64,000 nucleotides of DNA from Candidatus Saccharimonadales bacterium (GTDB lineage: Bacteria; Patescibacteriota; Saccharimonadia; Saccharimonadales; DATKHC01): contig DATKHC010000004.1 of assembly GCA_035510465.1 (NCBI GenBank), positions 6,481-70,480 on the forward strand, given 5' to 3'. Under the pieces are notes generated by a model. It was not told where the DNA came from. It searched no databases and was given only the letters and a program-made list of their open reading frames with translations. The position numbers and the translations under genes were made by a program. Positions 1-64,000 of this stretch are shown here, in pieces (the first letter of the stretch is position 1; each line of letters starts with the position of its first letter).

Positions 1-1573
1 AAAATCTCACTAGTATTTCATTGATTTGCTCTAAATCTTGTAGTTGACCGATGTAAATAACTAGATTCTTAATAAGTTCGAGGAACTTTGCTTCACTCAC
101 AACTGACGCTTTTAAGTTATTCCTACGTCTTATAATGTCATCAATTTGAGGTTGATAACTTGGTATATCAACTTCGACATACTTCTTAATATCATCTTCG
201 TAATACTTTGCGACATCAGCTTTAGTGGGGTCAGAGACTACACCCTTGGCTCTTTCCAACTCACGCTTAGTCTGTTGCCAGTTGGCTCTTACACGCCGTT
301 CCTCGCTTAGTAATTCTATTTTTTCAGCTTCAACGGCTTCCTCTGCGTCAATAACATAATTCTTATAAGCCTTCTTGAGGTCGAATTCGGCTTCTGAGAG
401 CGTACTTATAGCAGCATTTGTTACAACATGAGCGCGAATCGAGTGCTTACTCTTTTTAGGATTATCGGGATTGCCAATTCTGTAAGGACATTTAGCATAA
501 TCACACCTGAAATACACATAAGTCTTCGTCTTTGTTTTACCCGTACCAGTCGTAGCTATCATGTGGTGGTCGCAGTGACCACAATAAACACGTTTGCGTA
601 ATAAATTGAGAGCTGCTGTCTTTGTAAGTACATTACCTTTAGCAACAATACGTTCCATATTATCTATTCGGTTAAGCTTTAAGAATTCATCAGCAGTTAT
701 CATTGGTTCAAATCCATATAACTTAGTAAGGTCAACGGGTTTTGCTTTACCGTATTGTAAGAATCCTGCGTAGATAGTTTCTCTAAACATATCTGATAAT
801 TTATTATCGCTAAACTTAGTTCTACTTCTGGTTTGCTCACGACCATAGGCTTGCTCATAATTCTGCGTATTGAGCCACTTAGCAATATCAACTAAGTTCT
901 CAGGGTCAGCTTTCATACGTTTCTGAAAAGCTTGTTTAATAATTAAGAAGTTATTACCATCAGGTTCAAGGAACCCCTCATCTAGTATCCTATATCCGTG
1001 GACTAATTTCCCTAGGTATTTTCCTTCTTGTATTCTCCTACCGTATCCACGCAGAACTGATTCGCTTAAATGTTCAGAGTATTGCTTTGATAGTACAAAT
1101 GAAATTCCCAACATCATCTTACCCATAGCAGTTGAATCATAAGTGGCAGTTGCGAATAACAAGTCCTTAATTACATACTTGTCCAGCATATCTATTAATT
1201 CACCCGCTTCACGCATATTCCTAGCGAGTCTATCAGGGTGCCAAGCTATAAGACCCTCGTACTTACCCGTCCTTAAGTCAATCAGCATTTTACTAAATCC
1301 AAGCCTAGTGTCTGCTTCTTTGGCGGAGTGTTCTTCTTTAACTATGTGATAATTTGTAATACCGTGTGGGTCGAGTAGCCGTTCTTTAATATCCTGTAGT
1401 TGGTCGCCAATTGATTTATCTTGTTTCTCGGAGCTTTCATCAGAACTTTTACGAAGATAAATTACATACTTTAAATTCTTCTTGTCTATTTCTCTGTAGA
1501 AATCACCATATCTATTCTCATGTATCGTGGACAATAGTCCCAACATTTGGTTTCGTGATTCTTCATCTTGCAT
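1..1573 (-). CDS. large serine recombinase (phage-integrase type), C-terminus runs off the window start
   Basis: Hand translation of the minus strand from ATG ~1573: MQDEESRNQ..YVIYLRKSSDESSEKQDKSIGDQL (resolvase-type catalytic Ser region), AWHPDRLARN, Cys-rich zinc ribbon (YCGHCDHH..FRCDYAKCPY), coiled-coil tail. Open to position 1, so it is absent from the ORF track. Confidence 0.8.
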   Translation of the reverse strand, partial: MQDEESRNQMLGLLSTIHENRYGDFYREIDKKNLKYVIYLRKSSDESSEKQDKSIGDQLQDIKERLLDPHGITNYHIVKEEHSAKEADTRLGFSKMLIDLRTGKYEGLIAWHPDRLARNMREAGELIDMLDKYVIKDLLFATATYDSTAMGKMMLGISFVLSKQYSEHLSESVLRGYGRRIQEGKYLGKLVHGYRILDEGFLEPDGNNFLIIKQAFQKRMKADPENLVDIAKWLNTQNYEQAYGREQTRSRTKFSDNKLSDMFRETIYAGFLQYGKAKPVDLTKLYGFEPMITADEFLKLNRIDNMERIVAKGNVLTKTAALNLLRKRVYCGHCDHHMIATTGTGKTKTKTYVYFRCDYAKCPYRIGNPDNPKKSKHSIRAHVVTNAAISTLSEAEFDLKKAYKNYVIDAEEAVEAEKIELLSEERRVRANWQQTKRELERAKGVVSDPTKADVAKYYEDDIKKYVEVDIPSYQPQIDDIIRRRNNLKASVVSEAKFLELIKNLVIYIGQLQDLEQINEILVRF

Positions 1574-1604
1574 ATCATAATTCTATAGTAGTGATTCGTT
1601 TTCG

Positions 1605-2183
1605 CTAACTATTAGGTGCTTCTAAACCAATAGCCTTAATCCAATCATTAAATGGTAGCTCTGATAAGCCTACTTCGGGTTCTTTTGAATGAGGCGGTTT
1701 CCAACCAGCAGGAGCAACAATAATTGAAGGTAGATTTAATGTTACCCGTTCTCCATCAATGGCTAACTTTATAGATTTACATAGCATTAGTAGCTTACTT
1801 GGACTATACAGCTCATTTGGATTGACGATACAACCTTGAACCTTAGCTTTCTCGATAACTGACTGATTGTGATTGGCGATAACGGTAACGTAGACATTAG
1901 CTAGGGCTTGTAGGTTCTTATAAGCTATGCGGTGTCGTTCATTAGCTTCTACTCGGTCATCAGCTACCTTTTCCTTGATTTTAATTTCTACAGAATCGGA
2001 CACCTGTTGGCGACTCTCAACAAAGTTCTCTCTAGCCCCGTGTTTCTTTACTTGTTTGAGTGATACACCAAACATTTCAGCTATATCCGAATAGCTAATT
2101 CTATGGTTTTCAGTGTAGAGCAGCTTGATTGCTAACCAATCCACTGATTTTTGTTTATTTGGTCTTTCTATAAGTGTATTCAT
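1605..2183 (-). CDS. helix-turn-helix DNA-binding protein immediately upstream of the serine recombinase (terminase-small-subunit-like N-terminus)
   Basis: ORF track. N-terminal ISYSDIAEMFGVSLKQVKKHGARENF looks like an HTH. Ends 31 nt before the recombinase start, same strand. Confidence 0.4.
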   Translation of the reverse strand: MNTLIERPNKQKSVDWLAIKLLYTENHRISYSDIAEMFGVSLKQVKKHGARENFVESRQQVSDSVEIKIKEKVADDRVEANERHRIAYKNLQALANVYVTVIANHNQSVIEKAKVQGCIVNPNELYSPSKLLMLCKSIKLAIDGERVTLNLPSIIVAPAGWKPPHSKEPEVGLSELPFNDWIKAIGLEAPNS

Positions 2184-2430
2184 ACCCTATTACTAGTGTA
2201 GCAATCAGTAAGGCTGTGTGAATAGCGCACATACTTGCGTTTCTAGCGAGGTTGTTTCAGGAAATGCGATAATATGTTCCCCAACAGAGTAAGGCACGTT
2301 AGAACTGAGCTATGGAGCTTAGAAGCTTGGTTATTCTTAAGCGGATTATCAATGTTAGATTAATGTTTAATAAAATGTGTTTATATTATAAAGTAATAAC
2401 AGCGAATAATGCGGTGGGTGAAAGGTTGAA

Positions 2431-3594
2431 GTGTCAGAAAGAGAAACCATTTTACCGGGATTGATAGATATGCACGTTCATCTGCGAGACCCCGGTTACA
2501 CTGAAGCCGAAGATTTTAATACAGGTACTGCTGCTGCATTAGCGGGTGGCGTTGTAGCGGTATTTGATATGCCGAACAATAAGAACAACCCGACTTTTAC
2601 GCTAGATAGATTAGAAGATAAGTTTAGTGTTGCTAGAGAAAAAGCTCGTACTGATATTGGCTTTTACTTTGGCGCACCACCTAACGAAGAACTTGAAATA
2701 GGTGGTAGCGAATATCAACAACTTGTAGAATTGTTTAGCGAGGCTGGCAATAGAACTTTTGGGCTAAAGCTATACTGCGATATTACTACTGGCAGCGAAC
2801 ATAAACACGGTGCAGAATCATTCCGACCCGTTGTTACGGCTTGGCTGGAAGCTAATCCTAGTGGCTTAATACTAGCTCATACCGAAGGTAGAGAAGCTAC
2901 AGCCGAAATGGTTGATTTAGTCGCGAGACAAATGGGCGGTAGGATTCATATTCCTCATATCTCAAAGCAAGAAGAACTAGAAGAAGTCATAAAAACTAAA
3001 CAAGACCCGACTGTAACAGGTACTGTTAGCACCGGCGTTTGTCCTCACCACTTATTCTTAACGAATGAAGATGTACCTAGCTTAGGTTGGTATGCTCGTA
3101 TGAAACCTAGCCTAGGTACTACAGCCGACCGTAGCTTTTTACGAGCAAATATAGATTTAATTGATGTTGTTGAGACTGACCATGCACCTCATACTCTAGC
3201 CGACAAAGAAAATGCACAAACCAACAACCCAAATGGTGAAGTAGGTACAGGTAAGCCTACTTGCTTTGGCGTTCCGGGCTTAGAGACCATGCTCCCACTA
3301 TTACTTCGCGGTGAGCAAGAGGGCTGGATTACTCGTGAACAAGTAGTAGAGAAGACATCTGTTAGACCAGCCGAAATACTAGATATTGATTTACCTAAAA
3401 CAGAAGTTCATGTTGATACTACACCACAAACTTTTACAGCCAATGATATTCATTCAAGGTGTGAGTGGTCGCCATATGTAGGTATGGAAGTCGGTGGTAA
3501 AATTGGACGAGTCGTTATTAATGGTCAAACTAAGGTATTAAATGGCGAAGTATTAGCACAACCTAGTGATGGGCTTGTGTTGCTTCCTAAGTAA
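2431..3594 (+). CDS. pyrC: dihydroorotase-type amidohydrolase
   Basis: DMHVHLRDPG metal-binding HxH motif and ETDHAPH motif; GTG start. Confidence 0.85.
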   Translation: MSERETILPGLIDMHVHLRDPGYTEAEDFNTGTAAALAGGVVAVFDMPNNKNNPTFTLDRLEDKFSVAREKARTDIGFYFGAPPNEELEIGGSEYQQLVELFSEAGNRTFGLKLYCDITTGSEHKHGAESFRPVVTAWLEANPSGLILAHTEGREATAEMVDLVARQMGGRIHIPHISKQEELEEVIKTKQDPTVTGTVSTGVCPHHLFLTNEDVPSLGWYARMKPSLGTTADRSFLRANIDLIDVVETDHAPHTLADKENAQTNNPNGEVGTGKPTCFGVPGLETMLPLLLRGEQEGWITREQVVEKTSVRPAEILDIDLPKTEVHVDTTPQTFTANDIHSRCEWSPYVGMEVGGKIGRVVINGQTKVLNGEVLAQPSDGLVLLPK

Positions 3595-3606
3595 AGGAGA
3601 TATTAT

Positions 3607-4566
3607 ATGGCAACTTATGAATTAGCAGGAGTAGAACTAGAATCACCGCTTGTAAATGCAGCAGGTTCTATTAACGGTACTAATATTGATACTTTATTGC
3701 GTGAAGTAGAAATGTTGGCGGATACAGGTATCGGTGCAATAACGGGTGGTTCATTTACTCCTCCTGCTCAAGAAGGAAACGCTGTTAAGTTTGGCGAACC
3801 CGTCTATTACCATGACCCTGTCACTGGTAAGACATATAATTCAATGGGCTTACCTAATATCGGCAAAGACGCTGCGGTTGAGTTAGCACCGCAAGTTATA
3901 TCTAGAGCTAACGGGAAGCCTGTTATTTACAGTGGTTCACCTACTAATGCACCAGAACACGGTACTTCAGTAGAACAAGCTACTCGCCTAGCTTATGACT
4001 TTCTAGAAACTGGCGTTGACCTAGTAGAAATAAATGTTAGTTGTCCTAATGTTGTTACTGAAGGCGGTGGTCGGAAGCCTATCATGGGCTATGACCTAGA
4101 GACTATGCAGGAACTTGTTGATTCACTATCAGACCAAGTCGGCGAAGGACAAAGACTTGGTGTTAAGCTGCCACCTTACTTATCTGACGAAGAACGTCTA
4201 GTTGCAACTGACCTAGCTAAAATACTCCGAGCTAGTAATGTATTTAGGTTCATAGTTACCGCTAACACCATACCTAACCAAGAACCAGTAAACGAACAAG
4301 GTGAACATATACTAACTGTTCCGGGCGGTAAGGGGGGTATGAGTGGTCCTGCGACAAAAGAAACTGGACGAGAGCAACTAGCCATGTGGCGGGAGCAAAT
4401 GGGTGATGGTGTTGATATTGTTAGCACACTTGGAGTTGACTCTGGTGGAGAACTTAAATCCCGACTACAGCTAGGTGCTGTAGCTGCTGGCGGTGTAACT
4501 TTCCTGTGGGAAAGCAGTAATTGGAAAGAAGCTGTTACAAAAGTATTGTTTGACTTTGCCGAGTAA
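3607..4566 (+). CDS. pyrD: dihydroorotate dehydrogenase (class 1 type)
   Basis: LVNAAG and INVSCPN motifs; 12 nt after pyrC with an AGGAG RBS. Confidence 0.85.
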   Translation: MATYELAGVELESPLVNAAGSINGTNIDTLLREVEMLADTGIGAITGGSFTPPAQEGNAVKFGEPVYYHDPVTGKTYNSMGLPNIGKDAAVELAPQVISRANGKPVIYSGSPTNAPEHGTSVEQATRLAYDFLETGVDLVEINVSCPNVVTEGGGRKPIMGYDLETMQELVDSLSDQVGEGQRLGVKLPPYLSDEERLVATDLAKILRASNVFRFIVTANTIPNQEPVNEQGEHILTVPGGKGGMSGPATKETGREQLAMWREQMGDGVDIVSTLGVDSGGELKSRLQLGAVAAGGVTFLWESSNWKEAVTKVLFDFAE

Positions 4567-4610
4567 GCTCCTAGACATTAACTAGCCGAAATGCTGTAGT
4601 GTCATAAATG

Positions 4611-4928
4611 TTACGCCGACGGTATTTCCTTGACACTACAGAGAGTATCTAACTGTTTCTGCCAATACTCATATTTATTCATAAAATATCTATAAGTTGA
4701 CTCAGAATTACTACGATTTCGAGAATTCGTCTCTTTTCTTTGCTGAATTCTTATAAGAGCTTGTTCAGACCAAGTTACCTGAGCATTAGCGGTATCTATT
4801 GCTTCTTGTAGTGTAGAATCATCTCTTAAATTAGCTATAACTCTTTGTTTTACCTTACCATCTTCTCTATATGACTGAATTATCTGGTAACTTGGTCTTC
4901 TTGATGATTGTCTTTTTCTAATGAACAT
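4611..4928 (-). CDS. hypothetical basic protein
   Basis: ORF track. N-terminus (SYQIIQSYREDGKVKQRVIANL) resembles the N-terminal segment of some IS4/IS1634-type transposases, but the ORF is only 105 aa. Confidence 0.35.
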   Translation of the reverse strand: MFIRKRQSSRRPSYQIIQSYREDGKVKQRVIANLRDDSTLQEAIDTANAQVTWSEQALIRIQQRKETNSRNRSNSESTYRYFMNKYEYWQKQLDTLCSVKEIPSA

Positions 4929-4945
4929 TCTCTATCACTTTTAAT

Positions 4946-5320
4946 CTAAGTAGCTACTCCGGCTAGGTGAACTAGCTTACCCGATACTGTAAATACTGCA
5001 CTTGGGTAATTTGGTTCTGTTTCAGTATAGGAATCACTTGTTTCATCATCTCTTATATTAACTTCCGCAGTAAAGCGCCGTATCTTACCGTCGTTATCAA
5101 CGAAACTACCAGTTGCAGAACCCCACCCTTGGCCTTCTTCCACCGCTTCAAGTGTACAAGCTTCTGTTAATGTTCCGTCAGGGTGATGTGTATAGCCTTT
5201 TTCGCCTACACCCTTGGCACTAATGCCATAAGTCTGAGTCTCTAACCACTTATTCAGCAACTCTTGCTTCTCGGCTTCTGACCTAGTTAATATCTTAATA
5301 GTATCGTACATACTTCCCAT
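4946..5320 (-). CDS. hypothetical protein
   Basis: ORF track; no motif recognised. Confidence 0.4.
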   Translation of the reverse strand: MGSMYDTIKILTRSEAEKQELLNKWLETQTYGISAKGVGEKGYTHHPDGTLTEACTLEAVEEGQGWGSATGSFVDNDGKIRRFTAEVNIRDDETSDSYTETEPNYPSAVFTVSGKLVHLAGVAT

Positions 5321-5640
5321 AAACTCTTGTCCCTCACTATACTTAAAGTTTGATTGATTTTTGGATATTTGCTTTAGTATGCTTTATGTTACACCTATAG
5401 CATTACCATTTCAACTACATTATTTAACTGTAGTTTGAGAACGCTGTGGCATAGTAGTTAAGAGTACGATATAACGCTGTCATATCTACAGAACAAGCAA
5501 GCTTTTCGGCTTCTTGGGAGTAAAATCAAAGTCTTTAAACATATTAAGCACACTAGCAGTACTAGAATATCTGTCCAGTATCTCATTTATTAAGTCTTCT
5601 CGTGGAGTTTGAGCTGACTCTGCGTTGTGCAGCCAGTAAG

Positions 5641-5685
5641 TTATTGTATCTCTTAATTTGGTAGGTATGGCTATAGGGTTCGAAC
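5641..5685 (+). repeat. type-c linker module, copy 1 (TTATTGT.TCTCT..GGTATGGCTATAGGGTTCGAAC)
   Basis: Aligns by eye with 12721-12765 and 13721-13767. Contains an inverted T-loop-like GGRTTCGAAC. Preceded by ..CAGCCAGTAAGTTATTGT, similar to the CAGCCATAAAGTTATTGT that spans the 12715/12716 junction. Confidence 0.6.
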
Positions 5686-5709
5686 GCTTTAGTCGTGTTT
5701 CGGTAGTGC

Positions 5710-6276
5710 TTGCAATTTTCAGTGCCTGAACTCATATTTAACGTAATGTTACTTAGAACCGAGACGGGGTTAAAAGAGTTAACCGATTTTCCTGATGAAC
5801 CAATCCTGACAGTTTTAGATCATGAAGACTTTGAAGTGTTATTGGGAGCTCTAGATTCTCCCGTCAACGCCTGGCAAGCAACAGCGTATGAGTGTGAAGA
5901 TTCCCGCATAGACTACGAGCACAGGTTAGCAACCTCATATTATGGAGTTTTATATCACAAGCCGAGCAAGCCAGACGAAGATGAGCTGGGGGAGGTGAGA
6001 GAACGGCCACATATGGGGATATTGATTCAAGACTTGCCATTTGTGATGAGCGGGTGCGCCCGCGCTATTGGTTTAAAGGCAAACAGAGGTAATAAAAGAA
6101 TCATTGAAACCGCAATGACAATGTTGCCCGTCGTAAGAGAAGCAATTGACGACCTACATTACTTAGAAGTGGAAAATTCTGACTTGAAATACAAGCCCTA
6201 TACGGCAGAGGAGATAGGTGGATGGCGAGACATAGACACAGAGTTAGCGAAACTTAAAACAAGAGCTAGTGTTTAA
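5710..6276 (+). CDS. hypothetical protein (first visible cassette; start possibly at ATG 5746)
   Basis: ORF track with a TTG start; followed 9 nt later by a repeat copy. Confidence 0.45.
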   Translation: MQFSVPELIFNVMLLRTETGLKELTDFPDEPILTVLDHEDFEVLLGALDSPVNAWQATAYECEDSRIDYEHRLATSYYGVLYHKPSKPDEDELGEVRERPHMGILIQDLPFVMSGCARAIGLKANRGNKRIIETAMTMLPVVREAIDDLHYLEVENSDLKYKPYTAEEIGGWRDIDTELAKLKTRASV

Positions 6277-6285
6277 CTTTTTACG

Positions 6286-6314
6286 GTACGGAACTCAACC
6301 TCGAGTCCCAGCCA
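6286..6314 (+). repeat. 29-nt cassette repeat
   Basis: GTACGGAACTCAACCTCGAGTCCCAGCCA, followed by AGCATAAGCGGTTTGA. Confidence 0.9.
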
Positions 6315-6333
6315 AGCATAAGCGGTTTGATAT

Positions 6334-7551
6334 TTAAAATTTCAGAGTCGCAAAGTAATCGTCTGGGGTTTCAGTTCGTCTTATTAACTCAACTGTATTG
6401 TCTGGTCGCAACAGCAATTCAGCTGATCTCAACATCCCGTTATAGTTAAAACCCATAGTGTGTCCATGTGCACCAGCGTCGTGAATTATTACGACGTCTC
6501 CAACCTCTATTTCCGGTAGTTTACGATCTATGGCAAACTTATCGTTGTTTTCGCATAATGAGCCTGTTAAATCGTAAGAATTAGTACCAGAGCCGCCTTT
6601 ACCCAAGATCGTTATCTGATGATAGGCTCCGTACATACCTGGTCTCATCAAATTGTGCATCGAGGCATCTAACCCTATAAAAGTCTTATAGGTATGTTTT
6701 ATATGACGGACTTTGGTCACCAAATAGCCATGCGGCCCAGTTATATACCTACCGCATTCCATAAATACGGCCGGTTCGTAGGGTAAATAAGTTCTAAGTA
6801 GTTCTTCAACTTCTTGAGAAAAACCATCAATATCAAACTCTTTTTCTTCTAGTTTATAGGGAATGCCTATGCCACCACCAAGATTAATAAATTCAAGTTC
6901 AATATTGTTGGTTTCATAGATTTCTTTAGCAAGATCAAATAAGGCTTTAACTATTTCTAGAGCTACACTCTTATCTAGATTATTACTAATAACCATAGCA
7001 TGTAGTCCAAATCGTTTAACGCCTTTTTGCTGGGCTTGCTTAATGCCATCAATAATTTGTTGTTTTGTCATACCAAACTTGGCTTCTTCGGGTTGGCCAA
7101 TAATTTCATTGCCGTGAACTTGATCGCCAGGATTATAGCGAAAACATAACAAATCCGGTAACCCAGCTTCTTTTTCTAGGAAATCAATGTGAGAGATATC
7201 ATCCAGGTTAATAATGGCATCTAGCTCATGTGCCTTCTTAAAATCTGCAGCTGGAGTATCATTTGAGCTAAACATAACGTCACTGCCTTTAGCTCCAATT
7301 CTTTCTGCGAGTAGAAGCTCAGTATAAGAGCTACAGTCTAGACCCATACCCTCAGAAAGTAGTATTTCTAGGATTTTTGGGTTTGGGAGCGCTTTGACGG
7401 CAAAATAGTTTCGGAAGCCCTTATTCCATTTAAAAGCCTCTTTAATCTTTTGAGCGGCACTTCTGATACTACTTTCATCATAGACATAGAAGGGCGTAGG
7501 ATATTCTTCGGTGGCTTTTTTAATGATATTTTCATCAATTACCCTTCTCAT
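6334..7551 (-). CDS. fold-type III PLP-dependent decarboxylase (diaminopimelate/ornithine decarboxylase family)
   Basis: FAVKALPN (PLP-Lys region), LGGGIGIPY glycine loop, CENNDKF motif. Inverted relative to the flanking repeats. Confidence 0.75.
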   Translation of the reverse strand: MRRVIDENIIKKATEEYPTPFYVYDESSIRSAAQKIKEAFKWNKGFRNYFAVKALPNPKILEILLSEGMGLDCSSYTELLLAERIGAKGSDVMFSSNDTPAADFKKAHELDAIINLDDISHIDFLEKEAGLPDLLCFRYNPGDQVHGNEIIGQPEEAKFGMTKQQIIDGIKQAQQKGVKRFGLHAMVISNNLDKSVALEIVKALFDLAKEIYETNNIELEFINLGGGIGIPYKLEEKEFDIDGFSQEVEELLRTYLPYEPAVFMECGRYITGPHGYLVTKVRHIKHTYKTFIGLDASMHNLMRPGMYGAYHQITILGKGGSGTNSYDLTGSLCENNDKFAIDRKLPEIEVGDVVIIHDAGAHGHTMGFNYNGMLRSAELLLRPDNTVELIRRTETPDDYFATLKF

Positions 7552-7580
7552 TTGTCTATTCTACCAGTTTGAGCTAAATC

Positions 7581-7609
7581 GTATGGAATTCAACCTCGAG
7601 TCCCAGCCA
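7581..7609 (+). repeat. 29-nt cassette repeat
   Basis: GTATGGAATTCAACCTCGAGTCCCAGCCA, followed by AACGTAAGAAGTTT. Confidence 0.85.
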
Positions 7610-7625
7610 AACGTAAGAAGTTTAC

Positions 7626-7649
7626 GCGACTATACCCTTAAAGCAAGTA
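7626..7649 (-). repeat. module B repeat (reverse orientation)
   Basis: GCGACTATACCCTTAAAGCAAGTA is the reverse complement of TACTTGCTTTAAGGGTATAGTCGC. Followed by TCTAGTTCGAGTCTAG at 7658-7673. Confidence 0.6.
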
Positions 7650-7685
7650 GATCATTTTTCTAGTTCGAGTCTAGTGAACTCTTAT

Positions 7686-7714
7686 TTGACATAATCACAA
7701 CCTTTAAATAAACT
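7686..7714 (+). promoter_or_regulatory. sigma70-like promoter TTGACA-17-TAAACT
   Basis: TTGACA at 7686, 17-nt spacer, TAAACT at 7709. The same architecture is conserved upstream of the paralogue at 13783. Confidence 0.55.
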
Positions 7715-7759
7715 GGAGGTATTCTTTAAACAATCAAAAACAAAAAGGATTATAAAAAT

Positions 7760-9028
7760 ATGAAACTTCTCAAACTAAATCAAGAAGGTATAGCTCACTG
7801 GTTGGTACCTGCTTTAGTCATGGCTATAGTGGGGGTAGTAGGCGTAAGAGTACTGACAGCTACCCATGCTGCTGCGCCGTCTAGTGTGACAACTTCTAAT
7901 GCGTCTAAGCCTACCCCGCTTATTTATACCTCTTCTACCAGTTCAGGAACCACTTACTCAGTATATGCGTACGACTCAAGTGCAAAATCGAACCTCATCG
8001 AAGGACCATCGGCCAATACTGCTTATCAGTATCCGTCATATTCACCGAACGGTAAGCAAGCCGTATGGGTTCAGACTAATACCAGCGGTAGCAATACTGG
8101 CTATATGCAATTCTATAACGCCAATAATCAAACATTAACAGGCAACTACGTTCTTCCTGGTGGAGAAACAATAAGCGGGGGTGGACTATACGAAGTTAAG
8201 CCAGCATGGTTCCCTGGCAGTAGTAAGATAGCATTTGCACTAGAGAGTTCATCTGGAATATATTCAATCCAGACACTAACAACTTCTGGAAATTGGCATG
8301 ATGTCGCTAATCTATCAAGTTCATACGGAAACATAGATAGTGTAGCTGTAACGAACGACGGCAATTATGTGGTGTTTGGAACTAGCACAGGTGTCTATGC
8401 GGTTAAAGTATCAGATCCTAGTAAAATAACTACACTATGGAACGAGAGCGACGCCTTGCTGAAAGGACCAGTTGACCCTTCAGATACAAATTGTTACGCA
8501 ACGGAAGCACAACCAGGCACAACTGATGGAGTTGGTTGGATATGTAACTACTCTGGAAGTAACGTTAATGATTCGGGGTGGGAGGTAGATTCCGGTCTTA
8601 TTAAAGCTAGCTCTTACACCACAATATACTCAGATCAGTATTCAGGCACAGGGACAGCAACCTTTTATAATATTCAAGACCTAGCATGGTCGCCTAACGG
8701 AAATGAACTAGCGCTAGATACGATTAAGGAACACGTTGTTGGAAATAGTGAGTCTTGCGGCAAAGACACAGTACAAACCTCTATTCTCGGGTTAACAGAT
8801 TCGAAAGGAGCTAGCCCTACTAAAATAGCCAGTGGTCAAGTTAACCCTTCTCCTTGTAAAGGAGGAGGTAATGAAACATACGATAACAACGACCTCGCCT
8901 GGAGCCCTGATGGGAGTAGTCTAGCTTACATAGACAATGATTACATTTATGCAATACCTCCAAGTAATAGTAGCGGCTCATCAGCACCTGTACTTGTCTC
9001 TAGCAACTCTGCCGAACTAGATTGGTAA
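7760..9028 (+). CDS. membrane-anchored/secreted TolB-like beta-propeller protein
   Basis: N-terminal anchor MKLLKLNQEGIAHWLVPALVMAIVGVVGVRVLTATHAA. PD40-like repeats (YSPNGKQ, AWSPNGNELA, AWSPDGSSLAY). Confidence 0.65.
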   Translation: MKLLKLNQEGIAHWLVPALVMAIVGVVGVRVLTATHAAAPSSVTTSNASKPTPLIYTSSTSSGTTYSVYAYDSSAKSNLIEGPSANTAYQYPSYSPNGKQAVWVQTNTSGSNTGYMQFYNANNQTLTGNYVLPGGETISGGGLYEVKPAWFPGSSKIAFALESSSGIYSIQTLTTSGNWHDVANLSSSYGNIDSVAVTNDGNYVVFGTSTGVYAVKVSDPSKITTLWNESDALLKGPVDPSDTNCYATEAQPGTTDGVGWICNYSGSNVNDSGWEVDSGLIKASSYTTIYSDQYSGTGTATFYNIQDLAWSPNGNELALDTIKEHVVGNSESCGKDTVQTSILGLTDSKGASPTKIASGQVNPSPCKGGGNETYDNNDLAWSPDGSSLAYIDNDYIYAIPPSNSSGSSAPVLVSSNSAELDW

Positions 9029-9069
9029 GCTCGGGATGCCTGTAACTTTGGGGATTAAGAGGTTTATAG

Positions 9070-9160
9070 GTACGGAACGCGGACTTGATAATCAAACAAT
9101 GTCTATCTAGAAAATAATTGAATACTATCCTACTTGCACTCGAGGGATAAGCCCCACTTC
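9070..9160 (+). repeat. split/degenerate cassette repeat
   Basis: GTACGGAAC at 9070 then unrelated sequence; degenerate tail CACTTCAAATTCTAGCCA ends ~9160. Confidence 0.4.
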
Positions 9161-9178
9161 AAATTCTAGCCAAAATAG

Positions 9179-9204
9179 TTACTTGCTGTCATGGGATAGT
9201 CGCC
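9179..9204 (+). repeat. module B repeat
   Basis: TTACTTGCTGTCATGGGATAGTCGCC; compare 56406-56431. Confidence 0.6.
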
Positions 9205-9215
9205 GAAGTTTATAG

Positions 9216-9244
9216 TTGACGATACATAGCTTCTGTATTATAAT
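9216..9244 (+). promoter_or_regulatory. sigma70-like promoter TTGACG-17-TATAAT
   Basis: TTGACG at 9216, 17-nt spacer, TATAAT at 9239; upstream of proB. Confidence 0.5.
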
Positions 9245-9418
9245 AATCTTTATGTTAAAAACTTACCAAATCGCTATTTCAGTCCTTTCTCCTCCAGCAC
9301 CTACACAGCAGCTGGGGTAAGTTATATATTTCATTAAGTAATCACTAGTCAGTCTAACGCCCCAGCCAAGGGGCGTTTTAAATGCCTTTACCCAGATCTG
9401 ACTTTTTTGGATACTTAA

Positions 9419-10210
9419 ATGGAAAATTTAGATAAAAAAGACCTGCTGGTAGTTAAGGTAGGCACAAACTTACTTGTAGATAAAACTCAAGATCAGGAAA
9501 AATTAAACGACAACTCGTTCATACACATCGGCTCACAGGCACTTGAGCTTACGGAGAGTGGATACGGAGTCGTCATTGTATCATCCGGCGCAGTAACAGC
9601 TGGTGTAATTAGTGATGGCAAAAAACGTGACGGAACTGAAGAAATGGTTGAATTACAGAGATATGCAGCTCGAGGGTGGGACTCTGTTGTTAAAGCGTGG
9701 AAGCGGGCTATTGGATCTAATAGAGTAAGTTCAACCCTACTTACCAAAAGAGAGTTACGTGATCAGAAGACCCGTAAATCAGCGCTTGGGGTTATTGCAT
9801 GCTGCCTTGGCCACCAAGATATCTTTATCGTGAACGAGAATGACACTATTAGTGATGACGAGCTGAAGTATGGCAATAATGACACCTTGGCGGGTGAGCT
9901 AGCTTCCACTCTTGCAGTTGCTGGCATATTTAAATCGGCTAGATTAGTGTTATTAACTGATAAAAGTGGTCTTAACAGAGATAAGAACGACGATTCAACA
10001 CTAATTAGAGTAGTTAGTGATATAGAATCAGTACGGCTATATGCAGATGATTCTGGTGATATAAACTCTAAAGGAGGGATGTTAACTAAATTAAATGCGG
10101 CAGAACATGCTAAATTCTTCGGGATTGAGACGTTTATTGCTGGAGGTGCGGAGGATAGTTCGATTACTCGGGCAGTTAGCGGAGAGATCGGTACACGCTT
10201 TAAAATCTAA
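9419..10210 (+). CDS. proB: glutamate 5-kinase (amino-acid kinase fold, no PUA domain)
   Basis: VVKVGTNLL, VSSGAV and GNNDTLA motifs. Confidence 0.75.
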   Translation: MENLDKKDLLVVKVGTNLLVDKTQDQEKLNDNSFIHIGSQALELTESGYGVVIVSSGAVTAGVISDGKKRDGTEEMVELQRYAARGWDSVVKAWKRAIGSNRVSSTLLTKRELRDQKTRKSALGVIACCLGHQDIFIVNENDTISDDELKYGNNDTLAGELASTLAVAGIFKSARLVLLTDKSGLNRDKNDDSTLIRVVSDIESVRLYADDSGDINSKGGMLTKLNAAEHAKFFGIETFIAGGAEDSSITRAVSGEIGTRFKI

Positions 10211-10222
10211 GTAGACCTTGAC

Positions 10223-10251
10223 GTGCGGGGTTCAACCTCTATTCCCGGCCA
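10223..10251 (+). repeat. 29-nt cassette repeat (divergent copy)
   Basis: GTGCGGGGTTCAACCTCTATTCCCGGCCA, followed by AACATAAGCG. Confidence 0.75.
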
Positions 10252-10362
10252 AACATAAGCGTAATAATATGGCCGAGTGAGTACCCCGACAAAAAGCCAC
10301 GATAACCCCGACATTTTGGCTTAATACTTGCCATATACATACATGGAGCATACAATTAGTGT

Positions 10363-10620
10363 ATGAGTAATTATAAAACAATAAATATATCTTTGCCCGA
10401 AGATCTTCTTAAGAAAGTTGATGAAGAAGCAAGATCCGAATTTGCTAATCGAAGTGACTTCATAAGGGATACCTTAGTGCGTAGGTTAAAACACCAAAAA
10501 GTTATTGATGAATGGGGAGATGAAGGAGAATGGGAAACCATTGTCAATTTCAAGAGTATAGATTCATCTGGAATTAAGATTGAAGATGCCATAAAAGCGC
10601 TCGGTCAACTAACAAAGTAA
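10363..10620 (+). CDS. ribbon-helix-helix (CopG-type) antitoxin
   Basis: INISLPEDLLKKVDEEARSEFANRSDFIRDTLVRRL is a typical RHH. It ends 5 nt before the toxin gene. Confidence 0.7.
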   Translation: MSNYKTINISLPEDLLKKVDEEARSEFANRSDFIRDTLVRRLKHQKVIDEWGDEGEWETIVNFKSIDSSGIKIEDAIKALGQLTK

Positions 10621-10625
10621 GAGTT

Positions 10626-10871
10626 ATGGCCGACAAGATTGCCAAATTACTATCAAAAATCCCTATAAAAGATTTACTTAGAATTCAAGAGGCATTAAAG
10701 AAAATCAAATCGCTGCAACTTGAAGGACTGAATATTAAGGCTATTAAAGGTCAGAAAGATATATTTAGAGTCAGAATTGGAAGTTACAGGATAGTCTTCA
10801 AGATAAATGACAAAAATATTCGACTTCTAAAAATTGATAAAAGAAACGAAAAGACCTACAGAGGTTTCTGA
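10626..10871 (+). CDS. RelE/ParE-family toxin
   Basis: 81 aa; FRVRIGSYRIVFKINDKNIRLLKIDKRNEKTY matches the RelE/ParE C-terminal pattern. Confidence 0.7.
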   Translation: MADKIAKLLSKIPIKDLLRIQEALKKIKSLQLEGLNIKAIKGQKDIFRVRIGSYRIVFKINDKNIRLLKIDKRNEKTYRGF

Positions 10872-10878
10872 TTAGGTT

Positions 10879-10907
10879 GTACTGAACTCGACCTCGATTC
10901 CCAGCCA
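10879..10907 (+). repeat. 29-nt cassette repeat
   Basis: GTACTGAACTCGACCTCGATTCCCAGCCA; 7 nt after the toxin stop. Confidence 0.85.
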
Positions 10908-10911
10908 GGAC

Positions 10912-10940
10912 TTGACATTAGTTGGTATATATATTATTAT
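10912..10940 (+). promoter_or_regulatory. sigma70-like promoter TTGACA-17-TATTAT
   Basis: Begins 5 nt after the repeat. This makes the track start at 10912 unlikely. Confidence 0.45.
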
Positions 10941-10947
10941 ATTCTTT

Positions 10948-11223
10948 ATGTTTAAGTCTAAATCAAGTAATGAAGGTTCTGCCAGAACTAATTGTTTTGA
11001 TACGTTTGATTCAACAACTAATGGCACCCAAATACCGAAAAGACAAGAACCCTCAAGTGTATACGCTCCAGGCGATGACCCATTTGATCCTTTTGCCATG
11101 GCCGAAGTAGATCCAAGTACTTTTCCAGCAGCTCAATTAGACGAGGCACTCGCGAATGACGCACTATGGAGAGCGTACGAAAGCCAGCCATTAGTCGTTA
11201 TAGATTACGACAAACTAAGATAG
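10948..11223 (+). CDS. hypothetical small protein
   Basis: In-frame ATG at 10948 within track ORF 10912..11223; no motif recognised. Confidence 0.35.
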   Translation: MFKSKSSNEGSARTNCFDTFDSTTNGTQIPKRQEPSSVYAPGDDPFDPFAMAEVDPSTFPAAQLDEALANDALWRAYESQPLVVIDYDKLR

Positions 11224-11285
11224 TTTAGTTTTTCTTCTGATCTGTAGCAAAGTTCAAAATAGTTCGAAATTGTTATAATAGCTTA

Positions 11286-11942
11286 ATGAATGAATCTGTT
11301 GATGATTTAGCTAGAACACTCCTAGACTATATGAAAATGAATACGCCCGTAGAAAAGTCTGACGTCCTTATTGGCATGGGCGCATTGGACATAAGGATAG
11401 CTGAGCGAACTGCTCAATTATTCTTAGATGGATATGGCAAATATATTATTTTTACTGGTGGACTGGGCAAAATCACTAAACACACTCATACACAAACCGA
11501 AGCAGAACGATTTAGGGATACGGCAATAAAGATGGATGTACCGGAAGATAAGATTTTACTTGAGAAAGAAGCAACTAACTCAGGAGAAAATATTGTATTA
11601 GTCCAGGAGTTGCTTGAAAGTAAGGATCTTCACCCTAAGTCACTGCTTGTCGTTACAAAATCGTACATGGAACGAAGAATTTATGCTGCTTACAAAAAAC
11701 AGTGGAAAGATAAAGCTGCCAGAATTATAGTTACCTCACCACAAATTACATACGAAGAGCATTTCAATGAAGACATCCCAAAAGATCTATTTATAAATGT
11801 CATGGTCGGTGACCTGCAGAGAATTAAAGTATATCCTAAGCAGGGCTTTCAAATAGAGCAGAATATTCCGGAGAACGTCTGGGAAGCTTACAAGAAGTTG
11901 GTTAGATTAGGGTATACGGATTTTGTTATTAAGAATACTTAG
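11286..11942 (+). CDS. YdcF/DUF218-family protein
   Basis: VLIGMGALD..IIFTGGLG..TEAERFRDTAIKMDVPEDKILLEKEATNSGENI matches the DUF218 pattern. Confidence 0.65.
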   Translation: MNESVDDLARTLLDYMKMNTPVEKSDVLIGMGALDIRIAERTAQLFLDGYGKYIIFTGGLGKITKHTHTQTEAERFRDTAIKMDVPEDKILLEKEATNSGENIVLVQELLESKDLHPKSLLVVTKSYMERRIYAAYKKQWKDKAARIIVTSPQITYEEHFNEDIPKDLFINVMVGDLQRIKVYPKQGFQIEQNIPENVWEAYKKLVRLGYTDFVIKNT

Positions 11943-11980
11943 TCAATCAAGGTTCGAAAATCGTCCCTTATTGACAGCCA
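11942..11980 (+). repeat. hairpin variant of the cassette repeat ending AGCCA
   Basis: GTCAATCAAGG-TTCGAAAATCGTC-CCTTATTGAC + AGCCA: a 10-bp imperfect stem with a T-loop-like TTCGAAA. It occupies the position of the 29-mer. Confidence 0.6.
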
Positions 11981-12026
11981 ATATTTCACCTCTGTGAGTT
12001 TTTATGCTCACCTCAGTTCGAATCCC
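11981..12026 (+). repeat. type-b linker module
   Basis: ATATTTCACCTCTGTGAG..CTCACCTCAGTTCGAATCCC; compare 15203, and 56446 and 57758 in reverse. Confidence 0.6.
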
Positions 12027-12081
12027 TTATGGGTTCCTCCGCAAAAAGTCGTTTGAAATTTGTGGCTGTTATTATGTAGTC

Positions 12082-12675
12082 ATGAGCGAATCAAAGTTAA
12101 ACATTAGTGAACTCCTTAATAGCAAACGACCCAAAGCTGGTAAAACGAAATTTATAGCAATAGATGGTCATGGAGGAGCTGGTAAATCAACTTTGGCTAA
12201 TATGCTTTCTAAACAATTTAACGCACAATTGGTCCCCATTGATGACTTTGCAAGCTGGGATAACTCTGATTGGTGGCCACAAGTTATAAAGAACATATTT
12301 GAGCCGATATCGGGTGGAGCAACTTCACTTAACTATCCTCGTTCTTCTTGGTGGGAGGATCATCACCCAGAGCCTGTTGTCAATCAACCGGTTACAGACG
12401 TAATGATTCTAGAGGGGGTAAGTTCCTCAAGAACCGAATTTCGTAAATATCTAAGTCTGATTATCTTCGTAAACACGCCTAAAGATCTGTGTATGAAAAG
12501 AGGCATCGAAAGAGACTTGAGCACCGGAAAATCTGTAGAAGAGCTGACGGAAATGTGGACAAAGTGGTATCAAGAAGAAGATGGATACATAGCTAGAGAT
12601 CACCCTCGGGATTTTGCTGATGTAGTGATCGACGGGACTCGACCTTACAATGAGCAAATAGTTACAGCCACTTAA
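12082..12675 (+). CDS. P-loop nucleoside/nucleotide kinase-like protein
   Basis: Walker A in IAIDGHGGAGKSTLANML. Start moved to MSESKLN because the track N-terminus overlaps the type-b module. Confidence 0.55.
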   Translation: MSESKLNISELLNSKRPKAGKTKFIAIDGHGGAGKSTLANMLSKQFNAQLVPIDDFASWDNSDWWPQVIKNIFEPISGGATSLNYPRSSWWEDHHPEPVVNQPVTDVMILEGVSSSRTEFRKYLSLIIFVNTPKDLCMKRGIERDLSTGKSVEELTEMWTKWYQEEDGYIARDHPRDFADVVIDGTRPYNEQIVTAT

Positions 12676-12686
12676 GCTTTTAGATT

Positions 12687-12715
12687 GTACGGAACTCAAC
12701 CTCAACCCCCAGCCA
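12687..12715 (+). repeat. 29-nt cassette repeat
   Basis: GTACGGAACTCAACCTCAACCCCCAGCCA. Confidence 0.85.
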
Positions 12716-12720
12716 TAAAG

Positions 12721-12765
12721 TTATTGTCTCTGTTATTTTACTGAGTATGAATATAGGATTCGAAC
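12721..12765 (+). repeat. type-c linker module, copy 2
   Basis: TTATTGTCTCTGTTATTTTACTGAGTATGAATATAGGATTCGAAC. Confidence 0.6.
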
Positions 12766-12771
12766 TTTGTT

Positions 12772-13686
12772 ATGATGAGTCCAGTTATGGACGACCATTT
12801 TGAAAAAAATGCCTTGAGTTGGGGAGAGGGTGGAGCAGCTTGGCTTAAGAGCATTCCAAAAGTTATCAAAAAATATGAAAGTAGGTGGTCGATTAAAGTC
12901 TTGCCGCCTTACACGCTTAGCTTTAATTACGTAGCGCCTGTCCAAAGGGCTGATGGATCGATGGCAGTACTTAAAATGATCTATCCGGGTGACCTGGAGT
13001 TTAAATCTGAAATTAAAGCGCTAGAATACTTTAAAGGTAATGGCATTGTTAAGCTGCTAGAAGTAGATGAAAAAGACGCGATAATTCTACTGGAACATAT
13101 TGCCCCGGGTAAACCGCTGTCTTCTTTAGATAACGACGATCAAGCAACCAAAATAATTGCCAAGGTTATAAAGAAATTACAGGAGAAATCATCAACTGCT
13201 AACAATTTTGTCAGTATCAATGACTGGGTTTCAGAAATACCAAAATATAAACAAGGATTTCTAGGTGAACAAGCTCCATTACCAACATTATTAGTAAATA
13301 AAGCTGAGATATTATTTAAACAGCTTATTGCAACTTCTGCTAAGCCTATACTTGTCCATGGTGATCTGCATCACGATAATATACTTCAATCAAATAAATC
13401 TGGATGGCTAGCAATCGACCCCAAAGGCGTTTCGGCTGAACCGGCTTACGAAGTGGCAGCTATGATTCGTAACCCCTACGAGAAGCTCAAAGATATACCA
13501 GATCTTGCACCTTTACTGCGAAGACGGATTACTATTTTATCCGAAGAACTAGAAATTGACCCCCAGCGTATTTTGGATTGGTGCTTTGCGCAGACAATGC
13601 TCTCAGCGGTATGGAGTGTTGGAGGAGTCAAAGGCCCCGAACACGCTCTAAGAGTCGCGGAAACTTTAGACACACTTGCACTTTAA
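12772..13686 (+). CDS. aminoglycoside phosphotransferase, APH(6)/streptomycin-kinase-like
   Basis: HGDLHHDNIL catalytic loop, LAIDPKG, and overall APH(6)-like layout. Confidence 0.7.
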   Translation: MMSPVMDDHFEKNALSWGEGGAAWLKSIPKVIKKYESRWSIKVLPPYTLSFNYVAPVQRADGSMAVLKMIYPGDLEFKSEIKALEYFKGNGIVKLLEVDEKDAIILLEHIAPGKPLSSLDNDDQATKIIAKVIKKLQEKSSTANNFVSINDWVSEIPKYKQGFLGEQAPLPTLLVNKAEILFKQLIATSAKPILVHGDLHHDNILQSNKSGWLAIDPKGVSAEPAYEVAAMIRNPYEKLKDIPDLAPLLRRRITILSEELEIDPQRILDWCFAQTMLSAVWSVGGVKGPEHALRVAETLDTLAL

Positions 13687-13689
13687 GCG

Positions 13690-13718
13690 GTACGGAACTC
13701 AACCTCAATTCCCAGCCA
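13690..13718 (+). repeat. 29-nt cassette repeat
   Basis: GTACGGAACTCAACCTCAATTCCCAGCCA; 3 nt after the stop. Confidence 0.9.
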
Positions 13719-13720
13719 TG

Positions 13721-13767
13721 TAGTTTTTCTCTCTGTTAATTTTGCGGTATGGTTATAGGATTCGAAC
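13721..13767 (+). repeat. type-c linker module, copy 3
   Basis: TAGTTTTTCTCTCTGTTAATTTTGCGGTATGGTTATAGGATTCGAAC. Confidence 0.6.
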
Positions 13768-13782
13768 TTTCTAATCCGTTAC

Positions 13783-13811
13783 TTGACATAACCATTAGCT
13801 TTACCTAAACT
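13783..13811 (+). promoter_or_regulatory. sigma70-like promoter TTGACA-17-TAAACT
   Basis: Same hexamers and spacing as 7686-7714. Confidence 0.55.
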
Positions 13812-13867
13812 GAAAGTATTCTTTAGAAATTAAAACAATGAAATAACAAACAAAAAGGAATTAAAGT

Positions 13868-15088
13868 ATGAAGCTTATTAAATTAAACCAAGCTGGTATA
13901 GCTCACTGGCTAGTGCCAGCCCTAGTAGTGGCTATAATTGGCGTGGTGGGCGTAAGAGTACTAACAGCTACTCATGCGGCTACGCCAGCAATAGCTAATA
14001 ATTCTTCTTCGACAGGTCCTTTGCTATTTACCACAATAAATAATAATCAGAACCCCGTCACAACTAGTGTAATAACTGTAAACCAAAACGGCTCAGGGAA
14101 ATCAACCATAACTCCACAAAATCAAGCGTATCCTTGGGGTTTCGTATGGAGTCCTGATCATACGCAAATTGCATACACAGATTTGGTATATTCCACTCCA
14201 AATGACGTCTCTACAGCAAGGGGGACGATTAACATAATGAATGATAATGGTACAGACTCACAAGTCATTAAAACAATGCCAGCAGGCTCAGGGCTATCTA
14301 ATTTAGTTTGGTCGCCCGACGGCAAAAGTCTTCTATTCGCGGATGGGTCGTCTACAAATAAGAAAGACAAGAGTAAAGTTTATACAATAGGAGTAAATGG
14401 CAAAAACTTAAATTCGATCGCTAATCTGGAGCCCAATACGGGTGCCCAAGACATGCAATGGTCTCCAAACAGCAAGGAAGTTCTACTTACTGGAGAGCCG
14501 AAGACAAACCCGCAAGAAGAGTTGACGTATGTGTATACCGCTTCGGGTAAATTAGTTGCTACCCTACCGACACCGAATAATAGCTCTTTCTGGGGTAACG
14601 ATGCCTGGACACCTGATAACTCATCTTTGATATTTCATAACAATACCAATAACGAGATTTCAGAGATGAATGTCGCCACTCAAGCAGTAACTGCTATAGC
14701 TCCGGCCTCTTGCAGTAGCAATGATGTATCTTCGGTCAACGTGTCACCGAATGGCGATTTAATATCCTATGACTGTGTAACACCAGTACCCGATACCACT
14801 CCTACCCAGTTTACTAACAGCATAGTAGTCTCTACCATTACAGGCTCTAACCCTGTCGTTGTCGCGTCAGGAATACTAAGTGAAGGTGTTAATAACGCAC
14901 TGCCAACAGAGCGAGGCTGGGCTTATAACAGTACGGCTCTGGATTATTACGTTAGTAGTACCCCAACATCTTCTAACGGTAATCTATACACCGTTAATGC
15001 TGATGGTTCAGATACAAAAGCAGCCCTTAAAAATGTCTCAAATACTGAGATATTCACTTGGAATAGTTCGCCCAGTAATATTTTTTAA
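13868..15088 (+). CDS. membrane-anchored/secreted TolB-like beta-propeller protein (paralogue of 7760..9028)
   Basis: First ~38 aa nearly identical to 7760..9028. PD40-like VWSPDHTQIAY, VWSPDGKSLLF, QWSPNSKEV. Confidence 0.65.
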   Translation: MKLIKLNQAGIAHWLVPALVVAIIGVVGVRVLTATHAATPAIANNSSSTGPLLFTTINNNQNPVTTSVITVNQNGSGKSTITPQNQAYPWGFVWSPDHTQIAYTDLVYSTPNDVSTARGTINIMNDNGTDSQVIKTMPAGSGLSNLVWSPDGKSLLFADGSSTNKKDKSKVYTIGVNGKNLNSIANLEPNTGAQDMQWSPNSKEVLLTGEPKTNPQEELTYVYTASGKLVATLPTPNNSSFWGNDAWTPDNSSLIFHNNTNNEISEMNVATQAVTAIAPASCSSNDVSSVNVSPNGDLISYDCVTPVPDTTPTQFTNSIVVSTITGSNPVVVASGILSEGVNNALPTERGWAYNSTALDYYVSSTPTSSNGNLYTVNADGSDTKAALKNVSNTEIFTWNSSPSNIF

Positions 15089-15173
15089 TTCTGTATAACC
15101 TGGCTAATCATTAAGTCACCGAATCTGTTAATTCTGATTCTATGGGTATAGGAGTGACTTATTTATCTGTACT

Positions 15174-15202
15174 GTACGGAACTCAACCTCAATTCCCAGC
15201 CA
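15174..15202 (+). repeat. 29-nt cassette repeat
   Basis: GTACGGAACTCAACCTCAATTCCCAGCCA. Confidence 0.9.
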
Positions 15203-15247
15203 ATATTTCACCCCTGAGTACATTTGCTTCCACCTCTGTTCGAATCC
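15203..15247 (+). repeat. type-b linker module
   Basis: ATATTTCACCCCTGAG..CCACCTCTGTTCGAATCC. Confidence 0.6.
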
Positions 15248-15298
15248 TTTATGCATACAGTAATAGATTTATAGAGCCAAATATTATATAATATTCGT

Positions 15299-15877
15299 AT
15301 GGCAAAGCAATTAGAAGTTGCGAATTGGGACGACTTAAAAGCTGTATCCGAGTTATCTGGTTTAATGTGGTCTCAAGCTGAACCTGGCTTCCAAATAGAA
15401 GGGGTCAGTGACATCGAGCAGTTAGTGTTCGTGCTAGATAGTTTAAAAACTGCCGTTCCCAAACAAGTGACAGGTGTGGTGAATTTTGATTCTGCTTATC
15501 CATGGAATGGGTTTGAACAATTTAAGCCAGAACCGCAAGATGCACATATCGATACTGATTTCACTGGTATAGCAGTACATCAAAATATCTCTACTACAGT
15601 CCCCGTAAAACTTGGTATAGCTAGGTACCCATGGAATGGTGGCACAATAAATGAAGATACGGCCACTGGAATTAGAGAAGGCGAAACAATTCCGGGTAGA
15701 TTGACGGTATTTTCAGAAGGATGGCCTGAGATGATGAGAAAGACGGCTCATTTTTTCGATCGAACAGCTGGTACACCTATTTTTTTGTCAAGATATACGC
15801 AATCTACTGATACGCCGGCGAATAATATACCTAAAATCGCTGCTGAAAGCTTTGAATTATTGAAAAGGTATCGCTAA
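15299..15877 (+). CDS. hypothetical protein
   Basis: ORF track; single gene between two repeat copies. Confidence 0.45.
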   Translation: MAKQLEVANWDDLKAVSELSGLMWSQAEPGFQIEGVSDIEQLVFVLDSLKTAVPKQVTGVVNFDSAYPWNGFEQFKPEPQDAHIDTDFTGIAVHQNISTTVPVKLGIARYPWNGGTINEDTATGIREGETIPGRLTVFSEGWPEMMRKTAHFFDRTAGTPIFLSRYTQSTDTPANNIPKIAAESFELLKRYR

Positions 15878-15881
15878 ACAC

Positions 15882-15910
15882 GTACGGAACTCAATCTCGA
15901 TTCCCAGCCA
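15882..15910 (+). repeat. 29-nt cassette repeat
   Basis: GTACGGAACTCAATCTCGATTCCCAGCCA, followed by AAGCGTAAGCGTTTT. Confidence 0.9.
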
Positions 15911-15973
15911 AAGCGTAAGCGTTTTAGGTTCGTTAATTTCGTTCGGCTATCAGATAAATTAAAATTGGAGAGG

Positions 15974-16528
15974 TTAATTAGAGCCTAAATATTTAAAAGA
16001 AGCAGCAATTGTCTTTATATCGTTTGGGTTTGGTTTAGTCGCTTGAATAGCGGCTTCATTACTAGTGTTAACTTGTTGACCAGGGCTGTAAGGAGCGATA
16101 TTTATCGCATACACCGTGGTGCTATTACCAAAAAATGAATTAAACTCCACAGGACTAACTGAATATTGACTAGGATTAGTGCAAAAGTTGGCATTTACGC
16201 CTATAGATTTAATAAACACTGAAAATGCCTGAACATTTTCAGTGTTTGAAGAAGATGAACAATTGTTGGAATTTTCTACAAGTTGTTGTGCTGACTGAGT
16301 GCTATTGTTAGGTCTTCCTGATAGCGACATCACAAGTGAGACACCCCCTTTACTAATAGGCGGAGAGACTAATACGTTATCAGTAACAGTACCGAAGTTG
16401 TAACTTTGAGTAGAAGAACCCTTATAGAAAAGTATGCTATATTTATCGCCTTTATCGTTGGTTAAGGTGTACTGTCTGAGCTTTGAGTTAATCAATGTCG
16501 CCCGTAAATTATAGTTAGTAGAGACCAA
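15974..16528 (-). CDS. hypothetical Ser/Asn-rich protein (TTG start; possibly the C-terminal part of a frameshifted gene)
   Basis: ORF track. Its frame stays open upstream to ~16570 and overlaps ORF 16492..16764. Confidence 0.4.
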   Translation of the reverse strand: MVSTNYNLRATLINSKLRQYTLTNDKGDKYSILFYKGSSTQSYNFGTVTDNVLVSPPISKGGVSLVMSLSGRPNNSTQSAQQLVENSNNCSSSSNTENVQAFSVFIKSIGVNANFCTNPSQYSVSPVEFNSFFGNSTTVYAINIAPYSPGQQVNTSNEAAIQATKPNPNDIKTIAASFKYLGSN

Positions 16529-16764
16529 TGCCCCAAACGTAGCCAGTGGCGCTTTGGCTTGTTAATTTGGGCCTGTGACAGAGAGGCGTAGCTGGTGCTA
16601 GTAGGATGGGAGTCAACGCTCGTGTTCGGTGACAAATTACTAGCTGTAACTTTAAGAGGTGTATCTGTTGTGGGCTGCTCTGGTACGGAGGGAGGAACGT
16701 TCGATTGTTCTGGCGAAGTAGGGTTTTGATTTTGCTCATTGTCCATCAAGATCAAATATAACAC
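16492..16764 (-). pseudogene. possible N-terminal fragment of the same gene (low-complexity Pro/Ser/Thr-rich leader ending in KPKR)
   Basis: Overlaps 15974..16528 in another frame; a 1-nt shift near 16540-16570 would join them. Confidence 0.3.
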
Positions 16765-16810
16765 TTGTGCTTATCTGAGCATAGTGAACAGGATGGATTG
16801 ACACTACGCT

Positions 16811-16839
16811 GTACGGAACTCAACCTCGATCCCCAGCCA
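16811..16839 (+). repeat. 29-nt cassette repeat
   Basis: GTACGGAACTCAACCTCGATCCCCAGCCA, followed by AGCATAAGCATTTTGA. Confidence 0.9.
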
Positions 16840-16926
16840 AGCATAAGCATTTTGACCTCTTATTTCTATTATCTGATAGAGCTTATTGGCTGACCCTTGT
16901 GTTTTTCTCTGTTAATATAGAACTAA

Positions 16927-18312
16927 ATGGATGAATTGAACCCACAAAAGCTGAAAGCAGCAGTTAAGTACATAAATTCCTGGCTTGAGGTTAACTTTGA
17001 AAACTCAAGGCTACCAGCAATGCAGGTTGCTATTCAACATGGCAGTAAGATCATTTACTCAGAAGCATTTGGATATTCGGACGTAAAAGCTAAAGAAAAG
17101 CTAAATACTAGAAATGTTTTTAGGATCGCTTCTCATTCAAAGACCTTTACCGCCACCGCGATAATGCTGCTAGTAGAAGCCGGTAAGTTAAATCTCGATG
17201 ACAAGGTCAACAAATACGTTAGCTGGTTTAAGTCATCTAAAGATAAAAGAGTACAGGAAGTAACAATTCGGCAACTTCTAAATCATACTGCTGGAATAGT
17301 TAGAGATGGCTATGATTCAAACTTCTGGCAATTGCTGCATGAATTTCCCGATAAGAATGAGCTTAAAGCTTTTATATCTGACAGTAAATTGGTATATGAC
17401 CCTGATGAAAAGTTTAAGTATTCTAACTTTGGGTTTGGTTATCTTGGGCAAGTAATTGAGGCCGTAAGTGAAGTTTCATACCGAGAATATGTGACAAAAA
17501 ACATCGTTGATAAATTGGGTCTTAAATCGACTGGCCCTGACCTAGACTCTAAAGCCAAGAAACTCTTAGCAACTGGTTACGGGATCGAAATATTTAACAA
17601 AGAACGTCGAGTATTTGATCATATCGACACGCATGCTTTGTCTTCTGCGACAGGCTTTTATAGTAATGCAGAGGATTGCTGCCGATATTTCGCTTCTCAC
17701 TTCATTGGCAATAACTCTCTGATTAGCGATAAGTCTAAACGTTTAATGCAGCATGGTTATTGGAAGTCAGAGGGTACAAAAGAACGCTACGGACTGGGAA
17801 TGGTAAATTATAAATTAAACAGCTGGAATATTTTTGGACATAGCGGTGGATTTCCTGGTTTTACGACAAATACAAAGTTTGATGCTAAAAAGCAGCTTGT
17901 TGTATCAGTTTTAATTAATGCTTACGGCACATACACCAGCAATATATGCTCAAAATTGATTAGTATTATTGATACCTTCCAGCAAGATACTGCAAACATC
18001 AAAACCGACGTTACTAATCTGAAGAAGTTTGAAGGAAGGTTTTTCTGTACATGGGGACCAACGGACGTAATTCTTGCGGGAAAGAAGCTACTCGCTATTG
18101 ATCCATTAAACTGGGCTGATTTTGAAGACTGCGAAGAATTGACCGTTTTAGATGAAGATACCCTAAAAATTGCAAAATCCAGTGGCTACGGTCATTCTGG
18201 TGAATTAATTAAGTATAAATTTGATTCTAAGGGTAAAATCACCTCCTTTACTTATGCGGGAAGAACAATGCTTCCTTTTAATGAAGCTCAAAAACAAGGG
18301 TGGTTTTCATAA
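16927..18312 (+). CDS. beta-lactamase-family serine hydrolase (class C / PBP4*-like)
   Basis: SxxK (ASHSK), YxN (KYSNFG) and HSGG box. Confidence 0.7.
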   Translation: MDELNPQKLKAAVKYINSWLEVNFENSRLPAMQVAIQHGSKIIYSEAFGYSDVKAKEKLNTRNVFRIASHSKTFTATAIMLLVEAGKLNLDDKVNKYVSWFKSSKDKRVQEVTIRQLLNHTAGIVRDGYDSNFWQLLHEFPDKNELKAFISDSKLVYDPDEKFKYSNFGFGYLGQVIEAVSEVSYREYVTKNIVDKLGLKSTGPDLDSKAKKLLATGYGIEIFNKERRVFDHIDTHALSSATGFYSNAEDCCRYFASHFIGNNSLISDKSKRLMQHGYWKSEGTKERYGLGMVNYKLNSWNIFGHSGGFPGFTTNTKFDAKKQLVVSVLINAYGTYTSNICSKLISIIDTFQQDTANIKTDVTNLKKFEGRFFCTWGPTDVILAGKKLLAIDPLNWADFEDCEELTVLDEDTLKIAKSSGYGHSGELIKYKFDSKGKITSFTYAGRTMLPFNEAQKQGWFS

Positions 18313-18344
18313 ACCTACAGATAAAATTATTACATCATTAAATC

Positions 18345-18373
18345 GTACGGAACTCAACCTCAATTCCCAGCCA
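18345..18373 (+). repeat. 29-nt cassette repeat (last + copy)
   Basis: GTACGGAACTCAACCTCAATTCCCAGCCA. ATAAGCACTATGGGCAAT at ~18399 resembles the variant repeat family of the middle array. Confidence 0.9.
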
Positions 18374-18710
18374 TTTGATTTAACAGGTGTGATTATACAT
18401 AAGCACTATGGGCAATAAAATTCTATCTCTGTTAAAATGTTCGAATCCTTTGCCCTTGAATTGTACTGTTAACTTATCTCCCTTGAACAGGCGGATGGTC
18501 AAAAACGTCGATGTCATTTACTAAGGCGTAGCCTAATACTGGTGTTATGGCTTTTGTACTAAAAACAAAAGCTGATTCTCCTGATGAAATTCCTACAGTG
18601 GTATCTTGATAAAGAACCGGATCAAAAGTTGTACTGGACCCATTATTCTAGACAGTATTGTCTACAATAAGTTGTAGCAATATAGCAAACTAGTAATAGG
18701 GGGTTCACTT

Positions 18711-18977
18711 ATGCCTAAACGTCACGTCATCCGTCCGGATGTTAAAGCCCAGGTATTAAAGAGGTTAAAAGAGGATGGTGTACCAGTAGCTAAGTTAGCT
18801 GAGGAACATGGTATATCTACTAAGACCATTTATGGATGGCTAAGCAGAGGCACAGTTAACAACCAGCCCAGCGTACTAGCCTACGCTAAACTTAAAAAAG
18901 AAAACCAGATGCTAAAAGAGCTGGTTGGGTTAGTTAGCTTAGAGCTACAGACAGAGAAAAAAAAGACCATCAGGTAA
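18711..18977 (+). CDS. IS3-family transposase OrfA (HTH)
   Basis: HTH (VAKLAEEHGISTKTIYGWL) and leucine-zipper-like tail; A8 run at 18957-18964. Confidence 0.8.
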   Translation: MPKRHVIRPDVKAQVLKRLKEDGVPVAKLAEEHGISTKTIYGWLSRGTVNNQPSVLAYAKLKKENQMLKELVGLVSLELQTEKKKTIR

Positions 18978-18984
18978 GCTACTG

Positions 18985-19797
18985 ATGGCTGCTACCACTA
19001 TTGCCCCAAAGACTCTCGTAGCTAAACAACTAGGCATAGCCCGCTCAACCCTGTATTACCAATCTAGGTTAAGCGTTAAAGACGAGCAGCTTAGACAAGA
19101 CATATACCAGGTATTGCATCTGCACCCCAGTTACGGTTACCGGAGATTGGCCATCCATCTGGGCATTAACAAGAAGCGGACACTTAGGGTTATGCAGATC
19201 TACGGGATTAAGCCATACCGTAGGCGAGGCAAGAAACCAAAGTATACTCCCTCGCCTAGGATGGTAGATGCTGATCTACCTAACCTCATAGCTAACTACT
19301 TCCCATTAGCTTCTGGTGATGTCTGGGTTAGTGACTTTACCTACCTGCCATATGGCGGCAGGTTTATCTATGTAGCTACCATAATGGATTTGTACTCTAG
19401 GGAGATCGTCGGTTGGCAAGTCAGCACTAAACACGATACAGCCTTAATTGCCATGGCCTTTTATGCTGCCCTAGAAGCTTATGGTAGGCCAGAGATATTG
19501 CACTCTGACCGTGGCAGTGAGTATTTATCTCAGATCTACATTGAACTAGCTACCAATTGCGGTATTAACATGTCCTACTCTGCAAAAGCTAGCCCATGGG
19601 AGAATGGCTACCAGGAGAGCTTCTACAATGGCTTCAAGGTTGATCTAGGAGATCCGGGTAGATTCGTTGACATTGGCCAACTAGTTGAAGCTATTCACTT
19701 ACAGCTATATATTTACAACCACTACCGTATCCATTTAGCTTTGAAGATGGCGCCAAAACAATACCTAGCCCAACAGGCTACATTAGTTGCGGCTTAG
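18985..19797 (+). CDS. IS3-family transposase OrfB (DDE/rve integrase core)
   Basis: WVSDFTY (D), LHSDRGSEY (D), ENGYQESF (E). Confidence 0.8.
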   Translation: MAATTIAPKTLVAKQLGIARSTLYYQSRLSVKDEQLRQDIYQVLHLHPSYGYRRLAIHLGINKKRTLRVMQIYGIKPYRRRGKKPKYTPSPRMVDADLPNLIANYFPLASGDVWVSDFTYLPYGGRFIYVATIMDLYSREIVGWQVSTKHDTALIAMAFYAALEAYGRPEILHSDRGSEYLSQIYIELATNCGINMSYSAKASPWENGYQESFYNGFKVDLGDPGRFVDIGQLVEAIHLQLYIYNHYRIHLALKMAPKQYLAQQATLVAA

Positions 19798-19882
19798 GTT
19801 GTAGACAGAAGTGTCCGAAAAACGGGGTCCTTGACACCTAGAAAATAGGGAAGTAATCACAATGATTTCCGAACAGGTTATT

Positions 19883-19993
19883 TTAATTTGAGATGTACCC
19901 GATAGTAAAGGCAACAGTAAAAACAATAATAACGATGATTATTACGACATCAAGGCCGATTTTTTTAATCTCCTTCTCAGTCTTCTGCTTCAT
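19883..19993 (-). CDS. small TM ORF abutting the IS right end (possible remnant of an interrupted gene)
   Basis: Hand translation: MKQKTEKEIKKIGLDVVIIIVIIVFTVAFTIGYISN. Below the track cutoff. Confidence 0.2.
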   Translation of the reverse strand: MKQKTEKEIKKIGLDVVIIIVIIVFTVAFTIGYISN

Positions 19994-20024
19994 GGTCCCA
20001 TGTTAGCATAACGCTACTTGTGCT

Positions 20025-20047
20025 TGGCTCGGGCTGCAGTCGGATTT
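20025..20047 (-). repeat. variant (tRNA-Asn-3'-end-like) repeat V1
   Basis: TGGCTCGGGCTGCAGTCGGATTT; compare 24652 and the tRNA-Asn end TGGCTCCGGAGGCCGGATTCGAA. Confidence 0.6.
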
Positions 20048-20196
20048 TCTACTGTCAGAGAGCTTCTAGCCCTAACCTATGCTGAAGGGGGAATTGCACT
20101 TTCCTTTACAAAAATTCCTAAGCTCATTTTACCGTCGTTACTAAATAAGGAACCTATTACATTCTGCCACCCAATTTCGGGGACAAGTCGATCTAA

Positions 20197-20505
20197 CTAA
20201 TCATGATAGTCAACTAATCCAGCTGGGTCATCTTGCCAATAAGGAAACTCAACTACTATTTTATAACCCGTCTTTTCAAGAATACTATCTGAATCAAAAG
20301 TGGCTAGTTGTCCAAGCGTCTTCATTATTTCAACTCCAACTTCAGCAAAGGCCTCGTGTGAAGGAGGAATCACAGAGCGGCGATGAAGTTCAGCCCAACC
20401 TTGTAATGGCCCGTATTTTCTAAAGACGCTAGTGAGATCAAGGTTAGGGTACCCTTCAGCTGGGTACTTTCCTGGTATTTGCTCGGGCTCAATCTCTCTC
20501 GGCAT
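20197..20505 (-). CDS. hypothetical protein
   Basis: ORF track; no motif recognised. Confidence 0.4.
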   Translation of the reverse strand: MPREIEPEQIPGKYPAEGYPNLDLTSVFRKYGPLQGWAELHRRSVIPPSHEAFAEVGVEIMKTLGQLATFDSDSILEKTGYKIVVEFPYWQDDPAGLVDYHD

Positions 20506-20576
20506 AATGATTCACTCAACAGTTATATGGGCATAAGTATTTGTCATTAGTTATAAATATGCAACCATAAGCACTT

Positions 20577-20603
20577 TGGTTCCCACTAGTGGACGTACTT
20601 CGC
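20577..20603 (-). repeat. variant repeat V2
   Basis: AACCATAAGCACTT + TGGTTCCCACTAGTGGACGTACTTCGC. Confidence 0.5.
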
Positions 20604-20638
20604 ATCTTTGAAGTTAGCAATGAAAGTTATTCTTACGA

Positions 20639-21001
20639 CTACGGATTAACAGTGATTGCTTGAGCCTGATTATTTGGGCCTACATTGATCGCCACAGTTT
20701 CACCTAGATGAATATCGTTCTCACTGAACTGTTGTGGAGTCCCGCCGCCTGCTGATTTCGGTAAGCCTAGTATGGTTGTATTCGTAATGCTGTATGTCTT
20801 GGAAATGGAACTGCCACTTGGCCGAATCGTGATGCTCATAGTGTTAACTGCCGTCACAGTACCAGTGATAGGACTGTGCAAATAAGCAAGAAAGCCAAGC
20901 GCTGCAACCACTAAGATGAGCATCACAATCACAACCCATACGGTTCGCTTTGGCTTATGCGCGACAGCTGTTTCTGTATGGTCGTTTGGGTACTTATCCA
21001 T
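20639..21001 (-). CDS. small single-pass membrane protein
   Basis: KPKR followed by the TM helix TVWVVIVMLILVVAALGFLAYL. Confidence 0.5.
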   Translation of the reverse strand: MDKYPNDHTETAVAHKPKRTVWVVIVMLILVVAALGFLAYLHSPITGTVTAVNTMSITIRPSGSSISKTYSITNTTILGLPKSAGGGTPQQFSENDIHLGETVAINVGPNNQAQAITVNP

Positions 21002-21162
21002 TCGTCCTTATTATAAGAGCTTGGGCTTACCTAGCAAGAAATTAGGCTATAGAAAACTAGATTCTTGCTCAAAACCGTCCATATTGATCTTTTAATTTTG
21101 TAAAATTTTTTACAGACCGTAGAGTATGAAGGCAATTATAATTACACAGAAGGTTGGTTTAG

Positions 21163-22131
21163 GTGATGGCTAAGATATATCTGTTTTGCTCTGCCGAGCA
21201 GTTCCATCCGGAGGTGATAGTTAAACAGGCCATATTGGCCGAGGAAGTCGGCTTCGATGGAGTGATGATTTCTGAGCACTTTCATCCGTGGGTGCACGAT
21301 GAGGGAACTAGTGGTTTCACGTTTTCAACGTTGGGTGCCATTGCCGCCAAAACTAAAAGAATTAATCTGATGACGGCCGTTACCACACCATTATTTCGTT
21401 ATCACCCAGGGGTGGTGGCACAGGCAGCTGCTACAATTGACCGACTGAGTGATGGTCGTTTTGAGCTCGGTATTGGCTCCGGCGAAAATATAAATGAAAA
21501 ACCGCTTGGCTATAATTTTCCTGGCTATGCTGAACGATCTAAAAGATTAGTTGAAGCTATTGAAATTATCAGACGTTTACTTAACAGCGAGGGGTTAGAT
21601 TTTAACGGCGAATTTTATCAAACAAATTCCGCAAAGTTATATAGTCCTCCTTCCCACACAGTACCTATTTTCTTAGCTGCAGGTGGGGCGCAAACAGCTT
21701 CCACAGCCGTTAAATACTGCGATGGCATGATTGTCAGCGTTAAAGATGTTAATGAAACCAAGGAAATACTAAAAACAATCAGCCCAACAAAAGCTAGTAG
21801 CTTTAAGATAATAGCAAGCCGATGGTCAATTTACGCCCAGACAGATGAACAAGCCTGGCAGGCGCTACTGCCTCAGAGAGGACTTAGGGCACCAAGTCGT
21901 GGCACAGCTGGACCTAAGGAGTTACAACGAGAGGCTGACAGCATGCCTAAAAGTGATATACTCAGCAAATACCACCGCTTAAAAACCCCAGAGGATTACA
22001 TTTCTGCCTACTCGCCACTCATTACCGATATTAAGGCCGATGTAGTGGGTATCCAGACAACTTCACTTGACCAACCAAGGACCATTAAAATGCTGGGTAG
22101 GGAAGTGCTACCTAAGTTAACTAAATTATGA
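21163..22131 (+). CDS. luciferase-like (LLM class) flavin/F420-dependent oxidoreductase
   Basis: ISEHFHPW and GRFELGIGSGE patterns typical of LLM proteins. Confidence 0.65.
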   Translation: MMAKIYLFCSAEQFHPEVIVKQAILAEEVGFDGVMISEHFHPWVHDEGTSGFTFSTLGAIAAKTKRINLMTAVTTPLFRYHPGVVAQAAATIDRLSDGRFELGIGSGENINEKPLGYNFPGYAERSKRLVEAIEIIRRLLNSEGLDFNGEFYQTNSAKLYSPPSHTVPIFLAAGGAQTASTAVKYCDGMIVSVKDVNETKEILKTISPTKASSFKIIASRWSIYAQTDEQAWQALLPQRGLRAPSRGTAGPKELQREADSMPKSDILSKYHRLKTPEDYISAYSPLITDIKADVVGIQTTSLDQPRTIKMLGREVLPKLTKL

Positions 22132-22144
22132 GAGGAGCAATTTT

Positions 22145-23020
22145 ATGAAAGTTGGATTGCAAATAAGTCGTTTCAATTTTTCTGGTGGTGCCAAAAAGAT
22201 TGGAGAAAACGTTAAGAAGATATCTGTTGCAGCGGAAGACGCTGGCTTCGACAGTATTTGGGTGATGGATCATTTCTTTCAAATTGGGCATCTCGGCCCA
22301 TATACAGATCCCATGCTTGAAGCCTACACAAGCTTAGGATATATAGCTGGCGTCACCAAAAAAGTAAGCCTGGGTACAATGGTAACCGGTGTCATATACA
22401 GAGAGCCTGCACTACTAATAAATGCTGTTACCACGCTCGATGTTTTATCAGGAGGCAGAGCCTATCTAGGAATAGGAGCTGGTTGGAATGACCAAGAAGC
22501 CAATGCTCTAGGCTTCTTAGATCCCTTGCACTCAAGGCGTTTCGAGAGGCTTGAAGACGCCTTGCAGCTTGCTCTAAAGATGTGGTCTGGCGATTCAACA
22601 GGGTTTAAAGGTAAAGTCTATGAACTTAAGGAGCCATACCTGTCACCACAGCCCGTATCACGCCCCCATCCGCCCATACTGATTGGAGGCGGGGGTGAGG
22701 AGAAAACCCTTAGGTTAGTGGCTAAGTACGGCGATGCCTGTAACTTATTCGCTAGAGACATGGAGCAGTTGGCCCACAAACTTGAGGTACTTAAGAAGCA
22801 TTGCAATGAACTAAAAAGACCCTATGAGCAAATTGAGAAGACAGCTCTTGCCGGTAGAGACATAACAAGCACCGCGAATAATCCTAAAGAAACTCTAGAG
22901 CTGGCTCAACGTTTAAGCGAATTAGGGATTGAACACATCATGTTTTCTAATAGTACCGACGCAGATGTCCAGTCTTATAAGAAGCTTGAGAGCGTGGTTG
23001 AAAAAATTCACAAGATGTAG
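22145..23020 (+). CDS. luciferase-like (LLM class) flavin/F420-dependent oxidoreductase
   Basis: WVMDHF and GRAYLGIGAGW patterns. Confidence 0.65.
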   Translation: MKVGLQISRFNFSGGAKKIGENVKKISVAAEDAGFDSIWVMDHFFQIGHLGPYTDPMLEAYTSLGYIAGVTKKVSLGTMVTGVIYREPALLINAVTTLDVLSGGRAYLGIGAGWNDQEANALGFLDPLHSRRFERLEDALQLALKMWSGDSTGFKGKVYELKEPYLSPQPVSRPHPPILIGGGGEEKTLRLVAKYGDACNLFARDMEQLAHKLEVLKKHCNELKRPYEQIEKTALAGRDITSTANNPKETLELAQRLSELGIEHIMFSNSTDADVQSYKKLESVVEKIHKM

Positions 23021-23553
23021 TGGTATCTAGAGGTTTTACGATGATAGCAAACGAATTGATACAAGACGCATTTTATAGGATAAAGGAAATCGTTCATCAA
23101 ACTGTGGAAGGCACGAGTATTGACGAGTTAAGTTTTAGACCAGCTAAGTCGGCCAACTCCATAGCATGGCTAGTTTGGCACCTAACTCGAATTCAAGATG
23201 ATCACGTATCTGCCATGGCTGACGGCAACCAGATCTGGTTAAAACAATGGCATGAGCAATTCTCGTTACCGTTTAACGCAGAAGACACGGGCTATGGGCA
23301 TAGCCCAGAAGATGTAGGTAGGGTTACGGTAGAAGCTAAGCTTCTGCTCGGCTACTACGATGCAGTACATGACAAAACGATAAAGTTTACTCAGAGATTA
23401 AATGAGAAAGATTATAAGAAAGTGGTTGATAAGCGGTGGGACCCACCTGTTACATTAGCCGCAAGACTTATCAGCGTTATATCTGACGACCTTCAGCATG
23501 CCGGACAGGCTGCTTATATTAGAGGGTTGTCCAGAGGGTTAATATCCAATTAG
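23020..23553 (+). CDS. DinB-family protein
   Basis: WLVWHLTRIQDDH and a C-terminal DDLQHAGQAAY four-helix metal-site pattern. Confidence 0.55.
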   Translation: MVSRGFTMIANELIQDAFYRIKEIVHQTVEGTSIDELSFRPAKSANSIAWLVWHLTRIQDDHVSAMADGNQIWLKQWHEQFSLPFNAEDTGYGHSPEDVGRVTVEAKLLLGYYDAVHDKTIKFTQRLNEKDYKKVVDKRWDPPVTLAARLISVISDDLQHAGQAAYIRGLSRGLISN

Positions 23554-23588
23554 TCGTCTAAAAATAAATGTTTATGAATACTTATAGA

Positions 23589-23612
23589 TGGCTCGCCTTG
23601 GTTGACCAGGTC
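23589..23612 (-). repeat. variant repeat V5
   Basis: CTTATAGA + TGGCTCGCCTTGGTTGACCAGGTC; 6 nt downstream of the stop at 23618. Confidence 0.45.
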
Positions 23613-23617
23613 AGAAA

Positions 23618-24046
23618 TCAAATAGTGGTTTCCTTGGCATACCAAGAGTTTACGAATACTACCGCTAGTTCGTCATATAGTTCACGAGAGCCAGGGGTTA
23701 CCTGAAGCATCCCTTGAACAAAAGGATTTTCTGGGTCATATCTTACTCGTGAAAAAGAATTATCGATCCTTTCAAATTCACGACTATGCAATAGTTCTGA
23801 AAAAGTCGAGCTTAGTGTTGGTGAATCTCCATGTATCGGGTGAGGTCTAATACTGAAGTGAGGACTTAGGCCTTCCACGTTTCCCCTAAGACAAGTATAT
23901 GCTTCAGCCATTGCTTCATGAATCCTCGGGTCATGCGTACTGAACCAAAACGGGTGGCCAAGTCTCTTTGCGGCAGAGTAGAATACTCCTCTTACAAAAT
24001 CAACTGCTAGTAGTTCCGTTGGCCTTGGTTCCGTCTCTTTTGCCAT
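23618..24046 (-). CDS. hypothetical protein
   Basis: ORF track. Confidence 0.4.
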   Translation of the reverse strand: MAKETEPRPTELLAVDFVRGVFYSAAKRLGHPFWFSTHDPRIHEAMAEAYTCLRGNVEGLSPHFSIRPHPIHGDSPTLSSTFSELLHSREFERIDNSFSRVRYDPENPFVQGMLQVTPGSRELYDELAVVFVNSWYAKETTI

Positions 24047-24091
24047 TTAAGCTAATTGTATACTTCAATGAGATATAAACCATAAGCACTT

Positions 24092-24115
24092 TGGCTCCGC
24101 TTACCCGACATATTC
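24092..24115 (-). repeat. variant repeat V3
   Basis: AACCATAAGCACTT + TGGCTCCGCTTACCCGACATATTC. Confidence 0.5.
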
Positions 24116-24180
24116 AGAACTGACTACTATAAATCAATAATGAACGTTGGCAGGGAATTAGAGAGTGGGCTACTCGGACT

Positions 24181-24594
24181 TCAGTCAGAGCTCGGAGCGG
24201 TTTGATGGGCTTCTTTGTCAACTGGCTGCAAGTTATAACCAGGTATTAAGAAGCGGTCGGTCGTTAGTTCTAGTTCGTTAGAGCCCCACAATTCGGATAT
24301 TGCATCTCCACAAATTTGCACTTTACGTTCTTCGTCTTGTGTTAGTACCCTAATACCCGTAACTTGCTCTATAATATCTTCTCTCTTGACAGGTAGACCT
24401 TGTTCTCTAGAAAATAATTCCCTTACTAATTGCTTGGCTGCGTTTTTTTGTCTTTCCCAGCGTACTTCAACACCTTCGGATGAATGTAAATCTTCTTTAA
24501 ACTGAGCGATGCGTCGAGCATCTACCCGTCTCGCCTCTAATAAATATGGGTCTGTTAATTCTCCTGAAAGTGGCCTATCTATGTATGATTTCAT
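24181..24594 (-). CDS. hypothetical protein
   Basis: ORF track. Confidence 0.4.
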   Translation of the reverse strand: MKSYIDRPLSGELTDPYLLEARRVDARRIAQFKEDLHSSEGVEVRWERQKNAAKQLVRELFSREQGLPVKREDIIEQVTGIRVLTQDEERKVQICGDAISELWGSNELELTTDRFLIPGYNLQPVDKEAHQTAPSSD

Positions 24595-24651
24595 TACTCA
24601 TATTCACTTAATAATCCTACTTTAGGTCCGAGAATACAACCAGAAGCACTT

Positions 24652-24674
24652 TGGCTCGGGCTGCAGTTGGATTT
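24652..24674 (-). repeat. variant repeat V4
   Basis: AACCAGAAGCACTT + TGGCTCGGGCTGCAGTTGGATTT; 6 nt downstream of the hicA stop. Confidence 0.6.
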
Positions 24675-24679
24675 AAGAA

Positions 24680-24901
24680 TTATTTTTTAATGCTTGGATT
24701 AGTGAAAACTTTGTTATCAAGACCTGATTGCCGAATTATAGACCTGAATGTGCCAATTGGGATTTCTTTCCTAGGCGTTGGTACAATAACCGTGTTTGAA
24801 GCTTTTCGGTATTTTGCGTGACTCCCTCGCTGAGAAACAAATACAAAACCTTGATGTTGGAGTACCTTGATAACTTCTTTTGATGAGAGTAACTTAGGCA
24901 T
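24680..24901 (-). CDS. hicA: HicA-family toxin
   Basis: SSKEVIKVLQHQGFVFVSQRGSHAKY is the HicA pattern; 8-nt overlap with hicB. Confidence 0.75.
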   Translation of the reverse strand: MPKLLSSKEVIKVLQHQGFVFVSQRGSHAKYRKASNTVIVPTPRKEIPIGTFRSIIRQSGLDNKVFTNPSIKK

Positions 24902-25121
24902 GTTGCAAACGAAGTGTATGGACAGTGGGGTGCTCTACATTTGTAGAGTAGTTGTCCCGTGGCATATCTTCTAAGTACAATACAAGTGCCTCTTGCAGGT
25001 TAGCTAAGGCTTCTTTTTCACTCTCTCCAAAACTAGAGACATCAACATTAAGACACTGGGCAACATAATATTTGCCCTCTTTGTATACAACTGATTGGTA
25101 GGTAGTTTGAGCCATAGCCAT
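24894..25121 (-). CDS. hicB: HicB-family antitoxin
   Basis: Start moved to MAMAQTTYQ because the track N-terminus runs through tRNA-Asn. YVAQCLNVDVSSFGESEKEALANLQEAL is the HicB N-domain pattern. Confidence 0.7.
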   Translation of the reverse strand: MAMAQTTYQSVVYKEGKYYVAQCLNVDVSSFGESEKEALANLQEALVLYLEDMPRDNYSTNVEHPTVHTLRLQHA

Positions 25122-25147
25122 ATTATACCACTTTATTACTACTAATT

Positions 25148-25222
25148 TGGCTCCGGAGGCCGGATTCGAACCGGCAACCGTCGCCTTAACAGGGCGCTGC
25201 TCTACCGTTGAGCTACTCCGGA
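25148..25222 (-). tRNA. tRNA-Asn (GUU), CCA encoded
   Basis: Hand fold: acceptor TCCGGAG/CTCCGGA, D stem GCTC/GAGC, anticodon loop CTGTTAA, T arm GCCGG-TTCGAAT-CCGGC, then GCCA. Confidence 0.9.
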
Positions 25223-25303
25223 ATGACATACCTTAAATACTTAAATAGCAGAAGTATCTTCGGTTCCTAATAAATCTATCAGAGTATTTTGATTTAAGCT
25301 ACC

Positions 25304-26527
25304 TTACTCATGCCTTAGTGAATCTATAGGATCTCGTTTTGCAGCTCTTATGGCTGGCATAGCTCCGAAAACAATTCCTTCCAATAGAGATACGCCAATA
25401 GCAATAGCCACGATCTCTAAGGATAGGCTTGGTGGAAGATTAGTAAACTGTGATATCGCATAATCGGCAGCTAGTGAAATAAGTACACCTATTATTCCGC
25501 CACTTAAACTTATGATAGACGCCTCGATTAGAAATTGGTTCATTATATGTTTATTGGTTGCGCCGATAGCTTTTCTAATACCAATTTCTCTGGTGCGTTC
25601 CATTACAGAAACCAACATTATGTTCATGATACCTATACCTCCGACCACTAGGGATATACCGGCAACGCTAGCTATCATGGTCGTAAGTAACGTAAGGGCT
25701 CTGTTTGATAGAGCCAGAATCTGTTTCTGCTCCAAGACAGTAAAATCTGTTTGGCCTCCGCGTTCCTGTTCTAGGGTATTAGAAATAGCCCGAGTTACCT
25801 GGTCTGTAAGCTTCGGGTTACTCGGTTTTGCCAGTATCTGATAAATATCTGGCTGATTACCGCTTAGGCTATTGCCAACAGCAAAGGGGATAAAAACACT
25901 GTTGTTATAGTCTGTGCCTGAGCTAAACTGACTTACGTCAAAGGGTGCGAATATACCAGCAACTACGAAGTTAACTCCTCTCATTTGGAATGAATTTCCG
26001 ATCGGGACAGGTTCATGAAAAAGTGCCTGAGCCAAGTTTGCACCTATAACAGCAAAGTTCTGCGCATTATCAGATGCGCTAAAAAATTGCCCATAAGCTA
26101 CAGTTTGGTTTAACACTTCAGGGAGTGCATCTGTGGTCGAGATTATGCTGTCACCACTATAAGTTTTATTGCCAACCTGGATATCACCCGTTACGGAAGC
26201 CATCGGCACAGCTATCCCGACGCCATTGGTCGCACCAACTAAGGTTAGGTCGCGTTCCGAAAAGGAACCACTACCAATAGCTGGAACAAAATTCAATCTT
26301 TGCGCCAAACTAAGAGTGCTACTAGTATTTTGCTCTGGCAAGATTGTAATCAAGTTTGGCCCCAGTTGATTAATTTGAGATGTAATTTGCTTTTTAATAC
26401 CGTAGCCAATACTGACTGTCATCACCACACTAACAACCCCAATGACTACACCAAGCATCGTCAGAAAACTGCGCCACCTTTTGGTTTTAACTGACTGGAT
26501 AGCCAGCTTTAAATTAGTGGCGAACAT
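25304..26527 (-). CDS. ABC exporter permease, MacB/FtsX type
   Basis: N-terminal TM, periplasmic-type domain and C-terminal FtsX-like 3-TM bundle; 1-nt overlap with the ATPase gene. Confidence 0.75.
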   Translation of the reverse strand: MFATNLKLAIQSVKTKRWRSFLTMLGVVIGVVSVVMTVSIGYGIKKQITSQINQLGPNLITILPEQNTSSTLSLAQRLNFVPAIGSGSFSERDLTLVGATNGVGIAVPMASVTGDIQVGNKTYSGDSIISTTDALPEVLNQTVAYGQFFSASDNAQNFAVIGANLAQALFHEPVPIGNSFQMRGVNFVVAGIFAPFDVSQFSSGTDYNNSVFIPFAVGNSLSGNQPDIYQILAKPSNPKLTDQVTRAISNTLEQERGGQTDFTVLEQKQILALSNRALTLLTTMIASVAGISLVVGGIGIMNIMLVSVMERTREIGIRKAIGATNKHIMNQFLIEASIISLSGGIIGVLISLAADYAISQFTNLPPSLSLEIVAIAIGVSLLEGIVFGAMPAIRAAKRDPIDSLRHE

Positions 26528-27405
26528 TAGCGCTTTCCTCTACTTGAACCACCCACTGCTAGATTATATTTCTTCGAATTTGACTTCTTCTTAGTCTGTT
26601 TCTTCCTTAGTGTTTCTTTGTGCGGAATCGCACGCATAAGCTCCGACACGCCCTTCATATCATCATCAACCGTTTTTCTGGGGATGAAGTAAAGTTCTCG
26701 AGCCAAATTAGGAACATCCCCAAATACAGAAGATTCGTCGGCCACTATCGTGCCATCACGCATAAAGACAACCCGGCTGGCAAAACGTGTCAGCTCAGGG
26801 TTGTGAGTAACTAATAGAACGGTACTACCGCTTGCATGAAGATCGCTGAGTAGTTCCATAACCAACCTAGAAGAGCTACTGTCTAGATTTCCAGTGGGTT
26901 CGTCAGCAATGATAATGTCTGGTTCATTTACAAGTGCTCTTGCTATCGCGACTCGTTGAGCCTCACCTCCGCTTAAAAAACGTGGCAGGAAATATTCACG
27001 CTCAGAAAGCCCAACTCGCTCCAAAATCTGGGCCGCTTTTTTAAGCCGTCTGGTTCTTGCAACCCCCTTGTACATAAGTGGCAGGGCAACGTTTTCTAAA
27101 ACTGTCAAATTTGGGATGAGGTTGAAATTCTGAAAGATAAAACCGATCTTATCCCGTCTAGCCTTAGTTTTTTGGTTGATTTTTAATTTTTCAACTGATC
27201 GACCGTTAAGTCTATAGACACCGTTAGTTGGTCTTTCAAGCAAACCAATTATGTAAAGAAGGGTAGACTTACCGGAACCACTTGGACCCATAATGCCGAC
27301 AAACTCTCCTAGATCCACCTCTAAGCTGACTTCATCAAGCGCTACGGTAGTAGCGCCAGGGAAGCCATACAGCTTGCTGACGTCTTTAAGTGATATTAAT
27401 CCCAT
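26527..27405 (-). CDS. ABC transporter ATP-binding protein (MacB/LolD-like)
   Basis: GPSGSGKST, LSGGEAQRVAIARAL, IIADEPTGNLD. Start moved to MGLISLKDV because the track N-terminus overlaps tRNA-Ser antisense. Confidence 0.85.
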   Translation of the reverse strand: MGLISLKDVSKLYGFPGATTVALDEVSLEVDLGEFVGIMGPSGSGKSTLLYIIGLLERPTNGVYRLNGRSVEKLKINQKTKARRDKIGFIFQNFNLIPNLTVLENVALPLMYKGVARTRRLKKAAQILERVGLSEREYFLPRFLSGGEAQRVAIARALVNEPDIIIADEPTGNLDSSSSRLVMELLSDLHASGSTVLLVTHNPELTRFASRVVFMRDGTIVADESSVFGDVPNLARELYFIPRKTVDDDMKGVSELMRAIPHKETLRKKQTKKKSNSKKYNLAVGGSSRGKR

Positions 27406-27506
27406 TATTTGTAGTTTACATCTGATAGCACTTCTTCCACAAGGTGTTATTTGATTTTTTTCAGATATACTGAAAAGCACTGTTAATTCATATTGCAGTA
27501 AAAATT

Positions 27507-27596
27507 GGAAGAGTGTCCGAGTGGTTGAAGGAGCACGCTTGGAAAGCGTGTATGCGGGCAACCGTATCGCGGGTTCGAATCCCGCCTCTTCCGCCA
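27507..27596 (+). tRNA. tRNA-Ser (GGA), CCA encoded
   Basis: GGAAGAG acceptor, anticodon arm CACGC-TTGGAAA-GCGTG, long variable arm, T arm GCGGG-TTCGAAT-CCCGC. Confidence 0.9.
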
Positions 27597-27624
27597 CGTT
27601 CTAGTGATGTTTCTGCTCAAATTA

Positions 27625-27659
27625 AAAAAGCCGGCGGAGCTTAAGCCGGCTTTTCTTTA
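27625..27659. terminator. bidirectional intrinsic terminator
   Basis: AAAAAGCCGGC-GGAGCTTAA-GCCGGCTTTTCTTT. Confidence 0.7.
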
Positions 27660-27742
27660 TGGTGCTCTGGGACTAAATACCCAAGCTAATGGAGATGTTT
27701 TTGTGGTTTTTGTTTTTATGTTGAGTATGCGTTTTTGAAGTT

Positions 27743-28123
27743 TCATCTTTGGCTCCTTGTGGGGTTAAAGATGATACGAAAGGTATCTGCCGCTAAAACA
27801 ACTGCTATTTTGCTGACTCTCATAAAGCCAGCAAAAACCTGTTTTAGATATGACAAGACATCTTGCATAGCTCCTCCGCTTGAGCCTGAGCCCGAAGACG
27901 GTATATTTGTTTTTTCTGATGTTAGAATCAGATTTTTTGTGTTTGTTTGGTTTTTTGTTTGTGTTGTTTGGTCTGTCGAACCTGAGCTCTCAGCACTGAC
28001 AATCCTGGATGATTGATCAGACTTAGTAACGCTTGGGATGACTGGAATAATCCCAATTGCTACCAGGACGACTAGTAGAACGGCCACAATGTGACCAACA
28101 AATGATGTGTGAGTATCCATCAC
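27743..28123 (-). CDS. small membrane-anchored low-complexity protein
   Basis: GTG start, TM helix HIVAVLLVVLVAIGIIPVI, SD AAAGGAG upstream. Preferred over the overlapping + ORF 27735..28016. Confidence 0.5.
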   Translation of the reverse strand: MMDTHTSFVGHIVAVLLVVLVAIGIIPVIPSVTKSDQSSRIVSAESSGSTDQTTQTKNQTNTKNLILTSEKTNIPSSGSGSSGGAMQDVLSYLKQVFAGFMRVSKIAVVLAADTFRIIFNPTRSQR

Positions 28124-28168
28124 TGCTCCTTTCTACGAATCCAAAGGAGCAGTGCTAGATCTGAAATC

Positions 28169-28210
28169 AAAAAAATCCTAGTCGCTATTTAAAAAATAGG
28201 GGCCTAGGAT
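28169..28210 (-). terminator. intrinsic terminator downstream of the NUDIX gene
   Basis: On the minus strand: ATCCTAGGCCCCTATTTTTTAAATAGCGACTAGGAT followed by TTTTTTT. Confidence 0.6.
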
Positions 28211-28432
28211 ATGAGATCAGAAAAATCACTTAGGGTAGGCCCGGTTACGCTATTAGCTCCACATATATCTAGCGTCCAAATAACGATATATGCTTCTACG
28301 CTTGCACTACTTCTTTGAATTGACTTTTAAATTACTATAACGAGGATAAACAAAGCTTTTTACCCTGACATTCTCGTTACGCTAAACAATATACACTATA
28401 GTTGATTATTTGTCAATATTAATGTCTCCGTT

Positions 28433-28969
28433 TTAAGCAGTATCGTACTTTTCAGCACTGACGGCAATCCAACCTCCAAGACAAATATCAAATATGAACA
28501 TGCCTATCTCTCGCACGTTGCCCGGAATTTCTTCTTCCGGAAGAGCGGCCAGCTCATCCCGGGTAAAGCCTCTGATAGTTGTCGATTCACCTGGGGCTAT
28601 TTCTTTTTTGGAATCTTTCAAAACCGTGAAGGCAAATTCGATATCCGTATGGAAGTGGTCTGCGCTAAAGAGGTGTGTCATGAGACAAACAGGGTAGGGA
28701 TGTAGGGTAGCACCCTTAAGACTTCTCGGTACATTTTTGGGTTGAAGAACACTCAACTGATCCACGGTATATCCAGCTTCTTCCTCGATCTCGTGTAGTA
28801 CGCCCGCCCATGGGTTTTCCTCTTTTTCGACGTGACCGCCGAATTGTAGAAAGGTTCCCAGTTTCTTGTGTCTGTGAAGAAGTAGTTTTGGTTCTGTCGT
28901 ACTCAGACGCACAATAAACGCACTGGCAGTTTGATCGTGCTCGCCTGGTTGAGTGTGAATATGGGGCAT
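28433..28969 (-). CDS. NUDIX hydrolase
   Basis: NUDIX box GGHVEKEENPWAGVLHEIEEEAGY. Confidence 0.8.
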   Translation of the reverse strand: MPHIHTQPGEHDQTASAFIVRLSTTEPKLLLHRHKKLGTFLQFGGHVEKEENPWAGVLHEIEEEAGYTVDQLSVLQPKNVPRSLKGATLHPYPVCLMTHLFSADHFHTDIEFAFTVLKDSKKEIAPGESTTIRGFTRDELAALPEEEIPGNVREIGMFIFDICLGGWIAVSAEKYDTA

Positions 28970-29059
28970 AGTCCAAGCTTACCAAAATAGGGCCAAATAA
29001 AAAGCACGACCATAATTGGACAGCTTTCTAAGTACACGCGAATGGAAAGGTGTGCTGAT

Positions 29060-29644
29060 TTATTTCTCTCGCCAAAGAGTAAAAACCAAGTCGTCTATAG
29101 CATTCCATTCTGTTTGGAAGGCATTTTGTTGATACTCTTGATTACGGTTTATTAGTCTGCCATTAATATTATAAAAGGCGTTAAATTTAAAGTCGCAATT
29201 TACGTTATAGTGATCTAACTTGTTTTGTTTTCGCCAATTTTTATCTAGGTAATAGAGTGTCATGTCCGTAATGTATCTTTGGTGAGTCGGATCTTGGAAA
29301 GCTCTCATTGACGTATAGTAGGGAGTGACAAATCTAGCAAATCCATTAAGGGGCACGTTAGGGTTATCCGGATCAAGCTTAACTGCCTTTAGAGTGCGGT
29401 AAACTTCATCAAAGAACTGAAAAAACGGATCATTAAACCCGTCACCATGTGGAATGTGTTCTATAAAATGCGAGCACTCATATTCGTCGACTGATTTATC
29501 CTTTATCTGCTTCCAGATGCTGTCTTCGCCGAAATCTAAAAGATTACCAACGTATTTAACACCTTTTAGCTTCGCGATATCCATACCAACAAAACTTTTG
29601 GGGATATTTTGCCCACCAGCTATTGATATTTTTAGTTTCGCCAT
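29060..29644 (-). CDS. class I SAM-methyltransferase-like protein (degenerate Gly motif)
   Basis: ISIAGGQN..VGMDI...SVDEYECSHFIEHIP resembles the Methyltransf_11/23 layout. Confidence 0.45.
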   Translation of the reverse strand: MAKLKISIAGGQNIPKSFVGMDIAKLKGVKYVGNLLDFGEDSIWKQIKDKSVDEYECSHFIEHIPHGDGFNDPFFQFFDEVYRTLKAVKLDPDNPNVPLNGFARFVTPYYTSMRAFQDPTHQRYITDMTLYYLDKNWRKQNKLDHYNVNCDFKFNAFYNINGRLINRNQEYQQNAFQTEWNAIDDLVFTLWREK

Positions 29645-29653
29645 GCCGCTCCT

Positions 29654-30409
29654 TTACCAAGCTATCTGATTGTCTTCATCCCAATGTACCACAGGTACCC
29701 TAGCATCGCACGCAAACTTATAACCAAGTCCAACGGCTTTTTCAAAAAAGTACAAATCTTGAGTGTAGGCTTTAACGCCGACATTGGGCTCAAAATTTTG
29801 CATTGTCTTAAACCATTCGCCATATTTAAATCTTTTGTCTTTAAACATCTTAAGTCTCCATAGATTAAAGCCCATACCCAGTCCATTACAGGGGGTAAGC
29901 TCATTTGGGGTGGGATTCCTGGGTATAAAGTTCAGGGGCTTAACGTTTGGATCACCATAACACATTGGTTGGCCGCCTTCGCCTTTAGTCCAGTAAAGTC
30001 CGCCTACACAATCGTATTTATCCATCCCTTCATAGAGCTTTAGTAAGCCGTCTGGGTATTGAGGGTAATTATCTTCTTCTATAGTTAAAATATATTTAAA
30101 TTTAGATAAATCAGGATGTTCCAGTATCATTTTAATACCCTGGTTATATGCCGTAGCTACTTCCATGCGCTCCATAAAGATAGGACCAAAGATTTTTTGG
30201 TTCATCGGTCGCACATACTGCCAGTTGGCTACTACTCTTGAAGGTATTACGCCTCTGGTAGGACAAATTATAAGAGTAGAAAGGTCTCTATAAGTTTTCT
30301 CTTTTTCTAGTCGCTCATTCCAATTACTGTCGTTGTGATAGCTGTCGTTGGACATGACTATTTGGGGTTTAGTATCAGCCATTTTACTTAATTTTATCAT
30401 ACCGTCCAA
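29654..30409 (-). CDS. GT-A-fold glycosyltransferase-like protein
   Basis: STLIICPTRG...AYNQG...YILTIEEDN (DxD-like). Confidence 0.45.
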   Translation of the reverse strand: MDGMIKLSKMADTKPQIVMSNDSYHNDSNWNERLEKEKTYRDLSTLIICPTRGVIPSRVVANWQYVRPMNQKIFGPIFMERMEVATAYNQGIKMILEHPDLSKFKYILTIEEDNYPQYPDGLLKLYEGMDKYDCVGGLYWTKGEGGQPMCYGDPNVKPLNFIPRNPTPNELTPCNGLGMGFNLWRLKMFKDKRFKYGEWFKTMQNFEPNVGVKAYTQDLYFFEKAVGLGYKFACDARVPVVHWDEDNQIAW

Positions 30410-31050
30410 GCTAAGTTTATGCCTGAAATAGGAGCAAGAGCTATCACTATCATGCCAGCAGGCAGCCTAGAAGTTGTCCAGTTACCTGTCGGAGTTTTAC
30501 CACTAACAGTAGCTCCTGGGATAATAGAACCACCGACAGTATTTGATGAACTCGTAGTTATATTAGTAAGCACATAGGAAGTCCAAGCTGTAGGAGCACC
30601 CATAGTCAGTCCAGTATTAGCAGCACCAACGTCAGCCAGAATAATATCATTAGCATATGTGGTAGTTACAGAGCTAGAAGCTAATGTAGTGGCAGGTGAA
30701 CTACCGTTAGTAGCTACTATAACATCGATAATGGGAGCGATAGAGTTATTCCCCGCCACTTCAAAATAGGCTATACCTTGTACACTCCCACCAGATTGAG
30801 TAGGTTCGAGGGTAGTTTCACCACCTACGGCCAGTTTATACGCCACCGCCATACTGACAGTGCCGTTATTAGCGGTAGTAGAGTTAGTAGTCCAGCCAGT
30901 TGAACCGCTAATGTTATCTGCACCCGTTATTGTGCCAATCACGCTCCCCGACACAAATGCCACTAAATAATTCCCTGCCTCAGCTGAGGTAATAGTAAGA
31001 GTAGTCGCAACTCCAGTAGTCTGTTCGTTATTCAAGACTGAGAGTGCCAT
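30397..31050 (-). CDS. Thr/Ser/Gly-rich fibre-like protein
   Basis: ORF track; overlaps the GT gene by 13 nt; beta-rich low-complexity composition. Confidence 0.45.
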   Translation of the reverse strand: MALSVLNNEQTTGVATTLTITSAEAGNYLVAFVSGSVIGTITGADNISGSTGWTTNSTTANNGTVSMAVAYKLAVGGETTLEPTQSGGSVQGIAYFEVAGNNSIAPIIDVIVATNGSSPATTLASSSVTTTYANDIILADVGAANTGLTMGAPTAWTSYVLTNITTSSSNTVGGSIIPGATVSGKTPTGNWTTSRLPAGMIVIALAPISGINLAWTV

Positions 31051-31225
31051 TACACTACCTGCCGATAGATTCTTACCGCTACCTGATTACTTGTATTGTA
31101 GTAATTCCCAGGGCTAGAAGTAATAGAAGCAGTCATGACGAAATCTGTGTCTGCTGGGATAACTGGCTGAGACACTAAAGTAGCCCAAGTAGCCGAAACT
31201 GGAAATACCTGTGTAAAAGTAGACA

Positions 31226-32356
31226 TTAGTAGTTCCTAAATACTAAAGCTATATTTGCTTGGGAGATATTAGCGCCTGTCTGGTTAATGTTTGCAAGACT
31301 AATCGAAACTGGTACGGCGTTAGTAGTAGCTGAAAGAATACCCATACCAGAATACCAGTTCACCGAAGTTGCAGTTAAGGCTCCTATCTCACCATAATTA
31401 AGAGCAGTTGCGATTTGGTTACCTCCATACATTGAAAGAGTTTGAGCTAAGTTGGTAGTAGCCGTTCCCACTGAACTTGAGTTAGTGCTGAAACCAAAGC
31501 CCACATAATATTCGCCAGGAGTCATATTTATATTAACTGGGACTGATATAGGCCGAATAGCCGAGTTAATTGATGACCAACTAGCCGAGTTGGAAGCGTA
31601 CTGATAAGTTGTGTGAGTTGAACCACTCGATACACTAGATAAAGTTTGACCATTAAGAGTATAAATCCCAGCAATAGCGGTCAAGGCAATAGCGGCGGTA
31701 TTAGCAGCAGCTGACGTACCCGCACTCCATGAAACAAGAGCATCTAGTCTGGTAGCCGTAATCCAGTTATCAGCATTAACATATTGAATAGAATAACTAG
31801 CATTAGCAGGAGCTGAGATCAGAGTAAGCATCCTATCTGGATAGAGACTGCGAGATAACATAGGGTGAATACTGCCCGTAATAGTTGAACCGTTAGTAGA
31901 GAAACTAACTCCGGCTGTGCCCACCATACTTGAAATAGCGGGCACAGAGAACAGAACTGATTGTGCTCCTGAGCTTATAGTCAGTGGTGCTCCGCCATTA
32001 TTGGACATTACTACCGTGCCTGATGTGAATGTAGCGTTAGAAGCTGCAATAGCTACACCTGAAGGCACGGTGTATGATCCTGTCATCGTTGAGCCATTCA
32101 AGCCAAATGCCAATCCATTTGAGTTAGAGAAGGTTATAGCTGACAGGTTGTTGCTGGTAGAGCCACCAGAAACGTTAATGGCAGATATAAGCCCTGCAAT
32201 TGAAGGCACGGTGTATGATCCTGTCATCGTTGAGCCATTCAAGCCAAACGCCAATCCATTTGAGTTAGAGAAGGTAACTTGAGTTAGGTTATTTGAAGTT
32301 GCACCGGCTGAAACATTAAGCGAACCCGGGGCGTTAGAAAAAGGGAGTAACGCCAT
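31226..32356 (-). CDS. fibre-like protein with internal 47-aa repeat
   Basis: TFSNSNGLAFGLNGSTMTGSYTVPS occurs twice. Confidence 0.5.
   Translation of the reverse strand: MALLPFSNAPGSLNVSAGATSNNLTQVTFSNSNGLAFGLNGSTMTGSYTVPSIAGLISAINVSGGSTSNNLSAITFSNSNGLAFGLNGSTMTGSYTVPSGVAIAASNATFTSGTVVMSNNGGAPLTISSGAQSVLFSVPAISSMVGTAGVSFSTNGSTITGSIHPMLSRSLYPDRMLTLISAPANASYSIQYVNADNWITATRLDALVSWSAGTSAAANTAAIALTAIAGIYTLNGQTLSSVSSGSTHTTYQYASNSASWSSINSAIRPISVPVNINMTPGEYYVGFGFSTNSSSVGTATTNLAQTLSMYGGNQIATALNYGEIGALTATSVNWYSGMGILSATTNAVPVSISLANINQTGANISQANIALVFRNY
32061..32275 (-). repeat. two 74-bp near-identical direct repeats (32061-32134 and 32202-32275), period 141 bp, inside the gene
   Basis: GAAGGCACGGTGTATGATCCTGTCATCGTTGAGCCATTCAAGCCAAA[T/C]GCCAATCCATTTGAGTTAGAGAAGGT; one mismatch. 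Confidence 0.85.
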
Positions 32357-32358
32357 TT

Positions 32359-33528
32359 TTAACTACCCGCCCAACTGACATAATCGCCGGCCGTCCCATT
32401 GATATATAAGTCATTAGTATTAACCATAGCAAATGAAATGGAGGCTCCTGGAGGAAGTAGATAACCGTTGCCGGTGCCACCGGTTGTATTGTTAACTCCT
32501 GAGCCACCAACGGATATAGAAGCCACGTTGGCTGATGAAGCAGAAATAATTATCCCGTTGGTGAGAACTTGTGAAGTGCCGCCGTTTAGCTGAACCGCTG
32601 TGCCGGTACCAGCAATTTTGCTCTGACCGACCTGCGGTGTGCTGACTAGAGGATTTGTGATGCCAACACTAGTATTTGTCAGATAAGTATTTAGTGCACT
32701 TGAGGTTGAGTTAATGGCATTGCCTGAACCATCATTTAGCCAAGTAGTAGTAAGTAGCTTTGCGGCATTAGCCTGGCCGACAATGACGTTGACAACATTA
32801 TCGGCCGCCATGGCGTTGATAATAATGTTAGCTGTACCGCTGCCAGTAATCACTGGGTTAAGTCGTACTCTATACTGCTGAAACCCAGCAATGTCGCCGT
32901 ACCAGATTTGATTCGCGCCTGTTAGTGTATACGTCGTTTCAAGTGTAAAAGTGTTACCACGCTGCATTGGTGCAGGCCACCAATTCGTACCATCATAAGC
33001 CTCGAAATTGACCCCGCCCGCAGTCAGTGTGCCTGAAGCCACAAAACTGACTATTATTGTGCCATAACCCGATAATGAAGAGACCGTTAAGGCCGTATTG
33101 TTAGAAGTGGCGCTTGTCCAGGCTGCAGAAGAAGCCACCGGTTGAGCAAAGACATCGTTCACATTCAACCTAGCCGATGAAATTGCACCAGCAATAGTCG
33201 CTAGGTTGCCACCTGTTTCTTGGGCAGCGTTAGACGGGAGCAGGGGGGTTTCATAGATAGGATCGGTGCTTTTGGCCTCGTATACAATCTGGAGAGAATC
33301 ACCATTTGCAGCACCACCTGGGACAGCCGACAAAGTTATGACGTTATTGCTCGAGATTGTAGCGCTAGCTACAGTACTGTCAGCAAAGTTAAACAAAATA
33401 GTATTGATAGTAACGTCAGTTATGAGATAAAGACGTTTAAGATCAACTGGATACGAAGAATTGAAGTCAGACAGCGTAACTGTTTTAGCACTAGTACTAA
33501 AGCTGTAGTTGGTTACTACCTGCTTCAT
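32359..33528 (-). CDS. tail-fibre/receptor-binding-like protein
   Basis: ORF track; Gly/Thr/Asn/Ser-rich; 3 nt from the neighbouring genes on both sides. Confidence 0.45.
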   Translation of the reverse strand: MKQVVTNYSFSTSAKTVTLSDFNSSYPVDLKRLYLITDVTINTILFNFADSTVASATISSNNVITLSAVPGGAANGDSLQIVYEAKSTDPIYETPLLPSNAAQETGGNLATIAGAISSARLNVNDVFAQPVASSAAWTSATSNNTALTVSSLSGYGTIIVSFVASGTLTAGGVNFEAYDGTNWWPAPMQRGNTFTLETTYTLTGANQIWYGDIAGFQQYRVRLNPVITGSGTANIIINAMAADNVVNVIVGQANAAKLLTTTWLNDGSGNAINSTSSALNTYLTNTSVGITNPLVSTPQVGQSKIAGTGTAVQLNGGTSQVLTNGIIISASSANVASISVGGSGVNNTTGGTGNGYLLPPGASISFAMVNTNDLYINGTAGDYVSWAGS

Positions 33529-33531
33529 GGA

Positions 33532-33909
33532 TTATCCTAGCGCTGTTGCCATTGCTATAACAAAGCCCTTACTAACGCCACCACCACCGGACCCATTTGC
33601 CGCTGCAGTGACTCGGCCTTTAACATCAATTGTTATATTAGCGCTTGTATAAGAACCTGCCGTAGTAATTGAAGCTAAAGCTGGACTAGTAGCCGAACCG
33701 GCTAAATCACCAGCCAGCTGAACGAGTCCAGGGTGAGAACTTGTTGCTAAATTATAATTTGTCCCACCCGTATAGGTGTTAATCAAGCCTGTTTGTAGTG
33801 TACCGTTACCGTTATTTGCGCCAGTGTTTTCAAGAGCTTGCTCAAGAAAGTCGTTTAGAATCCCTCCCCAAGTATTATCATCAGCACCAACCGTTGGCAA
33901 AGTCGACAT
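33532..33909 (-). CDS. small phage-tail-fibre-like protein
   Basis: N-terminal [22 protein letters not shown] and [14 protein letters not shown] motifs, as seen in phage tail-fibre / minor tail proteins. Confidence 0.5.
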
Positions 33910-34019
33910 ATTTTTATCCTATGCTTTTATAGTTAGTGTTATCACCCCTTACAGCTGGAGTTATAATATCATAAAGGTTTGGCCAGTTCAAAACACTTAA
34001 GCTAGTGTTTCTTTAGAGA

Positions 34020-34247
34020 CTAATACGCCTTATTTGAGTCGTAAACGTCCTTTGCGTGATGACCGCCGTATCGCCCACCACCAAAGCCAGGTATTTGGGA
34101 AGCGTTAGGATTACCTAAGCTGTGTGTTGCTTCCAAAGCACTAAGTAGCGCAGTAATCCCAATTAAAGAAACAAAACCAACACCCAGAGTGGTCATAAAC
34201 TCTTTCCTAGACATTTTTTTGTTTAATAAGTGGCCAAAATTTACCAC
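34020..34247 (-). CDS. small secreted/anchored Gly-rich protein
   Basis: MSRKEFMTTLGVGFVSLIGITALLSA signal-like segment. Confidence 0.4.
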   Translation of the reverse strand: MVNFGHLLNKKMSRKEFMTTLGVGFVSLIGITALLSALEATHSLGNPNASQIPGFGGGRYGGHHAKDVYDSNKAY

Positions 34248-34299
34248 CAGGCAACCCCTAATTTATTACCCTTATGATAAAAGAAGTTTGCGCAGGCTG

Positions 34300-44393: not shown

Positions 44394-45895
44394 GAACTGG
44401 TCTTTGAACTAGAAGTAGTAGGCGGTGGAACTATAAGAGAAGTTCTTATCAAGTTCCATGCGCCAGGAGTCGTAGTTGAAGGCGTCATAGTATAAACAGC
44501 ATCGAAGGCGGAATCAAAGGCAGGCGAAAAGACACCATTATCATCTGTGAATGTCACCATGTTAGTACCGTCAAAATCAAAAATATCTAATTTACCGTTG
44601 CTTGCAAGCGTTAGTCGGTCTCCGTCCATCCACTGGGATAATTCTTGCCCGGCTAGGGGCAACTTAGTGTCGTAGTGATAGTGTGTCTGCGTCATGATGT
44701 CATAGACAGCAAACTCACTACCGGCTTGTACGGCTATGGACTCAGCGGAGGTCGAAAAAGTAACTGCCTGAGGCACGCCATTTACTATCAAGAAAGTATA
44801 CGGAACGGGCAGAATTAGGGAGTTAGGTGATACGTTTGCTTGGGGATTCATATAAACATAGACCTTGTTTGTGCCGCTGCTACCAACCGTAACGTAACTA
44901 TTGCCGTTATAGCTAGCTATATTGAGTAGATAGTTAGAGCCAACGGGTAGAGTCCGGAGTGTATAACTGTCTGTGCCAATTAAGAGTTTTGCATCTACAA
45001 GAGCCGGGTTGGTCTTATCCGGTGTGGCGTAAACCAACTCGTTGCTAGAATAAGGCCAGAAGCCAAGCACGTTCGTAAGAGCTGGGGTAACTGTTTGCCC
45101 AGATACGCTTGCAACCGACAAAGTTCCGGTTGCTGAATTATAAAGGTAGAATTTATTGAACTGCTTGTTGTCTAACCTGACGGTGTCAAACGGTGTAGTG
45201 CTAAAGAGCTGGGTAATATTAAAGCTGTTTTGCGGGTTGAGCCTATCGACCAGGATATACTCAAAACCCCCCGCAAAGGTATTCTTTATTAAAATATGTT
45301 GATTGTCAGTTGACCACTCAACAACCGATAAATTGCCAGTTGTGTTACTAAAGACTGAGGTAGGCAGCGTAAAGCTGGTAGGCGCAGCTTTAGGATTGGT
45401 TACGTCATAAACCTCAAAACTGCCAAATTTGGATGGTACCGAACAGACTAGCCAGTGTTGATTTGGGCTTTCACTTACAATATCTGGCTGAGATGCAAAG
45501 GTTTGAACATTCGTGACTACCGGTTTTGAGGGGAACAGGAAAGGGTAGTCAAGCTGAAGGACGTTACCACCGTAAAGATTAAAAGAATTGTTCCAGTTAT
45601 CGTAACCAGTTTTCCTAAGCACAAAAGTGTAGGCGCCTTCGGGCAATTCCAGTCGCGCGTTAGTAGTACCAAACGGAGTATTGTTAATGTATATGTTGGC
45701 CGAAACAGGGTGAGAATTAGCAAAAACCAACCCGTTTTGATAAACCTGACCATTCTTATGATCGATGCTATATCCCGCAGTTATTAAAGCAAGTATTAGT
45801 GTCGCTAGTATTAGTACGATTGCTACAAGCACCAACCCGATAGCCAGGCGTATGTTATAGCCACGTTTTAAACGAGGATTATAAAAATCGAGCAT
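44390..45895 (-). CDS. membrane-anchored PEGA-domain protein
   Basis: N-terminal TM; ANIYINNTPFGTTNARLELPEGAYTFVLRKTGY is a PEGA motif. Confidence 0.55.
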   Translation of the reverse strand: MLDFYNPRLKRGYNIRLAIGLVLVAIVLILATLILALITAGYSIDHKNGQVYQNGLVFANSHPVSANIYINNTPFGTTNARLELPEGAYTFVLRKTGYDNWNNSFNLYGGNVLQLDYPFLFPSKPVVTNVQTFASQPDIVSESPNQHWLVCSVPSKFGSFEVYDVTNPKAAPTSFTLPTSVFSNTTGNLSVVEWSTDNQHILIKNTFAGGFEYILVDRLNPQNSFNITQLFSTTPFDTVRLDNKQFNKFYLYNSATGTLSVASVSGQTVTPALTNVLGFWPYSSNELVYATPDKTNPALVDAKLLIGTDSYTLRTLPVGSNYLLNIASYNGNSYVTVGSSGTNKVYVYMNPQANVSPNSLILPVPYTFLIVNGVPQAVTFSTSAESIAVQAGSEFAVYDIMTQTHYHYDTKLPLAGQELSQWMDGDRLTLASNGKLDIFDFDGTNMVTFTDDNGVFSPAFDSAFDAVYTMTPSTTTPGAWNLIRTSLIVPPPTTSSSKTSS

Positions 45896-46026
45896 TATGC
45901 TTACTCATTTTAGAGATATTTGTCTGCTAACTCCAGTTTAGTATATTGCTTGCAGTAAATAAGCGTGAGCGCTAAGATTAATTTACTTACTTTTTAGAAA
46001 ACTCACCTAATAGATGGGAATTAATT

Positions 46027-47247
46027 TTGGCGGATTCACGACTGATTGAAATAAATGGCAAAAGTTTCGATGCCATAACAGGTCGGCGGGTAGGTAGAAA
46101 GCCATTAAAAAGAGCTAGTCCAAACCTAAAAAAACAGTCGGCCCAAAAAGCTATTAGAAAATCGATTGATGGCCTGATCAGAACAACTAAAAGGACTCCG
46201 GCATCTTTGTCTAAGCCTAAACTACCGACTCAACCAAAAAAAAGGTTTCAGCACCCAGCTCCCGTGGTAAAGCTAAAGGAACGAGTTTTTAAGCTATCTC
46301 CGCTCCAAATAACTAGCCCAAGGCGAAAACCCCAACACTCAAAAACACTTATAAGAGCATCTGTTAGAAGACCAGAGTTCAAGCCAACTAAGACTGTTAA
46401 GCTCGCTAGCCGGGTGATCAAACAAAATAGAATAGCTCCCGCAGTTAGAAAACGCTTAGAGCATGTACCCAGACCAACAAACGTAGTTTCAAAAGTACCA
46501 ACGAGTTTAATTTTAGAAAAAGCACGTAGGATCAAACAGAGCCAATTGGTGTCTAGATTTGGCGAGATTGACTACTCGAAAAGACACCTAACTCGCAATA
46601 AAGTAACCCTCGCAGAAACGGCCACGACCGATATTCACCAAAAGAATCTTGAGAGGCTAGCGGAAATGGATACTAACCCAGAAGATGAGGACGTATTCGC
46701 AGAAGAAGCTCTAAAATTGGCTAGCTCTCACAAAAATTTAATCAGGAAGCGCACCCCAGCATACGTGAGGCTGGCTAGAAGACTTCGCATTATGCCAAGA
46801 ACACTGCTACTCAGCACTGTAGGAGTCATTGTTTTGGCTTTTTGTGCATTTGCCGTTTATCATTACTACGATTATTTAGTGGTGGATTATGCCAACTTGA
46901 GAATTCATTTTAACGGCCATCTTGCTGGGGTTACGACGCCAGGTTTTAGTGTTTCTAAGATCAATTATACGAAGAACGACCTTATATTTAGTTATTCTAG
47001 TAACAGTGGCGACGGCCGTGGCTATCAGATCTTCGAACAGCCATCAGATTGGGATAGTCAGAGCCTATTGGATTCCGTAGTAAACCCCAACGTCAGTGAC
47101 TCATATGCCAACTACCAAATTGGGGGTAGAACCGTTTACGAATATGCTCACACTGCTGTTTGGGTGGATGGGGGTATTTATTACCGAATCAATAATGACG
47201 CCAACTTATCTTCATCACAGCTAACCTCGATAATTAATAGCCTCTAA
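46027..47247 (+). CDS. basic N-terminal / single-TM protein of unknown function
   Basis: Lys/Arg/Pro-rich first 250 aa, TM helix LLLSTVGVIVLAFCAFAVY. Confidence 0.45.
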   Translation: MADSRLIEINGKSFDAITGRRVGRKPLKRASPNLKKQSAQKAIRKSIDGLIRTTKRTPASLSKPKLPTQPKKRFQHPAPVVKLKERVFKLSPLQITSPRRKPQHSKTLIRASVRRPEFKPTKTVKLASRVIKQNRIAPAVRKRLEHVPRPTNVVSKVPTSLILEKARRIKQSQLVSRFGEIDYSKRHLTRNKVTLAETATTDIHQKNLERLAEMDTNPEDEDVFAEEALKLASSHKNLIRKRTPAYVRLARRLRIMPRTLLLSTVGVIVLAFCAFAVYHYYDYLVVDYANLRIHFNGHLAGVTTPGFSVSKINYTKNDLIFSYSSNSGDGRGYQIFEQPSDWDSQSLLDSVVNPNVSDSYANYQIGGRTVYEYAHTAVWVDGGIYYRINNDANLSSSQLTSIINSL

Positions 47248-47316
47248 GAAATAGTCACCGGCTAGTTATCTAAATAGTCTGGGGTAAAAGCTGTTAACTT
47301 ATATTACAATTTAGGG

Positions 47317-48753
47317 GTGAATAAAGTCCGTACTCGTTTTGCGCCCAGTCCAACGGGAGCCCTCCACGCTGGAACTGTAAGAACAGCTCTGTTCGCCTGG
47401 TTAGTGGCTAGACAAAACCAGGGTGAATTTATATTGAGAATCGAGGACACTGACCAAGCTAGGTCTGATCAGAATGCAATAAACAATATCACAGCCACAT
47501 TAAAGTATGTCGGCTTAGATTGGGATGAGGGCCCGGGAATTGGTGGTAAATTTGGGCCATATACCCAGAGTGAAAGACTTGATATATACCGCGATTGGGC
47601 AAATAAATTAATCGAAAATGGTCGTGCCTACCCCGATAACACTAGTCAAGAACACTTAGAAGTTATGCGCCAGGCTGACAAGAAAGCAGGTCGTGCATTT
47701 TTATTTAGAAATCATCGTCCAAAAACTACTCCCGCCAAGGCAAGCGATACGCCTCTTCGTTTCCTGTCCGATCCTAAGTCTTACTCGTGGGTCGATCTGG
47801 TAATGGGAGACTTATCGGCTGGCCCTGAAGCGGTTGATGATTTTATCTTGATTAAATCCGACGGATATCCAACCTATAATTTTGCTCATATAATCGACGA
47901 TTATCTGATGGATATCTCCCATGTTATTCGATCCCAAGAGTTCATTTCGAGTGTGCCAAAATATCTAAACCTTTATGAGGCTCTGGGCATAAAAGTGCCG
48001 CTGTTTGCAACCGTACCGCAAGTTGTTGGTGAAAGCGGAACAAGGAAGCTATCTAAACGAGAAGGCGCTAAGCAACTACTTGAATACCAAACGATGGGTG
48101 TTTTGCCTGAGGCAATGCTTAACTTCTTAGCCACAATTGGGTGGAATGATGGCAGTGAACAAGAAATCTTTTCAAAAGAAGAATTGATCAAAAAATTTAC
48201 TCTGCAAAGAGTTCAGAGAAGCCCAGGGCAGTTTGACGAAAAGCGGCTGCTTTGGTTAAACGGACATTATATAAGGGAACTACAATTTGATGAGCTCGTT
48301 AAATTGTCAGATGGCTACTGGTCAAAGAGTGCGAGTAAGTTCGATCAAGCATATAAAAATAGGGTACTTAAACTTGTTCAAAGTCGGTTGAAATATCTGG
48401 ACGAGCTAGGCGCCTTAACCAGCTTTTTTTTCGAGGATTTACCCATTAAACCCGGACTTATATCGACTCATAAAAAATTAAAGGATTTAACTGCTCAACA
48501 ATTAACAGATCTTCTGACAAAAACTCTTAACGAACTTGAGCGAAGTGACTTTAGCCTAGAAGACATAAAAACCCGCCTAGACAAGCTGCTTGAGGAGACT
48601 TCACAAACTCCGGCGGTCTTATTTAGCCTAATTCGGATAGCTACCACCCAGTCTGAAGCTTCGCCGGAACTTGCTGAAAGTCTTGAGGTTTTGGGTAAAG
48701 ATACAGTGCTCAGACGAATCAAGAATTCTATATCCTCAACTGAAAAAGCCTAA
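47317..48753 (+). CDS. gltX: glutamyl-tRNA synthetase
   Basis: RFAPSPTGALHAGTVRTALF (HIGH region), KLSKREG (KMSKS). Confidence 0.9.
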   Translation: MNKVRTRFAPSPTGALHAGTVRTALFAWLVARQNQGEFILRIEDTDQARSDQNAINNITATLKYVGLDWDEGPGIGGKFGPYTQSERLDIYRDWANKLIENGRAYPDNTSQEHLEVMRQADKKAGRAFLFRNHRPKTTPAKASDTPLRFLSDPKSYSWVDLVMGDLSAGPEAVDDFILIKSDGYPTYNFAHIIDDYLMDISHVIRSQEFISSVPKYLNLYEALGIKVPLFATVPQVVGESGTRKLSKREGAKQLLEYQTMGVLPEAMLNFLATIGWNDGSEQEIFSKEELIKKFTLQRVQRSPGQFDEKRLLWLNGHYIRELQFDELVKLSDGYWSKSASKFDQAYKNRVLKLVQSRLKYLDELGALTSFFFEDLPIKPGLISTHKKLKDLTAQQLTDLLTKTLNELERSDFSLEDIKTRLDKLLEETSQTPAVLFSLIRIATTQSEASPELAESLEVLGKDTVLRRIKNSISSTEKA

Positions 48754-51308
48754 CGAAGATTAATAATTCTGTCTTCGCCCATATCAGAAGGTGAGTGGGG
48801 AGTTGCAGGGGTTGGGGAAGGATTTGTGTTTGAAGCATGTTTTCTTCTTCGTCTTCGCTTAGGCTTGGGTGATAATTCTGTTGTTTCAGCTACCCCTGCT
48901 AGAACATTTACAGCCGGTTCGGGCTCGGGCTCACGGCCTTGATTGGCCGTGGTGGCGGACGGGGCAGGGGTTGGTGGAACTGCTGGAGCAGCCTTGTTTT
49001 GAGCCGAAGATTCGGGTTGTCGGGTTTGATTCGTTTGATAACGCTCGTGCATAACAACCTCTATGTCAGACTTATTAAAGGCATAGCTCGATCTTGAGGA
49101 TTCAATTATCTGTTGACTAAAATCAACTGTTTTTGGCGGTAAATTAATGGTTGTGCCGGAGAAAGCTTGAACTTTTTCGCCATCAATTGTCATGTTGACC
49201 GCAAAGTTACGGTTATGCATATGAATAAGATCAAAGTCGCTGAAATGGGGCTCAAAATAACGAACCATAGTCCTTGAGTCATCAGCGCTCATTCTGAAAG
49301 AAATGATTGAGCCAACATTACCAAAGACTGCGTCTTTTACAGTTTGAGGCATTTGAGCTATATATTGGTTGGCAACCGTCAAAATCAAAGAATATTTCCT
49401 AGCTTCAGAGAGAATGGTGGTAAACGAGTCAGTTGCAAAGTTTTGGAATTCATCGACATACAAGTAAAAGGGAATTCGATCATTAATATTATCAATATCG
49501 GCTCGACTCATGGCTGCCAACTGAATCTTAGTGACCAGTAGTGCTCCGAGCAGAGCAGCGTTGTCCTCCCCTATAAGCCCCCGGGAAAGGTTAACTATTA
49601 GGATCTTCCGCTCATCCATAATTTTACGGATATTAAAACTACTGTTGGGCTGTCCAATAATGTTTCGTACAACCGGGTTGGCTGTGAATGCTCCTACCTT
49701 ATTGAGAACTGGGGCCACCGCTTCGGTTGCGAATCGACTGTTCCAACTAGCAAATTCAACCGTCCAGAAGTTTCTGACTACTGGATCAGTTAAGTGTTCA
49801 ATTACTTTTTTGCGAAAACGTTCGTCGGTTAAGATTCTTGTGATATCTAGCATTGTGGCATTCGGGTAATCGAGTAGCGCCAGGATGCTGTAACGAAGAA
49901 TGTACTCCAGTCGCGGCCCCCATGATTCAAACATTCTCTTAAGTACGCCTATAAGCTCTGAGCAGGTATGAGTTTTTAGCTTAGGATCGTTGACCTCCAT
50001 AGGATTAAAGGCAATTGGGAAATCAGTGTCAGCTGGATTGAAATAGACTACGTCTTTTACTCTTGCCTCCGGGATTCTTTTCAAGGTACTAACAGCATAA
50101 TCTCCATGAGGGTCAATAACCGCAAAACCGTAGGGACTATAGATGTCTGAGATAGTTAAAAGTTCCAGTAACCCAGATTTACCAACTCCAGTTTGACCCA
50201 GGATATACAAGTGCCGACTTCTGTCCTGGCGGAGTAGGCCAAACATGGCGTTTTGGCCCCGAAAGTTAGTGACAGCAATGGGGCTAATTTCAGCCCTTAG
50301 TTCAGGTGCCATGGATTCTGTTACGATCGGCAGATTGGCAGGCGGTTCAGCCGTCTTAGCATTAGCCCACAGGATATTGGGGGTTTCGACATTAGTGTGG
50401 GGCAGGTGATAAAGACTGGCAATTTCTTCAATATTTAAAACGAAGCCGGACCTACCAATACTTCTAGTCCTAAACTGCTCAATTGAAGAGTGGTCGCTGC
50501 CCAAAGATTTCTGGGCAAAACCATTCAGGTAAGTCGTATTAAACTGTTTTAAGCTGGCTGAAATAGCCTGTAAACGCATTCTGGCCTGAATGTCATCGTT
50601 TCCTTTGTAAACTATTCTTAGCGCAACTTCGTAAGCTAACTTATGACTTTTTTCTTCGGCCGCTGATGCTTGAGTCGTTTCAAATTCTGCCAGCTTAGGT
50701 GCCGAGGCAGGTTTCGTGTCCGCAGACATAACTGCTCGAACTAGAGTACTTCTACCTGGTGCTTGTCCTCTTAGATGTGCGCTAAAACGCTCGCTCTTTT
50801 TGTACCATCCCTCAGAAGCTGGACGAACCACAACCTGAATCCAAGCTTCTTCGTCTTCACTAAACTGTGCGAGAGTGGCTGTTATTGCGGCCAGGGGATC
50901 AACTTCAAAGCTAGGGAACGTCTTTATTGGTAGAGCTTCGTTGCCGGTAAGCTTCATTTCAACCGCATAGTGGCTATTGTCTAAGTCTCCCTCGGTATAG
51001 TCACTGACCTCAGATATTTGTACCGTCGGATACTGGGCATATACCTGTTCCTCAACAAAACCCTTTAGATGATTCGGCACCCACACATAGAAACCAATAC
51101 GTTTGCCTTTGACCGCAATTTCAAAGCTAATCCTATCGCTTTCCAAAATTTTGAACCGACTGGTCGAAGCAGCTTGCAGGAGGCCGTGTAAACTGGCAAA
51201 CATTTGTTCTGCGGCCAATTCTTTCTTGTCGTTTGTTCTGGGAACTTGCAAAAGAAGCACAGTACCCTGTACATGATCGTGGTGCGTGGGTTTCTTTCTG
51301 AAAATCAT
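48750..51308 (-). CDS. TraD/VirD4/HerA-like P-loop ATPase (T4SS-coupling-protein-type DNA-binding domain)
   Basis: Walker A GQTGVGKSG, Walker B LYVDEFQNF, no N-terminal TM, Pro/Ala-rich and RRRRRK C-terminus. Confidence 0.55.
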   Translation of the reverse strand: MIFRKKPTHHDHVQGTVLLLQVPRTNDKKELAAEQMFASLHGLLQAASTSRFKILESDRISFEIAVKGKRIGFYVWVPNHLKGFVEEQVYAQYPTVQISEVSDYTEGDLDNSHYAVEMKLTGNEALPIKTFPSFEVDPLAAITATLAQFSEDEEAWIQVVVRPASEGWYKKSERFSAHLRGQAPGRSTLVRAVMSADTKPASAPKLAEFETTQASAAEEKSHKLAYEVALRIVYKGNDDIQARMRLQAISASLKQFNTTYLNGFAQKSLGSDHSSIEQFRTRSIGRSGFVLNIEEIASLYHLPHTNVETPNILWANAKTAEPPANLPIVTESMAPELRAEISPIAVTNFRGQNAMFGLLRQDRSRHLYILGQTGVGKSGLLELLTISDIYSPYGFAVIDPHGDYAVSTLKRIPEARVKDVVYFNPADTDFPIAFNPMEVNDPKLKTHTCSELIGVLKRMFESWGPRLEYILRYSILALLDYPNATMLDITRILTDERFRKKVIEHLTDPVVRNFWTVEFASWNSRFATEAVAPVLNKVGAFTANPVVRNIIGQPNSSFNIRKIMDERKILIVNLSRGLIGEDNAALLGALLVTKIQLAAMSRADIDNINDRIPFYLYVDEFQNFATDSFTTILSEARKYSLILTVANQYIAQMPQTVKDAVFGNVGSIISFRMSADDSRTMVRYFEPHFSDFDLIHMHNRNFAVNMTIDGEKVQAFSGTTINLPPKTVDFSQQIIESSRSSYAFNKSDIEVVMHERYQTNQTRQPESSAQNKAAPAVPPTPAPSATTANQGREPEPEPAVNVLAGVAETTELSPKPKRRRRRKHASNTNPSPTPATPHSPSDMGEDRIINLR

Positions 51309-51404
51309 AGAGGAATTATACTTGAATTATAGGTGTATTTCAGTAATTTGATATGCCCTAAGCAGTATTTGCCCTCTTTACCCAAATACCCAAAGCCGTT
51401 GAGC

Positions 51405-51944
51405 TCAGTGAACAATGATCGTGCCATGGTATTTTGATGAATGAGGATTTTGTTGATCGTGGTACGTATACGTACCAGGTTTAACGAATATGAAGCTAAG
51501 GCTGTCTTTGGGTTGCAGAGCAATATCGGAATCAAAATCTGAGATGGAATTGTCAGCCGGGTAGGGATCAGCCCCTATAGCATGAACTTTACTGTCGTTA
51601 TTAGTCCAGGTAACTTCGCTGCCTGAGTTTATGGTGATGACCTTGGGTACAAAACCATTTTTTGTAATCGAAATTTCATTGGTTGCAACTGGCGTCGACT
51701 TAGGGTTTGATCCATGGATAGAGGCAATAGTAAGAATTAGCAGGGTAAACACCGCTAGACCAACAACTAGCTTCACTATTTTTTTTCTACTAAAACGAGG
51801 CTGGGAGGGAGGCAATATAGGCTGCTCGCTAGGTGATACTTGTAGCGGCTGAGGAACATAGCCAATTGGTGGTAGGGGATTATCGTTTTGAGCAGGCCTA
51901 GTGGGAACGATTATTTTCCCTCTGTTGTCGCTACTTGGATTCAT
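51405..51944 (-). CDS. membrane-anchored cupredoxin-fold protein
   Basis: ITINSGSEVTWTNNDSKVHAI..GTYTYH..HGTIIV; no Cys ligand seen. Confidence 0.5.
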   Translation of the reverse strand: MNPSSDNRGKIIVPTRPAQNDNPLPPIGYVPQPLQVSPSEQPILPPSQPRFSRKKIVKLVVGLAVFTLLILTIASIHGSNPKSTPVATNEISITKNGFVPKVITINSGSEVTWTNNDSKVHAIGADPYPADNSISDFDSDIALQPKDSLSFIFVKPGTYTYHDQQNPHSSKYHGTIIVH

Positions 51945-52147
51945 TTGGAACTTGCTTCAAGAGCTGGTCCTGGACTATGAACTCGGGGGTAGATGAATTT
52001 ACATTTTGCTTAAATTGCATAATTTTTTTGATTTCATTCACCATACTCCAGTCAGTTAAAAACACTTACGGTTAAGTATAAATCCAAAAAAGTAAAATTC
52101 AAAACTGCTAGGCATAAGTATATTGCTACTGCTAAAATGGCTTCACG

Positions 52148-53428
52148 ATGCTCGATGATTTCAAGTCTGGCAAGTCAAAATCAAAGCTGCCAGTTAAAGA
52201 AGAGAAACCCATGCCAGAAATCGAAGCTAAAGAACCAGAGCCTGATATTGAAGTAAACATAGATAAGGACAATAACTTATCCGACCTTATTGCCCCAGAT
52301 ACGGCGGAGAATAAAGAGGCGGTCGTGGGTAGCGTTCCCCCTAAGTCCAAGAAAAAGGGTCGTTTTAAAGCGATGCTGAACTGGAAATCATTCTCCAAGA
52401 AAAAGAAGATTCTGGTCATTTGCGGTGGAGTCATACTGCTCCTTTTAATAGTAGGGGGTGTAATCCTACTAACCGACAGGTCTCATCCTAAACAGGCCGC
52501 AATTTATAAAGTCGTAAAACCAAAGCCCGTTACTTACATTTCAAGACTTACCGGTCTTCCAGTCAGCCAAGCACAAAGTGTTTTACCAGTAACTGGAATT
52601 ATGATAGAGAATCTTGATGCTGCAAGACCTCAATCTGGGCTAAGCGCAGCTGGAGTAGTTTTTGAAGCAGTAGCTGAAGGCGGGATTACGAGGTTCCTAG
52701 CCCTATACGAAGACCAGGAACCTAGTTCTGTCGGACCAATTAGAAGTGCTAGGCCATACTATGTTGATTGGTTACTTGGTTTTGACGCTGCTTACGCCCA
52801 CGTAGGAGGTAGCCCTGACGGCTTGGCTGCCATTGCATCTCTACACGTAAAAGACTTAGATCAATTTTATAACGGCAGCTCATATACCCGCATTACCAGC
52901 AGACCTGCTCCTCATAATGTCTATACAAGTTTGGCAGACTTAATTAGCTTAGAGGACTCAAAAGGTTATAAGACCAGTACATTCACGGGCTTCCCAAGAA
53001 AAGCTGATCAACCCTCAAAAACCCCAAGTGCTACAAGTATTGATTTCACCCCATCCAGTGTCGATTACTCGGTCCACTATGATTACGATTCATCATTAAA
53101 CAGCTATAAGCGAAGTGAAGGCGAAGCACCGCAAGTTGACGCTAACACTAACAAACAATTGGAGCCAAAAGTAGTCATTGGCATCGTCGTACCTCAGAGC
53201 CAAGGTGCGTTAGATGCTTCAGGAGCTTATTACACAGAATACCAAGACATTGGAAGTGGTACGGCTGACGTATTCCAAGACGGCACAGTGACTCAAGGCA
53301 CGTGGGTGAAAACCGCACCTACCAGTCAGATTCAGTTTTTGGATGCTGCTGGCAAACCAATCGATCTCAATGCGGGGCAAACCTGGATCACGGTCCTTGG
53401 CTCGGCCAATGAAATATCATATAAATAA
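52148..53428 (+). CDS. DUF3048-family secreted/anchored protein
   Basis: MIENLDAARPQSGLSAAGVVFEAVAEGGITRFLALY is the DUF3048 signature. Confidence 0.7.
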   Translation: MLDDFKSGKSKSKLPVKEEKPMPEIEAKEPEPDIEVNIDKDNNLSDLIAPDTAENKEAVVGSVPPKSKKKGRFKAMLNWKSFSKKKKILVICGGVILLLLIVGGVILLTDRSHPKQAAIYKVVKPKPVTYISRLTGLPVSQAQSVLPVTGIMIENLDAARPQSGLSAAGVVFEAVAEGGITRFLALYEDQEPSSVGPIRSARPYYVDWLLGFDAAYAHVGGSPDGLAAIASLHVKDLDQFYNGSSYTRITSRPAPHNVYTSLADLISLEDSKGYKTSTFTGFPRKADQPSKTPSATSIDFTPSSVDYSVHYDYDSSLNSYKRSEGEAPQVDANTNKQLEPKVVIGIVVPQSQGALDASGAYYTEYQDIGSGTADVFQDGTVTQGTWVKTAPTSQIQFLDAAGKPIDLNAGQTWITVLGSANEISYK

Positions 53429-53518
53429 TTCCTACTCTTCAATGATTAGAGTATTGATTCTAAGGAAGCCACCTATTTAACCCCGAAAGATAATCGGACA
53501 AGGCTTATACTATTACCT

Positions 53519-54106
53519 ATGATGTCCGAGCTCAGAAGGTATCTATGGCTTAGCCAAGTAATACTTTTTAGTAGTTTGATTATATGTAGCCTTATTATCC
53601 CTAGCGTCGTTATTAAGAACGGGGGAGTTAGTAACTTTGGAAATCATATATCAACAGTTGGCCTCTACGCTCTTGGCTTCTTGTCGAATATTGCCTTTAT
53701 TTATTTGGCAGCAAGCTCGCTGCTTAGACAAGGACGCAAATTCAATTACATCGTACGTAGCTTAGTAATCCTTTCCGCGCTTGAACTTATTGTATTCATT
53801 AGTACTTTCCCTCGACACTTCAGTTTTACGTTTTCTGACATTCATGATTATTTAGGTATAGCACTGTTTAGTTACGAATTTATTCTTTCGCTTTGGATTG
53901 TTTTTAAAAATAAGTCTGTGTTCGCAATACTTCTTTTACTCGTGGAAGCAACTGGATCGATTGTTGGTCTACTTTCCGCAATGAAAGTAATTCATTTCCT
54001 ATTTTTTGGGCAAGTCACGGCTGCCTTAGCGTTTGGCTTACTGCTATGCTTAGTATTCCCAAAAGCTATCGAGGAAACATTAAATAACCAACCAGGCAAA
54101 ACGTAA
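53519..54106 (+). CDS. polytopic membrane protein
   Basis: Five or six hydrophobic segments. Confidence 0.5.
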   Translation: MMSELRRYLWLSQVILFSSLIICSLIIPSVVIKNGGVSNFGNHISTVGLYALGFLSNIAFIYLAASSLLRQGRKFNYIVRSLVILSALELIVFISTFPRHFSFTFSDIHDYLGIALFSYEFILSLWIVFKNKSVFAILLLLVEATGSIVGLLSAMKVIHFLFFGQVTAALAFGLLLCLVFPKAIEETLNNQPGKT

Positions 54107-54112
54107 CTACTA

Positions 54113-54141
54113 TGGCTGGGAATCAAGGTTGAATTCCGTAC
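54113..54141 (-). repeat. 29-nt cassette repeat (first - copy)
   Basis: TGGCTGGGAATCAAGGTTGAATTCCGTAC. Confidence 0.85.
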
Positions 54142-54157
54142 CGTGACCTTGTAGGAA

Positions 54158-55138
54158 TTAGGTATTGATTTCAGAATCAAGTATCCGAGAAAGTGCGGAC
54201 ATACTGTTAAATTCGTAGAATGCCAGATATGCCAGTGCTAGTTCTTTAGCACTAACTTTACGTAGACTAAACCCCCTACCGATGGAACTGATTAATATGG
54301 CATTTGCAAGCATACGTCCTGTACGCTTATTACCGTCTTCGAATAATTGCAGGTATGGAATCAGAGTAAGGACAAATAGACTTCTTGTAACTGGGTTAAG
54401 AGGTTTGTTTATTATATCTAGTACTACATCAGCGTATTCTCGAAGTTGATGAGGGTTTGCAAGCGGTACATAATTGCTAGCGCTAATTTTGACTAGTTTT
54501 TTTCGCAAGCCCTTTTCAATACCTAAGTTAAACGCGATCAGCTTGTGTAACTCTTCAACGGTAGAAAATCTAATCTTATTGTTAAACAATTCTGGGTTTT
54601 CTATTATGAACTTAATAACTTCTTTGTGATTAAGAATCATTTGCGTTTCAAATTCAGTTCGGTTCTTTGCCTTTATGCCCTCAGTAAGTAATAATTGCGT
54701 ATCTAGCAGGGTATATGTATTACCTTCAAGGGCAGAGGATTTCCACGATAGCTCTATAGTTAAATATTCTAGCTCTTTTGCAGTCATTCGCTTCTTTGAA
54801 GCAAGATTGTTTGGGGTAGCAATAATCTTGTCTAGATCATTTTGCTTACTGTTGAGCCAATTTACTAGCCCGTGATTGAAGCGTGTTTCTGGTCGATTCT
54901 CATCTTCAAGCAACCTGGTTGGTATTTCGGTGACGAGTAACTTGTCATATGAGACCGAGTATGAAGGGTTGTTCCTAGGTCCACTCCTATTCACTATCCT
55001 TAGCTCTACTAGCCTTGTTAGGGCACGTTGAATGGAACGGATATCAACACCTGGCATTAACTTGCTTATTCCTGATCCTTTTTTACCTCCAACAAGCAGA
55101 TAAAGGAGTACATAAGAAGTGCTTTTGTTTAGTCTCAT
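54158..55138 (-). CDS. Fic/Doc-family protein with N-terminal wHTH and non-canonical motif
   Basis: QLFEDGNKRTGR in place of HxFx(D/E)GNGRxxR. Confidence 0.65.
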   Translation of the reverse strand: MRLNKSTSYVLLYLLVGGKKGSGISKLMPGVDIRSIQRALTRLVELRIVNRSGPRNNPSYSVSYDKLLVTEIPTRLLEDENRPETRFNHGLVNWLNSKQNDLDKIIATPNNLASKKRMTAKELEYLTIELSWKSSALEGNTYTLLDTQLLLTEGIKAKNRTEFETQMILNHKEVIKFIIENPELFNNKIRFSTVEELHKLIAFNLGIEKGLRKKLVKISASNYVPLANPHQLREYADVVLDIINKPLNPVTRSLFVLTLIPYLQLFEDGNKRTGRMLANAILISSIGRGFSLRKVSAKELALAYLAFYEFNSMSALSRILDSEINT

Positions 55139-55203
55139 ACGACAATATTAGCACAATAAACTAAATTTTACTATGTTTTTGTCGTATGAAACGAAAACGC
55201 TTA

Positions 55204-55232
55204 TGGCTAGGAATCGAGGTTGAGTTCCGTAC
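55204..55232 (-). repeat. 29-nt cassette repeat
   Basis: TGGCTAGGAATCGAGGTTGAGTTCCGTAC; 1 nt from the stop at 55234. Confidence 0.9.
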
Positions 55233-55233
55233 C

Positions 55234-55494
55234 TTAAAATAAGTCGTCCGAACCTTCAAAATATCCCGTAATGCCTAAATTAGATCGTATCTCTGCCATA
55301 TCAGGATCTGTTTGTTCTGGCCCAACTTTCATAAGTGCATCCATAGGACACATTGTTACCTCGAGAAGGCTAGCTCCGCCAGCACCAATTATGCATTCGG
55401 CCATGCCTTGGCGCAGTCGTTTATTGATATCAGAAGCCTCATCGCCAAACCTATCACATTTTCCCGAAAAACACGGAGGTAAATACTCACTCAT
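55234..55494 (-). CDS. hypothetical small acidic protein
   Basis: ORF track. Confidence 0.4.
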   Translation of the reverse strand: MSEYLPPCFSGKCDRFGDEASDINKRLRQGMAECIIGAGGASLLEVTMCPMDALMKVGPEQTDPDMAEIRSNLGITGYFEGSDDLF

Positions 55495-55541
55495 AAATTA
55501 TACTGTAACATATAGTTACTAATCACGCAATGTTCTGAGGC

Positions 55542-55567
55542 GGCGACTATCCCCTCAAAGCAAGTAA
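55542..55567 (-). repeat. module B repeat (reverse orientation)
   Basis: GGCGACTATCCCCTCAAAGCAAGTAA, followed by TCTAGTTCGAATCC at 55576-55589. Confidence 0.6.
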
Positions 55568-55615
55568 CGTATGTTTCTAGTTCGAATCCTTCAAGCCCTT
55601 CTACAACAAAGTCGT

Positions 55616-55912
55616 CTAAGCAACCCCGTCAGTGTATTGTTTCAATATCTCTTGACCAACTAAACCACGAGCGCAATCAATCCTTAAAGCTAAAGTGTCA
55701 AGCGCGATAGCACTATCCCAATCTGGATGGAGCTCGCCTTGATGAACTGCAAGATCGTGAAAGAAGCTAAGCACCTCAGGTTTTACCCTGATTCCAGCCT
55801 CAGCCCTTTCAGCAACTCGTTCAATATCCTCATGGCCATATAAAAGAGTTGCTGTATTGTATGCTAAATGACTAAAATCTCCCGTTTCTCCGCAAGGTCC
55901 TGGTATAGACAT
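55616..55912 (-). CDS. hypothetical protein
   Basis: Start moved to MSIPGP (ATG 55912), preceded by AAGGAG. Confidence 0.45.
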   Translation of the reverse strand: MSIPGPCGETGDFSHLAYNTATLLYGHEDIERVAERAEAGIRVKPEVLSFFHDLAVHQGELHPDWDSAIALDTLALRIDCARGLVGQEILKQYTDGVA

Positions 55913-55946
55913 GTGTACTCCTTTCTTAAAAAAGTATAAATTCTTA

Positions 55947-56345
55947 TTATCTGGGATTAATTTCAAAAGGGCTATCAGCAAAGGCTATTAGCATGTGCTC
56001 AGCTGTATCGGTGTCCCGAATTATGTACATGTCTGGCTCTTCGCCAAAGTGCCTGCTCCAACCACCATCGATTGATAGGTCAACAACTAAATGTATACCT
56101 TCAAAAGATCCATCACTTACTCTGTGTTGGGCGCATAGAGTTTGTGTTTCTCGGCCAGGAAGTGCAACACAACCTTTTGGTACTTCGTATATCCCTACGG
56201 CGCCATCTCCGTCTCCGTGAGAACATGTAAAATCTTGGTGGGGGTCTGTTCTTACCAGGTCTATTAGTCTCTGAGTCTCAGTATAGTATTCTCCCTCAAC
56301 GCTTGGTTCCTTGTCACCTGATACTGCCATATTTTGATTATACAT
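55947..56345 (-). CDS. hypothetical acidic protein
   Basis: ORF track. Confidence 0.4.
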   Translation of the reverse strand: MYNQNMAVSGDKEPSVEGEYYTETQRLIDLVRTDPHQDFTCSHGDGDGAVGIYEVPKGCVALPGRETQTLCAQHRVSDGSFEGIHLVVDLSIDGGWSRHFGEEPDMYIIRDTDTAEHMLIAFADSPFEINPR

Positions 56346-56370
56346 AAGAAAATCTGAGAAATGTTAAATT

Positions 56371-56399
56371 GTACGGAATTCAACTTCGAGTCCCACCCA
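56371..56399 (+). repeat. 29-nt cassette repeat, lone + copy inside the - array
   Basis: GTACGGAATTCAACTTCGAGTCCCACCCA. Confidence 0.75.
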
Positions 56400-56405
56400 A
56401 AATGG

Positions 56406-56431
56406 TTACTTGCTGTGAGGGGATAGTCGCC
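56406..56431 (+). repeat. module B repeat
   Basis: TTACTTGCTGTGAGGGGATAGTCGCC. Confidence 0.6.
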
Positions 56432-56445
56432 TCTGAGGCCGTAAA

Positions 56446-56490
56446 GGATTCGAACTGAGGTAGACATAAATGTTCTCAGAGGTGAAACAT
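56446..56490 (-). repeat. type-b linker module (reverse)
   Basis: GGATTCGAACTGAGG..CTCAGAGGTGAAACAT. Confidence 0.6.
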
Positions 56491-56519
56491 TGGCTAGGAA
56501 TCGAGGTTGAGTTCCGTAC
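56491..56519 (-). repeat. 29-nt cassette repeat
   Basis: TGGCTAGGAATCGAGGTTGAGTTCCGTAC. Confidence 0.9.
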
Positions 56520-56522
56520 CGT

Positions 56523-56762
56523 TTAGGCCGCTTCTAGTCGTGTAATTCTATGTTCGTGATCTTTTAGATGCCTACTAACGTCAGTAACTGCCGCTTTGAT
56601 AACCTTAATGTCAGACTTTACTTCTTTCATATCCTCTTCAAGAAGGTCGACTTTCTTAGAAATCTTTGGGACATCATGAACGGACTCTCTAATAGCTTTT
56701 AGCTCATCAGCTAAAACTTCTCCTAATACTTCTTTTCGTTCGTTGTCACTGAGACTTTGCAT
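56523..56762 (-). CDS. small coiled-coil protein
   Basis: Heptad-like, Glu/Lys-rich, 79 aa. Confidence 0.4.
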   Translation of the reverse strand: MQSLSDNERKEVLGEVLADELKAIRESVHDVPKISKKVDLLEEDMKEVKSDIKVIKAAVTDVSRHLKDHEHRITRLEAA

Positions 56763-56816
56763 ACATCTATTGTATCAAAAATAATTCATAGACCTCACAT
56801 GGTCTCAAAACGCATT

Positions 56817-56845
56817 TGGCTGGGAATCGAGGTTGAGTTCCGTGC
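56817..56845 (-). repeat. 29-nt cassette repeat
   Basis: TGGCTGGGAATCGAGGTTGAGTTCCGTGC. Confidence 0.85.
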
Positions 56846-56854
56846 GGCCGAAAC

Positions 56855-57700
56855 CTACAGCGAAACAACTCTGGACCAGCTGTCGTCTGTCGCTAAGGCG
56901 TAAGCACTTGCAGCCATTTCGCCTTCACTATACTTTGGGGCAGGTACGTCTATGCCTGCAGCCTCTAGCGACAACGCATCCTTCTTTGCAGCTCTATAGA
57001 CAGTTGTTGAAGCAAGCGCAACGCCAGCGAGCATTACCCCAGCGCTAGAAGCCGGAAGAGCTACACCATCGCCAAGTGTTTCAATTGCAGTTATGAACCC
57101 AACGGAAGCTGCGGTAATACCCCCTAAGGCACCTCCCATATATAGAACGGCTTTATTGCGCAGTCTCCGAATTGAGTCCTGGCGGTCTCGATTAAGCCTA
57201 TTAGCTAATAACATTCCTGTTGCATGGTGGAGCTCGTGAGCTAAAACATTTGATAGAGTCGGAGGGTTATCAGAATTAAAAATCCCAAGATGATCATCAA
57301 CGTTATTTAAGTCCGATGATAAATTTAGTACCGTTAGTACTTCCTGTCCTAAGGATTGGCGCAGTACCCACTTAGCTGAAGGATACTCAGCTGAATTTAG
57401 CGGAGAGAATAGCCAGCGAGCTAGGTTAGTTCCCGCATATATCATGCGTCCTGAACGGTGATGCAAACCAGTTACGTCTATAGTAAAACCACCAATGTCT
57501 TTGTGCAAGGTGTCCGTTACATAAATAATATTGTGATCCCAATCAGACTGTGTTAATTCAGGGAAATCCATTTGCAGGTTCTCTCCCAAAGCGTCAGTAT
57601 CAATAACGGCCGATCTGTTAGCTTCACCTAGACTGGAGTTCACATAAATCTTGGGACCAAATGCAGGGTCTAAATCTTGTTGACCAGCAGAAATTAACAT
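56855..57700 (-). CDS. HExxH putative zinc metallopeptidase with Gly/Ala-rich hydrophobic C-terminus
   Basis: LAHELHHATG. Start moved to MLISAGQQ (ATG 57700), preceded by GGAG. Confidence 0.5.
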   Translation of the reverse strand: MLISAGQQDLDPAFGPKIYVNSSLGEANRSAVIDTDALGENLQMDFPELTQSDWDHNIIYVTDTLHKDIGGFTIDVTGLHHRSGRMIYAGTNLARWLFSPLNSAEYPSAKWVLRQSLGQEVLTVLNLSSDLNNVDDHLGIFNSDNPPTLSNVLAHELHHATGMLLANRLNRDRQDSIRRLRNKAVLYMGGALGGITAASVGFITAIETLGDGVALPASSAGVMLAGVALASTTVYRAAKKDALSLEAAGIDVPAPKYSEGEMAASAYALATDDSWSRVVSL

Positions 57701-57757
57701 GTACTTACTCCAGCATATTGATTCGCTAAAGGCAAGCACGACCAGATTGAGGCAAAC

Positions 57758-57803
57758 GGGATTCGAACTGGGGTGGCCTTAAACTTTGTCAGAGGTGAAA
57801 TAT
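57758..57803 (-). repeat. type-b linker module (reverse)
   Basis: GGGATTCGAACTGGGG..GTCAGAGGTGAAATAT. Confidence 0.6.
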
Positions 57804-57832
57804 TGGCTGGGAATCGAGGTTGAGTTCCGTAC
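57804..57832 (-). repeat. 29-nt cassette repeat
   Basis: TGGCTGGGAATCGAGGTTGAGTTCCGTAC. Confidence 0.9.
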
Positions 57833-57882
57833 GCACACAAACTATTTGTAATCAGGTCACTAAAGTGATATAAAAAAGGATT

Positions 57883-58593
57883 ATGACCGTTGGAGATCCG
57901 TCGGATAAATATCCAGTACGATTAAACCCTGTTGAAGTATTTTCTTCAGAGATAGGCATGCGCCAAGAACAGCTAGTTTACTTAGCTGGTGCTCTTGAAG
58001 AAGGTATGGAATTAATAGGCGATATAAATGTAGTAAATGAACTGCTCGCCGCCTCATCGAGACCCGACCTTGTAATGAGCGAACCAGTTGAGCAGATGCC
58101 CTTAAATAGCCTTAGGGATATAAACCATGTTAATAATTTCATCCCAAGCTGGACAGCCTTTGGAGTAAGAGTATTCCGAGATGAGGTTACAAGTTACGAT
58201 TGGGAAAAGGAGCAGAAGATTGAGCCAGTATATAAAGGCAGACGCCCTTTTACTGATGAAGAGAGGGCTAGAGTATTTCTACTCTCAGCTAGAGGGGGCT
58301 ATGAAGGAACAAAAGACTTTGCGGCGCAGCAAGGTTTTGATAATGACTTTGTTCGAGATATGATCCTGCAGACACATATTGATGGAGAAGCTTTCTTGCG
58401 TATGTGGATACTAATGCCAGAGCTAACCGAAAGACTTATGAGTTGGTGTCTAGATGAGGTGGACAATAGATATAGAGACATTGACGAAGAGATATTCGTA
58501 GCTTACTCAATAATGTCTAGGTTGGTAGATAGAAACGATCACGGCGCACTTAAAGATGACGGCACGATAGACACTTGGCTGCTGTGTCATTAG
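57883..58593 (+). CDS. hypothetical protein
   Basis: ORF track. Its stop is followed by GTACGGG (the 5' end of a + copy), then the - copy. Confidence 0.45.
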   Translation: MTVGDPSDKYPVRLNPVEVFSSEIGMRQEQLVYLAGALEEGMELIGDINVVNELLAASSRPDLVMSEPVEQMPLNSLRDINHVNNFIPSWTAFGVRVFRDEVTSYDWEKEQKIEPVYKGRRPFTDEERARVFLLSARGGYEGTKDFAAQQGFDNDFVRDMILQTHIDGEAFLRMWILMPELTERLMSWCLDEVDNRYRDIDEEIFVAYSIMSRLVDRNDHGALKDDGTIDTWLLCH

Positions 58594-58618
58594 AGTACGG
58601 GCTAAAACTGCTTATGCT

Positions 58619-58647
58619 TGGCTGGGAATCGAGGTTGAGTTCCGTAC
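58619..58647 (-). repeat. 29-nt cassette repeat
   Basis: GCTTATGCT + TGGCTGGGAATCGAGGTTGAGTTCCGTAC. Confidence 0.9.
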
Positions 58648-58656
58648 TGAACTCGA

Positions 58657-59160
58657 TTAGTTGATTCCCTTGGATGCAATGTAAGCCAAAACATCAAAAT
58701 CGGGACTATGTAGCTCGAGTAAGTCTAGATCGTCTCTCGGGAATACGCGCATTTTTTCGCCCTCTTTCTCGCTCAGAGATTGTTTAAGTACCTTATATTT
58801 TTCAGGACTTAGTACGAAATCGACGTCGCCAACCTGTGATCGCCATGGGTCTGGCTTCCTAATATATAGGTATGTGTAGGTAGCGCTTGGTATATCGTCT
58901 TGAACAGGTATTACTAAAGGCTCTTTTAGTCTGTAGTATTTCCCGTTAAAGCTATCTTCTTTGTTTGTTAGCTTATCTAGTAGACTATCGAGGTACTTAT
59001 ATTCATTATCATAATGACAAAAGATTACTAACGTACCTCTGTTAGGTAGATATTCTCCGTATGCTCCTTTACATAACTTTTGAGTAGAGCTATGGATGTA
59101 TTCAAAAGCCTTAAATAGTTGTTCTTCGCTTTCAATTGGGCTGAATCTATATAACTTCAT
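58657..59160 (-). CDS. hypothetical protein
   Basis: ORF track. Confidence 0.45.
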   Translation of the reverse strand: MKLYRFSPIESEEQLFKAFEYIHSSTQKLCKGAYGEYLPNRGTLVIFCHYDNEYKYLDSLLDKLTNKEDSFNGKYYRLKEPLVIPVQDDIPSATYTYLYIRKPDPWRSQVGDVDFVLSPEKYKVLKQSLSEKEGEKMRVFPRDDLDLLELHSPDFDVLAYIASKGIN

Positions 59161-59193
59161 AAGACTATAATATCAGACCAAAATGCTTATGCT

Positions 59194-59222
59194 TGGCTGG
59201 GAATCGAGGTTGAGCTCCGTAC
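59194..59222 (-). repeat. 29-nt cassette repeat
   Basis: TGGCTGGGAATCGAGGTTGAGCTCCGTAC. Confidence 0.9.
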
Positions 59223-59249
59223 CGTTGGATATTTGCAGTGACTGAATAT

Positions 59250-59480
59250 CTACTCCTCTGTATGATCAGTTACTTGCCTAAGTCTACGTTCTTCGATAGC
59301 TAGGGTTGCAGCTTCGTGGAATCTTCTCAAGGCGCGACCTTCATTCCACTCATATGGTCCATCAGGAGGACTAAAATAATCCTCGAGAGCATTAACAAGA
59401 GAAGGATCAATAGGTGGATCTACTGAATCTCTCTTTTCCTTTGCACCTTGTAGGTCTATTACATTGTCTTGCTCAGTCAT
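59250..59480 (-). CDS. hypothetical small acidic protein
   Basis: ORF track. Confidence 0.4.
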   Translation of the reverse strand: MTEQDNVIDLQGAKEKRDSVDPPIDPSLVNALEDYFSPPDGPYEWNEGRALRRFHEAATLAIEERRLRQVTDHTEE

Positions 59481-59528
59481 AGTAACTAATTATAGATCTA
59501 TTTGTATGACATAAAAGCGTAACCATTT

Positions 59529-59556
59529 TGGCTAGGATCGAGGTTGAGTTCCGTAC
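59529..59556 (-). repeat. cassette repeat with 1-nt deletion
   Basis: TGGCTAGGATCGAGGTTGAGTTCCGTAC. Confidence 0.8.
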
Positions 59557-59580
59557 CTCTTGATGGTATAAAATAAGTCT

Positions 59581-59877
59581 ATGGAAAGACTTGTTGATAA
59601 TGGCTTAACTCCCAAGTTTCAACGCTTAAGACAAGTAGGGGATATATTAAGTACTGGATGGACGGGCTTTCTTATGGGTGAATTACCTCCAACAATAGCA
59701 GTAGAACTTCAAGCTATCGAAGATAGAGGGTTTGATCCAGAAACTATCCAAGCTCATCTTGATAGACTTCAGACACAAGGGGATCAAGGACTACGAACAG
59801 CCGCTATGTTAAGGGGCGCGTTTAACGATCTATTGGGACAAATTGAACACCCAGGCACAGAACCCGGTGAGTTATAA
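59581..59877 (+). CDS. hypothetical small protein
   Basis: ORF track. Confidence 0.4.
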   Translation: MERLVDNGLTPKFQRLRQVGDILSTGWTGFLMGELPPTIAVELQAIEDRGFDPETIQAHLDRLQTQGDQGLRTAAMLRGAFNDLLGQIEHPGTEPGEL

Positions 59878-59952
59878 AAGTTTTCTCTACCTGACAGGGA
59901 CTTGACTGGTCTATCGTTTAGGAAAATTGCTGAATTACAAAAAGCTTATGCT

Positions 59953-59981
59953 TGGCTGGGAATTGAGGTTGAATTCCGTAC
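59953..59981 (-). repeat. 29-nt cassette repeat
   Basis: TGGCTGGGAATTGAGGTTGAATTCCGTAC. Confidence 0.85.
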
Positions 59982-60030
59982 GGTTTAACTATCTGGCAAA
60001 ATCTATCAAATATGTTACGGTATATAGATT

Positions 60031-60612
60031 ATGGCGAGTTTAAGACCTACTCTATGCTTTGAATCAGTTGGCGTGCTTGATATAGAGGTTTTACAGCAAG
60101 AAATACCTGGCCTCGAAGGCGTAGTTTACGATCTGGATAAAACATTAACCCATCAACATGGTGAGGGAATGCCAAATGCTCATTTAGACGTAATTGGGGC
60201 GATAAATGAACTTGGGCTTGTTCAAGGAATCATAAGTAATGCTGCTAGTGAAGAACGAGAAGAAAGAGTAAGAGTATTTGCTAAAGGTATAGGAGCTCAT
60301 ATAGGGGCAGAAGTTGAAGTGGTTACATCACGTATGGTTGGCGGTAAGAAGAAACCCCTAAGACCTGTTTTCGATAAGATGTCGGAATTATTGGATATCC
60401 CGAATGAACATCTTTGTTATATTGGAGACCAACTTCTAAAAGATGTTCTAGGTGCAAACAGGGCTGGATACGGTGGCAGTGTTCTGGTGGCTCCTTATGG
60501 CGAGGGTGATGACCCACGAGTAAGATTCTTGCAGCGTCCTGTCGAAGCGGTTATACGTCCTTTTATAGGACTGCCTTTTCTGGCAGACAATTTCTGGAAA
60601 ATAGAACACTAA
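60031..60612 (+). CDS. HAD-superfamily phosphatase (YqeG/IIIA-like)
   Basis: VVYDLDKTLT (DxD motif) and IGDQLLKDV. Confidence 0.6.
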   Translation: MASLRPTLCFESVGVLDIEVLQQEIPGLEGVVYDLDKTLTHQHGEGMPNAHLDVIGAINELGLVQGIISNAASEEREERVRVFAKGIGAHIGAEVEVVTSRMVGGKKKPLRPVFDKMSELLDIPNEHLCYIGDQLLKDVLGANRAGYGGSVLVAPYGEGDDPRVRFLQRPVEAVIRPFIGLPFLADNFWKIEH

Positions 60613-60624
60613 AAAGCTTATGCT

Positions 60625-60653
60625 TGGCTGGGAATTGAGGTTGAGTTCCGTAC
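60625..60653 (-). repeat. 29-nt cassette repeat
   Basis: TGGCTGGGAATTGAGGTTGAGTTCCGTAC. Confidence 0.9.
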
Positions 60654-60696
60654 CATAATTGACTGATTGCCTAATGGATAGTATAAATATGATTAT

Positions 60697-60984
60697 ATGG
60701 AACAGGAGCCTGTTATAGAAAGTGTTGGTGATACATCTGATAACTTTGTAAATTGTATTTTAGTAAGGATGGTTGAAAACAGAGTTCAAGGTTCTGATCC
60801 TTCTATCCATGAAGGCTTGGTAAGTGAGATGATAGATAAGCGTGGCAAATTAGGCATGTTACTCTGTGATTATATTGACTGTAATGTGTCATGCGTTGTT
60901 CGAGATGAGGGTAGTACTGTTCGGCCTGTAGATACACACGGAAATTGTTTGAGAGATATTGTAAGGCTTAGAACTGCAGAATAA
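60697..60984 (+). CDS. hypothetical small protein
   Basis: ORF track. Confidence 0.4.
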   Translation: MEQEPVIESVGDTSDNFVNCILVRMVENRVQGSDPSIHEGLVSEMIDKRGKLGMLLCDYIDCNVSCVVRDEGSTVRPVDTHGNCLRDIVRLRTAE

Positions 60985-61016
60985 TATTTCTGGATTAGCT
61001 TTAAGACGCTTATGCT

Positions 61017-61096
61017 TGGCTGGGTTGCTAGGATTCGAACCTGGGACCGAGTACAACTTGCTACGGAAGGTGATCGCCCTCTTTATTAATATCCCA
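61017..61096 (-). pseudogene. tRNA-like remnant that shares both ends of the 29-nt repeat
   Basis: Minus strand reads ..CCGTAGCAAGTTGTACTCGGTCCCAGGTTCGAATCCTAGCAACCCAGCCA, followed by AGCATAAGCG. It has a canonical T loop and a GCCA end. The acceptor pairs only 5/7, there is no D arm, and the anticodon-like loop CCGTAGC lacks U33. Confidence 0.5.
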
Positions 61097-61247
61097 ATAA
61101 GCATTACTATAACTAATTAGTAGGTACGCGAGATAATAGGGCTCTATTTCCATGGAGAGTAAGATAAAAAAGCATCGGAAGTTATTTAATCTAAATTTGT
61201 CTCAATTCAGATTTAGTATTTTTGTCGGGGTGAGGGCGTAGACAACT

Positions 61248-63416
61248 ATGTCTAGACCCGTAATTTCGTGGCTATCATACGTCATTACTTTGGTTGGGCT
61301 TTTTATTATTTTAGCTATTGTAGCCGCCAAGAACTACCGGACTAGAATTAACCGTGGTTTTATCCTGTTCGGTCTCTTCGTAGCACTATACGTTGGCGCT
61401 TCTTTCGTCCCAGAATTTACAAATTCTTATCAGCTTGAGCTAATCTGGACACGCACAGCTCTAATGGTGGCAAATTTTATACCAGTTTTTTTTTATGTAT
61501 TCACAAAGGCACTTGTTAATAAAAGATTGGTTAATAAATATGTTGAATACTCCATTTACTTGGCCCCATTCGTATTAGCGCCGATTGCTTATCTGCCATC
61601 TAATATTTCAACTATTGTACCGAGTCCTTATGGAATTAATCTTGGTAAACTGGGGCCGCTACTCTGGATAACACTCGTATACTTTCTGATAGTTTTTGCC
61701 ATATGTTTTATAGGTCTATTTCGTTATAGCAAGGTAGCAGATAAGACTGCGAAGCTGCAGATCAACATAATAAGTATGAGCATCGGCCTGACCGTAGGCA
61801 TAAATCTGGTCACCCAATTAGTGCTCCCGGAATTTCATATTTCAAACCTAGGTAATTTAGTAGGGAATCCTTCAGATATTATACTTGTCGGAGGGATTAG
61901 CTACGCAATTTTGCGGCATAAACTATTCGATATTAGGTCCGTAGTGCTACGCTCAATCGGCTACATCATAATGTTGGGGGTCGCAGCATTTATATATAGC
62001 TTTGTAATACTTGGAGCCAGTAAAGCTATTTTCACCAATCTACACTTAACTTTCCTGGAAGATGTTTATTTTGTCCTGGCCTCACTTTTGATAACGTTTA
62101 GTTTCCCAACTTTCTCACGGTTAATTAGCAAAACTACCGACAGACTCTTTTATAGAGACCACTACAATAGCGAAGATTTAATTAACCAGATAGGGCGGCT
62201 GTTGGCATCAGAAATAAAACTTGAAAGCCTATCTCAGAGAGTTATAGAGATAATTTGCCGAGAAATGAAGATTAAGATGGTTGATATCATAGTCTTGGAT
62301 AAGGGTCACGTTTACTATGACGCTAAGCAGATTTTTACCGTGAGCCTGCCAGAATTCACGCTAGACATGGAAAGGCAAGGCTATTCCACCGTCGTGACGG
62401 ACGAGTTACCTGAAAATGAACAAAAAGCCACTTTGAGAGGATATGGTATTAGTGTTTTCAGTGTGCTTAAAACCAGGGATGAAAAAGTAGGTTATATGTT
62501 ATTTAGCGACAAGCGTAGCGGAACACTCTATAACAATAACGACGTTAGGGTTATCAATATTATGGCCGATGAGCTTGCTATAGCAATTCAAAACAGTCGT
62601 TCTTACTCTCAAATTACTGAATTTAATGTGACACTACAGTCACGAGTCGAAGAAGCCACTCAAAAACTCCGCCAAGCCAATGAACAGTTAAAAGAAACCA
62701 ACGCTACGAAAGATGACTTCATATCCATGGCATCTCACCAATTAAGTACTCCTCTAGCCGTCATGGATGGGTATTTATCGCTTATAACAAAAGGTATATA
62801 CGGCCAAGCCGACAGCAAAATCAACCACGCGCTTGAGGTCGCATTGTCTAGAACTAGAATGATGAAAAGTTTAGTATTCGACCTGCTCAACCTTAGTCGT
62901 ATGACAGCCGGTAAGTTTTTCTTAGAACTTGCTGATGCAGACATGAATCAAATAGTAACCGATCAAATTTCTCAACTAAAGACTCAGGCCGAAGAGAAGA
63001 AGGTTATTGTAACTTACCGTCCGCCCGATATACCCGTTCCAACGATAAGAGTTGATATTCAAAAAACCACTCAGGCGGTTATGAACCTTATTAACAATGC
63101 AATTTTCTACGCACCAAATGGAAAGGTTGATATTTACTTAACAGCCGAGGGGCCAAATGTCGTCTTTAAAGTTACTGATAACGGCATTGGTGTTCCCGAT
63201 GAGGAAAAGCCAAAACTATTCACGAAATTCTTTCGAGCAGACAACGCCAAGAAAGAAAGCCCCAACGGCACCGGTATTGGTTTATACCTAGTAAAAAGGG
63301 TAGTGGAAGATCAAAAAGGAGAAATTATTTTTTCAAGCCAACTTGGCCATGGATCGACATTTGGTTTTAAGCTGCCGGTTGTCAGCGCAGTTCCATCTCC
63401 AGCACCACTTAAATAA
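61248..63416 (+). CDS. multi-TM sensor histidine kinase
   Basis: About 8 TM segments, GAF-like region, H box SMASHQLSTPL, N box NLINNAIFYAP, G boxes DNGIGVP and GTGIGLYLV. Confidence 0.85.
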   Translation: MSRPVISWLSYVITLVGLFIILAIVAAKNYRTRINRGFILFGLFVALYVGASFVPEFTNSYQLELIWTRTALMVANFIPVFFYVFTKALVNKRLVNKYVEYSIYLAPFVLAPIAYLPSNISTIVPSPYGINLGKLGPLLWITLVYFLIVFAICFIGLFRYSKVADKTAKLQINIISMSIGLTVGINLVTQLVLPEFHISNLGNLVGNPSDIILVGGISYAILRHKLFDIRSVVLRSIGYIIMLGVAAFIYSFVILGASKAIFTNLHLTFLEDVYFVLASLLITFSFPTFSRLISKTTDRLFYRDHYNSEDLINQIGRLLASEIKLESLSQRVIEIICREMKIKMVDIIVLDKGHVYYDAKQIFTVSLPEFTLDMERQGYSTVVTDELPENEQKATLRGYGISVFSVLKTRDEKVGYMLFSDKRSGTLYNNNDVRVINIMADELAIAIQNSRSYSQITEFNVTLQSRVEEATQKLRQANEQLKETNATKDDFISMASHQLSTPLAVMDGYLSLITKGIYGQADSKINHALEVALSRTRMMKSLVFDLLNLSRMTAGKFFLELADADMNQIVTDQISQLKTQAEEKKVIVTYRPPDIPVPTIRVDIQKTTQAVMNLINNAIFYAPNGKVDIYLTAEGPNVVFKVTDNGIGVPDEEKPKLFTKFFRADNAKKESPNGTGIGLYLVKRVVEDQKGEIIFSSQLGHGSTFGFKLPVVSAVPSPAPLK

Positions 63417-63465
63417 CAATCTAAAGTACCGGCTGGGCAAATTCTTATATAATTTAACTAATACT

Positions 63466-63813
63466 ATGAACGACATAGGCAAACTTCAAAAAATGGTTAT
63501 CAAATTCCGTGATGATCGTGATTGGAAACAATTCCACAACCCCAAAGATTTATCGATTTCTTTGGTTTTAGAAGCCAGCGAGCTCCTTGAACACTTTCAA
63601 TGGAAAAATAAACAAGAGACAGACAAGCATCTCAAAGTCTCCTACGACGACATAGCAGGTGAGTTAGCAGACGTATTTTATTGGGTTCTGCTAATAGCTA
63701 ACGATCTGAGGATTGACCTAGATAAGGCCTTAAATAAAAAGATAGTTGAGAATAATGCCAAGTATCCAATAAAAAAATCTAAGGGTAATCATTCAAAATA
63801 CAATAATCTTTAG
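63466..63813 (+). CDS. MazG-type nucleotide pyrophosphohydrolase
   Basis: Start moved to MNDIGKLQK; RDWKQFHNPKDLSISLVLEASELLEHFQW. Confidence 0.7.
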   Translation: MNDIGKLQKMVIKFRDDRDWKQFHNPKDLSISLVLEASELLEHFQWKNKQETDKHLKVSYDDIAGELADVFYWVLLIANDLRIDLDKALNKKIVENNAKYPIKKSKGNHSKYNNL

Positions 63814-64000
63814 ATCAGACTCGCTTCTTTCATCATTTTCAATTCATCGGCTATAATATCTGAAGATATAAATCCACCCTGCAAAACCCTGTCATTGCTC
63901 GTGACGTAAAAGGGCATGTGGTCTTCACCTAAAGAGCAACTAACAATCTGTTCGGTGTTGTTGGATATTTGTTTATAAGTTAAGCAAAAGGTGAAAGTAT
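63812..64000 (-). CDS. 3' end of a gene entering from the right edge
   Basis: Hand translation of the minus strand ends ..GEDHMPFYVTSNDRVLQGGFISSDIIADELKMMKEASLI-stop. Confidence 0.35.

Follow-up and report, generated by a model that had tools for sequence, protein, structure and literature searches.

The window, the whole 64,000-nucleotide stretch of Candidatus Saccharimonadales DNA analysed here, begins inside an open frame that resembles a site-specific recombinase and lies to the left of arrays of a conserved 29-nucleotide repeat (the 29-mer). The locus raises the question of whether this enzyme may simply mark a prophage or island to its left, as an earlier reading of the sequence alone (the sequence-only reading) had proposed, or whether it belongs to the arrays, a link which that reading called speculative. 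The left end of the window is organised as follows:

1-1573, minus strand: large serine recombinase gene, codons 1-524 of 561 (Pfam, PHROG, alignment, structure model, L001)
1605-2183, minus strand: HTH protein of 192 amino acids, TerS-like (ORF; weak HTH_23 and PHROG TerS similarity)
2177-2224, no strand: imperfect 18-nt inverted repeat spanning a promoter-like TTCACA-16-TACACT that points at the HTH and recombinase genes
2431-6276, no strand: candidate cargo of the recombinase element (membership inferred from the flanking attL-type and P-type sites)

The minus strand from 1573 to 1 is a single open frame of 524 codons with an ATG start, in agreement with the uninterrupted frame described by the sequence-only reading. 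The Logan contig L001, which is 100% identical to window positions 1-12183, was used for the leftward extension proposed there and completed the frame, with the stop at about window position -112. The full large serine recombinase (LSR) has 561 amino acids, of which the window holds residues 1-524, the last 37 codons lying outside on the left; the protein is NCBI HUD06434.1, 'recombinase family protein [Candidatus Saccharimonadales bacterium]'. The HMM search yielded all three expected domains above their curated cut-offs, namely Resolvase (PF00239, residues 37-186, E 8e-19, profile positions 2-145 of 145), Recombinase (PF07508, residues 211-302, E 2e-8) and Zn_ribbon_recom (PF13408, residues 324-389, E 4e-6), and PHROG 95 'integrase' matched with 7e-58. 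In a 20-sequence alignment, Y39, R41, K42, S43 (the catalytic Ser motif), D114, R115 and R118 were invariant, as were the zinc-ribbon cysteines C331, C334, C357 and C362. The AlphaFold2 model (mean pLDDT 79) predicts two long antiparallel helices, 399-447 and 449-488, that would form a coiled coil, and its best Foldseek matches were the full-length SPbeta integrase (5e-17), phiC31 integrase, LI integrase and Bxb1, the full-length matches to the SPbeta and phiC31 integrases ranging from E 5e-17 to 2e-12. The protein hence unites the features that define a large serine recombinase, i.e. a catalytic domain with its Ser and Arg residues, a recombinase domain and a four-Cys zinc ribbon with an embedded coiled coil, and the architecture proposed by the sequence-only reading is confirmed by Pfam, PHROG and AlphaFold2/Foldseek. 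It shares this four-part organisation and the full-length structural matches with the phiC31, Bxb1, A118/LI, SPbeta SprA and TP901-1 integrases. The frame is an intact large serine integrase of phage-type architecture, and the enzyme is probably active. A tblastn search of the window and of the contigs carrying the 29-mer detected neither a second LSR copy nor an LSR pseudogene.

The 3.6 kb to the left of the LSR, present in L001, encode an ABC-2 permease, an ABC ATPase and TypA/BipA. A prophage to the left is ruled out by these genes: housekeeping functions occupy that side, and mobile DNA lies on the right (array) side of the LSR. Neither the 3.6 kb on the left of the LSR nor the 6 kb on its right contain phage structural, replication or lysis genes, and a contiguous set of phage structural, packaging and lysis genes bounded by att sites was not found. 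Close relatives of the LSR were found neither in IMG/VR (best matches 33-34% identical) nor among GenBank phages (best matches ≤27% identical). The top PHROG match is a phage integrase family and the neighbouring partner protein resembles small terminase subunits, as in PICI-like satellites; set against the lack of phage genes and of close viral relatives, and against an intact ORF with all catalytic and zinc-binding residues conserved, it is very improbable that the LSR signals a prophage or a phage satellite, or that it survives as a decayed and domesticated remnant without current activity. A complete prophage around the recombinase together with a lack of co-occurrence with the repeat, which the sequence-only reading had named as the finding that would speak against a link, was not encountered. 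An empty-site comparison through ABC-2 permease orthologues (67-73% identity) defined no boundary, the relatives not being syntenic downstream.

The partner gene shares the strand of the LSR and lies 31 nt upstream of it. The HTH protein that the sequence-only reading had placed beside the recombinase is present as ORF 2183-1605, with a weak HTH signal that falls under the cut-off (HTH_23, E 0.002) and weak similarity to PHROG small-terminase (TerS) families. A 43%-identical homologue is found immediately upstream of the LSR in L010, TerS-like or HTH_23 proteins in L004, L019 and L020, and a DUF5681 protein in L021. The TerS-like HTH partner is conserved beside the LSR and probably serves as an accessory or directionality factor or as a regulator; it can be put forward as a candidate recombination directionality factor, the component by which excision is controlled in large serine recombinase systems. 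The region 2184-2430, where att-like inverted half-sites had been suspected, contained none. Only the promoter- or operator-like repeat at 2177-2224 was found there, which is not att-like and may be an operator. To its right, the region 2431-6276 carries an amidohydrolase/dihydroorotase-like (pyrC-like) gene, a dihydroorotate dehydrogenase (pyrD-like) gene and three small genes (4611-4928, 4946-5320 and 5710-6276) that gave no Pfam match. These genes would belong to the LSR element, since attL-type and P-type sites flank the region.

What connects the recombinase with the repeats is the end of its own gene. Outside the window, the final LSR codons are antisense to a tRNA-Gln-like T-arm and acceptor, which end in CCAGCCA (at about window -86 to -80, plus strand; junction sequence taken from L001 12258-12330). 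At this place the LSR 3' end spans a junction of the att type. The core of this junction, TCCCAGCCA(AGCA), recurs as the 3' part of the 29-mer together with its 'type A' flank. The junction reads GGTTCGAATCCAGTAATC-CCAGCCA-AGCAGGATTT and has TCCCAGCCAAGCA in common with the 29-mer and the type A flank. The same position is occupied in relatives by tRNA-Gln or by arms related to the 29-mer, and the earlier statement that nothing links the recombinase to the repeats no longer holds. A complete tRNA-Gln(CTG) lies antisense within the 3' end of the LSR ORF in L005, L007, L010 to L012 and L021. Among the 20 closest LSR proteins, eight carry tails derived from tRNA-Gln(CTG), with the complete antisense tRNA translated, two have tails resembling another complete antisense tRNA, three (HUD06434.1 included) end in partial-tRNA tails and four in tails derived from a P arm, i.e. 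a non-tRNA arm beside CCAGCCA. In the IMG/VR relatives at 33% identity the LSR likewise overlaps a tRNA, in this case tRNA-Gly(GCC). We found no literature on tRNA-associated serine recombinases from Saccharibacteria or Patescibacteria.

The repeats themselves are arranged in the window as follows:

6286-6329, plus strand: first 29-mer (P1 arm and core) with type A flank, pointing the same way as the LSR junction
6286-18373, plus strand: array 1, ten P1 29-mers and one P2-type arm at 11952-11980 (pattern positions, gene content)
54113-60653, minus strand: array 2, ten P1 29-mers and one inverted copy at 56371-56399 on the plus strand (pattern positions)
61002-61075, minus strand: head of array 2, where a pseudo-tRNA-Gln arm made up of T-arm and acceptor (GTTCGAATCCTAGCAAC-CCAGCCA) meets a type A flank

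The 29-mer consists of a conserved non-tRNA arm of 20 nt and a core of 9 nt, and only these 9 nt are common with the tRNA. In array 1 the P1 29-mers start at 6286, 7581, 10223, 10879, 12687, 13690, 15174, 15882, 16811 and 18345, all sites being on the strand of the LSR junction with one or two genes between neighbours. The site at 6286-6329 is a candidate for the distal end (an attR-type or internal junction) of an LSR element of about 6.4 kb. The arm at the head of array 2 and the one over which the LSR 3' end extends are paralogues. Array units are mostly single genes of 0.3-3.3 kb in mixed orientation, and the cargo comprises toxin-antitoxin pairs, Fic, an aminoglycoside kinase, a beta-lactamase-family protein and hydrolases. 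Across unrelated metagenome contigs the 29-mer varies by 0-1 mismatch and the genes between the copies differ. Scans of public collections with the 29-mer pattern returned one locus in representative genomes, five metagenome contigs, which are too short to show whether an LSR co-resides, and no viral contig.

The arms are exchanged around one and the same core. The tRNA-type (B) arm is joined to the LSR end at the window's left edge and to the type A flank at 61002-61075; P1 is joined to the type A flank about ten times and to the 'type B' flank three times, and P2 once to the type B flank. P2 is fused to an LSR end in L019 and P3 in L006 (protein P0011), and P3-type arms can also be read in the tails of P0012 and P0017. 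Solitary copies of these P arms lie on the same strand at a distance of 4-10 kb from the LSR in L005, L007, L010 and L019. In L018 the type B flank comes directly after a genuine tRNA-Gln(TTG), with a 29-mer 545 nt further on, and this flank is also fused to 29-mers in the window, L016 and L017. Such exchanges bear on a simpler view of the 29-mers as dispersed intergenic repeats (REP- or MITE-like, or uptake, regulatory or terminator sequences) with an incidental likeness to the LSR junction. This view would accommodate the intergenic position of the copies, their strong conservation across metagenomes, the mixed gene orientation within arrays and a related complete genome that holds one exact and one diverged copy in the retrieved 8-kb locus. 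It would leave unaccounted for the single orientation of the sites in each array, each headed by a tRNA-Gln-like arm, the swapping of left and right arms exactly at the core and the fusion of 29-mers to the flank downstream of a genuine tRNA-Gln, and the sites have neither hairpin or terminator potential nor an Rfam match; we regard it as highly unlikely. Single-strand folding of four sites gave z-scores of -1.8 to +1.8 against shuffles, which rules out attC- or terminator-like hairpins, as the sites fold no better than shuffled sequence. ARAGORN and Rfam, at gathering and permissive thresholds, reported only three ordinary tRNAs, and the pseudo-tRNA arms and the 29-mer are ruled out as RNA genes.

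The geometry of the arms is compatible with that of serine integrase sites. These integrases act on short sites, attP of about 50 bp and attB of about 40 bp, in which the half-sites are related by dyad symmetry about a central dinucleotide. A GTTCGAA-like motif begins 17 nt from CCAGCCA in all nine tRNA-type arms, and 22 nt away in eight of the ten distinct P arms (the 29-mer included) and 21 nt away in the other two. According to the published attB/attP rule, the zinc-ribbon motif is shifted by 5 bp and lies closer to the centre in attB (PMC3783163). The spacings of 17 and 22 nt match this known 5-bp shift, and in this respect the putative P-type and B-type half-sites would differ as those of phage-type serine integrases do. 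Furthermore, pooled P arms and LSR-end arms show dyad symmetry around the left edge of CCAGCCA, with 50 of 120 outer positions matched (30.5 ± 4.7 in shuffles, maximum 47 in 2000 shuffles); the P arms are related to one another, so that the geometry and symmetry statistics are not independent observations. Single composite sites (P1 with type A flank, tRNA arm with type B flank, tRNA-type arm with type A flank) scored within the random range, the symmetry of single sites not being significant.

At the level of sequence, the anchoring of the LSR clade at tRNA-Gln, the types of junction and the geometry of the arms are established. The LSR is most likely the integrase of tRNA-Gln-targeting elements, placed at the attL that heads array 1. 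The enzyme would belong to an LSR family of CPR bacteria whose attB is the 3' end of a tRNA gene, tRNA-Gln in this clade, and whose gene ends on the element side of att, such that the last codons cross the crossover region. In the window, the LSR gene would lie at an attL-type junction composed of the tRNA-Gln-like B arm, the core CCAGCCA and the LSR gene end; this junction borders on housekeeping genes to its left and heads cassette array 1 to its right. The 29-mer would be an element-side P half-site plus the common core of the LSR att family, in which case the arrays would consist of small elements or cassettes that recombination of this type has stacked up at a tRNA-Gln-like site. Internal junctions of P arm, core and type A flank would be attP-like and those of P arm, core and type B flank attR-like. 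The crossover dinucleotide would lie at or near CC, the left edge of CCAGCCA. The predicted attP is GTACGGAACTCAACCTCGATTC-CCAGCCA-AGCAGGATTTAACACG, the restored attB would be pseudo-tRNA arm-CCAGCCA-AGCATAAGC, and cassette circles are predicted to read 29-mer-core-own 5' flank. Taken as a whole, this explanation, with a tRNA-Gln-targeting LSR, the 29-mer as its P half-site and core and the arrays as stacked elements, is the one we favour, with moderate confidence.

The LSR would accordingly be the best candidate for the enzyme that built the arrays, and we infer that it, and not a lost paralogue, carried out the recombinations. The caution of the sequence-only reading still applies to this step, whereas the link in sequence exists at the 3' junction. 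The LSR might instead move only its own small element (itself, the HTH partner and a few genes), the arrays being the work of a different enzyme that acts at the same tRNA-Gln 3' end, such as a tyrosine integrase elsewhere or a lost LSR variant, with the core as a shared target. None of the 120 homologues has a P1-armed junction, i.e. the tail ...WLGIEVEF, and what would tie P1 to the LSR clade is the homology and geometry of the arms. LSR loci of relatives carry at most two P sites besides the LSR junction, compared to 10-20 in the arrays, and the exact 29-mer is absent from the two loci examined for it (L004 and L005). Unrelated integrases commonly target tRNA 3' ends, and tycheposons are mostly tyrosine recombinase elements. 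On the other hand, beyond the 9 tRNA nucleotides the 29-mer has the P-arm layout (motif at -22) seen fused to LSR gene ends, and the longer partial tRNA copies usual between tandem tyrosine-integrase elements are absent. Pfam searches of the genes at about 4.6-25.2 kb and 53.5-61 kb detected no tyrosine recombinase (Phage_integrase) domain within the two arrays or next to them, and the IS3 transposase is the one further recombinase-type protein in these regions; the remainder of the window (the central part at about 25-53 kb, and the right end) was searched for recombinases by tblastn for LSR copies alone. Another recombinase elsewhere in the genome may thus have built the arrays, but we consider a division of labour of this kind rather unlikely.

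The proposed stacking of tRNA-anchored elements has a parallel in tycheposons, tRNA-targeting cargo elements of Prochlorococcus that stack successively and push older ones into the island, a minority of which use an LSR and some of which carry terS (bioRxiv 10.1101/2020.12.28.424599). Integration at a tRNA gene, successive stacking and small adaptive cargo would be shared; unlike in tycheposons, the repeats between units are not partial tRNAs but a 20-nt non-tRNA arm with a 9-nt core, the units are mostly single genes and the host belongs to a different phylum. A replication module (primase, helicase, polymerase) such as characterises tycheposons was not found within about 6 kb of the LSR or among the scanned array genes. 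Compared to phage-type serine integrases, the LSR differs in its low identity to the known phage enzymes (≤27%), in targeting a tRNA 3' end and not a protein-coding gene or intergenic site, in an ORF that crosses the att core with a C-terminal tail varying with the recombination state, and in its location in a small non-phage element beside about 20 P-type half-sites. In Myxococcus phage Mx8, attP lies inside the integrase gene intP, which encodes a tyrosine recombinase. Integration alters the 3' end of the integrase frame in both systems; in the present case a serine integrase is involved, whose alternative tails consist of antisense tRNA or P-arm sequence.

Integrons and chromosomal cassette arrays likewise form long, one-directional arrays of 1-2-gene cassettes with a conserved site between them and a distinct head site, and the cargo is typical of cassettes (toxin-antitoxin, Fic, aminoglycoside kinase, beta-lactamase-family). 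They differ in that an IntI-type tyrosine recombinase is absent from the scanned array regions, the candidate enzyme being a serine recombinase, in that the sites form no single-strand hairpins as attC does, and in that gene orientation is mixed, which implies that the cassettes are not promoterless. Canonical LSRs recombine attP with attB only, and serial insertion would therefore need an attL x attP-like reaction or another route. A more far-reaching version of the proposed explanation would have the LSR run an integron-like accretion of cassettes, with the tRNA-Gln-derived head corresponding to attI, the 29-mer P half-site and core to attC, and single-gene circles inserted repeatedly at the head, rewriting the LSR C-terminus each time. 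This would require non-canonical attL-like x attP-like pairing, and we advance it only tentatively, as the less probable course.

Serine integrases are prized in genome engineering for their short and simple sites, and an LSR family at tRNA 3' ends together with dozens of natural P-type sites would supply new pairs of site and enzyme and a test case for the control of site pairing. Through the link to the LSR, the unexplained 29-mer arrays become a recombination system that can be tested and for which a candidate enzyme is named. Saccharimonadales, like other CPR bacteria, have tiny genomes with few recognised mobile elements; if the link holds, it accounts for the location and arrival of their accessory genes (toxin-antitoxin, Fic, kinases, hydrolases), and if integron-like accretion were true, the genome-reduced Saccharimonadales would possess a dedicated gene-capture system.

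The minus strand of the window holds an uninterrupted frame of 524 codons with an ATG start (1573 to 1), which the sequence-only reading had assigned to a large serine recombinase (LSR). The complete sequence of the neighboring partner protein, used as a query, retrieved two Logan contigs, among them L001, which matches window 1-12183 at 100% identity and reaches 3.6 kb past the left edge (window position = 12184 - L001 position; negative positions lie left of the window). The frame completed on L001 encodes 561 amino acids, identical to NCBI HUD06434.1 from a metagenome-assembled Candidatus Saccharimonadales genome, and contains three domains.

LSR domains found with Pfam above the curated cut-off
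Residues 37-186, Resolvase catalytic domain
Residues 211-302, Recombinase domain
Residues 324-389, recombinase zinc ribbon

The protein matched PHROG family 95 (integrase) at 7e-58, and an alignment of 20 homologues showed the catalytic motif Y39-x-R41-K42-S43, D114-R115-x-x-R118 and the four zinc-ribbon cysteines to be invariant. An AlphaFold2 model (mean pLDDT 79) predicts a long antiparallel helix pair (399-447 and 449-488), which in the model is the coiled-coil motif of the LSR. In whole-chain Foldseek comparisons the model aligned with the integrases of SPbeta (5e-17), phiC31, LI and Bxb1. In sequence the LSR reaches 27% identity or less to phage enzymes, and a plain sequence search of the PDB returned nothing beyond a catalytic-domain structure. 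Domains, modeled coiled coil and full-chain matches uphold the original assignment; the LSR is a genuine yet divergent large serine recombinase. A second, shorter LSR (434 aa) was observed at 2626-3930 of contig L006, in an island adjoining the LSR homologue P0011 and near a partial tRNA-Gln arm at L006 4622.

Left of the LSR, L001 encodes an ABC-2 permease, an ABC ATPase and TypA/BipA. A prophage or island on that side, which the gene had been thought possibly to mark, is therefore excluded in these 3.6 kb. The partner had been described as a helix-turn-helix (HTH) protein. Its ORF is indeed present, and its HTH signal is weak, as is its likeness to phage small-terminase (TerS) families (Pfam, PHROG).

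Gene upstream of the LSR
2183..1605, minus strand, partner ORF, 192 aa, 31 nt upstream of the LSR

Relatives carry a protein in the same place upstream of the LSR: a homologue directly upstream (43% identical, L010), a TerS-like or HTH_23 protein roughly 140 aa long (L004, L019 and L020, with a PHROG 4102 match at 6e-20 for L019) or a DUF5681 protein (L021). Of the nine loci examined, six thus keep the pairing. The partner may be a directionality factor, a regulator or a packaging protein.

The terminal codons of the LSR (...LNPAWLGLLDSNQT*) come from TGCTTGGCTGGGATTACTGGATTCGAACCAGACC, the reverse complement of a tRNA T-arm plus acceptor end, GGTCTGGTTCGAATCCAGTAATCCCAGCCA. In close homologues (54-70% identity; L005, L007, L010-L012 and L021) ARAGORN detected a complete tRNA-Gln(CTG) embedded antisense in the end of the LSR ORF (3'), and host synteny is kept on the far side of this tRNA (metK, mgsA, tgt and others). 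Among the 20 closest LSR proteins, the C-terminal tail is translated from antisense tRNA-Gln(CTG) in eight, resembles the translation of another complete antisense tRNA in two, comes from partial tRNA arms in three (including the window LSR) and from non-tRNA arms in four, and falls outside these classes in three. IMG/VR relatives with 33-34% identity end inside an antisense tRNA-Gly(GCC) (L022 11557-11632 and L023 10390-10465), and tails of distant CPR homologues are likewise typical of antisense tRNA. The LSR family as a whole therefore uses tRNA 3' ends as integration sites, and its integrase ORF reads across the att site; the tRNA-Gly endings show that this habit is family-wide while the target tRNA varies.

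The 29-mer that bounds the cassettes, GTACGGAACTCAACCTCGATTCCCAGCCA, occurs 21 times in the window at up to 9 mismatches (0 in 20 shuffles): ten plus-strand copies in 6286-18373, ten minus-strand copies in 54113-60653 and one inverted copy at 56371. The sequence upstream is unique to each copy, and the sequence downstream belongs to a few types.

Flanks downstream of the 29-mers
Type A, AGCATAAGCNTTTTG
Type B, ATATTTCACCYCTGA...CCACCCCAGTTCGAATCC
Type C, AAATGGTTACTTGCTGTGAGGGG...

Array 1 begins at the LSR junction (about window -86) and runs through the LSR, the TerS-like HTH gene, a dihydroorotase-like amidohydrolase, dihydroorotate dehydrogenase and three small genes to the first 29-mer at 6286, which has a type A flank. 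The cassettes that follow carry an Orn/DAP decarboxylase, PD40-like proteins, an amino-acid kinase, an RHH-ParE pair, DUF218, a nucleoside-kinase-like protein, APH(6) and a beta-lactamase-family protein. Array 2 mirrors array 1 on the opposite strand from a pseudo-tRNA head at 61075, with Fic, a HAD phosphatase and many unknowns as cargo. Two paralogous PD40-like secreted proteins (422 and 406 aa) lie in separate array 1 cassettes; the 5' ends of their genes (7752-7878 and 13860-13986) are 80% identical with a conserved TTGACA promoter-like leader. Between the arrays, a third repeat family (...AAATCCRACTGCAGCCCGAGCCA/AAGTGCTTMTGGTT, fragments GCGGAGCCAAAGTGCTTATGGTT) resembling the tRNA-Asn 3' end (CTCCGGAGCCA) was observed downstream of tRNA-Asn (25148-25222, minus strand).

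Repeats resembling the tRNA-Asn 3' end
20018-20047, minus strand
20563-20583, minus strand
24078-24098, minus strand
24636-24674, minus strand

They bracket luciferase-like monooxygenases, a DinB/MST protein and HicAB, and the region resembles a second island anchored on a tRNA, one that has a separate att family. Tandem and dispersed repeats of 110-127 nt in large secreted/surface-protein genes of the central window (32053-32319; 36294-36403 and 37499-37608) appear unrelated to the att system.

Contrary to the earlier statement that nothing in the sequence links the LSR to the repeats, the LSR junction (...AATC/CCAGCCA/AGCAGGATTT) and the 29-mer with type A flank (...ATTC/CCAGCCA/AGCATAAGC) have 13 consecutive bases in common. 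With all sites aligned on CCAGCCA, left and right arms appear in many pairings.

Arm combinations around the core
tRNA-like arm with LSR end (arm made by the 3' end of the LSR gene): window, L004, L020
Full tRNA with LSR end: L005, L007, L010, L021
tRNA-like arm with type A: window 61075..61002, minus strand, array 2 head
29-mer arm with A, B or C: both arrays
Other non-tRNA arms with LSR end: L006, L019

The same non-tRNA arms recur as isolated same-strand sites on the island side of the LSR, at distances of 4-10 kb (L005, L007, L010, L019), and the arm encoding the tail of homologue P0012 is nearly identical to the isolated site L010:3279. The exact swapping of arms at a common core is the hallmark of site-specific recombination acting there. 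The inverted copy within array 2 (56371-56399, plus strand, 4 mismatches, core CCACCCA) is compatible with a past inversion. A further sequence, Module C (GGCGACTATCCCCTCAMAGCAAGTAAC), occurs in both orientations (window 7626-7671, 9156-9204, 55543-55588 and 56383-56431; L001 12300-12325, just past the LSR stop), upstream of both pseudo-tRNA heads and, reverse-complemented, as the right flank of some 29-mer-like sites, a pattern for which inversions between oppositely oriented sites may be responsible. Two 29-mers are followed after about 30 nt by the short repeat GTATGRWTATAGGATTCGAAC (12745-12773 and 13747-13775), which resembles an antisense T-loop and is present once more in the LSR-proximal segment (5665-5693).

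The exact 29-mer pattern is scarce in public data (one representative-genome locus and five short metagenome contigs), and the genes between copies are unrelated across contigs. Neither hairpin potential nor an Rfam match was found at the 29-mer sites. On L018, one of these metagenome contigs, a type B flank comes directly after a genuine tRNA-Gln(TTG), and 545 nt beyond, on the same strand, is a 29-mer with type A flank. Arms of 29-mer type are fused to this B flank (79-87% identical over 54-84 nt) in L016, in L017 and in the window (29-mers 15174, 56491 and 57804, and the arm of the second non-tRNA type, P2, at 11952). On the model in which tRNA arms are B half-sites and 29-mer arms P half-sites, they would be attR-type products. 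The type B module of about 55 nt (L018 575-704; four in the window, 15203-15254, 56446-56490, 57749-57803 and 11981-12031) carries a second copy of the GTTCGAATCC motif, some 40 nt away from the core, and gave no tRNA call by ARAGORN or Rfam. The sole representative-genome locus matching the scan pattern, L013 7246-7274 (OY969420.1, a 779,761-bp MAG chromosome), has a perfect 29-mer with type A flank and a diverged copy (6 mismatches) 1.4 kb away.

In all nine tRNA-type arms the T-loop GTTCGAA begins 17 nt from CCAGCCA. The best GTTCGAA-like match (0-2 mismatches) begins at 22 nt in eight of ten distinct non-tRNA arms, including the 29-mer and the second type at 11952-11980, and at 21 nt in the other two. 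In serine integrases the zinc-ribbon-bound motif of attB half-sites is 5 bp nearer the center than that of attP half-sites (PMC3783163). Read by this rule, the tRNA arm would be the B half-site and the 29-mer arm the P half-site. Pooled against the LSR-end arm, the ten P arms showed outer-position complementarity with the left edge of CCAGCCA as the axis (50/120 matches; shuffles 30.5 +/- 4.7, none of 2000 above 47) and no signal at neighboring axes, although these pooled symmetry and geometry statistics overstate independence as the P arms are mutually related. Dyad-symmetry tests on single sites were not significant.

A Pfam scan of the array regions (genes from about 4.6 to 25.2 kb and 53.5 to 61 kb) found no tyrosine recombinase domain in either array, and the sole other recombinase-type protein in the scanned regions is the IS3 transposase (18711-19797). 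This IS3-family element (HTH ORF and rve ORF) lies immediately past the last 29-mer of array 1. Classical serine integrases pair attP with attB only, so serial insertion would require a further pairing, such as attL with an attP-like site, or a different route. The main rival explanation, that a different recombinase with the same tRNA-Gln target built the arrays, appears unlikely to us. Phage serine integrases are the closest described system with regard to the enzyme, tycheposons with regard to tRNA-anchored stacking of cargo elements and integrons with regard to array logic, although the locus lacks some defining features of both tycheposons and integrons. We consider it rather probable that the LSR is the integrase of small tRNA-Gln-targeting elements and sits at an attL-type junction heading array 1; the 29-mers would then be P half-site plus core of the same att family, and in the arrays serine-integrase chemistry would have stacked elements or cassettes on one another.

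Follow-up and report, generated by a model that had tools for sequence, protein, structure and literature searches.

A 64-kb stretch of DNA from a Candidatus Saccharimonadales bacterium (the window) carries two arrays of small gene cassettes, about 22 in all (12 left and 10 right, 0.3 to 1.5 kb each), punctuated by a polar 29-nt repeat whose final bases are those of the tRNA-Gln 3' end. Its closest parallels are cassette and tandem-integration systems already known. On balance we favor the interpretation that the arrays consist of cassettes without an integrase of their own, which site-specific recombination inserts and exchanges at a core derived from tRNA-Gln, CAGCCA, with a large serine recombinase (LSR), acting in trans, as the likeliest enzyme.

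Two cassette arrays and their repeat

The arrays, together with a transposase pair next to one of them, are laid out as follows:

5636-18373, + strand: left array, 12 cassettes, each with a leader, gene(s) and a 29-nt site
18711-19797, + strand: IS3-type transposase pair (HTH_Tnp_1 and rve, by Pfam), directly past the left array
54113-61016, - strand: right array, 10 cassettes in mirror orientation

Searching the window for the 29-mer at up to three mismatches returned 18 matches against 0.00 expected from 100 shuffles: nine clean copies on the + strand and nine on the - strand between 54113 and 60653, where a 28-nt copy and an inverted copy also occur. No copy was found in the 36 kb between the arrays (18374-54112) or elsewhere in the window outside them, and in a 780-kb chromosome the repeat is confined to one stretch. 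The even dispersal that would have refuted an earlier, sequence-only reading of the repeat as an integron-like, polar cassette recombination site without IntI or attC is therefore not seen, and that reading is supported. Polarity is constant within each array irrespective of gene orientation. The sites, with full-length left copies located by motif search, are:

6286-6314, + strand: 29-mer copy
7581-7609, + strand: 29-mer copy
9070-9098, + strand: decayed copy, only the 5' box GTACGGAAC left
10223-10251, + strand: degenerate 29-mer, six mismatches, GTGCGGGGTTCAACCTCTATTCCCGGCCA
10879-10907, + strand: 29-mer copy
11942-11980, + strand: family-2 site, a hairpin plus CAGCCA (DNA fold z = -4.6), related to repeats in contig L019
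12687-12715, + strand: 29-mer copy
13690-13718, + strand: 29-mer copy
15174-15202, + strand: 29-mer copy
15882-15910, + strand: 29-mer copy
16811-16839, + strand: 29-mer copy
18345-18373, + strand: 29-mer copy, the final one of the left array
60625, 59953, 59529 (28 nt), 59194, 58619, 57804, 56817, 56491, 55204 and 54113, - strand: right-array sites
56371-56399, + strand: lone inverted 29-mer within the right array, head to head with the 56491 copy

The sequence-only reading had listed ten clean + strand copies, nine of which are borne out, the tenth (10223) being present only in degenerate form; its estimate of about 13 left cassettes becomes 12 on recount. The hairpin variant it noted at 11942 is real and belongs to a second repeat family seen in another genome. 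Among the pieces it called degenerate, that at 9070-9160 does retain a 5' box, the one at 9356 is a GC hairpin whose loop carries AGCCA, and the one near 5630 is no decayed 29-mer but the far junction of the LSR element, sharing only the CAGCCA core. The spacing, the single gene per interval, the toxin-antitoxin pair and the two reversed cassettes that it described all hold.

In order, the left cassettes encode an unknown protein of 188 aa, an Orn/DAP decarboxylase (reversed), a PD40 propeller and an amino-acid kinase (cassettes 1-4); RHH+ParE, a 103-aa protein plus DUF218, a PRK-like kinase and APH(6) (5-8); and a second PD40 propeller, an unknown protein of 192 aa, an unknown protein (reversed) and a beta-lactamase-fold protein (9-12). 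Right-array cargo includes an HAD phosphatase and Fic, the rest mostly lacking a Pfam family. Leaders fall into four recurring types, several with good promoter matches, and each of the five best-scoring sigma-70-like matches found on the left array's + strand falls within a leader, ahead of a cassette ORF.

In the 29-mer, GTWYGGA and CCCAGCCA form two boxes. The site is conserved at 27-29 of 29 positions in at least six further contigs, which come from different metagenomes and one MAG. Their cargo mostly has no detectable match in the window, the sole exception being a weak one between the RHH gene of L006 and that of the window (45% over 29 aa). In L017 the central part of the site has drifted, with the two boxes holding a fixed 29-nt register. 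Over 760 bp, up to ..CCCAGCCAA, contigs L001 and L017 share 99.5% identity; past that point they are unrelated, the divergence beginning immediately after CAGCCA(A), at the 3' edge of a repeat copy. We thus observe a strain breakpoint at the core, where the sequence-only reading had expected one. Nothing realigns downstream within 7-10 kb, so a larger rearrangement is possible rather than a single-cassette swap.

The tRNA-Gln anchor and the serine-recombinase element

CAGCCA, the array core, is the 3' terminus of tRNA-Gln (acceptor end, discriminator G and CCA), and the earlier description of the repeat as ending like a tRNA 3' end is for this reason literally true. The identity extends over the 3'-most 8-9 bases of the 29-mer, (T)CCCAGCCA; the 20 nt upstream of the core have no significant tRNA likeness. 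Arrays begin at a tRNA-Gln, at a tRNA-like remnant or at the end of an LSR element. The first case is seen in L008, where a genuine tRNA-Gln(TTG) (Rfam, 65 bits) ending ..GTCCCAGCCA is followed directly by a type-B leader, one gene and a 29-mer; the leader is 85-88% identical to the type-B leaders of the window, and the 1 kb of L008 contains no LSR. The second case heads the right array:

61017-61096, - strand: tRNA-like remnant ending GGTTCGAATCCTAGCAACCCAGCCA, called by ARAGORN at a lowered threshold

This remnant shares 18 nt (CCCAGCCAAGCATAAGCG) with the repeat and type-A leader. Only the lowered threshold calls it, a setting that also yields false positives, and Rfam tRNA gave no match to it at E<=10.

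The third case is the left array, whose head is the far end of a 5.7-kb LSR element:

1-1573, - strand: LSR gene, codons 1-524 of 561
1605-2183, - strand: HTH protein adjoining the LSR
2431-4566, + strand: apparent cargo of the element, a dihydroorotase-like amidohydrolase and a dihydroorotate dehydrogenase (Pfam; between the element's conserved ends)
4946-5320, - strand: 124-aa protein near the far end, 62% identical in L013
5489-5635, - strand: 49-codon 'tail' ORF (WLHNAESAQTPRED...LVL*), without a start codon
5630-5635, + strand: CAGCCA core, far junction of the element and head of the left array

The last 37 codons of the LSR, and a tRNA-Gln remnant that they overlap, lie immediately left of the window. 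The full protein (Logan contig L010) contains Resolvase (PF00239), Recombinase (PF07508) and Zn_ribbon_recom (PF13408) domains and the motifs YLRKSS..Q and DRLARN, and with three domains and the catalytic serine motif it meets the criteria of the large serine recombinase family. Its sequence agrees with P0001 ('recombinase family protein, Candidatus Saccharimonadales bacterium') at 100% identity. In L013 and L018 the place beside the LSR is likewise taken by an HTH protein, there of the HTH_23 family.

At five independent LSR loci (the window strain, L013, L014, L018 and L019) the junction falls within the same CAGCCA, with ..CCAGCCA meeting AGCAGGATTT at the LSR end and the element finishing in ..TTGTGCAGCCA at the other. 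Four of the five elements adjoin a tRNA-Gln or its remnant: in L014 this is a real tRNA-Gln(CTG), and in L018 a remnant with the same 3' end as that gene, about 100 nt downstream of a real tRNA-Gln(TTG). The fifth, in L019, adjoins a family-2 cassette repeat, within an array of that family, and this repeat ends in the same core. Together, the integrase, the tRNA 3' end and the core direct repeat meet the criteria of a tRNA-targeting integrative element. No array is present at the L014 and L018 loci, and none is visible in L013, whose array side is lost to IS110 and the contig end. The tRNA-Gln anchor, the neighboring LSR element using the same core and the second repeat family go beyond what the sequence-only reading had noted.

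The tail ORF begins with TGGCTG, exactly the reverse complement of the core, and is conserved at the protein level in L013, L014, L018 and L019. Homology to P0128-P0133 always runs from WL through to the C-terminus, and the LSR itself ends in ..NPAWL plus a variable tail. The ORF probably encodes the C-terminus that the LSR has when the element is an excised circle. The att site lies inside the LSR coding sequence, at codons W-L.

A recombination model and competing explanations

In the model we favor, small cassettes without an integrase would be added one by one at the short CAGCCA core, each comprising a 5' leader, one or two genes on either strand and, at the 3' end, a site of 29 bp. We infer that the site is bound by protein: as unfolded double-stranded DNA it would form one recombinase half-site, with crossover inside CAGCCA. 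In published structures, an LSR uses two domains to contact an attP half-site over about 25 bp (PMC3783163). An excised cassette, by inference a circle, would join its 29-mer to its own leader and could integrate again at the end of tRNA-Gln or at any 29-mer copy already present, so that arrays would grow, shrink and vary between strains. No circular junction or empty site was observed, and mobility is therefore inferred from comparison only.

The LSR of the element at the left-array head is predicted to move the cassettes in trans. It is the likeliest candidate, on inference, and remains unproven. LSR sites normally consist of two quasi-symmetric half-sites; that only one side of each junction is conserved counts against this model. 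Canonical serine integrases are not known to recombine two sites of the same kind, as turnover of the arrays would require, and this too counts against it, as do the LSR loci without an array, the L008 array at a tRNA-Gln whose 1 kb has no LSR, and the lack of resemblance between the 29-mer upstream of the core and the element's P arm. We can only tentatively entertain the bolder proposal that Saccharimonadales run a serine-recombinase counterpart of the integron, in which the tRNA-Gln 3' end serves as attI, the LSR in trans captures, stacks and exchanges single-gene cassettes with one-sided 29-bp sites, and the LSR gene spans its own attP. On this view integration would swap the LSR C-terminus, a possible built-in switch between an integrating and a resident form.

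A less likely possibility, though one that has to be kept in play, is that the same cassette mechanism relies on another enzyme, either a tyrosine recombinase (Xer-like, or an integrase from a phage or ICE) or a different serine recombinase, encoded elsewhere or on a visiting element, with the LSR element just another tenant of a tRNA-Gln hotspot. Tyrosine integrases classically target tRNA 3' ends, some LSR loci have no arrays, LSR paralogs number in the hundreds in candidate-phyla-radiation (CPR) bacteria, and outside CAGCCA the 29-mer differs from the P arm of the LSR element, which it does not resemble upstream of the core (score 4 versus 2.5 for shuffles). This account must contend with a Pfam scan of about 65 ORFs, limited to the 64-kb window, in which the sole site-specific recombinase was the serine recombinase and no IntI, Phage_integrase or other tyrosine recombinase was found, with the LSR-family junction in exactly the same hexamer at five loci, and with an LSR element that heads one array and another that sits inside one.

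We think it improbable that the arrays are a graveyard in which the repeats are att scars of successive larger, integrase-bearing elements (tycheposon- or prophage-like) at tRNA-Gln whose integrases were later deleted, the units not being individually mobile. Tandem integration at tRNA genes leaving partial tRNA copies is well documented, and tRNA-like remnants and decayed copies are present here, but Pfam detected no recombinase or integrase fragment in any of the 22 units. Moreover, the 20 non-tRNA nucleotides upstream of the core are conserved within and between genomes, implying selection on the site itself, and recurring leader types are common to different genomes.

Very little supports reading the repeat as a REP/MITE-like intergenic element, or as a signal for transcription termination or RNA processing, that plays no part in DNA rearrangement. 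The repeat is short and intergenic, and a T-run often follows it (type-A leader, ..GCGTTTT), but it does not meet the definition of palindromic or TIR-bounded, dispersed elements, forming two clusters in 64 kb, with none in the 36 kb between, and one stretch in the 780-kb chromosome. It has no DNA fold beyond shuffles, alone (z = 0.3) or in the 29-mer and 44-mer comparison (z = 0.3-0.5), no terminator signature and no Rfam family, its polarity ignores gene direction, and a strain breakpoint lies at its edge; the earlier preference for a polar site over a terminator stands.

Relation to known systems and implications

A classical integron or CALIN, whose attC sites recombine as folded single strands, with IntI located outside the window, can hardly be maintained: one gene per unit, toxin-antitoxin cassettes, resistance-type enzymes (APH(6) and the beta-lactamase-fold protein) and an ACTCAAC in the 29-mer that matches RYYYAAC by eye all fit it, but 17 of 18 copies have no inverted partner within 150 nt (best reverse-complement match at shuffle level), the site has no fold, some sites lie merely 20 nt from the next ORF, the window scan found no IntI, half of the right-array genes are reversed and the anchor is a tRNA gene rather than attI. 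Lacking such a partner, the 29-mer is not an attC (imperfect palindromes of 55-140 nt, R''-L''...L'-R'), and with no IntI or tyrosine recombinase in the window the arrays are not an integron or CALIN, in line with the sequence-only reading, which saw neither an IntI-type integrase nor an attC palindrome. An attI and Pc with co-oriented cassettes are likewise not met, given the array starting points and reversals in 2 of 12 left and 5 of 10 right cassettes. The likeness to integrons, including sedentary chromosomal ones and CALINs, lies in extended series of single-gene cassettes, promoter-poor or self-promoted, each ended by a polar recombination site and stacked at a fixed anchor, with toxin-antitoxin and resistance-type cargo typical. 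Integrons use IntI, an attC hairpin and an attI anchor, whereas here the 29-bp site lacks structure and has just one conserved side, the tRNA-Gln 3' end takes the place of the anchor and gene orientation is unconstrained.

In SCC/SCCmec, which use CcrAB or CcrC LSRs, short direct core repeats bound tandem units, and recombinase-less units beside recombinase-bearing ones could be moved in trans. The present system is alike in its LSR, its core repeats and its recombinase-less units beside an LSR unit. SCC units of 3-60 kb target the rlmH (orfX) 3' end, whereas the 22 units here are single-gene, about 1 kb, and at tRNA-Gln, so the criterion for an SCC-type island is not met; the LSR gene here is moreover split by attP, and its likeness to Ccr rests on the shared Pfam architecture.

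Small cargo modules with recombinase sites of about 28 bp and an enzyme encoded elsewhere also occur as the Xer-dependent pdif modules of Acinetobacter plasmids, which the cassettes resemble in these respects. pdif sites are XerC-6 nt-XerD dyads in alternating orientation; here copies are direct within an array, one-sided, without a dyad and, by eye, unlike dif, and the pdif/Xer definition is not satisfied. In mycobacteriophage integration-dependent immunity, attP lies inside a phage gene and integration changes the C-terminus of its protein. The split LSR is similar in having an att site inside a coding sequence, but here it is the gene of the integrase itself, a serine recombinase, that is split, and no degradation tag or regulatory consequence has been shown. 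Tycheposons integrate at tRNA 3' ends, successive insertions pushing older ones outward with partial tRNA copies between (bioRxiv 10.1101/2020.12.28.424599). This description fits the LSR element; tycheposons carry their own integrase and replication genes and tRNA flanks of about 40 nt, whereas the cassettes have no recombinase and share 8-9 nt with tRNA-Gln, next to a 20-nt non-tRNA site, and do not qualify as tRNA-targeting elements or tycheposons.

Integrons depend on one tyrosine-recombinase lineage and folded attC DNA, and no other well-characterized system is known to accumulate individual promoterless genes at a single site. Should another platform with an unrelated mechanism do this as well, cassette capture has more than one evolutionary origin. 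Such a platform, if confirmed, would combine double-stranded sites of 29 bp with a tRNA anchor and, probably, a serine recombinase, and a whole class of gene-capture loci would escape the tools that search for integrons. Serine integrases are valued as genome-engineering tools, and one accepting many cassette substrates at a short core would have practical interest. For the ultra-small, host-dependent genomes of CPR bacteria (Saccharimonadales, < 1 Mb), such a platform would explain how a flexible gene pool is maintained, to which the kinases, aminoglycoside phosphotransferase, beta-lactamase-fold protein, toxin-antitoxins, Fic and surface propellers of the cargo are relevant.

Copies, leaders and cargo of the 29-nt site

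A pattern search of the window with GTACGGAACTCAACCTCGATTCCCAGCCA, allowing up to three mismatches, returned 18 copies of the polar 29-nt site (29-mer) that closes each cassette, and none in shuffled sequence. Nine copies on the + strand, from 6286 to 18373, bear out those listed by the sequence-only reading; a tenth that it had called clean, at 10223, is present but has six mismatches. Nine further clean copies lie on the - strand from 54113 to 60653, and a profile search added a 28-nt copy at 59529 and an inverted copy at 56371. The window search found no copies in the 36 kb separating the two arrays or in either flank. The 5' boundary of the repeat is sharp, with unrelated upstream sequences between copies, and the sequences on its 3' side fall into a few recurring leader types. 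Site polarity is constant within each array, the copy at 56371 being the sole exception.

Leader types found 3' of the 29-mer
Type A: AGCATAAGCnTTTT
Type B: ATATTTCACCTCTG...CAGTTCGAATCC
Type C: TAAAGTTATTGTCTCTGTTA...ATAGGATTCGAAC
Type D: AAATAGTTACTTGCTG...GGGATAGTCGCC

Each interval holds one gene, or two in some cases, and cassettes are reversed in 2 of 12 instances in the left array and 5 of 10 in the right.

Cassette cargo assigned with Pfam
Left array, 5636-18373 (+): Orn/DAP decarboxylase; two PD40 propeller proteins; amino-acid kinase; RHH + ParE toxin-antitoxin pair; DUF218; PRK-like kinase; APH(6); beta-lactamase-fold protein; several without a Pfam family
Right array, 54113-61016 (-): HAD phosphatase; Fic; the majority without a family

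The PD40/beta-propeller proteins encoded at 7760-9028 and 13868-15088 have in common a 58-residue N-terminal signal/anchor (69% identity), and their genes also share the 20 nt 5' of it; the remainder of the proteins has almost wholly diverged. On the + strand of the left array, the five strongest sigma-70-like matches all fall in leaders 5' of a cassette ORF, and the total of such matches on that strand is not above shuffle level. No repeat coincides with a terminator-like site, and the next ORF is only 20-60 nt away from several copies.

For 17 of 18 copies, no sequence within 150 nt matches the 29-mer in inverted orientation above shuffle level; the sole match is the head-to-head pair 56371/56491. 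This rules out a classical attC, whose palindrome the sequence-only reading had also failed to see. Neither the 29-mer nor a 44-mer including the type-A leader folded better than shuffles (z = 0.3-0.5). Rfam at the gathering threshold over the window returned only three ordinary tRNAs, and at E<=1 over both arrays it returned no match; with folding and Rfam both blank, a structured RNA or DNA at the site was rejected. Pfam scans of about 65 window ORFs detected no tyrosine recombinase, in line with the sequence-only reading, which saw no IntI-type integrase. An integron, the integron-type CALIN class, a REP/MITE family and a terminator are therefore excluded on fold, complementarity, ORF spacing, Rfam and the Pfam scans of window ORFs.

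The head-to-head pair at 56371-56519 encloses about 91 nt made up of a type-B leader and a reverse-complemented type-D leader; it contains the only inverted copy in both arrays, and we offer no explanation for it. The arrays face each other, and the 36 kb between them hold genes of ordinary kinds (tRNAs, GluRS, sortase, ABC transporter). Were a left copy to recombine with a right one, these 36 kb would be inverted, and an event of this kind may already have produced the layout seen now. Also between the arrays, an 852-aa HerA/TraG-like ATPase (DUF87, TraG-D_C; 48750-51308, -) lies near a run of about 10 ORFs without a Pfam family and may belong to a machinery for type IV secretion or DNA transfer.

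The tRNA-Gln end and a second site family

The core of these polar, one-sided sites, CAGCCA, is identical to the 3' end of tRNA-Gln. In L008, a metagenome contig, a genuine tRNA-Gln(TTG) (Rfam, 65 bits) ends in ...CCGTCCCAGCCA and is followed directly by a type-B leader 85-88% identical to the window leaders, then by one gene of 159 aa, a 29-mer and a type-A leader. This arrangement shows that the final 8-9 bases of the repeat are the tRNA-Gln acceptor end with discriminator G and CCA, and that an array can start directly at a tRNA-Gln gene. Three kinds of array start are observed: a tRNA-Gln, a tRNA-like remnant, and the end of an element carrying a large serine recombinase (LSR). The remnant heads the right array.

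61017-61096: tRNA-like remnant, ...GGTTCGAATCCTAGCAACCCAGCCA/AGCATAAGCG

It has 18 nt in common with the repeat plus type-A leader. ARAGORN called it a tRNA-Tyr only at a lowered threshold that also gave obvious false positives, and Rfam rejects it; we keep it only as a tRNA-like remnant, with no credible tRNA. The 29-mer was also tried as a decayed tRNA-Gln T-arm. Upstream of the core, 9-196 of 500 shuffles aligned equally well, depending on the tRNA-Gln or remnant used, which is at or near shuffle level, and the idea was dropped except for the core. A tRNA origin for that upstream part is thus not demonstrable from the alignments. The motif GGCGAC(T/C)AYCCCYYCASAGCAAGTAAC occurs in both orientations in type-D leaders and two tRNA-like remnants (window 9141-9204, 55520-55590, 56400-56440 and 61040-61096; 4114-4190 of the same-strain contig L012); genuine tRNA-Gln genes are dissimilar to it.

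A second family of cassette sites has the same CAGCCA core and is represented once in the window and several times in another genome (L019). The window copy is the element that the sequence-only reading had listed as a hairpin variant.

Second cassette-site family, ..AAATCGTCCCYTATKGMCAGCCA, partly hairpin-forming
11942-11980: window copy
11654, 2942 and 2000 (-): copies in L019

In L019 the LSR element itself sits within an array of this family (...GCTCGTAAATCGTCCCCYAYGGCCAGCCA), one cassette of which is an RHH + PIN pair. The two families differ in their left arms and keep the same core. GC-rich hairpins with the core (AGCCA or CAGCCA) in the loop occur at window 9341-9380 and at about 2920-2960 of L019. 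The L019 hairpin, CGTCCCTTA-TGCCCAGCCA-TAAGGGACG, is a perfect dyad about the core, like a two-armed recombinase site; the window hairpin, with a T-run on its 3' side, may simply be a terminator.

A serine recombinase element joined at the core

The 5.7-kb LSR element heads the left array.

Just left of base 1 to 5635: LSR, HTH protein, dihydroorotase-like gene, pyrD, two small ORFs, tail; the left array follows without a gap

Bases 1-1573 (-) encode 524 of the 561 LSR residues; Resolvase, Recombinase and Zn-ribbon domains are present, and the catalytic motifs are intact. This window-edge protein matches, at 100% identity, the NCBI entry 'MAG TPA: recombinase family protein [Candidatus Saccharimonadales bacterium]'. 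In same-strain contigs the 3' end of the gene overlaps, in antisense, a tRNA-Gln remnant, ...GGTTCGAATCCAGTAATCCCAGCCA/AGCAGGATTTAACACG. We compared four loci whose LSRs are 64-70% identical to that of the window; all lack the 29-mer, and L013 and L014 lack the other array repeats as well.

Sequence to the left of the LSR junction
L014: real tRNA-Gln(CTG)
L018: remnant whose start lies about 100 nt past the end of a real tRNA-Gln(TTG)
L013: remnant
L019: cassette-type repeat

The LSR invariably ends ...NPAWL, where the W-L codons, TGGCTG, are the reverse complement of the core. Beyond W-L its tail differs with the sequence to the left of the junction, and in many homologs the tail, GMRDSNPRSWDQNPVPYRLANPQ, is antisense-read tRNA-Gln. 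At the far end of the element, all five loci carry a 49-codon frame, WLHNAESAQTPREDLINEILDRYSS...LVL and stop, that has no start codon, begins exactly with TGGCTG and is conserved at the protein level.

Tail ORF
Window: 5489-5635 (-)
L013: 1351-1500
L014: 3941-4100
L018: 8000-8146
L019: 5655-5800

Among 1.8 billion representative proteins, every occurrence of the tail peptide forms the C-terminal 49 residues of a short ORF with an unrelated N-terminus, and homology begins at WL every time. This is most simply read as an attP within the LSR gene and a split of that gene at W-L on integration. In that case the circle released by excision would code for an LSR of about 601 aa, whose C-terminus would give way to antisense-read tRNA-Gln when the element integrates. 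No unsplit LSR was found, the search of the representative library with the tail giving orphan tails only.

Pyrimidine-synthesis genes lie beside arrays in two genomes: in the window, the LSR element contains the dihydroorotase-like gene and pyrD (2431-4566), and in MAG OY969420.1 an aspartate carbamoyltransferase gene lies close to the end of the array (L001 1681-2628). Either the synteny is conserved or a mobile element carries core metabolism. Insertion sequences seem to gather at array ends, with an IS3-family transposase pair (18711-19797) 340 nt past the last left-array copy and an IS110 transposase abutting the far end of the element in L013.

Distribution, evidence for recombination at the core and known systems

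Across 185,579 species-representative genomes, the site matched in one stretch of one genome, the 780-kb chromosome OY969420.1. Copies matching at 27-29 of 29 bases, some at cassette-like spacing, occur on five short JGI metagenome contigs, and the genes of these contigs have no detectable window homolog apart from a weak match of the RHH gene with which L006 starts to the window RHH gene (45% over 29 aa). Matches in L005 and in L007, which is high-GC, were rejected as chance hits of the degenerate pattern. The site matched nothing in viral contigs, PLSDB plasmids or INPHARED phages. Exact-sequence look-ups of two cassette proteins gave no match, and homologs of the cassette gene 15299-15877 in L015 and L016 have no flanking repeat.

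Same-strain Logan contigs (L009-L012) are colinear with the window, with no polymorphism seen. The strain alignment proposed by the sequence-only reading did yield a breakpoint elsewhere: identity between the MAG locus L001 and the independent ENA contig L017 is 99.5% over 760 bp through ...CCCAGCCAA, and the two have no common sequence within the 7-10 kb beyond, diverging at the 3' edge of the repeat, at the core. The junction of the LSR family likewise falls in the core, at 5 of 5 loci. In L017, the middle of the site has drifted across five direct copies that keep GTWYGGA and CCCAGCCA at a constant 29-nt register, as would be expected if the site bound a protein through two boxes. For comparison, the contacts that a serine integrase makes with its recombinase and zinc-ribbon domains span all 25 bp of an attP half-site (PMC3783163).

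We infer that the 29-mer acts as a recombinase half-site, that cassettes would leave as circles with their own leader joined to their own 29-mer, and that these circles could re-enter at the tRNA end or at any existing copy, with the LSR acting in trans. One weak point is that only one half is conserved at each junction; another is that textbook serine integrases are not known to recombine like sites with like. A serious rival is that the enzyme is a recombinase encoded elsewhere: the 29-mer is unlike the LSR element's own arm, and arrays and LSR are not always together in the available fragments.

Literature searches found no paper on integron-like arrays, LSRs or tRNA islands in Saccharibacteria, and none describing arrays of this kind in Saccharibacteria or Patescibacteria. 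SCC-type islands combine an LSR, direct repeats with a short core and recombinase-less units parked by recombinase-bearing ones. The arrays resemble integrons in function. In chemistry and targeting, SCC-type islands and tandem tRNA-site elements such as tycheposons are nearer to them, and the arrays fit the defining features of none of these: integron, SCC-type island or tycheposon-like element.

Follow-up and report, generated by a model that had tools for sequence, protein, structure and literature searches.

The locus

The window, the whole stretch of 64,000 nucleotides that was analysed, is from an uncultured Candidatus Saccharimonadales (CPR) bacterium and contains two open reading frames, gene A (7760..9028) and gene B (13868..15088), at the coordinates given in the preliminary description. 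Their protein products begin MKLLKLNQEGIAHWLVPALVMAIVGVVGVRVLTATHAA in A and MKLIKLNQAGIAHWLVPALVVAIIGVVGVRVLTATHAA in B. The promoter that was claimed to be common to the two genes, TTGACA-17-TAAACT, is present at 7686..7714 and at 13783..13811, followed in both by GTATTCTTTA. The promoter-like block of A is part of a 41-nt pattern that is common to B and to a third gene, P0030, and the block of a fourth, P0028, is similar. The features of the locus are listed in Table 1.

Table 1. Features of genes A and B and of the repeat arrays in the 64-kb window
Feature	Position	Strand	Description
Cassette array 1	5630..18374	+	~12 mostly single-gene units, 29-nt core between them
29-nt core repeat, left edge of cassette A	7581..7609	+	GTATGGAATTCAACCTCGAGTCCCAGCCA
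Promoter-like block, gene A	7686..7728	+	TTGACA-17-TAAACT, then GGAGGTATTCTTTA
Shine-Dalgarno AAAGGA, gene A	7744..7749	+	Within conserved 5' UTR block CAAAAAGGA
Leader A, codons 1-38	7760..7873	+	Predicted specialised signal peptide, KLNQxG[FI]AHW...G...SHA; AF2 helix at residues 11-34
Mature part A	7874..9028	+	Ser/Thr-rich linker, then divergent PD40-type beta-rich domain
Interrupted/degenerate repeat, right edge of cassette A	9070..9172	+	After gene A
29-nt core repeat, left edge of cassette B	13690..13718	+	
Promoter-like block, gene B	13783..13825	+	TTGACA-17-TAAACT, then GAAAGTATTCTTTA
Shine-Dalgarno AAAGGA, gene B	13854..13859	+	
Leader B, codons 1-38	13868..13981	+	34/38 residues identical to A
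Mature part B	13982..15088	+	Linker and PD40-type beta-propeller; AF2 pLDDT 76.8, pTM 0.78
29-nt core repeat, right edge of cassette B	15174..15202	+	
Cassette array 2	54112..60654	-	Same core, 10 copies; one plus-strand copy at 56370..56400

The sequence common to A and B is ~200 nt long, with 70-80% identity, and comprises the promoter, the 5' UTR and the 38-codon leader. By blastn, 7682..7878 matches 13779..13986 with 75.7% identity over 210 columns (E=5e-36). In a sliding window the DNA identity is 0.70-0.78 over ~7680-7880 and then drops to the background of 0.35-0.45; the divergence along the genes is therefore not uniform, uniform divergence being the pattern that the preliminary description had named as contrary to its reading. 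An 18-nt block, TAAACTGNANNTATTCTT, is present in two copies in the window, where 0.01 would be expected, and runs of 15 and 14 nt are identical between A and B. The proteins likewise have a leader of ~38 residues in common and then diverge, as had been proposed, with 24% identity between the mature parts in a global alignment. Compared alone, the mature parts match only at E ~0.1, with the matches lying around the WSP[ND]G repeats.

The mature proteins

In the AF2 model of B, the helix of residues 11-34 is followed by a disordered linker and, after residue ~50-52, by an all-beta propeller. The model of A is similar but weaker and has an insert of low confidence (residues 233-302). A scores above the Pfam cut-off for PD40 (28.1 bits vs 20.9) and the best matches of B in the PDB are the propellers of TolB and of S9 peptidases (Foldseek E=1e-12). 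Outside matches are distant for both, the best having 20-29% identity, and the two proteins are near-orphans. Because A and B can be aligned over their full length, have a similar linker and first strand, and B matches P0030 at E=9e-7, their mature parts appear to be PD40 propellers of a single paralogue family, with weak homology between them.

The label TolB-like, which had been given to the pair, holds for the fold: the all-beta model of B corresponds to the C-terminal PD40 propeller of TolB, which is six-bladed, and A passes the PD40 repeat model. It does not extend to the remainder of TolB or to its genomic context. Were A and B orthologues of the TolB of the Tol-Pal system, their N-terminal likeness would be ordinary paralogy. 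TolB propellers are indeed the best structural matches of B and PD40-like repeats are found in both proteins, yet S9-peptidase and other propellers fit B about equally well, and identity to TolB is just 13-18% with a TM-score of ~0.4. The N-terminal alpha/beta domain of TolB is missing, since the propeller starts directly after the helix and disordered linker that make up residues 1-50. The neighbouring genes encode an Orn/DAP decarboxylase, an amino-acid kinase, an APH(6)-like kinase and unknowns, with no tol-pal genes among them. Orthology with TolB is therefore exceedingly improbable.

A leader family in the Saccharimonadales

A profile of the A and B leaders was run against 1.84 billion representatives (exhaustive hmmsearch, E<=1e-3), matching 138 protein clusters of 51-711 aa, nearly all from residue 1. 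Four members are from this MAG (VMR34_01000, VMR34_01040, VMR34_01990 and VMR34_03540), which answers the earlier suggestion that the genome be searched for further genes with the same leader. All of the members with an organism name (5 of the 30 looked up) are Candidatus Saccharimonadales. Within the window the leader is on A and B only, although the window also encodes further exported proteins.

The mature parts of 134 members match 49 Pfam families, which are typical of secreted proteins and include fn3, PG_binding_1, Neprosin, PD40, ricin lectins, GH26, GH5, GDSL lipase, PKD and cohesin. The proposal of a constant export or anchor module on variable ectodomains is in this sense borne out, the module being N-terminal and present in 138 clusters. 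No model in Pfam or NCBIfam matches the leader itself, even at E<=10. What is observed is a defined sequence pattern, N-terminal in position, spread over many domain families and absent from the curated libraries. The leader is a conserved, uncatalogued and predicted export tag on more than 130 unrelated secreted-protein families of the lineage.

Four positions of the leader, G10, H13, G28 and A37, are near-invariant, each at 99% in the logo of the 138 members. The others that stand out are H36 (89%), S35 (82%, with a further 11% T), P17 (83%) and K5, L6 and N7 (84%). Position 35 is S, T or G in 97%. The leader ends in S-H-A, which resembles a signal-peptidase I site. Its layout is that of a Sec signal peptide cleaved by signal peptidase I, the n-region being basic, residues 11-34 hydrophobic and residues 35 and 37 small. 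In its predicted role the leader is one of the specialised signal peptides, a known kind, with a motif that is new to the curated libraries.

The nearest parallel is with the YSIRK-G/S signals (PF04650 / TIGR01168), which also are long Sec-type signal peptides with a conserved motif at the junction of the n- and h-regions, and which likewise are found on many unrelated surface or secreted proteins, making up only a subset of the secretome, with mature domains that vary freely. There is no sequence relationship between the two. The YSIRK_signal profile ([YF]SIRKxxxGxxS) is not matched, with no Pfam or NCBIfam model matching at E<=10, and the hhalign probability against example YSIRK signals is 0.3%. 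The invariants here are instead G, H, G and S-H-A, and the lineage is Saccharimonadales/CPR.

It is also conceivable, if rather unlikely, that the leader belongs to the class III, prepilin-like signals. Prepilin peptidase would then cut after G10 and the F/I-A-H-W helix would be retained, with the cargo anchored or assembled by machinery related to type IV pili, as happens for archaeal proteins with class III signals. The Saccharibacteria have genes for type IV pili, which are important for their episymbiosis. As in the prepilin signals (N_methyl PF07963, TIGR02532), a short basic n-region of 8-10 residues has as its last residue a Gly that is 99% invariant, after which come F/I, then A/S/T and ~20 hydrophobic residues, and the predicted helix is continuous from residue 11 to 34. 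However, the hallmark Glu at +5 is missing, position 15 being I/L/V and never E, and no prepilin N-terminal model (N_methyl, IV_pilin_GFxxxE) in Pfam or NCBIfam matches at E<=10. Prepilin processing would give no reason for a near-invariant S-H-A where the helix ends on its outer side. The cargo consists of enzymes and lectins rather than pilins, many of the enzymes being soluble (GH5, GH26, lipase, peptidases).

An uncleaved signal-anchor is improbable. Such an N-in, C-out tether, in which the conserved residues would mediate interactions within the membrane, could account for a helix of 20-24 residues with conserved Pro and Gly and for the Ser/Thr-rich stalk that comes next, typical of tethered surface proteins. 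An anchor has no need, however, of small residues at -3 and -1, which are the classical signal-peptidase I pattern and are present in 97-99% of members.

Selection on the leader and portability of the unit

Between the A and B leaders pS is 0.60 and pN 0.06, giving a dN/dS of ~0.05 with a dS of ~1.2. The synonymous sites are close to saturation, and the constancy of the leader is therefore mainly due to purifying selection and not to a recent swap or gene conversion. Identical amino acids are, though, encoded by identical codons more often in the leader (17/32) than in the mature parts (25/77; one-sided p=0.037), thus an old conversion event or a constraint at the nucleotide level also contributes.

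Could the common 5' ends have arisen through concerted evolution only, with gene conversion within the genome acting on an ordinary Sec signal? Besides the codon excess and the identical runs, the promoter/UTR block is consistent with this, being common to all four leader genes of this MAG and absent from the leader genes of two other genomes, as is the leader pS of P0030 and P0028, at 0.49 below the 0.7-0.8 of other pairs. The synonymous divergence between A and B means that any conversion there is old, yet just 4 of the 38 residues differ. The motif, with the same invariant residues, is found in 138 clusters, which come from many different contigs and genomes, so conversion within one genome cannot be its source, and four positions at 99% are not expected of ordinary signal peptides. 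Conversion as the sole explanation is accordingly unlikely.

The genes P0030, encoding a PD40 propeller, and P0028, encoding a non-propeller protein of 184 aa, have 208 nt in common at 81.7% identity (E=5e-52). Their identity is 0.70-0.92 from -65 to +133 and at background thereafter; no similarity is found between their mature parts (blastp E>2). The leaders of A and B are 89% identical and those of P0030 and P0028 76%, while mature identity is 24-29% for all pairs. Since the unit is common to P0030 and P0028 and the mature parts are unrelated, the promoter, UTR and leader together form a portable expression-and-export module. The modular exchange that had been suggested for A and B is directly visible in this other pair of the same genome, where nothing but the unit is shared. 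For A and B themselves it does not stand in the same way, their mature parts being weakly homologous propellers and the synonymous sites of their leaders near-saturated. Both the signature of selection and the mosaic pairs of genes are observed. Such pairs show that the tag moves together with its promoter, which suggests that reduced genomes can gain new surface proteins at little cost.

Arrays of single-gene cassettes

A and B lie in an array of single-gene cassettes that had gone unnoticed. Further upstream of the common unit there is a likeness between the sequences at the left edges of the two cassettes, which is not specific to A and B and is that of a 29-nt repeat with ~20 copies in the window. 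In array 1 the strong copies start at 6286, 7581, 10879, 12687, 13690, 15174, 15882, 16811 and 18345, and degenerate copies are at 5630, 9070, 10231 and 11952. The degenerate repeat 3' of A consists of GTACGGAAC at 9070..9078, ~77 nt of other sequence, and ACTTCAAATTCTAGCCA at 9156..9172. The arrays carry toxin-antitoxin pairs, an APH(6)-like kinase, a beta-lactamase-fold protein, a Fic protein and many unknowns, and relatives retain the repeat with other cargo.

The arrays resemble integrons and CALINs in having tightly packed units of 0.6-1.5 kb in one direction, mostly of one gene each, with varied cargo and a conserved repeat in fixed orientation between them. They differ in the repeat. 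The attC sites are imperfect inverted repeats of 57-141 nt (R''-L''...L'-R') that form hairpins, whereas the 29-nt core is non-palindromic, with sharp edges and no dyad, and folding of both strands with flanks gave no attC-like hairpin (z-scores -1.7 to +1.0). No IntI-type tyrosine recombinase is encoded in the window: Phage_integrase has no match among the scanned window ORFs of at least 110 aa, and no integron tyrosine recombinase was found within ~3.5 kb past the right end of the window. Apart from a large serine recombinase ~4 kb away from where the array begins, no recombinase lies nearby. Integron cassettes are promoterless single ORFs; here, several of the single-gene units have strong promoter-like sites of their own.

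A proposed portable expression-and-export module

The explanation that is favoured, with a probability of roughly 0.6, is that A and B belong to a small paralogue family of PD40 propellers of TolB fold, predicted to be exported, and that they share a portable expression-and-export module of ~200 nt. Its first part would be a sigma-70-like promoter in which additional positions are conserved, TTGAC-N17-TAAACTGnAnnTATTCTT, and its second a short A-rich 5' UTR with the putative ribosome-binding site CAAAAAGGA. The third would be a predicted specialised signal peptide of 37-38 residues, in which a basic n-region with the motif K-L-N-Q-x-G-[FI]-A-H-[WY] leads into a hydrophobic helix of ~20 residues with P17 and the invariant G28, and a c-region ending in S-H-A. 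With small residues at -3 and -1, S-H-A is most likely the signal-peptidase I site, and the proteins would be exported by the Sec system and cleaved after it. By analogy with other specialised signal peptides of Gram-positive bacteria, the invariant G/H motif, which lies at the edge facing the cytoplasm, may direct these proteins, one part of the secretome, along a specific route or to a specific site. The Ser/Thr-rich linker would then be outside the cell, together with a binding or enzymatic domain that evolves fast. Strong purifying selection would keep the leader constant, with the mature domains diverging fast or being replaced through recombination. Given the common promoter, the genes that carry the module are probably co-regulated.

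A broader reading is tentative and somewhat doubtful: that the leader marks an undescribed, dedicated sorting pathway of the Saccharimonadales episymbionts, that the express-and-export unit is moved by recombination, and that the array is of a new, non-integron type. The pathway may, for example, be one of delivery to the face in contact with the host or of processing by pilus-type machinery, and the array, built on a 29-nt non-palindromic repeat, may be served by some recombinase. The repeat arrays, with their kinase, beta-lactamase-fold and toxin-antitoxin cassettes, may represent a capture system distinct from integrons.

For Saccharibacteria and their relatives, which live attached to other bacteria, the surface that they display decides which host can be used. 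To our knowledge, almost nothing is known of how their secretomes are sorted. The tag would give a simple sequence rule for listing a subset of the exported proteins in any Saccharimonadales genome, and a handle for phylogenetic profiling towards the peptidase or targeting factor that reads it. The promoter and leader would be a ready part for the expression and export of reporters in genetically tractable strains. If the interpretation is true, a movable unit for expression and export lets a tiny genome re-tool its surface quickly.

Two propeller genes with a common 5' region

Genes A and B, encoding PD40 propeller proteins of 422 and 406 aa, are both real ORFs and correspond to VMR34_01000 and VMR34_01040, which public databases list as hypothetical proteins encoded on a 90-kb contig of a Candidatus Saccharimonadales MAG. 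The organism is also present in the sequencing runs SRR8676596 and SRR8676597. The only other contigs with A or B are identical to the window copies. The first 38 residues, hereafter the leader, are identical at 34 positions. In the upstream DNA of each gene TTGACA-17-TAAACT precedes G-A--GTATTCTTTA, and the UTR is A-rich and contains AAAGGA. This common block aligns by blastn with 75.7% identity over 210 columns (E=5e-36). In a sliding window the DNA identity is 0.70-0.78 from about 7680 to about 7880 and 0.35-0.45 downstream, the latter being the background level for the AT-rich DNA of the window. Global alignment of the mature proteins gives 24% identity, and a comparison of these parts alone yields marginal matches only, around the WSP[ND]G repeats. 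Divergence along the two genes is therefore strongly non-uniform, which confirms the preliminary description of a shared 5' end on divergent bodies. The upstream similarity that it reported does include the promoter and UTR block, but part of it belongs to a separate 29-nt direct repeat with about 20 copies in the window.

Outside their leaders A and B are near-orphans, the best foreign matches being generic PD40 proteins with 20-29% identity. In AlphaFold2 models, made from shallow alignments, residues 11-34 form a helix, which a disordered Ser/Thr-rich linker joins to an all-beta domain. B is modelled with a pLDDT of 76.8 and a pTM of 0.78, and A with a pLDDT of 64 and with low confidence in an insert at residues 233-302. 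Among solved structures B is most similar to TolB propellers (E=1e-12, 13-18% identity); S9-peptidase propellers come next. The label 'TolB-like' thus holds for the fold only: both the TolB N-terminal domain and the tol-pal gene neighbourhood are absent. The propeller bodies are probably fast-evolving binding modules.

Two other cassettes, that of an amino-acid kinase and the one preceding DUF218, have similar strong promoter-like sites with 73% identity over 44 nt. These read TTGAC.-17-TAT.AT, then A(A/T)TCTTTATGTT(A/T)AA, so the ATTCTTTA box downstream of the -10 element is not confined to A and B.

Repeat-bounded cassette arrays

The 29-nt repeat, GTACGGAACTCAACCTCGATTCCCAGCCA, would be expected 0 times in the window. 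With one exception its plus-strand copies lie between 5.6 and 18.4 kb, and all of the minus-strand copies are within 54.1 to 60.7 kb. Its edges are sharp on both sides in an information profile. The copies are mostly 8-40 nt downstream of a stop codon and bound mostly single-gene units of 0.6-1.5 kb, and their orientation follows the array even where the enclosed gene is inverted. The copy after gene A is interrupted. The sole plus-strand copy in array 2 converges with a minus-strand copy approximately 90 nt away; this arrangement would fit a past inversion between repeats and could explain the opposite direction of the two arrays.

Besides the two propellers, the cargo includes an RHH/ParE toxin-antitoxin pair, an Orn/DAP decarboxylase, kinases, a Fic protein, a HAD hydrolase and unknowns. 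Two separate cassettes hold a homologue of APH(6)-type aminoglycoside/hydroxyurea kinases and a beta-lactamase-fold protein, both putative resistance-like cargo in a CPR genome. Secondary modules recur 3' of the repeat core and fall into three classes: ATATTTCACCTCTG...GTTCGAATCC; ..TCTCTGTTAATTT..GTATGG.TATAGGATTCGAAC, with an extended -10-like TGTTAAT; and AGCATAAGCnTTTT.

The repeat core is found with entirely different cargo on metagenome contigs from elsewhere (L002-L004, L006 and L007) and in the 780-kb MAG OY969420.1 (L001); the source MAG has a single copy on a second contig. Short-read assemblies break at the repeat. Several known elements were considered for it. A CCA end and a T-loop-like TCGATTCC would suggest a tRNA 3' end or an integrase att site, but the repeat is too short after the loop and is unlike all three tRNAs in the window. 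An attC, a terminator or a dif/Xer site does not fit either, as there is no hairpin, no dyad and no GC stem with a T run behind it. Rfam has no match, whether at the gathering threshold or with E<=1, and no copies were found on the phages and plasmids of IMG/VR, INPHARED and PLSDB.

Coordinates of the features in the window and on records outside it
Feature	Record	Position	Strand	Detail
Gene A	window	7760..9028		
Gene B	window	13868..15088		
Common 5' block of A and B	window	7682..7878; 13779..13986		
Array 1	window	5630..18374	+	~12 units
Array 2	window	54112..60654	-	~10 units
Interrupted repeat after A	window	9070..9078 and 9156..9172		
Converging repeat copies	window	56370-56400; 56490-56520	+; -	
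Recurring secondary modules	window	11952-12031; 15203-15253; 56440-56490; 57750-57803		3' of repeat core
Further secondary modules	window	5630-5685; 12716-12770; 13719-13775		after repeat core
Promoter-like sites	window	9216-9259; 10912-10955		
APH(6)-type kinase homologue	window	12772-13686		PF04655, E=4e-46
Beta-lactamase-fold protein	window	16927-18312		461 aa; PF00144, E=1e-60
Large serine recombinase	window	~1..1573	-	cut by window start
Large serine recombinase	L008	2129-3814	-	complete, 561 aa
HTH protein	window	1605..2183	-	192 aa
IS3-family integrase-core ORF	window	18985-19797	+	
ORF with internal direct repeat	window	31226..32356		repeat 32060-32134; 32201-32275
Neighbouring ORFs with similar 3' ends	window	35395..36492; 36621..37697	-	similarity 35393-35802; 36619-37028
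Repeat core elsewhere in source MAG	L012	4177-4207		
IS1595-family transposase after P0030	L012	1616-2506	-	
IS1595-family transposase after P0028	L017	5219-6082	-	

In layout the arrays resemble integrons. They differ in having neither hairpin nor dyad, in having no Rfam match and in the lack of a tyrosine recombinase, none being encoded in the window or just beyond its right end; several of the units also have promoter-like sites of their own. A large serine recombinase with Resolvase, Recombinase and Zn_ribbon_recom domains, distantly XisF/Ccr-like, adjoins an HTH protein and lies some 4 kb away from where array 1 begins. As none of the repeat copies is next to this recombinase, a tie between it and the arrays is unproven. 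The last repeat of array 1 is immediately followed by an IS3-family integrase-core ORF. Nothing relevant on integrons or gene cassettes in Saccharibacteria or Patescibacteria was found in the searchable literature. The repeat arrays may be a new cassette system.

Other repeats in the window include a 75-nt direct repeat (98.7%) inside an ORF with a weak tail-fibre-like match. The 3' ends of two neighbouring minus-strand ORFs, both lacking Pfam matches, share 68% DNA identity over 410 nt.

The leader as a protein family

Short queries in a word-indexed protein search give untrustworthy negatives: the 42-aa leader query returned one fragment only and missed full-length A and B, which contain the query at 100% and ~85% identity. 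The negative was thus taken as unreliable and an exhaustive profile search was used. With a two-sequence profile in hmmsearch against 1.84 billion cluster representatives, the leader was identified in 138 proteins (E<=1e-3) of 51 to 711 aa, nearly all aligned from residue 1. Those with a named organism are all from Candidatus Saccharimonadales, and many of the rest are on contigs of 0.3-0.9 Mb, the size range of genomes in that group.

The consensus is MK..KLNQ.G[FI]AH[WY][ILV].P.LVV..I[GA].[IV]G.[YR]VL..SHA[AD]TP. In the aligned N-termini G10, H13, G28 and A37 are each conserved in 99%, H36 in 89%, K5, L6 and N7 in 84% each, and P17 in 83%; position 35 is S in 82% and T in another 11%. By comparison, the mature parts of 134 of these proteins are heterogeneous, with 49 Pfam families among them. 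These include fn3, peptidoglycan-binding domains, neprosin, PD40, ricin and bulb lectins, GH26, GH5, GDSL lipase, PKD, cohesin and peptidase A4, all typical extracytoplasmic domains. The idea, first drawn from A and B, of a constant export module on variable bodies is right, and is much more general than was supposed. In the window A and B are the only proteins with the leader, yet further exported proteins are encoded there too, indicating that it marks a subset of the secretome. No Pfam-A or NCBIfam 20.0 model matches it, even at E<=10, and no description of the motif, or of a signal-peptide motif in Saccharibacteria or Patescibacteria, was found in the searchable literature.

Over the 38 leader codons A and B have 18 synonymous and 5 non-synonymous differences (pS=0.60, dS ~1.2; pN=0.06; dN/dS ~0.05). 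The leader is thus not a recent copy, and its amino acid sequence has long been held constant. Four propellers can be compared: A, B, P0030 (VMR34_03540, a third paralogue from the same MAG) and P0020, from another genome. Their mature parts are 24-29% identical in all pairs, whereas the leaders of A and B are 89% identical against 53-66% in the other pairs, so that the 5' ends of A and B are closer than their bodies predict. Where A and B have the same residue, the codon is identical at 17/32 leader sites and 25/77 mature sites (one-sided p=0.037); this excess means that an old exchange or a constraint at the nucleotide level may add to the effect. The similarity of A and B is mainly due to purifying selection on a specialised signal peptide.

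Exchange of the promoter-UTR-leader unit

The MAG has further genes with the same leader. P0030, on a different contig, has the promoter and UTR block of A and B, reading TTGAC-N17-TAAACTGnAnnTATTCTT ... CAAAAAGGA ... ATG, and in all DNA searched a 41-nt pattern with 27 fixed positions is found upstream of A, B and P0030 only. The fourth leader gene, P0028 (VMR34_01990), also has the block but encodes a 184-aa non-propeller protein. P0030 and P0028 have 208 nt in common at 81.7% (E=5e-52), with an identity of 0.70-0.92 from -65 to +133 and background beyond, and a leader pS of 0.49. Their mature parts have no similarity (blastp E>2). This is the same phenomenon as in A and B, but with non-homologous bodies, and demonstrates exchange of the promoter-UTR-leader unit between genes. 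IS1595-family transposases, unrelated to the IS3-family ORF after array 1, are just downstream of both. In a separate case, the leader of P0042 (173 aa, from a different sample) nearly matches that of P0028 although the mature parts are only 29% identical, and the pattern of a slow leader and a fast body therefore appears between likely orthologues too.

Leader genes of two other genomes keep the leader and the Shine-Dalgarno sequence but not the promoter of the MAG. The promoter part is thus genome-specific, which suggests that the genes carrying it may be co-regulated.

Possible function of the leader

In the leader a basic n-region is followed by a long hydrophobic helix, and the c-region (S-H-A) has small residues at both -3 and -1, features that fit a specialised Sec-type signal peptide on secreted or surface domains. 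Cleavage of a prepilin type after G10 carries less weight, since the Glu+5 that is the hallmark of prepilin signals is missing, and an uncleaved anchor does likewise; the conserved S-H-A and the enzymes among the cargo speak against both. Comparison of the profile with examples of YSIRK-type signals shows no relationship.

The leader is best seen as a specialised signal peptide, so far uncatalogued, which moves together with its promoter. Other specialised signal peptides offer an analogy, in which the invariant G-x-x-H at the inner edge would probably send the proteins that carry it along one particular route or to one place.

Follow-up and report, generated by a model that had tools for sequence, protein, structure and literature searches.

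Integron-like cassette arrays with tRNA-Gln-derived joints and a large serine recombinase gene in a Saccharimonadales genome

In the window analysed here, a stretch of 64,000 nucleotides from a Candidatus Saccharimonadales (TM7) bacterium, a 29-nt sequence recurs between small genes, and its downstream partner switches at a sharp boundary. What kind of joint is this, and which enzyme might make it? Our best reading is of two integron-like arrays, in which about 22 small cassettes and the gene of a large serine recombinase (LSR) are stitched together by tRNA-Gln-derived joints.

RESULTS

A 29-mer repeated in two opposed arrays

The 29-mer GTACGGAACTCAACCTCRATTCCCAGCCA has about 20 copies in the 64-kb window (none expected): 17 with three or fewer mismatches (0 in 100 shuffles) and 22 with seven or fewer. 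They form two arrays of opposite orientation, at 5.6-18.4 kb (+) and 54.1-61.1 kb (-) (Table 1), and none lies in the 35-kb housekeeping core of the window. The shorter sequences CCCAGCCA and GTTCGAATCC occur 18 times (1.29 expected) and 11 times (0.08 expected), two of the 11 being inside real tRNAs. One copy of the core (CAGCCA, below) sits within a terminator-like hairpin at 9356-9379. Independent assemblies of two sequencing runs (L007/L008, L010/L011 and L009) reproduced the arrangement, which rules out assembly artefact as the source of the arrays.

Mean pairwise identity among the 19 canonical copies is 91%. The 29 nt upstream of them are 29% identical, about the random level, bearing out an earlier sequence-only reading in which the sequence 5' of the repeat was unique to each cassette; the first 16 nt downstream are 34% identical when all right-half families are pooled. 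Near-identical 29-mers are found in other metagenomes beside unrelated cassettes. Such identity amid random-level flanks, together with the copies elsewhere, suggests selection on the site, and we count it as support for recombination joints.

The arrays comprise 22 cassette units of 326-1563 bp, mostly single-gene, each ending in a site. Packing is tight: the 29-mer lies 3-10 nt past most stop codons, and module a (below) abuts the stops of reversed genes. The ORFs are intact and diverse in function, including APH(6), beta-lactamase-family, toxin-antitoxin, Fic-domain and PD40 beta-propeller genes; several cassettes have their own promoters. Degenerate junctions or fragments occur at 9029-9418, 55495-55615 and 11952-11980. 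Neither an excised circle nor an alternative cassette order was observed.

The 29-mer keeps one orientation throughout each array, with the single exception of the plus-strand copy in an inverted segment of the minus-strand array, yet 6 of the 22 units carry genes on the opposite strand, which points away from an RNA element and toward a site in the DNA. A head-to-head 29-mer pair at 56371-56519 looks MITE-like. That pair and the hairpin copy could be taken, along with the placement of a repeat ending in CCA just past stop codons, to favor a dispersed repeat of the REP/MITE kind or an element acting as RNA (terminator, processing site or tRNA-like 3' tag). We regard this as very improbable, since orientation tracks the array and not the genes, the housekeeping core is free of copies, neither a conserved structure nor an Rfam match was found, and the right boundary at GCCA is sharp, with partners switching there.

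Table 1. Positions of array features in the window (right halves a-d as in the text)
Feature	Right half	Position	Strand	Remarks
LSR gene, codons 1-524 of 561		1..1573	-	tblastn 100% identity over residues 1-524
192-aa HTH DNA-binding protein		1605..2183	-	directly upstream of LSR gene; HTH_23 E=0.002, below Pfam cutoff
LSR-unit cargo: amidohydrolase (dihydroorotase-like) and dihydroorotate dehydrogenase genes		2431..4566	+	Pfam
124-aa gene, far end of LSR unit		4946..5320	-	67% identical homologue, same place, L012 1666-2034
Left arm closing LSR unit, GTGGAGTTTGAGCTGACTCTGCGTTGTGCAGCCA		5602..5635	+	homology with L012 stops right after GCCA
Right half of first cassette past LSR unit	c	5636..5685	+	
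29-mer	a	6286..6329	+	
29-mer	a-variant	7581..7674	+	then motif M and T-arm-like hairpin CTAGTTCGAGTCTAG
Degenerate left arm, ..TTCTAGCCA	d	9152..9204	+	
Diverged 29-mer, GTGCGGGGTTCAACCTCTATTCCCGGCCA	a-variant	10223..10261	+	intermediate, tRNA-Gln T-arm / 29-mer
29-mer	unique	10879..10940	+	right half = near-consensus promoter (TTGACA-17-TATTAT)
T-loop-type 29-nt left arm, GTTCGAAAATCGTCCCTTATTGACAGCCA	b	11952..12025	+	
29-mer	c	12687..12765	+	upstream of APH(6) cassette
29-mer	c	13690..13767	+	upstream of PD40 beta-propeller cassette
29-mer	b	15174..15247	+	
29-mer	a	15882..15926	+	
29-mer	a	16811..16854	+	upstream of beta-lactamase-family cassette
Final 29-mer of left array	unique	18345..18373	+	then IS3 element
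Right array, ten 29-mer junctions		54113..60653	-	
29-mer	unique	54113..54141	-	
29-mer	a-truncated	55204..55232	-	
Inverted segment in right array		55542..56431	+	M and T-loop (55542-55589), two genes, 29-mer 56371-56399, d 56400-56431
29-mer	b	56491..56519	-	
29-mer	a-variant	56817..56845	-	
29-mer	b	57804..57832	-	
29-mer	a	58619..58647	-	
29-mer	a	59194..59222	-	
29-mer	d-truncated	59529..59556	-	
29-mer	a	59953..59981	-	
29-mer	a	60625..60653	-	
Right-array origin, pseudo-tRNA	a	61002..61081	-	motif M, T-arm, acceptor-like, GCCA
Family a sites	a	6315, 15911/15912, 16840	+	
Family a sites	a	61002, 60610, 59938, 59179, 58604	-	
Family b sites	b	11981-12025, 15203-15247	+	
Family b sites	b	56446-56490, 57759-57803	-	
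Family c sites	c	5636-5685, 12716-12765, 13719-13767		
Family d sites	d	9173, 56400(+), 59528(-)		59528 truncated
Singleton right halves		10908, 18374, 54112(-)		

Left and right arms meeting at one point

The sequence-only reading had joined a constant left half to three right-half families 3' of GCCA, with the crossover at ..CCCAGCCA, and every junction position it listed was recovered. Families a, b and c were confirmed, and to them we add a fourth, d (AAATGGTTACTTGCTGTGAGGGGATAGTCGCC), and singletons; b and c do carry the T-loop decamer in opposite orientations, GTTCGAATCC on the array strand in b and its reverse complement in c. The canonical 29-mer is indeed common as left half, but there are three other left-arm types: the T-loop-type arm at 11952-11980, the arm at 5602-5635 ending GCAGCCA, and the pseudo-tRNA at 61017-61081(-). 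Left and right arms combine freely, four classes of the former and at least six of the latter being joined at one point, which fits site-specific recombination with a crossover in CAGCCA; the exact crossover dinucleotide presumably lies within this core.

Homology between the window and contig L012, from a second genome, runs through the 124-aa gene and on through the left arm ..GTTGTGCAGCCA, and ends at the base past GCCA (between 5635 and 5636), so that a left arm travels with the upstream unit. This break also supports the proposed crossover point and, together with the right arm of the LSR gene (below), the claim that junctions pair an upstream left half with a downstream right half, within which modules a, b and c would move as part of the downstream cassette. 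Seven unrelated genes are preceded by module b and three by c, so these right halves are shared modules and not gene-specific tags. The expected conservation of the modules outside the window held for a and b: metagenome contigs unrelated to the window (L001, L003-L006) have them, too, behind the 29-mer. In this small sample, c was not seen.

Twelve junction strands, folded as single strands and compared with shuffles, gave minimum free energies of -1.3 to -5.4 kcal/mol and z-scores of -1.3 to +2.1 on either strand. No site showed detectable dyad symmetry around the core, the best symmetry scores (8-11 of 20) being off-centre to the core and inconsistent between sites. Arms of about 29 nt would be in keeping with serine-recombinase sites of about 40-50 bp. 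Arrays of mostly single-gene cassettes of about 0.3-1.6 kb, with APH(6), beta-lactamase-family, toxin-antitoxin and Fic-domain genes, are what a classical integron remnant (CALIN) would present, its cassettes moved by an IntI tyrosine recombinase on folded single-stranded attC hairpins. The junctions contradict it on the defining attC structure, folding no better than shuffles; moreover, R''/L''-L'/R' symmetry and a GTTRRRY box were not seen at the boundary after ..CAGCCA on reading the junctions, IntI was not found in the scanned ORFs of window and flanks, and the core is a tRNA 3' end. We rate this the least probable explanation of those considered.

tRNA-Gln as the source of the core

Sequence comparison identifies the CAGCCA shared by the joints as the 3' end of tRNA-Gln. 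CCCAGCCA corresponds to the acceptor 3' strand, discriminator and CCA of this tRNA, and in the related contig L006 an intact tRNA-Gln(ttg) ending ..GTCCCAGCCA is followed from the next base by module b, a 153-aa ORF, and then a 29-mer with module a. The 29-mer aligns to the portion of tRNA-Gln from T-loop to CCA, with only about 8-9 nt matching exactly, and two intermediates between the tRNA-Gln T-arm and the 29-mer are present, one being the copy GTGCGGGGTTCAACC.. at 10223 and the other the arm GTTCGAAAATCG.. at 11952 (19 of 29 positions, ungapped); it is most likely a decayed tRNA-Gln copy, judging from these alignments. The only tRNAs that ARAGORN and Rfam detect in the window are tRNA-Asn, tRNA-Ser and tRNA-Leu; these tools recognise no cloverleaf in the 29-mer or the pseudo-tRNA origins, and no consensus structure was found in the elements composed of motif M and a T-arm.

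The LSR unit at the same core

The LSR gene (561 aa) starts directly after the same core CAGCCA. The gene's 3' end and the adjoining pseudo-tRNA fall outside the window, about 60-160 nt ahead of its first position; the full gene (L010 10611-12296, equivalent to window 1-1573(-)) has Resolvase, Recombinase and Zn_ribbon_recom domains, and a ..YLRKSSDE.. stretch is visible near the N-terminus of the translation. Abutment of gene and tRNA-Gln-derived core is direct: the last conserved LSR codons, A-W-L, are the reverse complement of CAGCCA-AGC, and the 3' end (AGCAGGATTTAAC...) always begins right after the core, whatever its left partner. That partner is an intact tRNA-Gln in L013, L015 and L018-L020 (where ARAGORN places the tRNA overlapping the LSR 3' end), a pseudo-tRNA in L010 and L012, and in L014 a 29-mer-like arm (..TCTAACCTCGTTGCATAAGGCCAGCCA) fused directly to it. 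In the present genome it is motif M, a T-arm and ..TCCCAGCCA, the architecture shared by the right-array origin at 61002..61081(-). The C-termini of close LSR homologues (54-70% identity) are conserved to ..NPAWL and divergent beyond, and many of these homologues read antisense through the whole tRNA-Gln. Both empty (L021, L022) and occupied (L013, L015, L018-L020) tRNA-Gln sites were found; the metK-linked tRNA-Gln is LSR-occupied in L013 and L015 and LSR-free in L021, and L022 has a second unoccupied tRNA-Gln.

The LSR unit is inserted DNA whose breakpoints fall at GCCA. In four genomes it is bounded by a tRNA or pseudo-tRNA ending ..CAGCCA just before the LSR gene and, at its far end, by a left arm ending ..GCAGCCA just before the next unit. 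The closing arm at 5602-5635 recurs at L013 3941-3969(-) and L018 5294-5322(-), oriented as their tRNA-Gln, and in L018 a second unit follows, closing in a 29-mer-like arm. The cargo genes lie between the LSR gene and the conserved far-end gene. The 192-aa HTH protein, a candidate accessory or directionality factor, has weak small-terminase-like HTH matches in PHROGs and a counterpart at the equivalent place beside the LSR in L012 and L018.

The recombinase behind the arrays might instead have its gene in another part of the genome, a tRNA-targeting tyrosine integrase for example, with the LSR a passenger at the same tRNA-Gln site. As a rule it is tyrosine integrases that use tRNA 3' ends, and none of the right arms a, b and c resembles the LSR's own beyond AGCA. 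Our inspection covered part of the genome, at most the 90-kb contig less about 26 kb; besides the LSR and the IS3 transposase there was no Pfam recombinase in the scanned ORFs. We consider it improbable nonetheless, given that no Phage_integrase domain appeared in any scanned ORF of window or flanks, that the LSR unit stands first in its array and has the cassettes' own anatomy of right arm to left arm-GCCA, and that L014 joins a 29-mer-like arm to that of the LSR.

The arrays might also be fossil scars of successive complete, recombinase-bearing elements that entered tRNA-Gln and later suffered internal deletions, leaving 29-mers as inert attR remnants and cassettes that are not, or never were, individually mobile. 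A single LSR for about 22 units, the degenerate junctions and fragments, and the resemblance of most LSR relatives to ordinary integrated islands all point this way. Two further findings weigh against our own reading: of five close relatives of the LSR, three (L012, L013, L014) had no obvious 29-mer arrays within 10 kb, the search of L015 being for four fixed patterns only; the complete genome holding L001 has 29-mer junctions, and no LSR of this clade from that genome is among the 120 matches listed. Yet nineteen 29-mers remain 91% identical between random flanks, the same 29-mer adjoins unrelated cassettes in other samples, and the units retain tight packing and intact ORFs of diverse function, such that we find fossil scars unlikely, if less so than a distant recombinase.

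DISCUSSION

The junctions are probably double-strand site-specific recombination joints (att-type hybrids) with the tRNA-Gln 3' end CAGCCA as core and the LSR as the most likely recombinase, and the arrays are best read as an LSR-linked, SCC-like or integron-like cassette accretion system. A unit in either array would run from a right arm through one or two genes to a left arm ending CAGCCA. Left arms would be tRNA-like stretches of about 29 nt from T-loop to CCA (29-mer, T-loop-type or LSR-unit arm), or else the tRNA-Gln or pseudo-tRNA at the head; right arms (a, b, c, d or the LSR gene 3' end) would belong to the following unit. The candidate enzyme, the 561-aa LSR heading the left array, appears to be of a family that inserts at the tRNA-Gln 3' end, its own gene forming one such unit. 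Acting on the 29-mer junctions, it would insert small recombinase-less circles repeatedly at resident core-containing sites, thereby building arrays of hybrid junctions; single cassettes may then be mobile in their own right, and some excision or deletion between sites would be expected as well. Because canonical phage LSRs recombine attP with attB only, iterated insertion would need a relaxed, Ccr- or TnpX-like specificity. Only tentatively do we go further, to a working serine-recombinase counterpart of the integron, in which the LSR at a tRNA-Gln-derived platform would capture, excise and reshuffle recombinase-less, gene-sized cassettes with 29-nt tRNA-mimicking left arms.

SCC/SCCmec of staphylococci (CcrAB or CcrC at the rlmH/orfX 3' end) offers a parallel: a large serine recombinase, a conserved housekeeping gene entered at its 3' end, direct repeats copying the target-gene end, a recombinase that can be supplied in trans, and tandem accretion that includes units without a recombinase gene, like the tandem, partly recombinase-less units parted by target-end repeats in our arrays and in L006. 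In contrast, the target here is tRNA-Gln and not rlmH, the units pack one or two genes into 0.3-1.6 kb, as against 3-60 kb, the host belongs to the CPR, and LSR activity on these sites is putative. The LSR is not of the Ccr family but a distant member of the same superfamily, scoring 52.6, 35.5 and 25.4 bits where the equivalog cutoffs are 900, 700 and 900 (the first two for CcrB and CcrA).

With integrons, including sedentary chromosomal ones and CALINs, the arrays share tens of mostly single-gene cassettes of unrelated accessory genes, each closing in a conserved site, hybrid junctions whose last bases are part of the next cassette, and a recombinase gene heading one array. They differ in having no attC hairpins and no IntI in the scanned ORFs, in a tRNA-derived core and sites apparently recognised as duplex, and in the 6 of 22 units with reversed genes and several cassettes with their own promoters. 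Tandem genomic islands at tRNA/tmRNA genes likewise use the tRNA 3' end as attachment site, with direct repeats between successive insertions and an intact tRNA at the head (here in L006 and L013), but usually employ tyrosine integrases, as opposed to a serine recombinase with gene-sized units lacking their own integrase, and the repeat here is a diverged 29-mer. Phage serine integrases (phiC31, Bxb1, A118) have the same Resolvase, Recombinase and zinc ribbon architecture, empty and occupied sites, and hybrid attL/attR with a short common core only. Here, however, the recombinase gene 3' end is itself one site arm and reads into the tRNA in antisense; a tRNA takes the place of a protein-coding gene as target; dyad symmetry is not detectable; and the arrays imply relaxed partner choice.

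Full-text literature searches found no such arrays described for Saccharibacteria or for serine recombinases, and to our knowledge integron-scale single-gene capture has been attributed only to IntI tyrosine recombinases on folded attC sites. If our reading is true, duplex tRNA-derived sites and a serine recombinase would provide a second, mechanistically independent route to integron-type genome architecture. Serine recombinases with short, defined, apparently promiscuous sites are wanted as genome-engineering tools, and the sites defined here allow direct experiments. For the ultra-small genomes of Saccharimonadales, a working counterpart of the integron would be a dedicated gene-collection device with a cargo of antibiotic-modifying enzymes, toxin-antitoxin modules and metabolic add-ons, and would show how episymbiotic CPR bacteria with genomes below 1 Mb gain accessory functions, here APH(6), a beta-lactamase-family enzyme, pyrimidine-synthesis genes, a toxin-antitoxin pair, a Fic-domain protein and secreted beta-propellers.

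Junction repeat and arm types

Within the window, the repeated left half of the cassette junctions, the 29-mer GTACGGAACTCAACCTCRATTCCCAGCCA, occurs in 17 copies at up to three mismatches (none in shuffled sequences) and in 22 at up to seven. All lie in two arrays, on the plus strand at 5.6-18.4 kb and on the minus strand at 54.1-61.1 kb, and the 35-kb housekeeping stretch between the arrays contains none; four junctions fall within 11942-15247. This arrangement was reproduced in two independent run assemblies. Identity among the 19 canonical 29-mers is 91%, against 29% for the 29 nt upstream, about the random level. The sequence 5' of the repeat is unique to each cassette, as the sequence-only reading had stated. 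That reading had joined a constant left half to three families of right half, modules a, b and c, which start after GCCA. The three were recovered where it had placed them, and the T-loop decamers within b and c, 35-45 nt from the core CAGCCA, do have opposite orientations; a further right half (d) and several singletons must be added, and the left half proved not to be constant (see table).

Junction arms and recombinase gene in the window
Feature	Position	Strand
Right half d, reverse complement of the 27-nt motif M	9173; 56400; 59528 (truncated)	
Singleton right halves	10908; 18374; 54112	
T-loop-type left arm, 29 nt	11952-11980	
Left arm ending GCAGCCA	5602-5635	
Head of right array: M, T-arm, acceptor-like sequence and GCCA, then module a	61017-61081	minus
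Large serine recombinase gene, 561 aa, running off the window start	1-1573	minus

Motif M has seven copies, in the two arrays of this genome and in L012 (a contig with a relative of the recombinase), and sits just outside T-loop-type left arms when it does not form, inverted, right half d. Within module b, two direct repeats of CACCYCWG, spaced about 22 nt, resemble a protein-binding site. A same-strand gene follows b in seven of seven cases and c in three of three, whereas a often directly adjoins reversed genes at their stop codons. Modules b and c were considered as sigma-70 promoters and rejected, being missed by a consensus scan that found clear promoters elsewhere, at 7686, 9216, 10912 and 13783. 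Module a was examined as the native flank of tRNA-Gln: an a-like right arm (AGCATTAGCATAATG) follows the recombinase unit in contig L018, but in genomes further removed the flanks of two unoccupied tRNA-Gln sites are unrelated. The singleton at 18374 shares GATTTAACA with the recombinase 3' end, but as a relic of that end it scored z = 2.4, within the shuffle range.

Outside the window the 29-mer was confined to a single MAG chromosome of 780 kb and five short metagenome contigs, where it again precedes a or b, yet adjoins unrelated genes; the expectation that the right-half modules are conserved elsewhere was borne out for these two. Viral contigs scanned with the 29-mer and with the junction of core and b gave no match.

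Each array keeps one orientation of the 29-mer, apart from a single inverted copy at 56371-56399, despite genes on the opposite strand in 6 of the 22 units; the repeat sits 3-10 nt downstream of most stop codons, and a reversed gene can end, at its stop codon, directly against module a. Together these features speak for a DNA-level site and against an RNA element. The inverted copy belongs to a head-to-head pair of 29-mers (56371-56519) separated by 91 bp that include b and M, and the adjoining segment of about 0.9 kb (55542-56431) resembles an inverted piece of the right array. Other elements in the arrays are a clean terminator-like hairpin with the recombination core as its loop (AACGCCCC-AGCCAA-GGGGCGTTTT, 9356-9379), the 13-mer ACCCCGACAAAAA in two intergenic regions (10283-10295, plus; 61219-61231, minus), and a CCCCGAC repeat at about 10305, near the 13-mer and resembling it.

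Probable crossover at the core

Left arms comprise tRNA-Gln, pseudo-tRNA, the 29-mer class and the arm of the recombinase unit; right arms comprise the recombinase 3' end, a, b, c, d and unique sequences. At least 12 left/right combinations were seen, all joined at CAGCCA, with left variation beginning directly 5' of CAGCCA and right variation directly 3' of GCCA. Because the arms mix freely while their boundaries stay at this hexamer, the crossover of a conservative site-specific recombination would lie within it, and the switch of arm combinations falls exactly at the core that the sequence-only reading had proposed. On these comparisons the junctions are very probably recombination joints with crossover in the core.

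With arms of about 29 nt and no single-strand structure, the junctions fit the kind of duplex site that a serine recombinase or a simple tyrosine recombinase would use. Folding of whole junctions as single strands revealed no structure on either strand, alignments of module b and of the elements of M, T-arm and acceptor revealed no conserved RNA or single-stranded DNA structure, and Rfam matched no RNA family in the arrays, neither at gathering score nor with a threshold of E ≤ 5; all of this is in keeping with a DNA site. Dyad symmetry that would place the central dinucleotide was not detectable at the sites.

Origin of the core in tRNA-Gln

In L006, another metagenome contig with the 29-mer, an intact tRNA-Gln(ttg) identified by ARAGORN ends in ..GGGGGTTCAAATCCCTCCGTCCCAGCCA; the next base starts module b, followed by a 153-aa ORF and the 29-mer joined to a. 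By this direct joining, CCCAGCCA is the acceptor strand, discriminator G and CCA of tRNA-Gln. The 29-mer itself aligns, with a few indels, to the portion of tRNA-Gln from T-loop to CCA, and its homology with that portion is plausible; the 10223 copy and the 11952 arm are intermediates. The pseudo-tRNA origins were rejected as real tRNA or tmRNA genes, being recognized by neither ARAGORN nor Rfam, and no matching 5' acceptor strand was found for them by eye.

The serine recombinase and its unit

Among complete ORFs in the window, no recombinase domain was found except that of the IS3 transposase. The large serine recombinase (LSR) at the head of the left array ends just beyond the window, reading in tRNA sense M-..GGTCTGGTTCGAATCCAGTAATCCCAGCCA/AGCAGGATTTAAC.., and CAGCCA-AGC, taken as its reverse complement, encodes its last conserved residues, A-W-L. 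The C-termini of 19 close homologues (54-70% identity) agree as far as ..NPAWL and differ beyond it, many of them reading on as antisense translation of a complete tRNA-Gln. ARAGORN found a tRNA-Gln(ctg) overlapping the LSR gene end in five contigs (L013, L015, L018-L020); metK adjoins both the occupied tRNA-Gln of L013 and L015 and the LSR-free one of L021, and a second unoccupied tRNA-Gln was found in L022. From these overlaps and the occupied and LSR-free sites, the recombinase unit is an insertion at the 3' end of tRNA-Gln.

At its far end the unit carries a 124-aa gene (4946-5320) with a 67% homologue at the corresponding end in L012; the DNA alignment of window and L012 runs from this gene through ..GTGGRGTTTGAGYTGACYCTGCKTTGTGCAGCCA and ends at the base after GCCA, past which lie module c in the window and an IS110 element in L012. 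In L013 (3941-3969) and L018 (5294-5322) the unit likewise ends in the same arm, in tRNA orientation; in L018 this arm is followed by the a-like sequence and a second unit with a terminal 29-mer-like arm. In L014 a 29-mer-like arm (..TCTAACCTCGTTGCATAAGGCCAGCCA) is joined directly to the recombinase 3' end. By these boundaries the recombinase unit is built like a cassette, and the left array reads: pseudo-tRNA; LSR, HTH, pyrC, pyrD, two small ORFs and arm; c-cassette and 29-mer; a-cassette, and so on. A stretch of 16 LSR-like residues beside the unit-end arm (5543-5590, minus; 62% to LSR residues 517-532) is not significant on its own (E = 7.4). The IS110/DEDD transposase gene of L012 (1-1345) lies near the GCAGCCA end of the unit, and in the non-coding region upstream of it GCTTATGCT, which is the module-a core AGCATAAGC in reverse complement, occurs three times; a guide/target relation of the kind known from IS1111-attC elements or bridge RNAs is possible.

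Its position and the anatomy of its unit make the LSR the best candidate enzyme, and we consider it somewhat probable that it carries out recombination at the junctions. Weak points of this model are that a, b and c are unlike the LSR's own right arm, that no dyad symmetry is detectable, that some LSR relatives lack arrays (no convincing lineage-specific repeats were found near those in L012, L013 and L014), that strict phage-type LSRs would not iterate insertions, and that no excised circle or cassette reordering was observed. A look-up for population variants of one right-array cassette returned no record. Whether single cassettes are currently mobile we regard as evenly balanced.

Cassette contents

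The 22 units span 326-1563 bp with one or two ORFs each. Their products include unknowns, an Orn/DAP decarboxylase, two PD40 beta-propellers, an amino-acid kinase, an RHH-ParE pair, DUF218, a uridine-kinase-like P-loop protein, APH(6), a beta-lactamase-family protein, a Fic-domain protein and a HAD phosphatase; essentially no homologues of these proteins occur in the other 29-mer contigs. The PD40 paralogues differ in right half (a-variant plus M vs. c). Apart from the promoter TTGACA-17-TAAACT, the 5' UTR and residues 1-51 (72%), signal peptide included, their cassettes (7686-9028 and 13783-15088) are unrelated, which points to a swapped module for expression and secretion.

The left array's final junction is directly followed by an IS3-family element (18711-19797; orfA with HTH_Tnp_1, orfB with rve). 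Between the arrays, consecutive minus-strand ORFs of about 190-390 aa at 29060-41274 are almost devoid of Pfam matches, one small ORF having a DUF5907 repeat; a sortase (43239-44393) and a VirB4/TraG-like ATPase (48750-51308) follow.

Comparison with known systems

Functionally, the SCC composite island comes closest; there, Ccr serine recombinases act at the rlmH 3' end and tandem units occur with and without ccr. Here, in contrast, the target is a tRNA, the units are gene-sized, and the LSR score falls far short of the cutoffs for the Ccr and XisF families. The arrays look similar to those of integrons, but the defining attC fold and, in the ORFs scanned, an IntI were looked for and not found. 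Tandem tRNA islands are similar apart from recombinase class and unit size. A full-text literature search found no earlier description of such arrays in Saccharibacteria or for serine recombinases.

Many distant LSR homologues (P0141-P0240, 35-41% identity) also end in antisense-tRNA peptides, e.g., ..GRGERTRTSDLRVPNAARYQLRHTPM. Location of the attachment site within the 3' end of the recombinase gene itself, combined with tRNA targeting, seems to be a family-wide trait, and apparently spans other CPR lineages too. The recombinase unit also carries dihydroorotase-like and dihydroorotate dehydrogenase genes (2431-4566); to our knowledge, Saccharibacteria generally lack de novo nucleotide synthesis, and if so, these pyrimidine genes would be a notable cargo.
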